A stretch of DNA of 64,000 bases, taken from NCBI GenBank assembly GCA_030141605.1, contig JAQGDQ010000625.1:60780-124779 (forward strand), written 5' to 3'. How positions within the stretch are numbered: the stretch's first letter is position 1; the number at the start of each line of letters is the position of its first letter. The notes beneath the pieces are model-generated. The model was not told where the DNA came from. It did no database searches and saw only the letters and a program-made list of their open reading frames with translations. The DNA is from Tubiluchus corallicola (taxonomy: Eukaryota; Animalia; Priapulida). Both the position numbers and the translations under genes were made by a program. This document shows, piece after piece, positions 1 to 64,000 of this stretch.

Positions 1-1596
1 CACTGGACATTCTAATAGCAATGTCATTGAAAGCACTGCACTGGACATTCTAATAGCAATGTCATTGAAAGCACTGCACTGGACATTCTAATAGCAATGT
101 CATTGAAAGCTCTGCACTGGACATTCTAATAGCAATGTCATTAAAAGCACTGCACTGGACATTCTAATAGCAATGTCATTAAAAGCTCTGCACTGGACAT
201 TCTAATAGCAATGTCATTGAAAGCTCTGCACTGGACATTCTAATAGCAATGTCATTAAAAGCACTGCACTGGACATTCTAATAGCAATGTCATTGAAAGC
301 TCTGCACTGGACATTCTAATAGCAATGTCATTGAAAGCTCTGCACTGGACATTCTAATAGCAATGTCATTGAAAGCACTGCACTGGACATTCTAATAGCA
401 ATGTCATTGAAGGCACTGCACTGGACATTCTAATAGCAATGTCATTGAAAGCACTGCACTGGACATTCTAATAGCAATGTCATTGAAGGCACTGCACTGG
501 ACATTCTAATAGCAATGTCATTGAAAGCACTGCACTGGACATTCTAATAGCAATGTCATTGAAAGCACTGCACTGGACATTCTAATAGCAATGTCATTGA
601 AAGCACTGCACTGGACATTCTAATAGCAATGTCATTGAAAGCTCTGCACTGGACATTCTAATAGCAATGTCATTGAAAGCTCTGCACTGGACATTCTAAT
701 AGCAATGTCATTGAAAGCACTGCACTGGACATTCTAATAGCAATGTCATTGAAAGCACTGCACTGGACATTCTAATAGCAATGTCATTGAAAGCACTGCA
801 CTGGACATTCTAATAGCAATGTCATTGAAAGCACTGCACTGGACATTCTAATAGCAATGTCATTGAAGGCACTGCACTGGACATTCTAATAGCAATGTCA
901 TTGAAAGCTCTGCACTGGACATTCTAATAGCAATGTCATTAAAAGCACTGCACTGGACATTCTAATAGCAATGTCATTGAAAGCACTGCACTGGACATTC
1001 TAATAGCAATGTCATTGAAAGCTCTGCACTGGACATTCTAATAGCAATGTCATTGAAAGCACTGCACTGGACATTCTAATAGCAATGTCATTGAAAGCAC
1101 TGCACTGGACATTCTAATAGCAATGTCATTAAAAGCACTGCACTGGACATTCTAATAGCAATGTCATTAAAAGCACTGCAGTGGACATTCTAATAGCAAT
1201 GTCATTGAAAGCACTGCACTGGACATTCTAATAGCAATGTCATTGAAAGCACTGCACTGGACATTCTAATAGCAATGTCATTGAAAGCACTGTACTGGAC
1301 ATTCTAATAGCAATGTCATTGAATGCACTGCACTGGACATTCTAATAGCAATGTCATTGAATGCACTGCACTGGACATTCTAATAGCAATGTCATTAAAA
1401 GCACTGCACTGGACATTCTAATAGCAATGTCATTGAAAGCTCTGCACTGGACATTCTAATAGCAATGTCATTGAATGCATTGCACTGGATATTCTAATAG
1501 CAATGTCATTGAAGGCACTGCACTGGACATTCTAATAGCAATGTCAATGAATGCACTGCACTGGACATTCTAATAGCAATGTCATTGAAAGCTCTG
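1..1596. repeat. 38-bp minisatellite array (~42 copies, runs off the window start), in the last Rheb intron
   Basis: Unit CACTGGACATTCTAATAGCAATGTCATTGAAAGCACTG repeated head-to-tail with only point variants and no spacers. Confidence 0.97.
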
Positions 1597-1931
1597 TAGA
1601 AACTAGACAATTAGGTTGAACGGTGAACAATATCTGTAGACTAAAATAACATGGCACATGTATGATTACATGTCACGGATTCCCGTGATTGAGTTCTACT
1701 CTGCTGTTAGACCTTTCATTTACAGTATTGCAAACTAGTTTATTCCGGTTCCTACAACCTTTGCAAATTAGCCTATCTTCCATCTTAGGCAGATTATGTG
1801 CCTTTTACTGCCTATATCCATACAGAACGCTTCATTACCTTGCTAATGAGTGCACGCGTAAGTGAAGTAGGCAGGTATAGGCATGGGAATTTGCTCTACT
1901 TGAAACTTCCACACTTGCCTTGGAAGAATTT

Positions 1932-2039
1932 GATAGATAGATAGATAAATAGATAGATAGATAGATAGATAGATAGGTAGGTAGGTAGGTAGGTAGGTAG
2001 GTAGGTAGGTAGGTAGCTAGGTAGGTAGGTAGGTAGGTA
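1932..2039. repeat. compound microsatellite (GATA)n-(GGTA)n
   Basis: Directly visible. Confidence 0.95.
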
Positions 2040-3237
2040 CAGGGACCATTTGACGCTTGCTATTCCTACAAGCAAACGTCATATGATCCACCTAATTCAT
2101 TAGGTTATTTTTTTCCTCTTTTAAACAGTTTTTTATAGTTATGTGCTGATTTGCGTGTTATATATCTAGCATTAGTACTCTGTGTTTATTGTATTAACTA
2201 TGTGAAAGTGAATAATTATCTATAATTGGTCGTCCTGCTGTGATAGAAAGTAATAATGTAAATGCGCCAAATCATGTAAGTTGCAATAAATTATATTTTG
2301 GTGGCCACTCTTTTAATCAAATAGTCGTGCGGTTTTTATTAAAAGTCAAGAATTAATCTAAATGATATATTTCAATAGCAGCAAACCATTTTAATTAACA
2401 ACTCGTAAACTTAAGCTTTATGCACCTTTTTCTATAAAAACAAACTAGACTATATACACTCCCACGTATTTGTTTAATTCTAATCAACAAATTAAGAACC
2501 AGGCCGATGTCTCTCCCACAAACTTCTGAAAAAGTGAGCATTTTTCACAACATGATCACTTACTTTGGATATTATGGTGTAGAACAAAATGTAAGTGTAA
2601 TAAATACACCATTTACATGCAAACTCATAAAGATACTGTACTGTGTGCCCATCTGCAGTTTAAAATCTTAAATACATTATTGCTAACTACAGACTTAGTA
2701 AACCGTAACAATAAGGCTGCTTAGCTTAACAAGGATAGTTAAAATCGTCCATGGCAGATCTCAGACTCCAAAGTAGTTCACATTTACTTTAGTTTTGAGT
2801 GTTGGCCCGCCTAAGTGATCGTGGAATTAACCCACGGGAGGAAGTTCCGTCTGTGACAAGGCCCAATGAGATCGACGAGTGATTGTATAGATACCCTTGA
2901 ACCCAGGTGAGACGCAGGCATCCCTTGGGGTGGGACCAGTTTATTGGTGGAGCACGGGAGGCAGTGAAAAGTCCTGTCTGGCCAGGATGGACTGACCTAC
3001 ATGTGACACGTGGCTAAGGAGGCACAAGCGTCATTGCCAGTCAAATGATGCACATGCAGTTTCAACTTCCTATCCTTCCTAAGACAGGTTATACCAATCC
3101 TGCCCAAATGTTTTCCACAGAATTCTCTAAATCAACAAAGCAAGGCATCAAACTCTACCCAGCAAGAATATTACAACTCGTTAGCAAAAGAGAAAAGTTT
3201 ATTATTCACCTCACAGATACAAGCAACATCAATTTAC

Positions 3238-6200
3238 CTCATTTTGTTTAGCCGATGTCTCTAAAAATGTAGCCCTCCACGAGTCGGCCACTTTTTTGCC
3301 CTCCTCCGTACTGATTGCACTAAAAACAAAATGCAACGTTAATTTATGTGGGGCACACCTCCTACCGAATGGGAGGCATATGACATTTGCTGAAAAATGA
3401 AATCTTATTGAATTCATATTTTTATAATAGTGATTGCTAAACAACAGTCTCAATTTATACTGTAACCTAGTGTTAGTAACATGAACCTACGACCAGGTGC
3501 TATCTGCACATATTAACAAAGGTAATAAATATACTATCATTTCCTGATAGTATGTAAGTAGTAAGCTGACTAACAACCAAAGTCAGACTAAAAAAACAAC
3601 TGTTTCCAGGTGGCAGCACTTTCTAAGACAATTAAAAACACACAACTGAAAGAACAAAATATGATGCAGTGTGAGTATATCACACAGACGCTTATGATTT
3701 CGTGAAGGGCGTCCTGCTAAGATAACGGATTCATCTGTGCAACACATGGTCAACACCGTCAATTATTTAAATACAAAACATTGTTGATGTAAGACAGGGG
3801 TGTGCAAATTGCGGCCCGTCGAGACAATTTGTGCGGCCCGCAAAGAGATTTGTCAACCTAGTGAAAGTGCGGCCCGGGCGATTAATTGAGTGTATCTAGC
3901 TGAAGTCCGTGCCACCATCCCAAAGATAGTGCGGGTAGTTTTTTTTCTACTAGATCGGATGCCATTAACCCTTACAAGACGGTTGTAGCTTAATGTCGCT
4001 GTACTACACAGAATGTGTGATACACATTACTAACATGCGTTGTAATGAAATTACTACTATCTGTCCTGAAAGTAGAAATATATGGTTTGTAATATAAATT
4101 TTAATAACTTCTAAAATAGTTTTTTGAGTAGTAATGATGTACGCAGGTCGGATGCAAAAAAATTGTTATTAGGCCTTTCTGTACTTGGTTCCTTGATCAA
4201 ACTGCCTGTGGCCCGCAGGAATTGTGGGAAAGTGGCCCGGCTAGTCAGATAATTTGCACACCCCTGATGTAGAGCTTCCTCTTTCATTGTATTTCATATA
4301 TACTTGCAAGCATAGAGAAAACAACAAGGCAGTTTGCACAGTTTTTCATGTACATTGTGAAGTACAGCAATAACAAAATACTATGGATATATCTAGCTGA
4401 TGGATAACCTAGCCACCGGGGGGCAAGCCAGCCCAACTCAGTGCCCAGATAAATAGGGAGGGTTAGGGTCAGGAAGGGCATCCGCCTGTAAAAACTACGC
4501 CAAAACCTTCTATGAATGAGTCGGTGAGACTTAAAGGGAAAGTCCACAAAGAAGTGGTCAGACCCGCTCTAATCGATGGGCTGGAAGCAGCTTCTCTAAA
4601 GAAGACCGAAGAGAAGAAAATGGGTGTGGTGGAGATGAGGATGTTGAGATGAATGGTGGGAATAACAAGAAAAGATAAAATTAGAAATAATAATATCAGA
4701 GGAACAGTAAAAGTAGTGGAAGCCTCGCAAGATTGCGATGGTATGGACACCTGAAAAGAAGAGTCTTTGAAGATCATGTGGGAAGGGAGGTCATAAATGA
4801 AGAGATGGTCAACAACAGGAATGCGTGGAGAAGACTCATTCACAACGGCGACCACGAATAGGGAAAAGCTGGGAAGAAGAAGAAGAAGATATCTAGCTGA
4901 TGGATACCAGACATAAACACTCACAAAACACGTAAAATGCTATAGCACACTGTAAGTTTTGAGTATCAACAAAATAACTATAAATACTGTCAATGAGTTT
5001 GGTAAGTGTTAACACGAAAACTAAAAAATGACTCACCGTTCTAAGTGTAAATCTGTCTTGTTACCCACTAGTACAACAGGTAAACTGAAAAATAGGCAAT
5101 CAGTATCAGATCTATTTCTCCAGTAAAGAATGTAAAGCATCTAGATTTTTGACATTTTTGTTGGTATTTTCTATCAACATTTTCACCCGGCTAAAACAGC
5201 CTTATTCATAAAGATTAATGACGTTGCAGGAAGGACAAGAAAGACTTATGTAAACTTAGGTTTGACTCATGGAAAGACTGGAAAGACTTATGTAAACTTA
5301 GGTTTGACCATGGAAAGACTGGAAAGACTTATGTAACCAGAAAAGAAAATTATGAATTATTTAACATGCTTTCACCAACTGGTAAAATGTTGCTGACTCA
5401 CCCGCCAGGGTGCACCACTTACTAACCGAAAACATATTTTTAATCTTACTGACAACATACAGTAATTTAAAATTTTACTTAGTTAGTGATGTGTGCGCTA
5501 TGAATTCTCTGATTATTTTTTAAAACTTTACTCAATGTTATCTAAACTTGTTTCAAACGACCTTCCATTAGTCGTATACTGCCCTTACAGGCATTTATTT
5601 AAACGAAATACTTTATGATGGTAACTGTTTGTGGTGTGTAAGGCTACTGACGTATTTAACCTCTATGGGCTTTTAAAGTGCTTAAAGCTGTACAGGGGAA
5701 CGTGTTACTAAATCAAGATCATTTTGTAATAAAAATATCAAATGAACATTTAAATGATATTTAAAGCACAAGAAAACTCTCCAATTACATAAAGCGTAAA
5801 AAATTTGTCTTGAAATTTTATATCCTTCACATACTGCCTTTTTGCATACAGGGCTTGCGTCGGCAGCAACGCTGTACAAAACTTGCAATTTAAACTCCCG
5901 CGATGGCCGTTAGACGCGGCCATTTTGACGATAAGTCGTTTGAAACAAGTTTAGACAACAATGAGTAAAGTTTGAAAAAATAATCAGAGAATTCAGAGAA
6001 ATAATCAGTCTAGCAAACCCCTTACACAGCTCTAATTAGCAGACCTAAGCTCGTTAATATTTCGGTATGCATTTTACGCATGAACAGACATTTTACTCTT
6101 CTACAACGACAAGTTTTCTAAGACCCCAAAATCGTTAGTAAGCGAACAATTAAGTATCATTAATCATGCACATCATTGCCTCATCTATCATATCCCTATG

Positions 6201-9200
6201 TCATCAGCCACCCACTAATTTTCGCCATTTTTTCCTTCCTGTTTTACCACCAATATATGAAGTTATATCATATTTCTTAATGCAGGGATGAGAATGACAA
6301 ATTGCAAAAAACTCTGAAACAGGCCGGGGGTTTTGGGGCCGCAATGGGGTTGAAATTGCAATTTTGTGATAATAGAGAGCCTCTAAGTGGACTTAAAATA
6401 TCAATTACCTTGTTTCATGCATAATTTAAAATACCCAACTATCAAGGATACATGATGCCTAATTGTCTCAAAAACGCCCAAGTACTGGCCGCTCCTATGC
6501 AAAAGTTTATAAAAACTGTCTGCAATTGACTCAAATAACTCCACACAATTGATTCTATATTTTTATACATAGATATACACGTGGTTACTCTGATGTACGT
6601 GATGTAAACAAAGTGACAGCCTGCCAACTAGCGGTCAGCTTGTGAAACAATGTACTGCGTCGGTAAAAATTTTCACAACATATTTACGCGATTTACAAAG
6701 ATGCCACTACTGGTCTTAAAAAAACTCGGAATTCCGCGTATCAGCAGAAAATTCTCATCGCTGATAATGGTTTCTTACACTATGACTGCCTTCACATGAG
6801 AGGTTTTTATTTAGGCTCTTTTTTATAGACCTGCTAGCCAATCAACTAGTACCATTATAAGATTTCACCTGTCCACGTATGTATTGTTCCAATTTTTTGT
6901 GTACCAATAAATACAGTTTAAAAAAAGCGAACAATTAAAAGTAACTTAGCTGTATTTTGTTTAGAGACTTTTTTATTTGACAGACTGCATGCATCCGCAG
7001 GGCTTAGTCAACAAACATTGACGCTTGTAGTAAAAACAGAACCTAACTGATGCAAGGGCAATCCTCTAAGATGAGCAACTGAATTGGCAGAGACACATTA
7101 GAGATATTCGGACGCATGTCTTCACTCCATGAGGTAAACAACCATGATCAGTATGGCAAACAAAATCAACTGGAACAAGTACTGAACATACTGAACCCAG
7201 GTGGTCACAAACCACTCACTGATCAGACACGGGGTTGCTTAACTTCGGTCACGAAAGACACGAGCAAGACCACTCACTCGGCTATTCACCTCAACGATTA
7301 ACTCTCTCGATAAAAACACGTCAATTTCAAACCACGGTGATAATCTAATTCACAAATGAGCTATTGTATTAGTGATTGAAAATCCAGATTTAAAACATGA
7401 CCACGTAAGTCAAGCACAGCCCATGTGCCAACTAAACTTACTTTACTTTTCCTGTCATGTCTAACAGCTTGTCATGTATCACTTTCACCACCTCAAAGCT
7501 CTTGTTGGATGTAATTGAGTAAACTAGAATATAACCGTGAATGTCCATCACGTACGATTGTGGAATGATAGAATATTCATCCTATCAAACAAAAACAATT
7601 ACACATAGAGAGAATCACGGATTTCTGATTCGCAAAATTTTTCAGGTGGTTTCAGTTGGCAACATTGTTTAGCATTTTCACAAATATAGAAAAACTGCTA
7701 CATGTAATGCAATGTGAAGAATTAGCAAGAATAATCAAGCAAGAATTAGAAGAAAGCTTACGTTAGAGCTCATTCTAACACGATGTGATAGCTACTACTT
7801 TAAAAATGGCCAAGACTCTCGTTAAAAATGAGCATAACACAAGTGCGCTTTATTTCACAACTGTTTTCCAATTCTATAAAAACAAATCTTTAGAAGTAGT
7901 CAGGCGTTTGCAGACTCGTCGTAAAACTAGAAAGGCGACTGCTAGCAGTAAAAAACTTGGTAACGAATAAAATGATGAATCAGCACTAATACACCATTAT
8001 GAGCAGACTTTTAAGATAATTTAGTAGGTAGTTTTTTCGATACTGGTTTTTTTTCATCTGATATGATTCCAATATTTAATCTGGGGGAACCGATTCAATG
8101 CAATCCAATTAATATATGTGGCACCAGCAAATTTAAGTGCAAGAGTTATATAAAAGGGAGAGGAAACTTTTTTTTGCAAGTAGGCCTGACCTTGAATTAC
8201 ATTTATGATGGTGTATATTACAGTATGCATATGCCTATTTGTGATGATCTTAAATTCAGTTACATTTATGATGGTGTATATTACGTATGCATATGCCCAT
8301 TTGTGATGATCTTAAATTCAGTTACATTTATGATGGTGTATATTACAGTATGCATATGCCTATTTGTGTTGATCTTAAATTCAGTTACATTTATGATGGT
8401 GTATATTACAGTATGCATATGCCTATTTGTGATGATCTTAAATTCAGTTACATTTATGATGGTGTATATTACAGTATGCATATGCCCATTTGTGATGATC
8501 TTAAATTCAGTTACATTTATGATGGTGTATATTACAGTATGCATATGCCCATTTGTGATGATCTTAAATTCAGTTACATTTATGATGGTGTATATTACAG
8601 TATGCATATGCCCATTTGTGATGATCTTAAATTCAGTTACATTTATGATGGTGTATATTACAGTATGCATATGCCCATTTGTGATGATCTTAAATTCAGT
8701 TACATTTATGATGGTGTATATTACAGTATGCATGTGCCCATTTGTGATGATCTTAAATTCAGTTACATTTATGATGGTGTATATTACAGTATGCATATGC
8801 CTATTTGTGTTGATCTTAAATTCAGTTATTTTTTATGATGGTGTATATTACAGTATGCATATGCCTATTTGTGATGATCTTAAATTCAGTTACATTTATG
8901 ATGGTGTATATTACAGTATGCATATGCCCATTTGTGATGATCTTAAATTCAGTTACATTTATGATGGTGTATATTACAGTATGCATATGCCCATTTGTGA
9001 TGATCTTAAATTCAGTTACATTTATGATGGTGTATATTACAGTATGCATATGCCTATTTGTGTTGATCTTAAATTCAGTTATTTTTTATGATGGTGTATA
9101 TTACAGTATGCATATGCAAAAAGCTATTTAAAAAATTATATTTAACTAAAATAAAATGAAATTTGGTAGGTTAACACTGAGATTAAAACTTCATTAAACT

Positions 9201-12200
9201 GAAATAATGGCTTTAATTAACATCATTTTGGTTTCCAACTTTTTTGCAAAATTTACATTCCAAAAAAACACTACGTATGGCAACAAAGTGAATGAAATGC
9301 AAGCTTATAAACTTGCCATGCTATGCATGAGTTTAATATACGGGCCATATCTACAGCCTGTGCTCATCAGCTGTGGATAAACAGCTTTGACTGTTTGACA
9401 TTGAAGCACAACAAGTTGAGGTCGGCTCAAGGTAAGACACTGAGTGTGTATATCATACTGTAAGGACATGTGGCTGTACTTAGAGCAAGAATTCGATACT
9501 TGTGCCAGCCTAGCAAGCATACAGGTGAACACTACAGAGCCTGTTTTCTAGAAAGCAGTGCAACTATTGAAAGTTTAAGCAGATAAAATGGCCAATGTCA
9601 CAATTTTGTTTTTCAATTGCATTTATATAATTCTAAAATGATAATGTCATTTATGGCAGCCACACGTAGGAGGAAGACTAGAAAACATTTGCTCTCTTCA
9701 TAAATTAATATTATTGTTAGTAATATTATTAAGAGCATTATTAATTATTAGTATTGTTGTATTGGTTGTATTTGTTTTTATAAAATAATTTTACTCTATT
9801 TTATCCTATGTCAGCAATTCGAAATATCGACAAATATTGGAATTTTGTTAAACATCGAGGAAGTCTGATATCGAATATTCAATGAATATCTAACTGCAGG
9901 AAAAAACGTGTGTAAGATTCAGCAAATCTTTTCACATAAGAAAAGCAAGCAATTCTAAGCAGATTTTTATTTCAGTTTGATTTTTTTTGATAATGCACTT
10001 ATTATTACCATGTATGAATTGTACTAACACGTTATAAGCATATCAATTTAATGTCATTCGTAACAATTAAATTTTTATTATAAGCAGTACTAACACTAAT
10101 ACACTGTAGCATAGCGCCTATAAAAATGTTCATCACTAACCATAGGTCAGCTGACTAGATGACCAATTGGTCTTTCGCTGCCCTTTCTTCACATTTTTGT
10201 TTCCAAATTAATTGTATTATATCTGTGCGTGTTTTACAAGATAAATAAAAAGATTATTATTATTATTATTTCAGTAAAATCTTTTCACATAAGAGAAGCA
10301 AGCAATTCTCAGATGCAGATGGTCATGTCTATTTGCATTCGTGGCCAGATTAACGTGATTCTGAAAAAAAATTACACCTTTGCTGCATTAGAGCAACCCG
10401 TATTAGGTAACATAGTGAGAGAACACACCTGACCAGCAGTATCCACTAACTTCAGTTCATACGCTTGTCCTCGTATCTTTACATCTTTAGAAAATGCTGC
10501 AATGCGCGAAAATAGACAAAATCAGTGATGTTAAAGTCTTTATTCAAAAATTCACTGTACATCATGTCCACTGTCCAGATGACATCGCAGTAATGGAAGA
10601 TAACATCCGTCTAAGTGGATGTTACTATTATGTCATGGCAAAGACTGACACCTTTGTGTTAGAAATATATTGCATCAATAGCATATTAACAGGTACAGCC
10701 AAGTGACCCCAACCAACGGGTCATTTGCGGCTTGGCATCTTGTGCACATAATAATAAATATACAGTGGCCGCCGCTTATTGTGGACACCTCGGGCCAGCA
10801 GTGTATGTCCATATTAAGCGGCTGTCCATATTAAGCGAAGTGACCCATGAAGACCCTTCCCCTTCATTAAAAAAGGCAAAAAACTGTCTGTATCAACTCG
10901 TCTCCTGTTTTATTGAAAAAAAGAAGTCAGACGAGTTTGTTTGGCAGGAAACTTTTCTCTCAACCTTGAACGGAAGGAAGTTATCACAGTTTCGAAGCTC
11001 TCAAGGCCACGGCAAACGGCGAACTGACTGATGCAATGACTCACACAGGCAGCAGAGCGGGAAGCTCTTTTCAATCACGCGCGCAGGGCGTGGTTGGCAC
11101 GGCTGGTCACGTGCCAAGAATGTTCGCTGTCCATATTAAGCGGCGGTTGTCCATATTAACCGGCGGATTTTATAGGGGAAAATTCCGTCCCTCGCGAGTT
11201 GTCCACAATAACCGGCTGTCCACAATAACCGTGTCCATAATAAGCGGCGGCCACTGTATTATTAAATACTTTTATGTACAAAGCTGTAATGATCATTGTG
11301 GACATATTTAATAAATAAATAAAAAAATAAATAAAATAATGCTAATAACACCTATAGATCACCTGCAACAAAGAAATTTTACTACTCACTGTTTTCTATG
11401 GTTGGGTCATATGAATCAACAAACTGTCCGTCCACGAACTGTATTGTCAGCGACGATTTGCCTATGAAATATTTAGCCCATCAATCAAATAATAATAAGA
11501 TACAAGTTCTAGTTCAACTTTCTTGTATAGCTTATCTAGAAAAGCATGCTAAATCACTAACCTTACAATATACAAAATTCTGCTTTCTAAAAATTATAGA
11601 AAAGAAGCTAATAAGTACTAGTTACAGGCAAATTTTTTAACTGACGCTATAAATACTTGGTATTTAAATATAATGAACCTGTTTTGAGGTTAATTTCTTT
11701 TGGTACATTAAACTAGGCCTATCACTGTTTTTGCAAGATTTATTTAATTTTTATTTTTCTGTTATACATTTTTATCTTTTAACAAATCAAAGAAGAGCTA
11801 CAAGTTACACAAAAAGAGGACCTGTTCCATAAACAATATTACTGTGATTTACTCGCGCCCTTGTCAACTGGTGTGTGCGAACAATAATCACTGGCAAAGG
11901 CTTTAACACACTGTAGTTATTTGAATATTATTCATCCTTGCAGCTTTCATTTATGTCCCCACCTGTCATGTCTTTCCTGGTTAAGCAGCAAATTATTAAA
12001 ACCCACATGGTGATGGAAGGTTTGTTTAATAACGTGTCCGACAGTTATTAGTTTATCAATGAAGCCTACCATAGGCTGTGGAATTTGTAAACATTTAACA
12101 GGAATGTTGAGATTATCTTTATATTTGTAGTTGTAAGACTGTTGGAAGCGAAGTAGGATACTAGCCGAAGTAGGACAGTTTGGCGTACATGGACTAGCCC

Positions 12201-13165
12201 AAGCAGGACACGTCCAACATGGGCTAGCACAAGAAGGATGTGTCGTACATGGGCTGCCCAAGTAGGACACTAGAGGCAGGTCAAGAACTGAGTCATCAAC
12301 CGTACGGCAGTGTCCGTTGTCCTTGTTTATTTAATAATAATAACTGAAAACGTCAATACACGTTTAATCATGTTTATTATAAATCTGATAAAATAAAAGA
12401 ACCTTATTCTGAGCTAGTACAGGCCATTATTAAATTTGGCTTCCATATTAAAGTTTTGAAGTGAAACAAGCCCACTTTTTACGTGATTTCAACATTTGCT
12501 TAAAGTATTATCATTATTTATTTTGTCTCGCTTCACAGATAGGTGATCTGTTTCACAACCTCTTGGACAAATAATTGTTTACTACTAAGTAAACGAGCTA
12601 GCGAGCTATGTGCCCTACATAGTTTATCTCTTTAAAGCATTAGATACTTATGTTATGATGATTTTAATGAGCTAATACATGTATTACGATATTATTGTAA
12701 AAATACATTTGTAAATTGTCAAGGACTATACATAATTATTATAAAGTTACTTCTTTTTCTAAAACAAATTTAGTTTTATGTTTTGTTATGACATAATTCT
12801 CAATTCTTGACAGAAATTGCCAGTGGCCTACTTGGACTGCCCATGTGCTACTCTGCTTTTCCGTACATTTAGCACGTGTTTTAGTGGAAGTGTCCTACTT
12901 TGGCTAGTAGCGTGTACTCCACGTCCTACAAAGACAATTTTATCTTTTGACAGTTATGGTGGACACTGTCACCGACTCAACAACTAATTTCTAATGTTTT
13001 TGATGACCATCTTTATCAAAGTCAGCTTGATTGGTGAGAATTGTGGTACATCATAATTCATAAAGTGCACTGTGAAGGAGATGAATTCAGAAATGAAAAT
13101 TTTGAATCATGCTTACCAACGGATCGAAATCCCATTAAGGCAATTTTGCGCTGTTTTGTTGGCAT
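3238..13165 (-). CDS. RHEB: Rheb (Ras homolog enriched in brain) GTPase, 3'-partial; terminal CaaX exon not found in window
   Basis: GT-AG exons: 13165-13117 [17 protein letters not shown]; 11461-11390 [24 protein letters not shown]; 10496-10429 [22 protein letters not shown]; 7581-7442 [46 protein letters not shown]; 5084-5037 [16 protein letters not shown]; 3319-3238 [27 protein letters not shown]. All phases compatible. Rheb-diagnostic Arg in G1 (GFRSVGKS) and the YDPTIENTF effector loop are present. Confidence 0.96.
3795..4266 (+). mobile_element. hAT (Charlie/Buster-type) MITE, family A copy
   Basis: TIR CAGGGGTGTGCAAATT...AATTTGCACACCCCTG; imperfect flanks ATGTAAGA/ATGTAGAG; same ~480-bp body recurs five more times in the window. 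Confidence 0.9.
4407..4888 (+). mobile_element. non-autonomous RTE-clade retroposon (5' UTR fused to ORF 3' end, (GAA)n tail)
   Basis: 18-bp TSD ATATCTAGCTGATGGATA at 4389-4406 and 4889-4906; RTE-like 5' motif GTCAGGAAGGGCATCCG; decayed RTE C-terminal peptide (the 51.9-kb copy reads EMRMLRWMVGITRRDKIRN). Confidence 0.85.
5238..5337. repeat. short ~40-bp tandem repeat, ~2.5 copies
   Basis: AAGACTTATGTAAACTTAGGTTTGAC(T)CATGGAAAGACTGG repeated. Confidence 0.8.
5501..5995. mobile_element. unclassified MITE-like element with ~60-bp terminal inverted repeats
   Basis: 5501-5561 is the reverse complement of 5935-5995 with few mismatches. Confidence 0.65.
8197..9117. repeat. 63-bp minisatellite (~14.5 copies) in a Rheb intron
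   Basis: Unit TTACATTTATGATGGTGTATATTACAGTATGCATATGCCCATTTGTGATGATCTTAAATTCAG; explains the 21-aa periodic ORFs in the track. Confidence 0.96.
10763..11256. mobile_element. Tc1/mariner-pogo-type MITE
   Basis: TA|CAGTGGCCGCCGCTTATT...AATAAGCGGCGGCCACTG|TA; subterminal TGTCCATATTAAGCG repeats. Confidence 0.88.
12130..12931. mobile_element. degenerate DNA-transposon-like element with subterminal repeats
   Basis: TACTAGCCGAAGTAGGACA-type repeats at 12150-12270 mirrored by TGTCCTACTTTGGCTAGTA at ~12890-12910. Confidence 0.45.
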
Positions 13166-13371
13166 AACGAAAGACAGCAATATTAACTTGATGTTACATG
13201 AATAAATTAAGTAGTAGCCTATAGTCAAACTTTATAAAAATGGACTATTAACAAAAAGTAGCACAAACACAAACTCTTCGATAACACGGTATGAAAAGTT
13301 GATGCGCATGCGCTGCCTTTCAGCAATAGCAGGCGTCTTTGTTTCGCTAACACATGTTACTTGAAACGAAA
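13166..13371. promoter_or_regulatory. compact bidirectional promoter/5' UTR region of Rheb and NIT2 with NRF1-type palindrome
   Basis: Divergent ATGs at 13165 (-) and 13372 (+); TGCGCATGCGC at 13303-13313. Confidence 0.7.
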
Positions 13372-16300
13372 ATGGCAGCTTCCAGTGAGTTTTGTTTTGA
13401 CTGTGCTGCGTTTTAGACTTAAAAGCAATATTTGTTGTAATAATCACAAGTTGTCTTTAAATTACTTTGTCTGAAAAAAGTTGTGCCATTTTCAATAAAA
13501 TTTTATTATAAAATTGCTAAGTTTTTGGCAAGTTGGTTGTAAAATATAATATTGTACAAAAATAATTATTTTCACCAATGTTTTTTCTTACAATCAGTAT
13601 CGTCTATGTGGTGCACTAAGGCGTCAGTGCATATCACATGTAGTTGCTTACTGTGGCCGAAATAAAGTGTATCATCAGGCTTAGAGCCCTGGCCTGTATA
13701 AGCATTCTGTAATTTCTCAACCGGATGAAGAATAGCAATGATGAGCCACATATTCAGGATAAAAATGAATATGCTTGACGTATTAATGTGCAGTCTTAAA
13801 AATGAAAATTATAAATATTTTGATATAATACTTATTATAATCTTAAAGCATTTCTGCGTGTGTTTATTGTAGCATTTCGTCTGGCTTTGATTCAAATGGC
13901 TGTCGGTGCAAATAAGGCAGAGAATGTCAAGCGAGCCGTTGAATTTGTTCAAGAAGCTGCAAAGCAGAAAGCACAGATGGTTGTCTTGCCAGTAAGTAAG
14001 CTAAGTTCTTCATGCTTGTGACTTGCTCTTGTGTATCAAGTAGTACAGTACTTTTAATACGTTGGTAATAAAGAATTTTAAGCATATTTGGTTTTCATTT
14101 TGATAAGATATTTCAAACAATGTTCACATATTAGACATTCATTATTGGTCATTAAGTGAGCAGTAGAAAGCTTTCAAATGCAAAAGAAAATTCCAATTTT
14201 TCAAGCAAATAGTATTAATTAGTGCTTTCTAACTGAACGAGTGAAACTTTTTAAAACTGTATGTTTAGCAAATAATAAAATTTCAGGTTTTACTACTAAT
14301 TACATTTTTTGAACCATTACAAATTTATGAACTTAGACAGACTTGGAGAGCTTTATTTATAATGTTTCAGCATACCATAGTATCAGTGAGTAACTTTTTA
14401 GCTTGTCTGATGTTAATTCTAGGAAACATTTAACTGTCCTTATGGTGTACAGTACTTCAAACAATATTCGGAAAAGATTCCAGGCAAAACAAGCGACGAT
14501 CTTTCGCAAGTGGCAAGCAACAGTAAAATTTTCCTGTTAGGAGGTAGCAAATGCATAATGAAATCTTCCACCGTACACTTTTGATTCATGAGACATTAAT
14601 TTCTCATACTGTCTGCCGATACACTTTTTATAGCTAAAATATAAAAAAAAACTGTGTCCGTAGCGTCAAAAAATGCTTTTCTTGGTGTGCATCTTCTTCT
14701 TCTTTTATACATGTTAATTATAGCAAACTTAGCAGTATAAAATAGATTATACTATAAATTTGGCTTGTACAGCTTCTATTTGTACTTCTAATGTCTCATG
14801 TTTAAAAGTGTCTGGTGAGCTTCATATTTTAAGCCCAAGTCTGTAACTCACAATGGGGAGCATCACTTTTTTTTAGAGACTAGACTACCAGAAAAAATCA
14901 CCTTAAGGCTGAGGCCTCGCAGGTTTTTAGTGACAGCCCGACAAATTTTTTACACACATGGGATTACCTCATACAGTTACAAAGTACAATAGCATTTATT
15001 GCTGCCAGGGTGCTAGTTTTGTTGCCAATTTTCCCGATTTGATTGATCATTTTATTCACCTTACAAAACAACCAAATTTATCGGAAAAATCGATAGCACT
15101 AGTGAGGACCATTGAGGTGCCCAGGATGTCCGGTTTCATGACTACAAGGAAATTGTGGGTTTTGATGAAACTTCTTAGTTGCAGATTTGGACTTTAAAAT
15201 TAGTGAATAGACTGCAAATAGTGCAATTACAAGTTTCATTGTTGTGCCTGATCAACTTGCTGGCCATTGAGAAGTTTCACTTTCATATTCATTAATTTTG
15301 TTACAATGAGTATTTGCAGGTAAAAACAGTCAACCGATCTATTAAGAGGGGTTCTTAAGCTTTGTAATGATCACATTTTTGCATCAAGATCATTTTTGAG
15401 TTTTATGCATTTTGAGCAATACAAGTGTGTAATTGCACTACTTACAGTTGTACTCGACTGCCATCTAGGGGTGAGTTAGAAAAACAATGCAAGTGTGTAA
15501 TTGCACAACTTGCAGTCGTACTCGACTGCCATCTAGGGGTGAGTTAAAAAAGAATGCAAGTATGTAATTGTACTACTTGCAGTCGTGCTCGACTGCCATC
15601 TAGGGGCGAGTTATCAAAACAATGCAAGTGTGTAATTGCACTACTTGCAGTCGTACTCGACTGCCATCTAGGGGCGAGTTAGAAAAACAATGCAAGTGTG
15701 TAATTGCACTACTTGCAGTCGCGTGCACTGATACATCCACTATTTCATGTTTTGGACCCATCTTATTCAGCTGCCACTTGTTTTAGTCCCTTCGGTATCT
15801 TACTTCTAATGCTTCGTCATTTGGCTAATAGAGAGTAAGCAAAGTTTTTGAAATTCGAACCTTGGCCTTTGCTTATTCGATGTTTGTGTTACAGGAGTGC
15901 TTCAATGGCCCTCTTGGCACGCAACATTTCCTTAACTATGCCGAGACATTTCCCGGTCAAACCACGACCGCCCTTTCGGTGGCTGCAAAAGAGAACAATG
16001 TTTACTTAGTGGGAGGTACTTCTCATTTTTCGCATCTCTTGGTTTAATATTGTAGTTGCGTTACATCGACAATGTTTGATGCATTTAGAAATAATCTATT
16101 AATAATTATAATAATAATAATAATAATATTTATTTAAAGTCAGCTTTTGGGTCAACAATTAACATTAGCTCAAAGAGCTATTATCGCCGACTGTAAATAA
16201 CAACCTACAACTACATAACAGAGACTGTATTACCCCATTTTTACCCTAAATACCACGCGTCAGGCAGGGCAACAGCAGGTACCATTTTTAAAGTCTTTGG

Positions 16301-17796
16301 TATGACCCGGCCGCTGGTTCGAACTCACGACCTCCCAGACGGAAAGCAGACACATTACCACTAGACTAGACCATCTGGTTAAAAACATTAACAGTTAAAA
16401 CATTTTGTAAATGCTCTGTGAGAATAAATAATAAGAAACATTTTGTAAATGCTCTGTGAGAATAAATAATTGTACAGGATTTGCTTAAAGATAAGGACAA
16501 GTCACCTAGCATGTTGGGTTCATTCTACACTTTGTAATTGCCGTGAGTTTAGTATGCTGCCCAGAAGATGGCGCTAGGATATAATTTTTCTAAATTTTAA
16601 CTGTGTGCACACAAATTTTAAAAATCTGCCTATAGAGCACAGAATTATATAAGCTTAAGCTTATCACACTTTTATTACTAAATCTATATACCATTTTTTG
16701 AAAGATTGAAATAAACCTGACTTTCCAGAAGGTGGGCCTTTCCTTTAAAATTAATCCTTTCAGTCCCAAATTATTTTTTTAATAATAAAAATTTTTTTGG
16801 CTTGGTGCTTTTGTTCAGTATGTCCATCTTGTTTACACATAATAATTATTTTTTTCTACCTGTGCCCGCGTGCTAAATATAACCTGTATCCCACGGGATA
16901 CATTGGGATTCAATGGAAGCATAAAATGTGCTTCATTTTGCAACTGCTGATAATTTTTTAAAGTATTTAAGACATTTAGTATGCACGCTATGCTGATCTG
17001 TACAAAGTCGTCTCTAAAGTACTGCACCTTGCACAGTTTTTAATTTATGTAGATTTTCTAGTTTGCCATTTTATCACCATTTTTAGTCTATTGTTATTGG
17101 CTTAAATCAAAATAACTATTAACAGGTCAAATAACTGTCAGTTTTAAAATTTTATTAATTTTAAAGGCAGAAAATATTCTCGTATCCCACGGGATACAAC
17201 AGGTATGAAAGGGTTAAGATTCTATAATAATTGTTTGTAATAACTAAAATTTTTCTGTCCTTTGACTTCATAATTCGTTTTCATAATAATGCGTAATGAC
17301 TGAGAATTACTAAACCTCACGAACGTTAATGGGTATCAATCGGTGTGCGATATGGCAATTCTTGGTTACATTTTAGTAGAAATGGTTTTATTTGCATTCT
17401 TGTAATAATTTATGTTAGGTTAGCTATATGATTGTGATCATGAATCCTCGTTAAAGATAAATCAGTTACTGTTTGCGCTCTTGGGTTTTTGAAATCTGGG
17501 TGTTTTAAAAGTTCATATTAATGTATTTGTCGTTGTAATCAGACCAGATGGTTTAGTCTAGTGGTAATGCGTCTGCTTTCCGTCTGGGAGGTCGTGAGTT
17601 CGAACCAGCGGCCGGGTCATACCAAAGACTTTAACAATGGTACCTGCTGTTGCCCTGCCTGACGCATGGTATTTAGGGTAAAAGTGGGGTAATAATAGTC
17701 TCTGTTATGTAGTTGTAGGTTGTTATTTACAGACGGCGATAATAACTCTTTGAGCTAATGTTAATTGTTGATGCAAAAGTCGACTTTAAATAAATA

Positions 17797-17844
<48 letters not shown>

Positions 17845-20800
17845 TGAACTTCTTGTGTTTTTGTACAATTATAGTTAAATACATGTAGACTGTTGTAGCC
17901 ACCGAATTATTTGAGTGTTTTAAACCAGGTTATTGGTAATTATAGTTTACCTAAAATCGTCAACGTCTGTGTAACGAGGCAACTTGGTTTTTTTGCAGGT
18001 TCAATACCTGAAGAAGATGGTGGAAAATATTACAACACCTGCGCTGTTTTTAATCCTAGCGGTAAAATGGTGGCAAAGCATCGAAAGGTTTGTATTTCCT
18101 TGAGGCAAGTTTCACGGCTGAGTGAACAGGCATGCGTGTGGCTGTGACACCTCTGCTGGTTCAGTGATTCATCTTAGACCTAGTGGCATATTCTTGGTAT
18201 TGAGCATGCTCTGGTCGCGCTGCAAACATCTTAATGAGTGGGCGCTGCCTTTGAGCGCAAGATTCTGGTGCGCAATGAGCCGAAGAAAAAATGGCGACGA
18301 ATAAAAAACCCATAAATGTCTACTAATTCGTAATTTAAATGATCGAAGAAACAAAGATGAGAAAATACAAGTTTTAAAAACCATCGTGCCTGAAAATAAG
18401 GTGTCCGGGGGATGATATTCAACGTTCTCTGCTATTTTAGAGCTCGTAGTAGAACAAGGTCATCTGAGGTTATTTAAGTCGAAGTTGGAGGCCATTTGAA
18501 GTTTGTAGCAACTGTTTTTAGCTGCCAAAAAGGCAAACCAAACTGCATGTGCTAAATTTAGTTATTTTTATGTAAGGTAGACATTGAAATTTATGGCTTT
18601 TTTCAGTAGCACATGACGATTATTATTCCTTACCTTGTGAACATTATATAGTTATAGAAATTGTACATGGCATAAAATAGTTGTATTTTACTTTACAAAA
18701 TTTAAACAAAAAAACCGGTTAATTTATGACAGATTTGTGGCAATTTATACTTTATCATGAACAGAGATTTGGAATAGTTTAATTTAACGATATGTTATTT
18801 ATATTCTGCAGTGCATGAATATTTTTTGTCCAGAAACTATATGCAGTATGCTAAGCAAATCAGTGGAGTATGGTACGGATCCATGTAACATGGTACGCCA
18901 CGGCCTTTATTTTAATTTCAGGCGCACCTGTTTGACATTGATGTGCCTGGAGGAATTCGCTTCCAGGAATCAGAAGTATTGACAAGAGGAGACAGTCTGA
19001 CTGTGTTTGATACCCGTACGTAACAATATTCCTTATTGGATATTTAGGTAAAAACACTGAGAACTTGTTAATTACTTGGCCGTATTAAAAATTATTTTAT
19101 CTGACTAGTTTGCTGATGTCAAAACAAATATTATTTCTATTTACTGTAAGAATTTGATGTTGCTTTTTTGTTTATTCTTTTAGCATTTTGTAAGGTTGGT
19201 GTCGGAATATGTTACGATATTCGGTTTAGTGATATGGCTCAGATATACGCTGATAACGGTACGTTTATTTCTTATTGACATACTAATAATAATTTAAGTC
19301 AGGGGTGTGCAAATTGCAGCCCGCAGGCCACTTGCGGCCCGCCGGGAGATCTTGTGCGGCCCGCGAAGATGTTTGTCAACATAATGAAAGTGCGGCCCGG
19401 GCGATCCAGCTGAAGTCCGTGCCACGATCCCAAAGCTAGTACGGGTAGTTTTTTCTACTAGATCGGATGCCATTAACCCTTACAAGACAGTTGTAGCTTA
19501 ATGTCACTGTACTACACAGACTGTGTGATACACATTACTAATATGCATTGTAATGAAATTACCAATATCTGTCCTGAAAGTAGAAATATATAGTTTGTAA
19601 TATAAATTTTAATAACTTCTAAAATGTTTCTTGAGTGTAGTAGTAGTGATGTACGCAGGTCGGATGCAAAAAAAATCGTTATTAGGCCTTTCTGTACTTC
19701 GTTCCTTGATCAAACTGCCTGTGGCTCACAGGAATTGCGGGAAAGTTTAATGTGGCCCGGGTAATCAGATAATTTGCACGCCCCTGATTTAGATCGAGGA
19801 TACTGGGTGTTGTAGTACGTATAGCACGAGTAACTATAGTCAGTAAGCTACTTGCTACTTTTGTGCTTGGAATTTTTGTAGGTTTTATTGACTTTGGCAA
19901 TAATAGTTTTACTCTTGTTTTATTTTTCTATGTTTTGTACTCTAAGCAAAACCAATAGCTGAAATTTTGTCAAGGAATATCATCGAGGTAGCTACTAGAC
20001 AGTTGTTCACTCAGGAGTCGGTATGAACGTACGCAGAATTCTACATCTAATTTTTGGTAACAATTCATGTATTTCTGTATCGTTATTTAGGATGTAAATT
20101 ACTTGTCTACCCCGGTGCCTTCAATATGACGACGGGTCCTGTTCACTGGGAGCTACTGAATAGATGTCGAGCGCTAGACAATCAGGTTTATTGTTGCAGT
20201 GTTTCTCCGTCCCGTGATGAATCAGCGACATACGTTGCATGGGGTCATACCATGGCTGTGAATCCATGGGGTAAAGTGTTGTGTGAAGCCCAAGAAAAGG
20301 AAGAGATGCTGTTTGTTGACATAGGTAAGCTGTCATCCGAAATTTTTATCTGTGCAGGGTTCAGCGAGTAACAAATTTATGCTTGTTTATTTGTGCATAA
20401 CTTGTTTATGTGATTCAGTAGATCAGGGGTGTGCAAATTATCTGACTAGCCGGGCCACATTAAACTTTCCCGCAATTCCTGCGGATTCAGTGTAAAGATT
20501 CAGATTCTTTCTAGTTGTTCTTTGCATTAGATTGTTAAACAGCTTTACAATTTTTGCATAACTGTTTTTCACTTAAAAACTACATTGATAACTATATATC
20601 ATTATTAACGTAAAAAGTCATTAAGTACATTTTTTAGTATTACATCACTTTTTTAAACTTCTTTACAGAAATTTTTCCTTCAACTAGGGAATTTAACTGA
20701 TTGCTACATATTTTCTTTTAATACTGTTTTGATTACGAAAGCATTAGCTGCACAATAATTTTTCACAAATTGATTGAATTAGACATATACATTTTATTTT

Positions 20801-21764
20801 TCTCCAAATGTGTCGCAAATTTCCATTTTACGAAAAAAATAACTTTGTCTGTGGAGATGGGGCGAGGAAAGACCATAGGTCATCTAGTCACTCACCCCTT
20901 ATAATTTAATATTGATGGCAGAAAACAGAATTGATGACACAGGATGCAAATAAACTAATCAAAATAAAGCAATAACAAAAGCAAAATTATAAAAACAAAC
21001 ATGACAACAATTGCATAAATGAAAAGAAAGAATAATAATAAATGAAGATGATGAATAAGTATCACAATGATTAGTTACGAATTAAATAAAATGATAATAA
21101 TGTACAGTTGTTTACAAGACAAAACAATGTGAATATGATTATATAACAGAAAAAACGTAAAAGCAAAGCAGAGCAGGTAATTTATGTCACCGTTCAAAAT
21201 TAATCGTTAATTGGGTATAGTGCATACACAAAAAATGTGTTTTAGCAGTTTTTTTTTATAAAATAATTTTTAAAAACAAACAGTGGTATCTGCTTATGCA
21301 CAGGGAACAAGGAATTGAGTAATCAAACAACAGGGAGCGATTTAGTGCGCAAACGATCATTAAAGTTTTCATTTAATTACTCCCTCAAGTTAGTGACAGT
21401 GTTATCGCAGATTAACATTCTGTTGAAAAACACTAAGAAAGTGTGCAATAAAACCAACATTTTTTAAAAAAAACTTTCAGATTTAAAAATTCTTCTTCGG
21501 TGGCTCTTTGGATCATACCTCACCTGGTTTACGTCGCTAACGTAATCTAGATCGTCAAGTCAGACGTTTTTTCATTTTTAAAAAATTATTTGCTTTTACT
21601 ATGGAGTTTTTTAGTAGTAGCTAGACCTAGTGGTTATAGATATATTTTTGTATCTAACATTCTATGTTTCAGATTTAGAGTATCTAAATCAAGTGCGACA
21701 GTCTGTCCCTTTAACGTTACAACGCAGGACAGACTTGTACAATCGGCCAACAGCAAAGAAGTAA
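13372..21764 (+). CDS. NIT2: omega-amidase NIT2 (nitrilase superfamily), 278 aa with either exon 3 copy
   Basis: Exons 13372-13384, 13873-13991 ([11 protein letters not shown]...MVVLP), 14423-14543 or 15895-16015, 17999-18087 ([13 protein letters not shown]...KHRK), 18922-19015 ([17 protein letters not shown]), 19184-19258 (GICYDIRF), 20091-20324 ([14 protein letters not shown]...YVAWGH), 21673-21764 (QRRTDLY...TAA). Glu-Lys-Cys triad motifs present; the 837-nt total is in frame. Confidence 0.96.
14423..14543 (+). CDS. NIT2: NIT2 exon 3 copy A (121 bp, phase 0/1)
   Basis: ttctag|[40 protein letters not shown](G)|gtagca; no stop. Confidence 0.9.
15418..15721. repeat. 68-bp tandem repeat (~4.5 copies) between NIT2 exons 3A and 3B
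   Basis: Unit AATGCAAGTGTGTAATTGCACTACTTGCAGTCGTACTCGACTGCCATCTAGGGGYGAGTTAGAAAAAC starting at 15418, 15486, 15553, 15621, 15689. Confidence 0.93.
15895..16015 (+). CDS. NIT2: NIT2 exon 3 copy B (121 bp, phase 0/1)
   Basis: ttacag|[40 protein letters not shown](G)|gtactt; no stop. Confidence 0.9.
16109..16379 (-). mobile_element. tRNA-derived SINE, family S copy
   Basis: Reverse complement of the 17543 copy: A/B-box head, CATACCAAAGACTTTAAAAATGGTACC core, (ATT)n tail. Confidence 0.9.
16755..17213. mobile_element. piggyBac-type MITE
   Basis: TTAA flanks at 16751-16754 and 17214-17217; ends (T/C)CCTTTCA...TGAAAGGG; internal palindrome GTATCCCACGGGATAC twice; partial second copy at ~42569-42650. 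Confidence 0.8.
17543..17842 (+). mobile_element. tRNA-derived SINE, family S copy (core resembles the Meta/MESC domain, recalled rather than verified)
   Basis: Pol III A box (TAGTCTAGTGG) and B box (GAGTTCGAACC), conserved body, (ATT)n tail; 4 copies in window. Confidence 0.9.
19300..19786 (+). mobile_element. hAT MITE family A copy
   Basis: CAGGGGTGTGCAAATT...AATTTGCACGCCCCTG; flanks ATTTAAGT/ATTTAGAT. Confidence 0.9.
20424..20484 (-). mobile_element. hAT MITE family A terminal fragment
   Basis: 61 bp matching the right end of family A in reverse orientation. Confidence 0.85.
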
Positions 21765-22564
21765 GGAAGTAAGTGTGCGATGAACAACCATGAAACTTAA
21801 TAGTCCTGATTGAAACTTGCAAAATAGTCAATGAAAATGCAACATTTATTCATGATTTATTAAAGTGTCTAGTCGCATTAAGAATAACTTGCAAATTGTT
21901 TAAACAACTTGTGTATTGGCGGGGCATCACAGATCCATATGTGTAAAATCGCTTATTTTTGTCAGATCACGTATCAATAGTTTTGAATGTCTACATATTG
22001 TGTGGTTAATTGCGTTTTGCGACTTAAATCCTCCACATACGAATCCATGAATGACAAAGCATCGACAAATATGGAAGAAGATTTACCCACTCATTACGTA
22101 ATTACATTATGACTGTGATACTGTTAGAGGCATTTGTAAAAAGACCAACATCGATATGAAGACCAAGACCAGTTTCTCCTCTTTAAAAAGAGCTATAAAT
22201 TTCCCTCTAAGAACCCCACCATGCAGTGCTACAATTATGTTTCCACGCACAATATTCAAAGATTACATGACACCTTCGATGCACTTTGTAGCAAACTCCA
22301 GTGCCTGGTTATAGTACACCAGCGTCTTGTCTTGCAGTGTCTCAGCACATTTATCAAATGTGTCGCTTATCAGCTTTGGTCACAGTCATAATCTGATTCA
22401 TCAGTGATATCGTTAGTTACCCAGCTAATTTCAGAAAAATTTGCCCATTCATTTCGTAATTAAGTGCGGATTAAAATTAACTCAATCAAGTTAAGAGCTC
22501 ATGCGGTTTGATGAAGAAATAATGCAGTTTTTTCACACGCTTCCTTGGTTGAAGAAAGCTCATG

Positions 22565-22700
22565 TTCAATTCAATTCAATTCAATTTTATTTTCTTAATA
22601 GCAGTTAAAATTCTTCATAATTATTTTTACATTTCATTGCAGCTGAGAAGGAGCAGCGAAAGACCTATTGGTCACTTGGTCAGCTGCCCCTTATTAAAAA
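22565..22700 (-). mobile_element. L2/CR1-group LINE 3' UTR remnant
   Basis: (TTCAA)n tail plus stem-loop AGCTGACCAAGTGACCAATAGGTCTTTCGCTGC on - strand; related motifs at ~10145-10190, ~20855-20900 and ~41570-41620. Confidence 0.55.
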
Positions 22701-23759
22701 TACAAGTTTACTCACAAGCTCATGACATTTTTCAGGTGTTTTTGTATGTATAAAAGGCAAAAGCAACAAAAATCAACTCAAAGCAGAAATGCAATTCAAA
22801 GCATAACAAGGAATAACATCAAGCAAAAAATTAATGAAATTCAATGTAGAGAAAAAAATAACATCAAAACAAAAGCAACAAAAATCTATTCAAAGCAAAA
22901 ATGCAATTCCACTCAGAATAAAAGGAAGTTTTCACAAGCAACGCGAAACGGAATTTAACTTATAGCAAAAAATTATATCAAACAAAATGAAACTCAAAGC
23001 TCATGTGTTATATTGCATATTGTATTGTTTCATTATGTCTTTATTGTAGTAATTTCAGTACTTTTCTTGCAATATAGGTGCATGTCTTAATCAATGGTGA
23101 TTAAATTATATCTGTGAAATTACATAATATTGCTTGGAAAGTATTGCGTGTTAATTACATTGCTTTTAGTATGTGGAAAAAGTCTGTTTGACCTGACTCA
23201 AGAAGTCGTATATCGTTGTAAAATTTTATGTAGTTTAAAAATGAACATAAGTTAATAAAAAATGAATTTTTTAAGTTTGTTAAAGACTGAGAGTTCTTAA
23301 TAAAGTTTAATTATAATTCTGTTAGGCACAAATGCTTGTTTTTTATCTATGATTCTAAAATATTACGTACTATACATTGTGGCTTTGATAGAGATTTAAT
23401 GAGTATGTTGTTTCTTTATTTTTGCCCTCTTGGATAGTTTCTGTGTACAATAATTTTGAACAAACAGTGAAAGTTTGTCTAGCTGCAGCTAGACTTAAAG
23501 CAGGAAGACTTAGGTTCGAATCCCAACGGAGTGCTAAATTTTTCATACTTCCTAATTTAGCATTCTTTTCATGCACTTGTTGGATTACGTATCTGCAGGT
23601 CGACATAATGATATTTGCTCTCTTCAACTTTAATTTTCGGGGGGTGGCAGGTAAACATGATAGCTATTTTAATCGAGTAAAGTGCCACTTTTTGATGACG
23701 AATAACTTGCTTGCATCGATCAGCGTTTAATGCTCTTCAGAGATATGCTGCACAACTTA

Positions 23760-24368
23760 GGGGAGACCCGGGTGAAGTGGATCACTGGGCAAAGCGGATC
23801 AAACGTGTTTGCTCTTTTTTCCATAAGGCGTCGCTGTCTATGCACTGTTTGATGTTGCGTCATCATCTACTGTGTACTCTCCATAAACGACCTCGACCTT
23901 TGCAAAGTTTGTCTAAGCGCGGTACACAAAAGTAAGTTTTTCACCCACTTTCTTACGATTTTTCACTTTTATAGATAGTGATCATCTATTTATCATGATG
24001 ATAAATTCCACTTACTGCAGATTTATTCGCTACCGTTTTTACATATGATGGATGGTTCATTGATGCTTCATATCAATTTATTTTTGCAAAATAGACAAAA
24101 TCCATTTAAAAGATATTGTTATATGTTGAGCTCAACCGCTCCGGTATGATCCACTATGGCCGTAAAAGATCCACTTTGCTCTAGAAATTTTGGTTTCGTA
24201 TTTCGGAACTATCTGTTAAACAAGTAATAGTAATTATAAGTTTTTACCACATGAATAGAGCAGAGTTTCCTACGGAAGAATAGGGCATGTAATTGATTGT
24301 TACAGATCAAACGTCTTGAACTCTTTGAGCGAAAACCCTTAAGTGATCCACTTTACCCGGGTCTCCCC
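23760..24368. mobile_element. TA-targeting (pogo-like) MITE
   Basis: TA|GGGGAGACCCGGGTGAAGTGGATCACT...AGTGATCCACTTTACCCGGGTCTCCCC|TA. Confidence 0.88.
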
Positions 24369-26607
24369 TATATATTTGTGAAAGTCATGTTTGAAGTTGT
24401 TGTTCACCCACTTTGTTATGATTGAGTTTAGGCACAGAAGTATGAACAAGAATAAAAAACTATACTACATGTTTGCACTGCACACAACAGAAAAGTGTTT
24501 ATTAAAACTACAGACACATGAGTAGCATGACTGCTGCACTGCACTGAGAGTCACTAGAAAGCAAAAGCAGTCAGTATATATAGGTATAGGACTTGACCTA
24601 TGCAGATTTGCACAGGCTTCACAACAACCATTACTTTTAAATAGGGAGAGAACCGGTGAATATGCATTCAATGGACCGTACAATTATACTGAGCGTAAGT
24701 CAGCTGGTAGAATGTAACAGGATTAGCCCATAGATGGCAGCACCTAATTAAATGTACAATTCCAGCTTCCACAATATTGAATTCTGTGATATATAAATCT
24801 TGAACCTTCACTGCCAAATGAATTAACTGTGTAAATAAGTACATTCAACTAATTCATTTCTGAATTGATACACTGACCATTCTGCAACAGCTAATACTGA
24901 GTGACATTGCTGCATTGTCAAAGGTCTGGCCGATTACTCTACTGCACTTTCACACTGCTGTTATTATCAGATAATTCAGCTCGGTAAATCAGAAAGTCCA
25001 GCGCGCCATTTCCATGATCAGCTTTCAGAGAAATCAATCGGCTGAATTGTTTGTGTGAGAAGCTGGAGGCAAATCATTGCCCCTTGCAGTGTTTGATGTC
25101 GAAGATCACTTATTGATTACGAAATGTGATAGATTGATAATGAATACGGCATGACTTTGTGGTGCACCCAGTTAAGCAATGCTAGATCTAAAGAGCATAT
25201 GGAGCTGGAGTCCATTATTTGCTTAACAGCTCGTTTGCATGTTAATATATTTTCTTGATTTAAACTAGCTAAATTTTGAACTGACGCTTTTTAAACTAAG
25301 TGAATTTCTTAACTAAGTTTTGTCACTGGTTTTTGTTTCCTTTTGAGCAGTTCTAGTATCATCTTAATAGATATTTCTCAAAATTATTGGACTGTTTTTG
25401 CAAAAAATAAAAATAAAAACATAGGAAATGCAAATAATTATACTGCCGTTACCCGGAGTATATTTCCGTGCCAAATTCTTTGGTGGAAAGTTTGTTAAAG
25501 CATTTTTGTACACGAAAATTTTCCAAAACATCACTTTGAAGTGAACATATCGAAGATTTGATGCATGCAAATATTTTGTACAAACTCACTTTGTCTTTCA
25601 ACTTCAAATTCTCACAAATTTATAGATTCCTTGAATGGCTGGCATTCTCAGTATATCGATTAAACAGAGTGCTTTTGCATAATTCATAATCCATTAGTTG
25701 CTTCTAGCTAAGTGTGAAATTTCCAAATTTTGTCATTTAAAACCTTTATAAGTGGTGGAACAACTCTTGGTCAGAAAGGGAAGTAAAACGGTACTGCTGA
25801 AACCTGTTGTATTGTTGCTTTCACTTGCTATTTCTAGATTCGCTTAATCAGATGGTTGACAGTTAGCCTAGGCTAAGTTTCTTTGCTTTGCCAATCTTAG
25901 ACTTTGCGCATGCGTGCAATGCCAGTGACTGAATTAATAAAGTGGGTTAATAAGGAAGCCACCTAAACTCTGCGGTGAATCAACTACACATGCACTATAT
26001 GGCTTCACTCTTCCGTGAAGGCATTAGCTGCCAGACATCGTCAATCAATTTTTAATTAGCCATAAAGTCGGTGTCAAAACAACTTGCGTGCTGAGTTACG
26101 TTTGCGCATGAAAAACCGCGTAGAAGCAAAGTTTTTGTGTTTGCAAACTTGGTTAATCCACGGGTGCTTAGCTAAAACTGCAAACAGCTTAGTGGCGAGG
26201 AAGCACGTGGGAGAATTCTGATACTCTTCTGAAGGTGATGAATGGAAAGTAACTGTGAAACTGTTAGTTTACGAATGGCTGTGCTAAAGCTGAGATATTA
26301 CATAGAAATGTAACCAAAAACTTGTATTCACAATTTTGCTGGGAACAAGTTTTGCCTTTGTGTAAAAGACTCAATGATCCAGCGTGAAATGAGCCAAGTG
26401 AAATGCGGTTCTTCAAAAACAAGCTTATAGAAGTCAAATTGGTGGTGGCAAAAATTCAAGAGCATCAAAATGCTGCGTAGGAAACACTCCTCTGAATCAA
26501 AGTGAGAAAGAAGATTGGTGATAATGCGACATCAGATTCAGACACTGTTAAGATGATACAATGATTTTTGAATTTTTTGTGGGACAATGAATATGGTCCA
26601 CTAAGCA

Positions 26608-27588
26608 ATGGCCACTACTACAAATTTAAAACTATACATGTTAATGCTTGATGTGTCTTACGTGAGCATTTCTTCGTTAATTCTGTTGTTTAACTTCGTG
26701 GTCCTGGGAATATTTTCTAGTCAGTGTCGCAAGCTGCCTACGTACAACTGGTACATGTTGTCATCATGCGTGTCAGATATCCTTTTAGCACTGGTGGTGC
26801 CAATGATCTCGGTGTGTTTCCCGGCTTTTCGTATAGATCCGGTCAAGTATGCACCAAGCGAGGAAGGTGATGGTGACACGGCATTGTGTGTTAAGGTCAA
26901 ACTAGGACATTGCGTTATGTACATGTCCATGTTCAATAGCATCTATACAATATTTGCCATACTAGTAGACAGAAGACGAAGGACGATTTTTCCTATGAAG
27001 TCCCAAACAACGCAGAAACAAGGTTTTATCATTTCTATAATTATCTGGTGTCTTTCTCTCATTTATCAAGTGCCGTCTTTTATAATTGAGTACAAAACCA
27101 GAATTGTACAAATGGAGACGCCTAGCGGAAACTTTACTGGAATGGTTTGCCATCCTGCTGGTTCTGCCTTGCAAATGTATTCTGTTCTGTCTGTTCTGCT
27201 TTCATATATTCTTCCAATTGTAATAATAGGTATTTTTTACAATCAAGTTTTAGTACATCTTAGATATGTTACCGTGGTAACAGATGAAAATCGCAAAGAA
27301 ATAAGAAGAATCGGTCGCTCAGTGCAAATGATTCTAGTCCTTACTTTAGCTTACGCCATCTGCTGGGCAATTAAACATGCAGCAATATTTGACCTGGCCT
27401 TTAGGCCTGCAGTACACCCACCACCTGTAATGTCATTTAATGAACTTTTGTTCCTAGAGATGTCCCCACTGTTGCCTTTGTGCTACAGCTGGATCAAACC
27501 CATCATATATATTGTTTACGAACCAGCATGTTTTAAAATTTTCAAAATCTTAAATCGCAAGAAGTCTGTAAATGTGCAGACAATTTAG
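26608..27588 (+). CDS. intronless, divergent rhodopsin-like (class A) 7TM GPCR, orphan, peptide-receptor-like
   Basis: 326-aa ORF with seven hydrophobic segments; TM2 SD, TM3 Cys and AILVDRR, TM4 W...P, ECL2 Cys, TM5 YILP...FY, TM6 CW, TM7 KPIIY. Confidence 0.88.
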   Translation: MATTTNLKLYMLMLDVSYVSISSLILLFNFVVLGIFSSQCRKLPTYNWYMLSSCVSDILLALVVPMISVCFPAFRIDPVKYAPSEEGDGDTALCVKVKLGHCVMYMSMFNSIYTIFAILVDRRRRTIFPMKSQTTQKQGFIISIIIWCLSLIYQVPSFIIEYKTRIVQMETPSGNFTGMVCHPAGSALQMYSVLSVLLSYILPIVIIGIFYNQVLVHLRYVTVVTDENRKEIRRIGRSVQMILVLTLAYAICWAIKHAAIFDLAFRPAVHPPPVMSFNELLFLEMSPLLPLCYSWIKPIIYIVYEPACFKIFKILNRKKSVNVQTI

Positions 27589-28486
27589 TAATGGAAGTCT
27601 TCTGTACATAAAAGAATTTTCAATTAGCCTGATAGAATTAGAACTAGTGATTTGCAGTAACTGTATCAATTTTAATTTAACACAACACCATATTTATTTA
27701 TTTATTGTATATTAATGATAATGACATCAGATAAGAATTTGCCTAAATTCAGTACTCTCTTTGGTTTATGGAAATAAATGCCATTGCCATTAAACTATAC
27801 AAAATAAGTTCAAAAATATATTTGAAAACTGAGTGCTACCGATATGTAGCTTTTTTTGGAGTCATACTTGTGAAACAAAGAACACTTTCCACTAAACCTG
27901 AATAGCTCAGGAGCCAATGGTCAAAAGTTTTATTGGTTACGCGAGTATGAAGCAGCTTATTTTGCAGTATTTAGTGTAATTTGTTAGAGCAGCGCCTCCA
28001 TTAGTTAGCTACGTATATATTCTAATCTATGGTTTATATTTTAATGCTCACTAAGGTTTCCCCTCACTGTTTTTAGCGGGCAAGCCACGAGGCGTTACAT
28101 CCTGTAGACTTATCATGGCAGCAGTCTTTGTAAATAAGCAGATTAATAAGCAAGAAAGATTTATGTTAAATGTTCTATAAAGTTTCTAACAATGTTACAA
28201 ATGTTGCCAAGACGTTACAGTATGATACTGTGTGAATGACTCAATTATACTGTACGAATTAACCTGGAAAATGTATGAAAAACAATAACAACAGTGCCTG
28301 GAAGAACAATACCAAGACGAGGAGAATCTCACATGGCTACCTAAATGAATGCGCAGGGCAGCACTTTTGCTAAGGAGGGAGGGGTACAAAAACAACAAGT
28401 AATAATCAGGGGTATATCAATACATTAAGGAGCCCTATGCCGGTAGTCGTACTGTCCAACTGCTTGTGGTGTAGTACTAGTAGTAT

Positions 28487-29167
28487 CGGTGCTATTACAC
28501 TTTCGCACCGCCTAGCTTTTCCTGGCCTATTGGTTCTTTTCATGCCTGCAGGCCAGAAAGCAGACCAACAGGCGTAATATACACCATATTCCCATAATAT
28601 TATTGCTTCTTATGCTTTATAATTCCAGATTAAAATCATACATTACTTACTGTCACCAACACGCAAGAAGCTCCACGTGAATAACCGTGTTTACACCACT
28701 AATGCGCAATCGCTCTCGTGCAGTGACGTATGTGGCCCTTAACATGTATTTTTAGTTTTTTTTGCATAATTTATGATTATTATGGTTGCAGCCACGGAAG
28801 TTTGTATCGTATTACAGTGTTCCCACATATTAGATTATAAAAGTAAAGGTTTTTTCTTTATTTCGTAAATGCAATTAAGATAAAAGTGTGTCACGTGCTT
28901 TAAGCTAGGCCCTGATAATGCTTAAACTAGTACGAAATTCGTCTCGTGACTACACACACAAACAAGATGGCGATACGCCCTGTATAGGTGTAGAACTGTG
29001 AATACAGCGTAATTATTGGTAATTATACCTAAATATATGATTAAATTACAATTAGATTAGCGGAAACATTCACTGATGATGTAAGAATAATAGAATGATG
29101 ACGTACGAGCCTAGAAACGAGTAATAACGTAGAAAAAACTAGGCGGTGCGAAAGTGTAATAGCGCTG
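28487..29167. mobile_element. MITE with ~29-bp TIRs and 6-bp TSD
   Basis: TAGTAT|CGGTGCTATTACACTTTCGCACCGCCTAG...CTAGGCGGTGCGAAAGTGTAATAGCGCTG|TAGTAT. Confidence 0.85.
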
Positions 29168-31026
29168 TAGTATCTTTATATAATAATTGTAATTGTTTAC
29201 TTTATGGCATTTATATAAAGTAGACTCACGAACTGTTTGTTGTGTGTTATAAAAGATGCAGTTTACATTTAATATAGTTAGTCAATTGGAAAAAATATCC
29301 CTGGTGATAGTACAGAACAACTTCTGATATCAGAGTACTTCTAAAACAATTGTGAAACTATTTGCCATCAAAATTTGGTATGAAAGTGTTGTGTTTAGTT
29401 TCGTATTATAAGGTAAACAATGCATATTTTTATAAGTGATCGAAGGCAAAAGATTTCGGGCATTGCATGCTTTTTTATCAGAGTTTAAGTTGTCCCTTTT
29501 CGTTGGCAAAACTTGAATAAAGTTGAATTTTTCTATTAAGTTAAAGTAATCTACTCGTTAGCTTAATTATACCCTAGAACTTGTCAGAAAGCTTCTTACA
29601 TCTCACACAACCTGCAATCTTGAGGTATATGACTGAAGCAGTGGCTCGAAGATTTCAAGATCCTTCAATAAATCTTATAGATATCTCACAAGATTAACTG
29701 TGAAGTACTGATCAAAGGCTTATTTTTTACGTCTTAGCGTTTGACATTTCAGGATTGATTCAAAGTGTTTTGATGTACTTGAAGTTCTGCGAATTTCCAA
29801 GCCATTCAGTTTGGTAGCAAAATTAATCTCAAAGCTTTCCCAGCCTGTGTGAGACATGCGAGGCTATCACACTAAATTCTGGGAGCGTGATAGATTCACA
29901 AGTGTTTCAGCAGTAATCTAATGTAAGAAATTGTTCTGTACATGTACTGTGTTATTACAACTAGCATATTGTCCATTAAGCTAGGTTGCAGCTTAGCGTG
30001 CCAGGTTTTAGGGCCTAGTGTCTAATAGATTCTCAATTAAATGAGCAATACTTGGAGACAATAAATTCTTCAGTACTGTTTTGAGCCCTCCTAGCAAAAT
30101 GTCATGTATATTTAGCTGTCTTAAAATGATGACTTTGAAGTGTTAAAATGATTTGAAATGATGCGCTAAAACCACTGTAAAATGGTTTAGTTGTAATTTG
30201 ATTGAATTGATACTACATACTGTATTTGACTATCCATTATGAACTTCACTGTACTGTTACATCCACAAAGAATTTTTCATTAAATGTGTGAACATTTTTT
30301 GACAAAATTTATTATAATATACCATAGAATGTACAATAAACATTTTATATTAACAAATGCCACAAAAAATCACAAGCAATAGCTTTTAACACAACAACAT
30401 TGAGGCTTCTTATGTGCGGCCAGCAAAACGATTGTAACTACTGTTGTAACGTGGTCCTTTACATGGACATTTCTACTGAAACGATTCAGGCAGTTATAGG
30501 TGACACGCTAAATATAGCACATTCTTTATCATTTACGTATAAAGAGGAATCTTCGACCAAACCTTAATGATTTTGTCTAACATATCAGTAATAATTATAC
30601 AGTTAAAACCTCTTTGATTTGTTCAACAAAAGACTGTCATTTATGAGCAACATTCAAAGCTATGATAATTGCACAGCTGCAAATTTTTATACACAAGTTA
30701 TTTTTAAAACTTAGTATCATAGCTTGGCACTATGTCAGCTGGGTACTACTGCTAACTCTTATTAATTATTAACAACAATGACGATAATAATTACAGTGTA
30801 CCTAACAAAGCTATAGTGGTCAAACATTGGACCAGCATAACAGGTCACATACATTTCAGACTTGATCAAGATTTAGCAAGCAACTAGTGACTCTGCATGC
30901 CTACTGTTGCTGAACTGAGTCAGTAGGTTCCAAACAGCAGAGTACCTACTCGCCACAGTATATTTCAACTCATAGCACTAAGCATCAGTACTCTGTCAAT
31001 ATTACCAACAAAGGCTTGAGTTCTTG

Positions 31027-31400
31027 CAGGGTTCCCACAGAATTTTAAAGTAAATTTCCACGACTTTTCCCTGACCAAATATTGATGTTCCATGACCAAG
31101 ATAAGCAGAAATTACATTACCAGTATACATAATACATATTCAAGCACTTTTGTGCATGGACATTCATACATATACTGATATATAATGTGTCGGCCAGTCA
31201 TTATTTTTGGAACAGAAATCGAAACTGGGAGTCTGCCAAAGTAAATTTTATTTGAACACGAATCGCAAAAAAAACATGTTTGGAAAAATATCGGTTCACA
31301 GTGATTACTTTTGTGACTTTTCAAATTTCCCTGATTTTTTGCCCCATTTTCATCATTTTCCCTGACTTTTCCATGACTTTTCAGGATAGTGGGAACTCTG
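31027..31400. mobile_element. hAT-like MITE with apparent 5-bp TSD
   Basis: TCTTG|CAGGGTTCCCAC...GTGGGAACTCTG|TCTTG; subterminal TTTTCCCTGAC repeats. Confidence 0.8.
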
Positions 31401-33418
31401 TCTTGCTCATCAAATAGCAGCTGGATAATACATGATATTACTTATAGCAATTGTTAAGTTTCAAGCAACTGCAAAACTGCTGAAAATGCAAATTAGTTTT
31501 ACCTGAAAGCTACTAAATCTAATAAAGTTTATGCTAGTTTGTAGCATAATACATCAGATACATTACAATGGGCTGAATAATTATACAGATTTAATTTGCT
31601 GCTAAAACTGCAATTTGAACTCACTGCTTGTTGGCATTAAACAGTACTGTTGGTAGCCGAGCACATTAGACTGTCACAGCAGTTTTGACATTAAATGATA
31701 ACACTTTCCTAGACAATTTGCATTTTTTCTCTAAGCAACATTTTATTATTGTACGCATTGATTTTTAACTTGCATTACAACACTTTACAATAGCCATGAT
31801 TATATAGATACATGAACTTAAGACTAGAAGTAGCGTTAGAATGGCTGAAATACGAGCAAGCACAAGTTAACTTTTTTTGTATTTTGTAACAAAGTAAGCT
31901 AATACTGCATGAAGAAAAACATTGATTAACATAATTTGTGTCATTCAAGGTGTAGGAAAGGCAGTAACTACTAAACATTGTTTCTGATAAAAAAAACAAG
32001 AAACTGCAGATTGCAGAATAATTTAATACATGGTATATAGGTTTATATTACGGGGATTAGTAGAAAACCAGTTTATATATCAATTATGAGCAAATATTAA
32101 AAAGCGAACAAGTACATGAGTAAACGTGTGATGAGTGGACCCTCACGAGTAAATAGCAAGATGGTGACTTCACCATGAACAATAAGATTCATCAAAAGGA
32201 CATGTTAAACAATGCAAATTCAGTGATACGATACAATACCGGTAATCTATCTTTCAACACAATAAGATAAGATGCAATTGACTATTTCAGACGATAAAAA
32301 TGATACTCGTGTGGTCAGTTGGTCGTGCAAGATGTCCAAGAGTAACGGAATGCCACATTTTTGCTGGCTATTTTGCAAATAATGTACAAATTACATATCT
32401 ATGACGAAGTTCTATTCCTTATTTACTCATAAACTGCGACTTGCGATAAATGTATTATCTCTTGTACTACGTAATATATTTACCTATCCACATTACCGCG
32501 GAAATGCCTCTAAAATATGACACGTGGTATTCGCTCTGAATTGTGCACCGGTAAACCGAGCTAAGACAGCCGCTACTGCAGTACACGAAAATTATCTGGA
32601 GAAGCTTATACGTAATTCACGTCATACTTTTTTGCATGATTTGTGTACATAAATAGAATAGCGAAGCAAAGCGATTTCACAAAGCTTTAAAAAAATCAAT
32701 GCGGTAATGATACTCCTTCCTAGAGTAATATCGACACGACAACAATAAAAACGAATTTTTCTTACCGACAACAATCGATACATATTGTTGTCGCGATATC
32801 CCCAAGCCAAAGTGCGCTTAACCTGATAAAACGTTACTTAAGAAACACCATCGTTTTGTCACCATTACTGCGACGAATAAAAACATAATTACCATTTAAA
32901 AGAAGTTTGTTTAAGAACACCTGCTCATACCACGTCTTTTATAAACAAGTAAAATATGTATTCATAGCAACTTAAACCAGTCCAATAGCAAAATGTGAAT
33001 GTAATATACTAATGTTACAATGTAATCATCACTAAACATGTTTCACATCTCGTATATGCTTACATGTTTCACATCTCATATAAAAATCTATGTCAAGTTA
33101 CCTTGTTCGTTTTCAAAAATGAATTGGGGCACACTCAGGACTCTAACAGCAATTATTATACTTTATACCAAAGGAGCAGCTAAAATATATATTGCAGTTG
33201 TTGAATGCGGCTCAGCAAGATAAATTTAAATCATACAACCACATTTTATTTGGTACATTGATCGTACATAAACGGCAATAGCGCATTCTCTTGAACTAGA
33301 TATGAATGCTGAACCAACGTCGAACACAACACAGAAAGCAGTATAGTTAACATACAGACTTATTTTTGTTGAACACGGAAACTTAGAACTCACCTTACGG
33401 GAATTACAAAACTAAATA

Positions 33419-34221
33419 CAGTCAAACTCGATTATAAGGTACTCACTTATAAGGGACATTCACCTAAAAGGTACCACCAACACCAATAGAAATTTCTTAT
33501 AGGAATCTTCATATATAAGGTACTCACTTATAAGGGACTTTCGGTTATAAGGGACGATATCTTCAGGTCCCGCGTAATAGAAGCCCAGGTAAATTACCTC
33601 ACACATAAGGGACCCTATGAACAAATATTTTTTACATCCTAAAAAGCCTAAGCAGAGACCGCACACAGGCCCGACTGTATTCTCTTGGACAAGTAGTAGT
33701 ATTCCTTTGTACCTGGTAGTTCCAGGAACTTTCTGGAATCACGCACTGCACATGCGTGACACATCTCAGCCAATCACAATATCCCATATAAATTATGTGG
33801 CAGGTGACGATTGGCCGATGAGCTGATCAACAAGAATGGCGAAAACTTTGCGGGTAAAAATTTTCCGGGTCATTTGTTCCTCGGTGATCGTAGTGTCATT
33901 GCGCTTCGAATGGTTTGCGGTGATTGCAGTTATCTCGGAAGGAATTTCAAGTACGGAGTTTTGTCATTGTCATTTGAAAATGAGTGCATCAAAATGTCAA
34001 GCTACACCTGTTGCCAACAAAGCTGAGACAGTCCAGTATTGTGCTGATCGTCCTTCTATGAAAAAAACGGTTCATTGGACATTAGGCTACCAGATGAGTT
34101 ATATAGAGCTCGCGGGTCTTGATACACCTTCGGCCCGACTCAACTTCGGCTATAAGGGACATCAGATATAAGGGACGGTTTTTTCTGGTCCTGAGGTGTC
34201 CGTTATAACCGAGGTTGACCG
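33419..34221. mobile_element. pogo/Tigger-type MITE
   Basis: TA|CAGTCAAACTCGATTATAA...TTATAACCGAGGTTGACCG|TA; subterminal TATAAGGGAC repeats. Confidence 0.85.
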
Positions 34222-34540
34222 TATCGCAATTCTCTCACGTAATGAAATCTGATACGAAATGAAAAATGATGAATTTCTGATGAAGCAAGCAACATTCAAA
34301 CTTTCTCACGTCCACGAAGGCATGTGAACTGATGTGTGCGTCTATGACCACACATAAAACTGTGTGTAATAACTACTGCTGTGTGCTGTACAAAGAGTTA
34401 TTGGCAACTTAATTACAAAATGGTTATAAACACTCCCTATGGCCAGCTAAAACAGCTAAAATGTTAGGCAGTAAAATCGTATATACAACTATCACACACA
34501 TATTTATGACTTTACATTAGGTTAGCGGGCAAGCCATCGA

Positions 34541-37500
34541 TCATAAGATCACGCAGCAGCGGCAATATCGTTGTTGTGTTCTTCCGACAGAGGGTGGTGG
34601 TGTCACTGGGGCAAAGTAAGCATGCACGTTAATGTCCTCCAGGTGGAGCTGAAAATAAGAGAGAAGCTGTGAAACGCATGCAACAGAAGAAACCACAAGC
34701 AAAATGGCTGTCTTCACGAGCTACTATTGAAGTTTGATAGCAAGAATTTTTCACAATTGCAATACTAAATTTTAGACAGAGAAACAGGGAAAGGGTTATA
34801 AAATTAACTTTTCATATTTCTAAAACAATTTTCTGGAGATTTGATGCTAGACTACGAAAGTCCAATATATTTAGCATTTGTTTTTGTAAAAAACAAAAAA
34901 CTGATGTTTGGCCCTACTTTTGATGCATCATAAGAGTTTCAACTGTGTAAACATATGAATGGTTTTGGCTTGCAAGCACACAGTTATGAAAAATACTGTA
35001 TTGTTGTATATTAATACTATATTATGAATAATATAGTAAGTAACAACGTCTGCAAAATTTTTGTAATATACATCAAGAAAAGTCTATTTTAACTAACAAT
35101 TAAAGTGAATCAATGAGAATTATGAAAACTGCAAGCTCAAGTGATAGATGGCACCACTTACCCTGAGCCTGCGTATACCGGCACGCGTGATTAGCTGGCA
35201 GTCGTACAGCTCTATACGCTCCAGTTTCTGACAGTGTACCAAGTGGTCAAGGGCGGTATCAGTGATCAGCGGACAATTGTCCAGTTCAAGTACAGTGAGA
35301 TGTTCCGTGGCGAATACGCTATTACCCAAGTGTCGAATACCTTCATCTGTGATCAGTTCACAGTGTGACAAACTCTGCAAGTATGGAAATTACTGAATGG
35401 AAACTCAAGGTCTTTTTTTTACACTTAAACACAAACAAGGGGGAAGGTACACATGCAGTAGTCAACAGTAGCAAACTGATTGACATACTAGCGTATTTAG
35501 GTACGAAATATTCAAAATATTTTATAAAAACACGAAAAGGTGAAAAATGCTGACGGTGACACGAATGCAAAAGATGACGGGATGGATGACGGTGACACTA
35601 ATGCAAAAGATGGAAGACGGGATGGATGACGGTGACACTAATGCAAAAGATGGAAGACGGGATGGATGACGGTGAGCAAGATAACTGAAACGAACGCTAC
35701 TGTTGGCCGAGTAGATTAGAAAATCCTGTGCAAGACTTGTTAGTGGCAATGATTTACAATCCCGGTTACCAGAGTTTGTGGAAGGCTATAAAGACGGACT
35801 GTAAAGCACAATCGTCACTGATTTAATAATGATCACTGAAAAAACAGCTATGGCACAAACTGTACATATGCCAAGTCTGCATGCACATCATAATCCAATG
35901 GCCCTTACATATGGAATTCAATTGCTCCAGCTATTAAAAATGCCAACTCGCTGTCCATATTTAAAAAAAATTATAAATTAAACTTACTTGAAACATATAA
36001 CTGATCACTCAATCATGATTTGTTGTTTTTCATATAATATTTTTATTACTTCCCACCCGTATTTATGTCTGTATATATTGTAATATTGTATCTGTATATA
36101 TTGTAATTTTTTCGTAACTAATTCTAGTGGCCTATCATAAGCTAGCTTCTTAGGTCTCTAGCGCAGAATTCATGAATTGTATCATATTTTTGTATTAACA
36201 AAAACTGATTATCGATGCACATGTAATGTATATGTATATGTTTATTGCGAAATAATCCATAATTGTAAAAGTTCCACAGTTTTAGGAACTACTTCTAGAT
36301 TCTCTGGCAAGAAAAGGAACTAATTCTAGTTCCAAGTTCGTTTAACTTTTTAGAAAAAGATTCAATTTGAGTTCCAAGTTCTTTGCACCAAAGGAAACAT
36401 GTCACTTCCTGTTCACTGCAGTATTTTCATCCCTGTATGTTTAAACTTAAACTTTTTCCTTTATTTTTATTTTAATTTTACTAATTTTTCTTGGAATTTT
36501 TTTTATTTTTTAACTGTTTTAAATCATCATTTTTAGTATTAGTTTTATGTATTTTTCTCTGTACACCATTTTTATTTATATAGATTTTGGCCTATGTAAA
36601 AATAAATGTAAACTTAATCGTGCATGATTATCAGCAGAACAACAGATTAATTTTATTGACATGGCACATGAATAGGGGTGCATGAGGATCTGGTCGGAAT
36701 CAGCATTTCAAGGTCGGGGTTTGGGATGCCAATTGAGTTCGATGTCGGAAATTTTTTGGGGTTCGTGACTGAATGTTCGGGAGCGTGGTTTGGGGTCAAA
36801 CTTCGGGAGTAAGGATCATAATGACCATGATCGTCAACACCCCTACATATGAATCTCAACTTTTCTCTGCTCAATCAGTTTATATGGCAAGAGAGTTTCG
36901 TAGTCTGTTATGATCTGTGAGATGATGTGCAGTAACAAAAAAATCTAATTTCTTACCAATTTTTCTAGCTGCGGGCACCATAGTGAGAGATGTGCAAGAG
37001 TAGCATCGGTAATAAGAACACATTCTTCTAGATCCATTCTTCTCAACTCATGACAGTTCTGCAACAAAAATTAGTTTACAATCTAGTACTTTAAACTTCA
37101 CCAAATTAACTTCAGAACTATTAACACTAGAAGGACCGGGCGCGTCAATTAACAGTCAACATTAGAAGGACCAGGCGCGTCAATTAACACAGTCAACATT
37201 AGAAAGACTGGGTGCGTCAATTAACACAGTCAACATTAGAAGGACCGGGCGCGTCAATTGACACAGTCAACATTAGAAGGACCGGGCGCGTCAATTGACA
37301 CAGTCAACATTAGAAGGACCGGGCGCGTCAATTAACACACTTCACATTAAAAGGACCGGGCGCGTCAATTAACACACTTCACATTAAAAGGACCGGGCGC
37401 GTCAATTAACACACTTCACATTAAAAGGACCGGGCGCGTCAATTAACACAGTCAACATTAAAAGGACCAGGCGCGTCAATTAACACTGTCAACATTAGAA

Positions 37501-40500
37501 GGACCAGGCGCGTCAATTAACACAGTCAACATTAGAAGGACCGGGTGCTTCAATTAACACTGTCAACATTAGAAGGACCAGGCGCGTCAATTAACACAAT
37601 TAATGCCAGAAGGACCGGGCGTGTCAATTAATGCAATTAACATTAGAAGGATCGGGTGCGTCAATTAACACAGTCAACATTAAAAGGACCAGGCGCGTCA
37701 ATTCACACAGTCAACATTAGAAGGACCGGGCGCGTCAATTAACACTGTCAGCATTAGAAGGACCAGGCACGTCAATTAACACAGTCAACATTAGAAGGAC
37801 CAGATGCGTCAATTAACACTGTCAACATTAGAAGGACCAGGTGCGTCAATTAACACAGTCAACATTAGAAGGACCAGATGCGCCAATTAACACTGTCAGC
37901 ATTAGAAGGACCAGGTGCGTCAATTAAGACAGTCAGCATTAGAAGGACCAGGTGCGTCAATTAACACAGTCAACATTAGAAGGACCAGATGCGTCAATTA
38001 ACACAGTCAACATTAGAAGGACCAGATGCGTTAATTAACACTGTCAATATTAGAAGGACCGGGCGCGGCAATTAACACTGTCAACATTAGAAGGACCAGG
38101 CGCGTCAATTAACACTGTCAACATTAGAAGGACCAGATGCGTCAATTAACACTGTCAGCATTAGAAGGACCGGGCACGTCAATTAACACTGTCAGCATTA
38201 GAAGGACCAGATGCGTCAATTAACACTGTCAGCATTAGAAGGACCGGGTGCTTCAATTAACACTGTCAACATTAGAAGGACCGGGTGCTTCAATTAACAC
38301 AATTAGCACTAGAAGGATTGGGTGCGTCAATTAACACTGTCAGCATTAGAAGGACCAGATGCGTCAATTAACACACTTCACATTAAAAGGACCGGGCGCG
38401 TCAATTGACACAGTCAACATTAGAAGGACCGGGCGCGTCAATTAACACACTTCACATTAAAAGGACCGGGCGCGTCAATTAACACACTTCACATTAAAAG
38501 GACCGGGCGCGTCAATTAACACACTTCACATTAGAAGGACCAGGCGCGTCAATTAACACAGTCAACATTAGAAGGACCAGGCGCGTCAATTAACACACTT
38601 CACATTAAAAGGACCAGGTGCGTCAATTAACACAGTCAACATTAGAAGGACCAGGTGCGTCAATTAACACAGTCAACATTAGAAGGACCGGGTGCTTCAA
38701 TTAACACAGTCAACATTAGAAGGACCAGGTGCGTCAATTAACACAGTCAACATTAGAAGGACTGGGTGCTTCAATTAACACGGTCAACATTAGAAGGACA
38801 AGGTGCGTCAATTAACACTGTCAACATCAGAAGGACCGGGTGCGTCAATTAACACTGTCAACATTAGAAGGACCAGGCGCGTCAATTAACACAGTCAACA
38901 TTAGAAGGACCGGGTGCTTCAATTAACACTGTCAACATTAGAAGGACCAGGCGCGTCAATTAACACAATTAACGCCAGAAGGACCGGGCGTGTCAATTAA
39001 TGCAATTAACATTAGAAGGATCGGGTGCGTCAATTAACACAGTCAACATTAAAAGGACCAGGCGCGTCAATTCACACAGTCAACATTAGAAGGACCGGGC
39101 GCGTCAATTAACACTGTCAGCATTAGAAGGACCAGGCACGTCAATTAACACTGTCAACATTAGAAGGACCAGATGCGTCAATTAACACTGTCAACATTAG
39201 AAGGACCAGGTGCGTCAATTAACACAGTCAACATTAGAAGGACCAGATGCGCCAATTAACACTGTCAGCATTAGAAGGACCAGGTGCGTCAATTAACACA
39301 GTCAGCATTAGAAGGACCAGGTGCGTCAATTAACACAGTCAACATTAGAAGGACCAGATGCGTCAATTAACACAGTCAACATTAGAAGGACCAGATGCGT
39401 TAATTAACACTGTCAACATTAGAAGGACCGGGCGCGGCAATTAACACTGTCAACATTAGAAGGACCAGGCGCGTCAATTAACACAGTCAACATTAGAAGG
39501 ACCAGATGCGTCAATTAACACTGTCAGCATTAGAAGGACCGGGCACGTCAATTAACACTGTCAGCATTAGAAGGACCAGATGTGTCAATTAACACTGTCA
39601 GCATTAGAAGGACCGGGTGCTTCAATTAACACTGTCAACATTAGAAGGACTGGGTGCTTCAATTAACACAATTAGCACTAGAAGGATTGGGCGCGTCAAT
39701 TAACACTGTCAGCATTAGAAGGACCAGATGCGTCAATTAACACTGACAGCATTAGAAGGACCGGGTGAGTCAATTAACACAGCCAACATTAGAAGGACCG
39801 GGTGCTTCAATTAACACAATTAGCACTAGAAGGATTGGGCGCGTCAATTAACGCAATTAACATTAGAAGGACCAGGTGAGTCAATTAACACAATTGACAC
39901 AAAGCGAAGAGCTACACTTGAAAAATAATACATTGGATTTAATGGCGCATTCATACTAGCGAGCTTTCTGTCACGAGCTTTCTCTCTGACAGCAAATTCA
40001 CAAGTGTGAACTGCTTTGCGTGGTACTGTCGGTAAGAAATTGCAAACTCTCTAACAGTTGCTGCAAGTTGATTTATTGTCTAGTGTGAACGCCTTCTCGC
40101 AGTAAATAACCAACTCACGCTTACTGCCGGAAAGCAACTGGCAGCAAGTCTTGCTCTCTAGTCTGAACACGCTTGTGTGTTATTTGGCAATTTTACTTGG
40201 CGAAAAAACTCGCTAGTTTGAACTAATAAGCTAGCAAGTTCTTCTTTTTATGAATGAATTCCAAAAAGAGACAATCTGTGTTTCAGTGCAATGTGAAACG
40301 CTAGCTAATTGTTGCCACTAAGCTATGCTCAGATGTCATGTAACATCAACAAACCAAATTTGACGGTTCTAACGTATTTAGAGGAGGGAGGGTCAAAGCT
40401 GCTGCTCTTAAATAGCTACATGCACATATTTGTACCAGACGGCTTAGTCTAGTGGTAATGCGTCTGCTTTCCGTCTGGGAGGTCGTGAGTTCGAACCAGC

Positions 40501-43500
40501 GGCCGGGTCATACCAAAGACTTTAAAAATGGTACCTGCTGTTGCCCTGCCTGACGCATGGTATTTAGGGTAAAAGTGGGGTAATAATAGTCTCTGTTATG
40601 TAGTTGTAGGTTGTTATTTACAGTCGGTGATAATAGCTCTTTGAGCTAATTTTAATTGTTGATCATAATAATAATTGTAATTATTATTATTATTATTATT
40701 ATTTATCAGAAGTGAACAGCTTGACGCACGAGCATATTATAATCTACCAATCAGCCATCGACAAACTAAAAGCTCAAAATTCACAGGACAACTACAGCCG
40801 TTATTCAAACAGTTAACTAGCTATATGCAGCGGGGACAGATTATTTAAAAATTTTAACCGACACCAAATTAACTTCGGAACCATTAAACACTTACCCGAG
40901 TTAATGCTTGAAAGCCTACATCTTGAAACTGACTACACCCAGCAACTTCTAGTGTCCTATTACAAAAAGAATTAAACAGTAACGTAAGTTGTTGTCACAG
41001 AATAAGCAATGCAGCAACTACATCAACTTGGATTAAAAATGAATTTTGAAAAACTATAAAACATGAATTTTAACGTGAAATTGTTGAACGTAGTACTTGT
41101 TTTAATCTCTGTTGAGAGTTTGAGTATCGTTCACAAATTGGTAAAATTAAAATCCAATGAAGATCTAACTAATGCATATAGGGCTCACCAATGGTCTTAT
41201 TTTAAAAATGTTAATGCCGACGATAAACTGAAACTACAAAATAAATAAACAAATGATGATCAACCTAAGCTCAAGTTTGTGTGTGGGGCCCCTTCTTGGC
41301 ACGGGGCCCAATTTGAACAAATCTGTCGAATTTTATTTAATTCGTAACATGTGATACTTATTCATCATCTTCATTTATTATTATTCTTTTTTCACTTATG
41401 CTATTGTTGCTATGTTTGTTTTTGTATTTTTGCTTTTGTTATTGCTTTATTTTGATTATTTTATTTAAGTAATTAACAATAATTGCATCCTGTGTCATGT
41501 CATTGTCTATGTCTATATGTCTATGTGCAGCATCACCGTTAATTTTTAATAGACTAATCAATTTATAAGAAAGGGCAGGAGACTAGATGACCCTATGGTC
41601 CTTCCCTGCCCTGCTCCATGATTGTAATTACTTAATATTTAAAAAACTTGTAGGGAATTTCGCTAAGTATCTCGTTGGTCACGTGACCACGATCACTCAC
41701 CTGTGCAGATCTCTTTCTACCTGGGCAAGTGAGTTAGTTTTCAGATGTTAACAGGCTTCTTTAAAAGTAGTTTTCACAGTATGATAGTGACAATTTGTCA
41801 GAGATATTGGTAAATACTAGATTGCTTTATGGAGACATACGATGTAAGTAAATATATCATTTTATATTATTTTGATTGAACTGATCACCTTGAACATTTT
41901 AGTTTACTTAATGACAATCTTATAATTTGATAGAAAGTGTTACATAGTATAAATTAGTAAAATTACCAAATTAGGTTTACTTAATGTTTGTGTTTAGTAA
42001 AGTCTAGAACTACAGAATTTAATGCAAATGTGTAAAATGGCCTTTTTTATTTTTTTTTCAATAGAAATGACGTATTAAACGCTACAATATTTTGTTGGAA
42101 TATGGCGGACATTGATTGTAGTACAAAACTTTTGATGTTAAACTAACTGGAGAAAATAAATGTTCCATGTTCTATGTTCTGTCTAACTGGCCTAAACCCA
42201 GCCCTGCCTGTATGTAGGCCCTGCCCGTATGTAGGCCCTGCCTTTCTTGACATTCAGGTATAAGCACACAATTCATGAAGTACAAAAAAACTGCCCATTC
42301 AATAAGTTCTTATCATACACTGCTAATTTACATCAGAAAAAATCTGTACAATTGGTCACATACCTCAATGTAGGAGCGCCTTGTCCTAGAGCAACCAGTG
42401 CTGCGTCAGTTAAGTTAGAACAGCCAGAAACACAGAGAAATTCCAATGCATGACAACCATCAGCTATATGCTGTATGCCTTCATCACCTATGCTCTAAAA
42501 CACAACGAACAACCAATATATATGAAACATCGGCATTTATGATGTATATAAGGTATATAAGTTCTTACTTAACCCTTTCAGTCCCAAATTATTTTTTTAA
42601 TAAGAAAAAAGTTTTGGCTTGGTACTGTTCTTCAGTATGTCCATCTTGATGTTTGAGTTGCTGTGGAATAAATTCATAATAATATCAAGCGTAATTTAAT
42701 TTTATATAATTCTAGCATTCGACTTCAATTTAGGGCTTAATTTACAAACTTCAAGAGTTTCCAATTCACAGTTATGAAACTACAAATACGTGTACCTACC
42801 GTGCAGCTGTGTAAATTTAACATTTTCAATTCTTTACAATGAGTCCCGACCGCCATCAGTCCAACATTTGATATCTGAAAATATGACATGCAGTTTGTAT
42901 TCCTTCCTTGAACTACTAAATTAAAACGTTTTTAAATGCTCGTAGTACAGGAGTTCAATTATACATGTAGTAGTCAACAGAAATTAAAAACTAAAACATC
43001 ATAAATATAGAAAAACTACATAGACATCAGTGAAGCCATGGATTTTAAACAAATGTATTCAACAAAATAAACAGTCTTTTTCTCTTTGTTACAGTTCATT
43101 ATTCTGGCTAATTTGATTACCCGAGGGTTGACTGCCCTTTTTACTCTCCCCTCCCTCAGTTCATAAGACAAGAAATAAAAATGAACTAACATAATTTACC
43201 ATGATGGCAAAGGCAACACACTTCAAATCGGGCGGGCGAAACACTTGGAAGTTAGACATTAAAGGACGCAATCCTAAACTGTAGATCAAAACAATCTACT
43301 CTTTAAAACACTGAAAGGGAACATACTATTTTTAAAGAATGACTTGTGTGAAAGAATTATTACCACACAAAAGTTATTTCCCGTGGCTAGTTCTTTGCAG
43401 TTACATGCATTTCACCATTTGTTAGTTAGACGGGCACTAGCGCCTGCATTTTGGAAACTCGCTGCACAAACGCGAGCTGTACCTCTACCTCCCAGTTTAG

Positions 43501-46500
43501 AGCTGTTCATTTGTGATGTAATACACACGTTCGAGAGCTCGTGTGTAAGCACAGCGGTAAATTTAAAATTTGAATTTTTACCTCAAAATTTTGTATATTA
43601 TTGAGTTTTGTATATTACACTGATAGTTGTACAGTAAAACTGTACTTCAATTTTTGCTTTCACGAACATGTTCAACACACGCTCATGGAAAGTTTTTGCT
43701 GTTGAAAATTGTATTCGTTTGTGAGGACATCACTAGCTAGGCTCGCCCGCTGTTAATTAAAACTTTTTAACCTATTATTTAATTATCAGAAATGTTTTGG
43801 CATTATTCCAAGTGTTAAAATGCATACATTTTACTGTATTTCAAAATGGGTAGGATATGAAAAATTGTCCTATTTTACTTTAAAGCAGGGGTGTGCAATT
43901 TATCTGACTAGCCGGGCCACATTAAACATTCCCGCAATTCCTGCGGGCCACATGCAGTTTGATCAAGGAGCAAGGTACAGTAGGATCTAATAACGATTTT
44001 TTGCATCCAATCTACGCACATCATTACTACTGCACTACTACACTAAAAAAACTATTTTAGAAGTTATTAAAATTTATATTACAAACCATATATTTCTACT
44101 TTCAGGACAGATAGTGGTAATTTCATTACAATGCATATTAGTAATGTATAACACACAGTCTATATAGTACAGTGACATTAAGTGACGACCGTCTTGTAAG
44201 GGTTAATGACATCCTATCTAGTAGAAAAAACTACCCGCACTATTTTTGCAAGCGTGGCGGACTTCAGCTGGATACACTCAATTCATCGCCTGGGCCGCAC
44301 TTTCATTAGGTTGACAAATCTCTTCGCGGGCCGCACAAATTCTCTCGGCGGGCCACACTTTGCACACCCCCGATGTAAATGTTACAGCAAATTGCAGATT
44401 GCATCAGAAACAAATTTGTAAAAAAAAAACTAACCTGCATCTGAACGAAATTAAACCCTGAATTACGAAATTTCACAACAACTAGTGGGTAACTAGTTTC
44501 AACACGGAAGTAGAAAAACTGCTAGCAGGAAGGCCATAGCTTACATGTGTTAAATGAAATATGTGTTACATGTGTTAAATGAAATATGTGTTACATGTGT
44601 TATATGAAATACTTGGAGAACACAAACAGAGCTTTGCATACGCCTATCTTGAAACCAAATCATACAAGCTCGAACATGCTTATCAACTATCAAGCCAATA
44701 ATCTGTCTACATTGTAAAGACAAATTCTTCACTACAGCACTATTATAAAGCTTGATAGTCATGACTCATTAAACAGTGTAAGTCAATGCACAAAAAAAAT
44801 CCCATCAGTTCATCGTCATTATTCTTGTAATGAAGAATTTATCTGTGAAATTACAGCACAAGTCAGCTCGAAGTGTGACAATAAACAAGTACAGAATATA
44901 ATTATAGAAACCAAATAGATAAACATGAAATAAACAGGAAGATGTTCCTTTTATATCTCTTATATTAATATTCTTGGTATGGGCTTAATTTATTTATATA
45001 TATATATAAGATTCGAGGCTACAGCTTCGACGACGGCACCATTTGCGGCGATCTATATATCAAACGAAAGGTCTCGATCTAGTGTCTTCTCATTGATGGT
45101 TTATTTTTCGAATCGGGCCCACCGGGAGGAACGGGGGGTGAAAAAACCCCAAAAATGGCCCTTTTTCGGCCGTTTTTTGCAAAAAATTGCAAAAGTTATA
45201 CGGCTGAGATGTAGAGAACGGGAACGGGCCGAGGGGGGTACTGGGTATGGATAGATAGCCCGTTCAGCGGTGGGTGTAGTAGGCATATTTAGAATTCCCG
45301 AGAGGGCCAGGGCGCCCCGCAACGGGCGTTTTCCCGGACCCAACTCGCGATTTTTTCGAAATTTTGACCAAACAGCATGCGGGGAAAACGTTCTAGCGTC
45401 GCCCGGTGGGATTCTAGGAAGGAGATATGGGGCTCTTTACAAAGAGGAAGGACAGGGCTACACGATGATGTGGGCTATATTTTAGGGCAGGTCCACCGAG
45501 AGGAGTATCGACGAGTTAATTAGGTGTTTTATTTTCGGCGATTTTCGCTTAGAAAACTGTGAAAATTCTCGCTTAGAAAACTGCGACGCATTCCATTGTG
45601 CTGACGTCATCCATTGTGTCTATAACTTTAATTCAGCAAAAAAGCCGTTTTGCAACATACAGTAGGCAGGAGTAAACGCTGCTGGCTTTGCGTTAGGTAA
45701 GTAGGCAGGATGTTATGAGCTTTGTGTCATAAATGAGGACTGTGTAGGATGTTCGCGTATTATTGCTTATACGTGGTTTTTTACGCAAAATCTTTTGCGG
45801 GGCCTTTGCTAGTCTATTATATTAATATTCTTGGTATGGGCTTTATATATATATAAGATTCGAGGCTACAGCTTCGACGAGGGCGCCATTTGCGGCGATC
45901 TATACATCAAACGAAAGGTCTCGATCTAGTGTCGTGCCATTGATGGTTTTTTTTTCGTGAAAGTATTATTACTTACCAATGGGCAGCCCTTAGCGATGAG
46001 ATGGCTAAGTTTAGAGCAACCCTTACAGAGGACTTCAAGGCCGCAATCGGATATCAAATGGCACCAGGATATGTTGATTTGTTCCAGTCCACGACAACCC
46101 TCACTAAAACATAATCCATGCTTTGTAATCGTACAAGCAAAGAAGTACAAGTAATGTAAATCAAAGTAAAAAGTTCACTGACACCGTGAGTCGCTATGCT
46201 TTCGTTCCTCTATCAGTCCATAGAGATAGGACGGGCAGTTTTTGGACAAAATCTTGAATACTTCGGTAGCAATGAGACGTTGTCTCTGAAGTTGAAGAGA
46301 CACAAAATTGTCTTTTAACAATAGATTTTCGTAGCTAGAAATTTGTACTTAACTGCATTTACAAACTAAAGGACTCACAAGTGACAACAAATATAGTCTG
46401 AACTACAAAACCACAAGATTTCAAATCTATAGTATTCTTATACATCAATGTATCACTGCAAAAACAACACTAGTGCAAGCAACATTAGCTGATGTTTTTT

Positions 46501-46733
46501 TAGTCATATATATAATATGAAATGTGACTTTTCCAAATGTTTTTACACAAGGCGCTTATGGCACTTTCATTGCTAAAGCTTTCTAACCTTGTTCTACCAA
46601 CATCCTAATAAGCCTAATTTTCCAGAAGGCATATCATATATCATGATATGAGAGAGAGGGAAGGAGGGAGAGAGAGAGAGAGAGAGAGACAGGGGGAAGG
46701 AGGGAGAGAGAGAGAGAGAGAGACAGGGGGAAG

Positions 46734-46774
<41 letters not shown>

Positions 46775-49700
46775 AGGAGGGAGAAAGAGAGAGGGGAGAG
46801 AGAGAGATTTTAGATTTAGATTTAATATTTTATTTCAAACTTCGCAAAGTTCATAAACACTGAAAAGATGATTATGGTACTACCCCCATATATGAGTAAC
46901 ACAGAATAAAAGCAAAACTGAAGCAATACTTTTTTCAAAATGAAAAAAACCTTTTATATTACATAAAAAAGTGATATTAGATTAAAAACAGAGAGACGAC
47001 TCTAAATCTTATAAAGGGGTAGCTATTCAGCATATCTGCCAACACACATATTCCAATATATTTTACTTTTGGGTAATTATTCCTTTCGAAAAAAAACAAT
47101 TTTGTGCTCCCCTTCCTCGCGGCCCCCTAAACTCATGCTTATTTTGCTTAATGGTTAATCCAGAGCTGATTAAATACAGATAAAGTGTGCCAACACAAAT
47201 CTTTAATGTTTTATATGTCTTTATGTAACATTACAGACCTTAGTTTAGTATGTGAGAGAAAGATAAGATAAGATAAGATAAAATAAGATAATATTTATTT
47301 TCATCGGTATGATATAAAACAGTACATATTTGTAAAACATGAGCTTAAAGCTCGCAAACCGATATCAAACATAATGTATATGAGCGATAACATGGTAATA
47401 ATATGTACTTCTTAAAATCTTTTGGATGCCACTAGAGGCATTGGTACAAGAAAAATTTATAACTACATGAAGACAGTAAAAATCTGAGACAGTAAAAATT
47501 TTAGGCAGTAAGATTTTCTAAAATTTACACAGAAAGCTATCTAGGTCAATAAAAATTTTTCCTGCCAACATTTCAGCATTTAATTACGACTTAACAAAAT
47601 TGGGAAGTTTGCTGAATTTACAAATGGCACATTTACGTGATGCACCAGTCCATGAGTTAATTAGACGTTTAAATTCCAGAAGATTTTCGACCATTCGGAG
47701 ACAGTTTGGTAATTCATTCCACAATGTGGCTCCGTAATAGGAGAAACTTTTCTTGCCATATGTAACACCATCATATGCAGGGTGTTCTGCAGTGTTCATT
47801 TTTCTGAGGAAGTAGAGGTTTTGCTTTCGTTCCTCTATCAGTCCATAGAGATAGGACGGGCAGTTTTTGGACAAAATCTTGAATACTTCAATAGCAATGA
47901 GTATTCTGTCTCCAAAGTTGAAGAGACATAAAATTGTCTTTAAACAATAGATTTTCGCATGTAGAAATTTGTACTTAACAACTGCATTTACAAACTAAAG
48001 GGCTCACAAGTGACAACAAATATAGTCTGAACTACAAAACCACAAGACTTCAAATCTATAGTACATCAATGTCATGACTGCATAAAGCGTTACACAAATA
48101 TTAAATAGCTTACCTTAGGCTCCTTAAAGAATCATCAGTTATATTAGAACAGGAGTCCAGCTCCAACACCCGTAGCTTATTGCAGTTCTTGCTTAAACTT
48201 TTACAAGTGCTGTAAGAAAGGTATAAGAAAACTTTTATTCTTTTAAATAGTTTTGTAAGCATGCTTAATGGCGCGTTTATGCCGACCAGAACAACGATTA
48301 CTTGTGGGCTGCATTGTTCTAGAACAGGGGTGTGCAAATTGCGGCCCGCGGGCCACTTGCGGCCCGCCGACAGAATTTGTGCGGCCCACGAAGAGATTTG
48401 TCAACCTAATGAAAGTGCGGCCCGGGCGATTAATTGAGTGTATCCAGCTGAAGTCGTGCCACGATCCCAAAGATAGTGCGGGTAGTTTTTTTCCACTAGA
48501 TCGGATGCCACTAACCCTTAAAAGACGGTTGTAGCTTAATGTCACTGTACTACACAGACTGTGTGATACACATTACTAATATGCATTGTAATGAAATTAC
48601 CACTGTCTGTCCTGAAAGTAGAAATATATGGTTTGTAATATAAATTTTAATAACTTCTAAAATAGTTTCTAGAGTGTAGTAGTAATGATGTACGCAGGTC
48701 GGATGCAAAAAACCGTTATTAGGCCTTTCTGTACTTGGCTCCTTGATCAAACTGCCTGTGGCCTGCAGGAATTGCGGGAAAGTTTAATGTGGCCTGGCTA
48801 GTCAGATAATTTGCACACACCTGTTCTAGAATGACAAATTTTCTATAACGCACTGTCAGCATAGTCGTTTACTCAAATGGTAATTTTTACTATATTTTCT
48901 TAACTTATTATTAAATGTAGCAATTAATGCATAGCCAAAGTAGTTATTCACCTGTTAGAGCAAAAAGCTAGAGCTTGTAGGACCCGGGGCGGTACTCGAG
49001 TTTGCGACCCCCCCCCCCAATGAAAAAGACAATGTAGCAACATCCATGTGATTTTATACATTAGATTTGTAAAATTTAGTGGTCTAAAGTTTATACATAT
49101 GCCACTAGAGAAAATAAATATTAGATAGACCGGTACCTGTCCTTTATTTTCTTACAGTTGACTAAATTTAGCTCTTCTATGTTATTACACTGTTGGGCGA
49201 ATGTTCTGAAATGAAACAAAAGTACTTTAACAATAAACAGCAGCTTAATAATAAAAATATTTCGCTTATTCGAAATTAATTGTCACATATGTCACAAATT
49301 AACTACATTAGAAACTATTGGCTAGCTGTAATTTTAAACAGCAACTAGAAGAGAACCAAATTAAAGATTTAAACTTACTCCATGGCGCCATCTACAACAT
49401 TTTGACACCCTTGTAGTGACAATTTCTTTAGGAAACCTCCGCACCTCTTGGATAAATTCTCCACCACTGTACCCTCAATGTCTCGTTGAAACTCAAACAG
49501 ATCTACGCGCTGCCAGTTGCTGCCATCTAGTGCTAACATGTTCCAATCCTGAAAAAATAATCAATATTATGTTCCAAGAAGTCTTTCCCAGAATGCACTG
49601 TTAGAATCTACTGAATATTCAGAATAGTATAATCTCTAGAAATCACGATGTGCAATTAATGACAGTTTAACTATCCGTGAAGTACCATGAAGTACATCAT

Positions 49701-52700
49701 AGCGTCTGCTGGAGAAGTATGAAAATGATCCTCGTGAAATGGAAATTCACGATATGTGAATAACAAGAAAAACTTAATTGCCGATTCATGGACGATTTGC
49801 TATGCAAGAACTTGTATATTACATCAAAGTTTTGTTCAAAAATTGCAAATTTATAAAGTCTTCAAAATCTGGTGTAGAAACCTCATACGCACAGCCTGCA
49901 ATTTTGAGTGGTATAATTGCAGCAGTGACTAAAACAGCTTTTTGAAATTTGCAGTATAACATAAATTGCTATAATTCCTTGTCACGGCCACACCGCACTG
50001 TCTAAACAGGGAAATAGTTGAACAATTCTTATTGAAAAGACTTACATTACATCGAAAACATGTTTCAAAATTTTAATTAGTTGACAACTTAGTTCTTAAT
50101 TATATCATAACTGTTTGTCAATAATAGGACCCTTCTACAATTGTCCGATTATTCACATTTATGAATGCAAACACTAACGGAAACTTAGAGTGGTCATTGC
50201 AAATAATTTATTGTTAAAAATGACATTAGAATCATCGAACTCTGCATGTGGAGGAGCTGATCTAACATTTGACTTTAAGACATTCTCTCACTTTCAACAA
50301 AACATGAACACAACACAGCCTATTTGTGAAGCCACTCCCTATGTATTTTAAAAGCTAAAATGCATTGTATATTTGTAAGTACAGCACTCTAGACAGAACA
50401 CGCCAGACTGAGCAGCAGCAGGACCAGAATCTAGAACAAAAAGATACTGAAGTAGCTCAATTATTATACAATTTCTAGGTCACGACAGGACCTTTTCATA
50501 GACTGTGACAAAACTTACAATAGCCTGTTATATAACGCATAATTTTTGCCACGTAATTGTTACATAATGAATTTTGTAATTTGTTACACAATGTAGTATT
50601 TCTGTTATCTTCATAATGCAGCACTGTTACATAATGGGCCTCAACAACATATCAGTTATCATACACTTGTACTGACTGCCACACGAGTTTTGTTACTGAT
50701 GGCACGTCTGTTGTTACACAGTTGCGAAAATACTATTTAAAAGTTGATAAAAAAATCAATATTTTATCAAAATAGCATCAGTAATTTACTCACTTTGGAT
50801 ACCTGTGCGCTCCGACATAAGCTGATTACGTCCAAGAAAGAGAACACCCTAAAAACACAAAAGTCACATTTATTAAAGCTATACCAGCTATTACTGGATC
50901 AGAAATAGTTTTGCAGGTGGCGACACCAGTAACATAAACATTTAGCAATAGCGTACAGCGCATAAGTGACATTCAAGTACCTTAGTAGCAACTCCTTGGG
51001 TAGTTTCTTATTTATCAGCGCCGAATCATCATCGGAAGTGATGCGTGATATCTAAAAAGTAGCAAGTTGTTTTCATTATGGTCAAATCATGCGTTTTTAT
51101 TTGTTTCTATAGAGCAGAGGTGTGCAAATTGCGGCCCGCCAAGAGAATTTGTAGGGCTCTCAAAGACATTTGTCAACCTAATGAAAGTGCGGCCCGGGCG
51201 ATTAATTGAGTGTATCCAGCTGAAGTCCGTGCCACGATCCCAAAGATGGTGCGGGTAGTTTTTTCTACTAGATCGGATACAAGACGGTTGTAGCTTAATG
51301 TCACTGTACTACACAGACTGTGTGATACACATTACTAATATGCATTGTAATGAAATTACCACTATCTGTCCTGAAAGTAGAAATATATGGTTTGTAATAT
51401 AAAATTTAATAACTTCTAAAATAGTTTCTTGAGTGTAGTAGTAATGATGTACGCAGGTCGGATGCAAAAAAATCATTATTAGGTCCTACTGTACTTGGCT
51501 CCTTGATCAAACTGCCTGTGGCCCGCAGGAATTGCGGGAATGTTTAATGTGGCCCGGCTAGTCAGATAATTTGCACACCCGTGCTATAGAGAATAAATAT
51601 TTGACATCAAATATACACTAAAATGCAAATTTAATTCTGAACGACAAGAATAATGGTAAATTCTAATAAAAAATTCTTAAAAAAGAAACACTTTTATTTA
51701 ATTGTGAGATTTTTTTAATAATTAAGACACTTAAATATTCTTCTTCCCAGCTTTTCCCTATTCGGGGTCGCCGTTGTGAATGAGTCTTCTCCACGCATTC
51801 CTCTTGTTGACCATCTCTTCATTCATGTCTTCCCTTCCCACATGATCTTCACCGACTCTTCTTTTCAGGTGTCCATAACATCGCAATCTTGCGAGGCTTC
51901 CACTACTTTTACTGTTCCTCTGATATTATTATTTCTAATTTTATCTCTTCTTGTTATTCCCACCATCCATCTCAACATCCTCATCTCCACCACACCCATT
52001 TTCTTCTCTTCGGTCTTCTTTAGAGAAGCTGCTTCCAGCCCATAGATTAGAGCGGATCTGACCACTTCTTTGTGGACTTTGCCTTTAAGTCTCACCGACT
52101 CATTTATTAAGATATGTAAATAAAGTTAAAAATTTCTGAATGTGTCAAGCTAAATGCACCAAAAGTAGAAAAAAATTCAAAATAAAAAATGAAATAATTT
52201 CAAACAAAAAAGATGCGATCTAATCTTATTCAAATAGAATATCTGTGAGTCTAACCTAGCCACTGGGGGGGGGGGGGAGCCAGCCCAACTCAGTGCCGGT
52301 CCCAAGCCCGGATAAATAGGGAGGGTTAGGGTCAGGAAGAGCATCCGCCTGTAAAAACTGCGCCAAAACCATTGAATGAGTCGGTAGACTAGATAGCCGT
52401 ATAATAAAGCCGACAACTTTTAGATACAATCTTTGCTAAAAACCAGACGAACTGTACACAAAATTTACCCAAAACGCAATGTCAGCAAAAGGTTACCATA
52501 AGTTACTACATATTAAGACGTACCAAACTTGTAAATTTTATTTAGGTTTTAGTGCTGTATTGCTCTGGATTGCGTACGTATTTGACCTCCCAACGTTAGT
52601 TTTTATTTACACAGTGAAAGTTCACAACCTGGTAACATGAGTTTACACCTGTCAGAAATTTGGCACAGACACTGAACAAAGAACCACAGCATACAGGAAT

Positions 52701-53146
52701 AAAGCCAAAAAGTAAATTTGTCAATTATAATCATTTTCCTATATATATATATTCCAAAAACAGTAAACTCTTTCTTATGTTTAAAATATCACAAAACTAA
52801 AGTAGCCAGTTCAGTTTAAATTACTGAAACTATTTAACTTGCCCACAGTATATATATATATATAGGTTTTCCTTTAGGTTTCAGCATTTATTTAAGCTGT
52901 AAGTTTATTACGAAGTTATCTAGAAGGTCGTGAGTTCGAACCAGCGGCCGGGTCATACCAAAGACTTGTGGTACCTGCTGTTGCCCTGCCTGACTCATGG
53001 TATTTAGGGTAAAAGTGGGGTAATAATAGTCTCTGTTAAGTAGTTGTAGGTTGTTATTTACAGTCGGTGATAATAGCTCTTTGAGCTAATGTTAATTGTT
53101 GACCCAAAAGCCGACTTTAGATAAAGATTATTATTATTATTATTAC

Positions 53147-53216
<70 letters not shown>

Positions 53217-54886
53217 TAAGGCCTATCTACGTTGAGCGTCGCTAATAAATTAATTTGTTCTGCTAAGGTTATAGCAATTTTACTGCAATACATGGTCAAT
53301 TCTGTAACTGCAATGTTTTTTGTATATTGTAATATTGTTTCAAATGGGTAAACAAATAAATCTAAATATAAAAATTTTAAAGTTATAAACCCGTTAAAAA
53401 AAGCAAGATGAAAAATTATATAACATCTCACTATTTTCACTCATTTTAAAAAATTAATGACAAATATAAAGAATTATATTATATATTATTAAATATAATA
53501 AATATAAAGAAATAAATATTAAAGAAAATACTAACAACAATAGAGTCAGCATTAAAACAATTGCAACTACGAACAGTCATGGGGTCAATACCTTCTGTCG
53601 CAGAGGACTGGGCTCAGTACCGTTTGCACACGTCTTGCGTCCGTTCTTCCGTTTGAACGAGACGGGAAAGTGACCATTGCTGCTTGTGATGGAGGGAGAC
53701 GGAGGCGACGGACTCAACTCTCCCTTAGATGACAACTGCAAGATATAAATTATCATTTCTAATTAATTAATACAAAATTAATTATTCTACTGATATAAAG
53801 TATTACAGTCAGCTAGATAGCCATGTAAATCAGGGGTGTGCAAATTGCGGCCCACCAAGAGAATTTGTGCGGAGAGATTTGTCAACCTAATGATAGTGCG
53901 GCCCGGGCGATTAATTGAGTGTATCCAGCTGAAGTCCGTGCCACGATCCCAAAGATAGTGCGGGTAGTTTTTTCTACTAGACGGATGCCATTAACCCTTA
54001 CAAGACGGTTGTAGCTTAATGTCACTGTACTACACAGACTGTGTGATACACATTACTAATATGCATTGTAATGAAATTACCACTATCTGTCCTGAAAGTA
54101 GAAATATATGGTTTGTAATATAAATTTTAATAACTTCTAAAATAGTTTCTTGTGTGTAGTAGTAATGATGTACGCAGGTCGGATGCAAAAAAATCGTTAT
54201 TAAGCCTTTCTGTACTTGGCTACTTGATCAAACTGCCTGTGGCCCGCAGGAATTGCGGAAAAGTTTAATGTGGCCCGGCTAGTCAGATAATTTGCACACA
54301 CCTGATGTAAATGCTGTCAATGATCAGTTAGATAATTCTTTGTGAATGCTAAATGTCACTGTCGTTACAAAGTACGCAAAGTGTTAGAGTAAAATGTCAA
54401 TAGAAAGTAGAGATAATGCAATAGAAAAATGTGTAAAATAGAGACATGCACAAAGACTGGGTAAACGATTAAACGCTGTGCGAACTTTTGAGATTTTACG
54501 ACCCCAGAAGTCAAAAGCGGGCACTAAATAAAAATTCTGAAATTAAACAATGTAAGAAATCCAAAGCAACTGCAAATTTATTGTAAACTTTGCAATATGA
54601 GCAAGTCAAAAGACTGTCAGTAACAGTTTCTCTGTTTTCTGAGCTTTTGCCTCGCAGCAAGTGACCTACCAAAATAAATTTGATACTTACTCAAATCATA
54701 ATTTCATTTTTCCTAGACCTTACTAAACTAGTTTATATTTTATTTTTGAATTTCTAGTTGCACTTGTAGTTTAGCTTGCACCAGACGCATTTGCCCAGAA
54801 CAGTGTATGTTTTTTATATGAACTAACACTGATTGTCTGTCTTTTATTATGATGGTCAATGTTTTTAAAATGGCAAATAAAGATTT

Positions 54887-54921
<35 letters not shown>

Positions 54922-57900
54922 ATACTACTACTACTACTACGGCTACTACTACTACTACTACCTACTACTACTGCGGCGGCGGCTGCGGAGTCTTATTTTC
55001 AATACATCTTTAACCTCTTAGATTCAAACATTCGATGCTGATGCAAACAATATTATTTTCCAACAAAATCATTAAAAATCGCCTGGCTGAATATACAGAT
55101 CTAGATCCACTAACTGTTGTTTTACGATGCTAAAGATCGAAGATGTAAAATTCACGTATTCCATATAACACAACACGTAAGAGAATCAATGTTACAGCAC
55201 AAAATATGTAAATGCTCAAAGAAAATCACAATAATGTGTCACAAGTACCCCTGAAACCTAGCTTGATAGGAAACTTGAAAGGTGGAAAAGAAGTAAACGT
55301 AAACTAACACTTGTGGTTACTATAGGATAGTGAAAAGAGGAAAAATTACGAAACGAAAAAAGAAAATTTCACAAACTACCAGATAATTATGTTAATTTCC
55401 AGCAATGCTGTGTAATTAGTTAGATATATATATAGTTATTATTATGCCGTGAAAATGTATTAGGTATTAACAATGATCTGATAGATGAGTTTGGTTATAG
55501 TTAAAACAGCACAACTTTATTAAAACTTTTACTTTACATAGTTAAAAATTATGTCAAACGTTTTGACAGAGCTACTGCTGTCATCATCAGTGGTAAATTT
55601 TTACAAACATACAACCAGTTTATATAGGCAGAGCCTACAGTATAGATTATAGAACATTATGCATTACTTAGGTATTTACATAAAGCCAAATAGGTAATGA
55701 ATGAACAGACCAGGAGAAAAGAAATTGGTACATCAAATTATGTATTTACAAAAGCCAAATAGATCTGCTTAATAATTACCTATTTGACTTTTTGTAAATA
55801 CATAATTAGTGCATAATATTCTATATCGTAGGCTGTGCCTATATAAAGTGGTTGTATGTTTGTAAAAATTTACCACTGATGATGACAGCAGCAGCTTTGT
55901 CAAAACGTTTGTCATGATTTTTAACTAAGTAAATTAAAAGTTTTAATAAAGTAGTGGTGTTTTAACTACACGTATAAATGTTTTTAAGTACCTGTAAAAA
56001 GATACTTTGAAATTATATCTTTAACAGGTATAAAGTATCAACGCATAGCGTACTGGTACTGCATTGTACAATGGGCCATATATTGCTCAGTGAGTCATTC
56101 TGTTTAAATATTTTCTATAAATTAATACAAATAAATACGTTAACTAATCAATTACAATACCAAAGCCTTTCAATATGCATGTCATTAACACATGTTAGAA
56201 GCAAACAATAGTTAAATAAAATATAGAGAAGTTTGTAATTTGGCTGAAGGTGCAGAAAGAAAATACGATTATTCAAACAATGTTAGCATTTAATTTATAC
56301 GGTTCTTTCAACAAAAACTAAGACATGACGTTACGCCAAAATACAATGTTCAAAAACTTACATGCTGTGAGTTCGTACAACACAAACAGCCCTTCATAAT
56401 AAAAAGTAGAACACAATATTGCAGCGTTTGTACAATCCATTAGCAATTTTGAACCCAGCAAAAGTACAAAGTTCTTATTTACAAAACAATCTCACAACGC
56501 AGACGATGATGGCAGAACACTCGTAGCCATCACAACCTTAAAATCACTACACCACTTATCCATAGCAGACTTCACAAAACATCGGTGCTCATGTTAAGAA
56601 ATTGAAACTTACTACGTGATAAAAAATACAACATGAAATGTTCGAGTCACGCGTTACTATTCAGACTTATAGGCCCATCTAACGTTGTTCCACCATCCTG
56701 CCGAAATCTATCAAAGTTCACTAGCTAGTCTGTTTTGGCTGCAACCAGATAGCAATCATTTACAATCTAACTTAATCTATGTACTGTCTGCAGTTGATTA
56801 TCAAGCATGAGATTACAGTATACAAATGTGCCCTACAAAAGTTTGGATGAAGCTTAAACACTTTCACTGCCTGGAAACGCCTTAGTTGAAAATTTAAAAA
56901 CGCACTTGAGAGAGGACTGTTTACAGACAGTTACCATCTAAGTCATTATTTCTCTGGATAAGATATTCTTGGATAAACTATACAGCTCGTTAAATAATTG
57001 AATAGGCCATTTTAAGCTTAGGACATGTTGTGAATAGAGTGAGTAGGATTTTTACACTAATTAAGCTTGTTGAGTACACCAACTAAGTTCACAGTCTTTG
57101 ATTAAATGGTTTTTGCTCTACCATACGAATACTACTCATTTCTGAGTTAGGTGAAAGACAGCTTGACATGATACTTGTCAGGTCTTTCTCCCATTGAGAT
57201 TAGACATCAATTAGAATGCATTAGTAAACTTGTGCTTATTAATAATTAGTAAGGCACATGCTCATTCGTTAGCAAAGTAATTTCCTCGTTAAAACCATTT
57301 TGTATCTAAAATATTAACTAGAAAAGAAAACATTTCAGCCGAAAATTTCTTTAATTTAGTTGTTGATTCTAAAACTAGCGAACATAGTTCAAAACTGTTT
57401 AAAGAGCGGTCACGTCTTGACATTTGTAAATATTCGTTTTCTGCGAGAATGTGAATGAATGGAATAATCTGCCTGCCATGTTGATTGTCGCAACAACCAC
57501 AGTAAAGTTTAAATCCTTAATCGACAATTATTTTCCGGAAAAATATGGGGTTTTTATGAGTGTAGGACTACTTGCTTAACCCCTAATCATGACAGTATAA
57601 CAGTATCTACCTGATGCATTTTACTTATAGAACCACATAGACGCAAAGTTCATAAGGCATAATATCACTAACGTTACTAACATGTATTCAAACTCGCATG
57701 TAATTTTTTTCAGTTGTCATAGCAGTGTTCATAACCAAGTGCTGTCATTACTCTCATCATGACATAGATCAGTTCTAGTTTGTTTTCAATATTAGTATTC
57801 TTGACCCTTACCTGCAACCAAGTAAATGATATTAATCTGTTCACACATTGCTTTCATGCTTCTGCCTAGTGTTCTATTTCAACCAATCAGAAGAGCTACA

Positions 57901-59280
57901 GACTTGTCAAGGCAACACACATCATTTATACCACATACATATGGTGACATTAAACACGAAGTCATCAGATTTTTAGGGTTTGACTGCTTCCCCCCCCCCT
58001 CCTCAAACCCCAGCAGGTGCAACTAAATGCACAGTATCACTTGGACAAAAAGGTGAATATCTTTCCCAAAACAAATCACTCCAGCATTAAAACCTCCACT
58101 TTTGTCCAACCCGTCCACAGCAATGGCAATGTGCCTTTCTTCTAAAATAGTCTAACATTTAAGCATAGCCAAGGAAATTCTGCACATGCCACACGGTAAA
58201 ACTGCATTGATAAGGCAAAAAAGCTAACATTGGCATTTCAAAATAGCTGAAATTGTTAGGATATATATTTTGACTGCTGTTTGTTTCAGAAATTGCTGAG
58301 AATAGATCTGTACTTAGGGTTACCATATTGTCTGAGTTGAAAAAGAGGACACGGTTACTTGGCCTTCATTTCAACTGTAAATGCACACTGTCGTTTCGGC
58401 ATTGCTACTTTCTAATTAACTTTTACCAGTTATGCAGTTATGCTCAAAACTGCAGAACAGCGAAACTATACAAATTTAAAGAAATTCACATGAAAACAAA
58501 CAAAATGGCTCCCGGAAGCTGACGTCATTTTAAGTCGTTAGCGAATACGCCGAGTATCGACAGCGGTGTGAGTCGTGTGACCCACAGTGATGTGCGTATC
58601 GCTTACTTTTGTTCAGTAAATATGTACATAAAGCTTTTACAAGGGTCACATTTTGAGATGTTAGCAACATCTTGTATTGAAAATTAACGAGCTTTTCTTT
58701 GTCTCGTACTGTCGTACGCCTCTGCAGTTGGCAACATCCTTACATACTTACGGATTGAGGCAAAACCCGGACAAACTGCCGATTTTTTGAAAACCCGCCC
58801 GGACGCCCGGACAGAGGCCCAAAAAGAGAACGTGTCCCGGGAAACCCGGACGTATGGTAACCCTATCTGTACTCAAATCATTGTGAATCTGCATCCAGCC
58901 CTAGCCACAGCCTGCACTTTGTAACGAGTAAATTAAAATGTAATGCTACTTGCACCACCTTGCATAAATTTCGCATTATATAATAGCTGCACACGAATTA
59001 GATTATGTTCAACACGTACAGTATGATGATAAATTTTGCGGTTTAACACGTACAGTACACCATTTAGCTTTGCAACTTTTATTTTTATCCCAAAGACCAA
59101 GTAAAGTCCACTCCACCCTGTTACTTTTTTGCATAAGTAATGGCAGCTCGATTTCCCACATACATACGAGTAAAGCAATATTTCAAGTCCGATTTAAGAG
59201 CTACAAAAAGAAAGTTATCACGTATGAATATCTCTAAACCACGAACTTACTTCTGTTTGTTTTCTATTTATTCTGCTCAT
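34541..59280 (-). CDS. FBXL20: F-box/LRR-repeat protein FBXL20 (FBXL2/20 co-ortholog), 14 exons, 483 aa (435 aa without exon 2)
   Basis: Exons 59280-59251, 53735-53592, 51051-50981 (ALINKKLPKELLLR), 50848-50794 (VFSFLDVISLCRSAQVSK), 49548-49379 (WNMLALDGSNWQRVDLFEFQRDIEG), 49205-49137, 48209-48114, 46103-45977, 42874-42800, 42494-42364, 40956-40896, 37058-36957, 35374-35162, 34648-34541 (VHAYFAPVTPPPS...RYCRCCVIL*, CaaX). All GT-AG and phase-compatible. The first two exons are less certain. Confidence 0.94.
35552..35676. repeat. ~40-bp tandem repeat, 3 copies
   Basis: GACGGTGACACTAATGCAAAAGATGGAAGACGGGATGGAT. Confidence 0.85.
35895..36260 (+). mobile_element. L2/Crack-like LINE 3' end remnant
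   Basis: Reads NGPYIWNSIAPAIKNANSLSIFKKNYKLNLLETY*, a typical CR1/L2-group ORF2 C-terminus, followed by a T-rich 3' UTR. Confidence 0.6.
37120..39900. repeat. 37-bp minisatellite (~75 copies) with higher-order block duplication, in an FBXL20 intron
   Basis: Unit ATTAGAAGGACCRGGCGCGTCAATTAACACAGTCAAC. Confidence 0.97.
39943..40225. mobile_element. degenerate PIF/Harbinger-like MITE
   Basis: GGCGCATTCATACTAGCGAG...CTCGCTAGTTTGAA inverted ends; internal TAGTGTGAAC-type repeats. Confidence 0.45.
40434..40703 (+). mobile_element. tRNA-derived SINE, family S copy
   Basis: Near-identical to 17543-17842. Confidence 0.9.
43886..44372 (-). mobile_element. hAT MITE family A copy (more diverged)
   Basis: Reverse-oriented body; TIRs CAGGGGTGTGCAA / TTTGCACACCCCCG. 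Confidence 0.88.
44956..45958 (+). mobile_element. non-autonomous Helitron (44956-45812) followed by a tandem 5' fragment of a second copy (45813-~45958)
   Basis: A|TC start, subterminal hairpin CGCAAAA-TC-TTTTGCG, CTAG|T end; head sequence TATATTAATATTCTTGGTATGGGC...TCTCGATCTAGTGTC restarts immediately after. Confidence 0.8.
46649..46808. repeat. (GA)n-rich polypurine tract
   Basis: Directly visible. Confidence 0.95.
47260..47960 (-). mobile_element. CR1/L2-group LINE 3' fragment
   Basis: ORF 47874-47584 (YGKKSFSYYGATLWNELPN...FKRLINSW) is a typical ORF2 C-terminus; (TCTTA)n tail at ~47260-47290. Confidence 0.8.
48325..48823 (+). mobile_element. hAT MITE family A copy
   Basis: Perfect 8-bp TSD TTCTAGAA. 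Confidence 0.93.
51115..51583 (+). mobile_element. hAT MITE family A copy
   Basis: Perfect 8-bp TSD CTATAGAG. Confidence 0.93.
51738..52390. mobile_element. rearranged second copy of the RTE-derived retroposon
   Basis: 3' half on - strand at 51738-52103; 5' half on + strand at 52254-~52390. Confidence 0.85.
52925..53213 (+). mobile_element. tRNA-derived SINE family S copy, 5'-truncated, long (ATT)n tail
   Basis: Starts just before the B box; body matches the other copies. Confidence 0.9.
53831..54304 (+). mobile_element. hAT MITE family A copy
   Basis: Perfect 8-bp TSD ATGTAAAT. Confidence 0.93.
54887..54972. repeat. (CTA)n microsatellite
   Basis: Directly visible. Confidence 0.95.
55498..55968. 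mobile_element. ~470-bp palindromic element, probably inverted Penelope-like pseudo-LTRs with a degenerate hammerhead motif
   Basis: ~200-bp arms are reverse complements; each carries CTGATGATGACAG...TGTCAAAACG and a downstream AATAAA. Confidence 0.65.
57390..57535 (+). mobile_element. CR1 LINE ORF2 C-terminal remnant
   Basis: Reads KLFKERSRLDICKYSFS../..NEWNNLP with a frameshift. Confidence 0.6.
58315..58865. mobile_element. hAT (Blackjack-like) MITE
   Basis: TCTGTACT|TAGGGTTACCATA...TATGGTAACCCTA|TCTGTACT; CCGGAC subterminal repeats. Confidence 0.92.
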
Positions 59281-59850
59281 GTTGTCAAAAAAATGTCATC
59301 AGCTGATTCCCATGCCATCATTAAAAATCCTTTCATCCCCAACGAAGATCAATATCATCAGCAGCAACGAGGCATTCTGTGTATAAAAACATCAACATTA
59401 GCTAACATAACAACATCACAGCCATTATGCATTTTCAACACTCCAATGAAACGCTTCGTCTGATTGGATGACACATTACCCTTTAACTTTTTTCTTTGCG
59501 AGGATTCTAAAAAGTTATTAAACATGAAATTTCAACTTAATGCCAAAATTTGCAGTTTTTCATACGTCGCTTTGCTAACAACAGCTGTCAGTGTTTTTGG
59601 AATTTTTATCACATCTTTTCTTCAAGTAAACGAGTGATTTTCTTTTTTTCAGCAAGTCAATGGGACTAAGTAGCTAACTACGCTTCGACCAATGGCAGGA
59701 ACGCTACCATTCAGCGCCGTTCAGCAAAGCACTCAACAAAAACACTTCTACTGAGCTATCAGCAAACATAGCAGCTATAGCGATAAATATACGTCATGCA
59801 ATGCGTCAAATATGCATGAAAACAGTCTTATTATTATCTTTGCAAAACGT

Positions 59851-59863
59851 TCTCTCTCTCTCT

Positions 59864-59928
<65 letters not shown>
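59851..59928. repeat. (CT)n microsatellite in the FBXL20/cubilin divergent promoter region
   Basis: Directly visible. Confidence 0.95.
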
Positions 59929-59930
<2 letters not shown>

Positions 59931-61032
59931 CAGACGTGAAGAAGAGAACTTTTAGATTGTACTGTTTGCACTTATACCGTTTACAAGAACTTGCAAACTG
60001 ATTATGCCAGAGCAAAAATTTGTACAAAATATCACAATTTATGTATGTCAACTTGAAGGACGGGAAAACAATTGTGAAAGTTAGAATACATAGCACTTTT
60101 GAATCATAGTTCCGAAATTTATCCATTCATTGTAGCTGACTAAATAAATTCAGCATTTCCATGTTAAATCACTCATACTAGAGTGATACTAACAAACCTG
60201 ATTACTTTTGTATGTCTTGAATAATTTTGAGCTTCTAATTTTCGTGGGTATTTTGTCGCTGGAGAGTTTAACAGCTCAGTAGTTTCGCCGTTTGCCTTAA
60301 AAGCAGAATTTTTCACATTTCCTGCCTTTCAAGTTTCATACCAAAATCTAATTAACTGTAGGTTTGTGCCACATTGTGTCTTATTATAATTAAGTACAAA
60401 GCAACGAATTTCTGTCATGATAAGGCGTCAGGCGGTAGCAATTACAGCAAAAACGTACAAAATCGAGTCCGGAGCGATGTATAATTTAATAAAATTTGAA
60501 TGTTAAGATCACATATTATATTACGTTACGTAATATATAACTTCTAGTCATTACACGTAAAATAAATAGCTCATAAGCATCTTTGAACAAGGCCGGCATG
60601 TTAGGAACCTACGAGATTACGAAGTTCACATGACACAATTCTGTTCGTGAACTTAGATTGTGTGATTCGAACAGAGATGTTCAGGGGCACGATATGCTGT
60701 AAAACATTAAAATGACGGAAAAATTGTTGATGTTTTCATGTTTGGTTAACTTGTAAAAAGCTTGATAAATGTGCAAGCGGCAAGTGCACAGTTCAGCTGT
60801 GCATTTTTACTAGTAATATGCAACTAACAGTCTCCTCACCGGTTGCAGTATTTGCCTATCACCCCTTGTGCCATAATAGACTATTCCGTAGCTATGGTAC
60901 CAGACACAAGCGGAGGACCCACACTAACCGTGCCTGGGAAACACCCACCGAGAATAGTACGCATTGTGCAGCTGGACTGTTATTAAAGATGTGCGTTTTC
61001 TTGAGTTAACTTTGCTAGCGTGTCACGTCAAA

Positions 61033-63596
61033 ATGATATTCTTTGTAACAGTAACTGTTGCCAATTCATTCTTGTTGCTGTTTTTAGCGAAATTTGTTTG
61101 CATTGTTGATAGTTTTAATAGCCGATTGCAGTGAGTATTCCGACATTTTTCATAATAAAAATTTAGTGTTCTTATTAGCTAATTTCTTTTTTATTATTTT
61201 GCATAAAAATTATGTGGTTTTAAAAATGCATTTTTTGAAAATTTGAAAGTTGAGTATTTTCTTATACATGTACTTATACATTTTAGATGTGTTGTAAAGC
61301 TAATGACATAATTAAATACAGCGTTTGTGGCAATTTTAGTTCAGTTTTACTGATTTTAGTAGTAGATTTCTGAAGGTACAAGTAATCGAATGTGTAGTGA
61401 ACATTTATTCATTATTACTTCCAAATATAAAAGTTGTGTTATTAATAATATGTGACTATTACTAAGCACACAAAATTGGATTTATTGGCGACCGATTTTA
61501 AACACACTGTTCATTATCAAGGCATCTAAAACAAAGAAATTTAAATTTCTGGTAAATTTCTTTGTTTTAGATGCCTTGACAATGAACAGTTTGTTTGAAA
61601 CCGGACGGCAATAAATCCAATTTTGATGTAGTTACATCTATTTGCCAAGTGTGGATAATTCAATAACTAAGTGTAAATTCATTTTTTGCCTACATTGATG
61701 TCATTATTTTTGGTACATGTATTTAACCTCCTTCGCAGTCTATGGGCTATGCACTAGTTAATAGCTAAGTATAGTAAATATTGCCAATCGCAACTTAAGA
61801 AGTCGTTAGTCGGTCTGCCTGATTTGCCCATAGATATTTTGCATTTGTCTGTTTAACGTTTTAAAGATGTGCCATATTACCAACGCGTGTTACTATTCTG
61901 CGACTTTTAAAGCATGTAAAATGCAATAATCTAATAATTATTCGATTTTTATTAAGATTCTAAGTCTGTATAATATCTGCGGTCGGCAGTATCTACGTTA
62001 AGTGGATTGTTGTTGAATGATTTACCCCGGGTGATTGAGTACCGCACCGTATAAGTTGTTGGACTCAAGCTTTTATAGTTTTAAATGATTTTTGGACAAG
62101 TTTGGGAAGTTGGTGAATCACCCTCATTGCTTTGTTTATGTAGATTTACTTGGCCATTGTTACTAAGACGCAATGCTCAGTCCTTTCTGGCACATGATGA
62201 AAGTGGCACAGGAGTTTTGCTTTTTTAATGTATTTTATGTTAGTATAGTAATAGTAATTGTACCTCTTCAAATTTAACATTTTCTATCAATTTGACAAGA
62301 AGATGATGAATGGTTCCATGCCCATGATAGAATGTGTGAATTGTTTACGGCACTTAATTATGGATTCTCAGAACAAAAGAGGACAGGTGGCTAGCCTGTC
62401 TCGCGACCACCTTTTAGTTTTATTTAGCATCCATTAACAGGTATTTGAGTAAGGCTGAGAAGACCCGCAAGAAAGTCCTGTTGGAGCGGTGAATTGTATA
62501 AAATACCCCAACCTGAGTAGCAGTCAAATCTACAACCTTTGGACTGGTAGCTAAATGCTGTAGCACTAGGGAGATAACCTTTTCCTGTTGTTAATTTTTA
62601 TCTTATCGGGGATTTAAGTTTCAACTTTCTTTGTTAAATTTAATCTGCAAGTTTATTGTCTGTTATTAATTTTCTTAGGCCAGCGATTTTATCAGAGAAT
62701 GGCAACTTGGTCTTCCAATCAGCGGTCAGCAAAAACATCACATTTACGTCACGAGATGGAGCAGGAATTTTTATAGAAACAGAAAATCTTTTAACAATTG
62801 CTCAGATGGTAAGGCATATTTGATGGAAACTTATATATATATATAAGTTTCCATCATTTATATATAAATAATATATAATAATCTTTATTTGCCATTAAAA
62901 TACATTGATAGTCACTGATAAAAACTTTATAGAGATGATCAATCAGTGTTAGTTAATAAAGCTAATAAAGTTAATAAAGTTAGTATTAGCTAAAGGCAAA
63001 TGCGTCAGTGCAATCTAAACTACTGTGCAGTAATGGAAAGTAACGACGAATAAAATCAAACGTATTTACAACTATGCACAAAAAATGAAAAAAATCAAGA
63101 GTCAAATAAATAAGATTTCGTGTCTTATGTCTTATTTATTTATTTTATTGGGATTTTTGTTTTTAAGAATCGTATTTGTGCAGCTGGTCAGCACTTTTGG
63201 TTCGAATAGATAATTTCACTACTTGTAAAGTCAAAAGTAAAGTAGCAAGACAAAAGACAAGATAAAACCATAAGTTTTATGTTCAACTTTAGATGAAAAT
63301 GAGTTTAGTTCACCCAAAGCACTTCTTGTGAACGTAAATGTAGGTATTTGAATTATTGTAGATCGTTGCTGATAAATTTAGCCGACAACCAATAATGGCA
63401 TTTATTGTATTATTCACAATAAGTATCATTGCTGCTGCTAAATTTTGTCATGTCTGTTGATTGTGAGATTGCTTGATTACACTTGGCTGAAATCAGTATA
63501 AAACAGTAGTAACCGACTAAGCTGTTTTCACTTTTTCAGGCTAAGGATGCTGCTGAACAGATTCTGAATCTACAGACAATAATGAATAGCGGTGGC
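61033..63596 (+). CDS. CUBN: cubilin (or cubilin-like), N-terminal three exons; gene continues beyond the window
   Basis: Exons 61033-61130 (signal-peptide-like MIFFVTVTVANSFLLLFLAKFVCIVDSFNSRLQ), 62679-62808 (PAILSENGNLVFQSAVSKNITFTSRDGAGIFIETENLLTIAQM), 63540-63596 (AKDAAEQILNLQTIMNSGG). Phases fit. Exon 2 resembles the human cubilin N-terminal segment as recalled ([24 protein letters not shown]), followed by a coiled-coil-like helix. Confidence 0.8.
61471..61625. repeat. 155-bp palindrome (Penelope pLTR-like) in cubilin intron 1
   Basis: ~70-bp inverted arms; right arm TTGACAATG-AAC-AGTTT-GTT-TGAAACCGG...AATAAA. Confidence 0.7.
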
Positions 63597-64000
63597 GTGA
63601 GTGTCTAATTTATTGCCTTTGTAATTAGATGGCTAAGCTTCATTATGTTCAGTTCATTGGAAACTTGTTCTTAATATTTTACCAACTCCTTATGGTAAAT
63701 ATGCTGGTTTTTGCAATTGCAATAACTTTTTTACTCAAGTGTAAATACGATTTCCTCTGATATAGCTTGCTAATCATATATTTTGTTATGTACATATTCT
63801 CGCATCAATGCTGACATTTCACATGTTTACCAACCCAATGGAAAACTTGAAATATATATTTTACTACGTCTGCAAGAATAAACCAAGAAATAAAATTTTT
63901 GTTATTATGTTGGGGATGCGAATTGTGCAACTTTAGTATTTGTGCTACCTTCTTATAAAAAAATCTCCAACAACATAATTGTGCTTTAACATGTACATAA

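Follow-up and report, generated by a model that had tools for sequence, protein, structure and literature searches.

The NIT2 gene and its doubled third exon

The window, meaning the whole 64,000-nt stretch of DNA that was analysed, contains a single NIT2 (omega-amidase) gene on the + strand (13372-21764), with eight coding exon positions and GT-AG introns (Table 1). By its fold, its catalytic triad and its closeness to Nit2, the gene is a member of the NIT2/omega-amidase family, with a predicted hydrolytic activity on alpha-ketoglutaramate or alpha-ketosuccinamate. It matches the nitrilase domain PF00795, and both isoforms obtained by joining the exons carry the triad E45, K114 and C155, corresponding to E43, K112 and C153 of human NIT2 (numbering of PMC12864753). 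Exon 7 is nearer to mouse Nit2 (2w1v, E 1e-31) than to NitFhit (1ems, E 1e-14); among the best 120 of 1,984 matches to this exon, the named rows were mostly omega-amidase NIT2 and the closest identity was 77%. Exons 4-8 share on average ~65% identity with animal NIT2.

Table 1. Coding exons of NIT2 and the intron between the two copies of exon 3; positions are those of the window.
Feature	Positions	Strand	Basis
Exon 1, coding part (ATG, 13 nt)	13372..13384	+	predicted from sequence: open frame with exon 2
Exon 2, phase 0 end immediately 5' of the catalytic Glu	13873..13991	+	exon joining; tblastn/profile search
Exon 3 copy A: catalytic Glu, Thr for Cys44, Cys at 47, Tyr49 retained; donor GAG/GTAGCA (slash marks the splice site)	14423..14543	+	
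Intron separating exon 3 copies A and B: 1,351 nt; 68-nt tandem array at 15417-15721	14544..15894	+	
Exon 3 copy B: catalytic Glu, Cys44 retained, Gly at 47, Leu for Tyr49; donor GAG/GTACTT	15895..16015	+	
Exon 4, terminal residue is the catalytic Lys (isoform K114)	17999..18087	+	exon joining; tblastn/profile search
Exon 5	18922..19015	+	exon joining; tblastn/profile search
Exon 6: catalytic Cys (isoform C155) and Cys146 equivalent (C148)	19184..19258	+	exon joining; spliced to exon 7 in one X2 contig
Exon 7	20091..20324	+	exon joining; domain and homologue matches
Exon 8, coding part, through TAA	21673..21764	+	exon joining; tblastn/profile search

Exon 3 is present in two copies, A and B. 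Both are 121 nt long, free of stops and bounded by intact AG/GT ends, starting in phase 0 and ending in phase 1. They are identical at 17/40 amino acids and 65/121 nt, third codon positions being alike at 13/40, and their alignment score of 93 compares with at most 29 in 100,000 shuffles. The coordinates, 121-bp lengths, AG/GT sites, phases, lack of stops and translations given in an initial annotation of this DNA were re-checked on the sequence and were all correct, and recomputation returned the same amino-acid identity. Each copy matches residues 43-82 of mouse Nit2 (2w1v; E 2e-9 for A, 1e-9 for B) and begins, as had been annotated, with the catalytic Glu, aligned to the Glu43 equivalent. 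The exon-3 boundaries are those found in many animal genes. When all 382 windows on the + strand with the form AG-121 nt-GT/GC were scored as exon 3, only A and B stood out (BLOSUM scores 211 and 214; next best -4). The claim that every other NIT2 exon occurs once agrees with tblastn and with a profile search of the 2,989 six-frame stretches of the window, which located two instances of exon 3 and a single one of each of exons 2 and 4-8; exon 1, with 13 nt, is too short for such a search.

It is highly improbable that the second copy is an assembly artefact in which two haplotypes or two loci were merged, even if no one contig spans both copies. We compared the contigs of two runs, X1 and X2, over positions 13300-20450, and found that they differ from the window by only ~3-6% in exons. 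The copies themselves differ at 56/121 nt, and an alignment of the 150 nt flanking each of them scores no higher than shuffles do, which excludes merged haplotypes. Moreover, exon 3 is the only exon found doubled in the window, and one X1 contig (15813-16048) carries copy B together with the sequence on either side; over its 236 letters it shows 7 substitutions and 8 gap letters. X1 extends over exon 4 as well as B, and A is not covered; since X1 also misses exons 1, 6 and 7, the missing cover of A says nothing. None of the X1 and X2 contigs over the compared interval crosses any exon-3 junction, and the only exon joint in X2 is that of exon 6 to exon 7, in one contig. No RNA data containing the NIT2 locus were listed for an 8.6-kb query, a length that hides small RNAs.

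The two copies obey a frame rule. Joining A alone or B alone yields an open frame of 837 nt, encoding 278 amino acids. When both copies are joined, a stop arises at codon 98, inside B and 575 nt before the last junction; when neither is joined, the frame is closed within exon 5 by a stop at codon 94, the last junction lying 345 nt further on. Stops that far upstream of the last junction are expected by the usual rule to trigger nonsense-mediated decay. The initial annotation had concluded that exactly one copy must be chosen: the frame joins bear this out for a full-length protein and do not show that both copies are ever chosen. Two neighbouring homologous exons that agree in length and phase, have intact splice sites and follow this frame rule present the anatomy of tandem-duplicated mutually exclusive exons, from which we infer their mutually exclusive use. 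Lengths not divisible by three are the commonest arrangement in the human catalogue of mutually exclusive exons, being reported for 377/629 clusters in the available text (PMC5740500).

Several other features lie in the window. An intronless, stop-free stretch of 327 codons (26605-27585, + strand), 4.8 kb downstream of NIT2, encodes a rhodopsin-family GPCR (PF00001, E 2e-18); a language-model search with this protein pointed to no taxon. A 490-nt repeat within an intron (19300-19794) has other copies near 3809, 43881, 48325, 51129 and 53845 (84-90% alike) and is probably a small transposon. Long minisatellite arrays occupy 1-1596 (38-nt unit), 8197-9117 (63) and 37123-39892 (37). Leucine-rich repeat matches at 35123-35389 on the - strand probably mark an exon of another gene, and weak domain matches were found at 51868-52125 (3-beta HSD) and 58533-58739 (KIAA2026 helical). 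Rfam and tRNA scans of the window gave no matches.

Age, selection and distribution of the exon pair

Synonymous sites are saturated between the copies (pS 0.86, against a pN of 0.36), which sets a lower bound of ~1.7 on dS. For comparison with other NIT2 proteins we used an alignment of 120 homologues (matches of 230-360 amino acids from a set of 132, rich in fish and molluscs). Of the 20 exon-3 columns more than 80% conserved in it, A retains 15 and B 17. Neutral drift was simulated in 20,000 copies each, counting those that both stayed intact and kept the observed conservation. At 0.85 substitutions/site, 0/20,000 simulated copies did so for either exon; at 0.3 substitutions/site, 0.6% (A) and 0.09% (B) still looked as observed, and at 0.1, 34% and 22%. 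The saturated synonymous sites, the unrelated flanks and these simulations together indicate that purifying selection acted on both copies during the greater part of their history. Judged by these sequence comparisons, the duplication is old and neither copy has drifted neutrally since it occurred, which supports the long purifying selection on both copies that had been proposed at the outset. Of the residues of the two copies, 10/80 are unseen in the 120 homologues, against 1/224 in the constitutive exons compared (p 9e-6), indicating that both diverged faster after the duplication.

The simulated numbers would also fit a recent silencing of one copy. Accordingly worded, the alternative is that both copies were long used, that one of them has fallen out of use recently, leaving a silent or seldom spliced remnant, and that a single enzyme is made; we consider this improbable, while giving it real weight. 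Drift of 0.05-0.2 substitutions/site is compatible with either copy and above all with A, which resembles the homologues less than B does (48% mean identity, and 57% for B); on the exon-3 profile, both copies score below all but 3/120 homologues. The exon-3 junctions of neither copy are seen in the X1 and X2 contigs, and a break in B in that sample could be among the 8 gap letters of the X1 contig that carries this copy. However, each copy retains both of its splice sites, its length and its frame, when only 40-47% of copies stay intact after 0.1 and 19-24% after 0.2 substitutions/site, indels excluded, and most of A's departures from the consensus are residues present in other homologues. Moreover, the full consensus motif is found in neither copy, so that the survivor would be an unusual NIT2 anyway.

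We searched for the exon pair in relatives by several routes. A profile search returned 321 matches; none of the best 150 carried the pair, and the top identity to either copy among them was 27/40. The highest-ranking match with two matching stretches (P0135) proved to contain a near-exact internal repeat of its whole N-terminus and was thus discarded as an exon pair. Word searches with A alone and B alone found no match, which is weak evidence. In 10 groups of annotated NIT2 entries from the same species or genus (starfish, snail, nemertean, lancelets, acorn worm, clam, pike, sea anemone), none differed by an exon-3 swap, and the alignment of 120 homologues contained no two sequences that agreed completely outside exon 3 yet diverged inside it. 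Four metagenome loci carrying the NIT2 of other eukaryotes have one exon-3 segment each, one of these contigs ending ~380 nt after the segment. A tree of 44 rows, with its forks left open, gave the animal no definite place. The duplication looks lineage-specific in the sequences searched, though annotation can miss such exons.

Residues exchanged beside the catalytic glutamate

Fifteen exon-3 columns are at least 95% conserved in the 120 homologues, and each copy departs from them at exactly one, the column being different in A and B. The sole departure of A is Cys44 to Thr (codon ACA) and that of B is Tyr49 to Leu (codon CTT), in mouse numbering, each requiring at least two nucleotide substitutions; the loss of the conserved Tyr in B had already been noted in the initial annotation and is seen again in this alignment. 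The usual Ser47 is absent from both copies, being Cys in A and Gly in B. The departure rate at near-invariant columns, 1/15 per copy, is no higher than the 4/81 of the constitutive exons, which speaks against a faster divergence of the copies. Extending the comparison to 235 distinct homologous segments showed Thr at position 44 in 1/235 and Leu at position 49 in 0/235, while Val, Ile, Met, Phe or Tyr stand at the Cys44 position in 12/235.

The lone Thr44 segment clusters with P0289, a full-length, divergent NIT2-like protein of the Megaselia abdita NIT2.2 family that shares Thr44 and Cys47 with exon A, apparently by convergence. To judge from its sequence, P0289 also differs in other conserved motifs and may not be an omega-amidase. 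Two further NIT2-like proteins, P0013 and P0046 (~61% identical over exons 4-8), have a strongly remodelled exon-3 loop and both lack Cys44 and Tyr49; they could be either paralogues or products of another exon swap, whose partner was not found. The loop remodelled in these three divergent NIT2-like proteins is the same one as here.

In human NIT2, the substrate channel contains Cys44, which is reported as the main H2O2-sensitive cysteine, and the C44S mutant shows a pronounced loss of activity, with most of it gone (PMC12864753). In Medicago CPA, according to the available text, the Tyr located six positions beyond the catalytic Glu, Tyr54, contributes to the wall of the pocket (PMC4812014); the corresponding Tyr49 is listed among the conserved active-site residues of H. 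pylori CNH (PMC12961655), and Y54 of a bacterial nitrilase holds the bound intermediate (PMC7616060). The roles of Cys44 and Tyr49 in the present gene are predicted from these proteins, by transfer through alignment position. On this basis, the Tyr loss in B fits an altered pocket shape, and exon choice would likely switch redox control or pocket shape. The initial annotation named only loop differences and the Tyr loss, and the state of A without Cys44 was absent from it. Since A lacks the residue that is H2O2-sensitive in human NIT2, redox control is at least as good a candidate as the substrate preference suggested there.

By analogy to the human enzyme, isoform B, which keeps Cys44, would stay inhibitable by peroxide and have its pocket wall altered by the change of Tyr49 to Leu, and isoform A, with its Tyr and without Cys44, would escape the peroxide switch or carry one at a new place (Cys47). 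Exon choice would then set how the production of alpha-ketoglutarate from glutamine responds to oxidative stress. That splicing of exon 3 toggles a peroxide switch of omega-amidase, with B inhibited by H2O2 and A active under oxidative stress, is a tentative proposal that we hold to be possible and rather unlikely: human C44S is mostly inactive, so Thr44 may make A weak, not peroxide-resistant.

A related alternative is that both exons are spliced and that one isoform is nearly inactive on ketoglutaramate, turning NIT2 down, or acts on another amide, so that the pair works as an on/off switch. The activity loss of human C44S (PMC12864753) speaks for it, as do the absence of Leu at the Tyr position from all 235 homologous segments and the remodelling of this loop in P0013, P0046 and P0289. 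Yet each copy retains the catalytic Glu and 14/15 near-invariant positions, and the 12/235 segments with Val, Ile, Met, Phe or Tyr show that other residues are natural at the Cys44 position; we therefore judge such a switch unlikely.

All together, we favour, with a probability of roughly 0.6, the reading that an old and intact pair of third exons is likely spliced singly and gives rise to two 278-residue enzymes with a predicted pocket difference beside the catalytic Glu.

Presumed choice between the copies and comparison with known exon pairs

If the copies are spliced singly, double or empty messages would be removed by their frameshift and nonsense-mediated decay. Steric hindrance through a distant branch point, as in OGDH, requires the branch point of the second exon to lie within ~50 nt of the donor of the first; the intron between A and B measures 1,351 nt and is free of AG over only 48 nt ahead of B, and this mechanism was rejected. 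Incompatibility of U2 and U12 sites was likewise rejected, 0/8 donors having the form of the U12 donor consensus against which they were scored. Because neither mechanism fits, the choice of copy would probably be set by splicing factors.

Competing RNA pairing of the Dscam type, between docking site and selector, was assessed for 10 pairs of regions. For one of them, made up of the region before B and the beginning of intron 2, the energy was -29.8 kcal/mol, a borderline value when compared with 20 shuffles (mean -23.1, best -28.8), and there was no matching site for A. Both exon-3 donors lack a G at +5, which the other six donors have. Both carry AG at -2/-1, which usually compensates for a missing +5 G, and the absence of this base was thus not counted as a splicing signal. 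The intron after exon 3B holds two copies of a 290-nt repeat in opposite orientation (16090-16379 and 17543-17834, 94% alike), which, if paired, would loop out most of the intron. Further copies lie near 40434 and 52919; as the repeat is dispersed, with copies elsewhere in the window, this long inverted repeat was rejected as a specific splicing element.

A full-text literature search, judged from listings and with most subscription papers outside its reach, showed no description of mutually exclusive or duplicated exons in NIT2, omega-amidase, nitrilase or CG8132 (which we take to be the fly gene name for NIT2), and the initial annotation had known of none either. NIT2 was also absent from the supplements of a human tandem-exon catalogue (PMC8373072) and of the human catalogue of mutually exclusive exons (PMC5740500), in both of which control genes were found and the long files are possibly incomplete. 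The NIT2 pair, seen in one genome, is thus apparently undescribed. As a splicing device it is ordinary, active-site tandem exon pairs being a known class, that of tandem exon duplication substitutions (PMC8373072; PMC9741552, in the parts available).

If both exons are used, the gene would provide two natural enzymes identical outside 23 residues, with and without Cys44, one of them lacking the pocket Tyr, and the roles of both residues would become directly testable. A human study named Cys44 as the redox switch of NIT2, a clean test being blocked by the near-inactive C44S (PMC12864753, available text). If the redox-switch reading is true, the exon pair would constitute a natural experiment separating the redox from the catalytic roles of Cys44, and a PKM-like, splicing-controlled redox switch at the point where glutamine carbon enters the TCA cycle.

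The mechanism proposed for NIT2 would be most like those of PKM1/PKM2 and OGDH 4a/4b. Exons 9 and 10 of PKM, which give PKM1 and PKM2, likewise belong to a metabolic enzyme and are homologous, mutually exclusive and of a length (167 nt) not divisible by three, and only one copy encodes an H2O2-sensitive cysteine, Cys424 in PKM2, which is Leu in PKM1 (bioRxiv 10.1101/2020.05.14.097139, available text). In PKM, however, this cysteine sits at the interface of the tetramer, and the existence of both isoforms is proven, whereas the NIT2 cysteine adjoins the catalytic Glu and the use of two exons is deduced from their anatomy. Exons 4a and 4b of OGDH also form a tandem pair, which switches the Ca2+ sensitivity of an alpha-ketoglutarate enzyme; exclusion there relies on distant branch points near the upstream donor (PMC7969005, available text), in contrast to the 1,351-nt intron and 48 AG-free nt of NIT2. 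As in the exon pair of KHK, each copy carries a catalytic residue beside the active site (Arg108 in KHK; PMC9741552), yet KHK has another fold, is a vertebrate gene and has documented isoforms. The best structural relative remains mammalian NIT2 (mouse 2w1v; human Q9NQR4), with the same Glu-Lys-Cys triad; mouse Nit2 unites Cys44 and Tyr49 in one sequence, whereas here the two residues are split between A and B.
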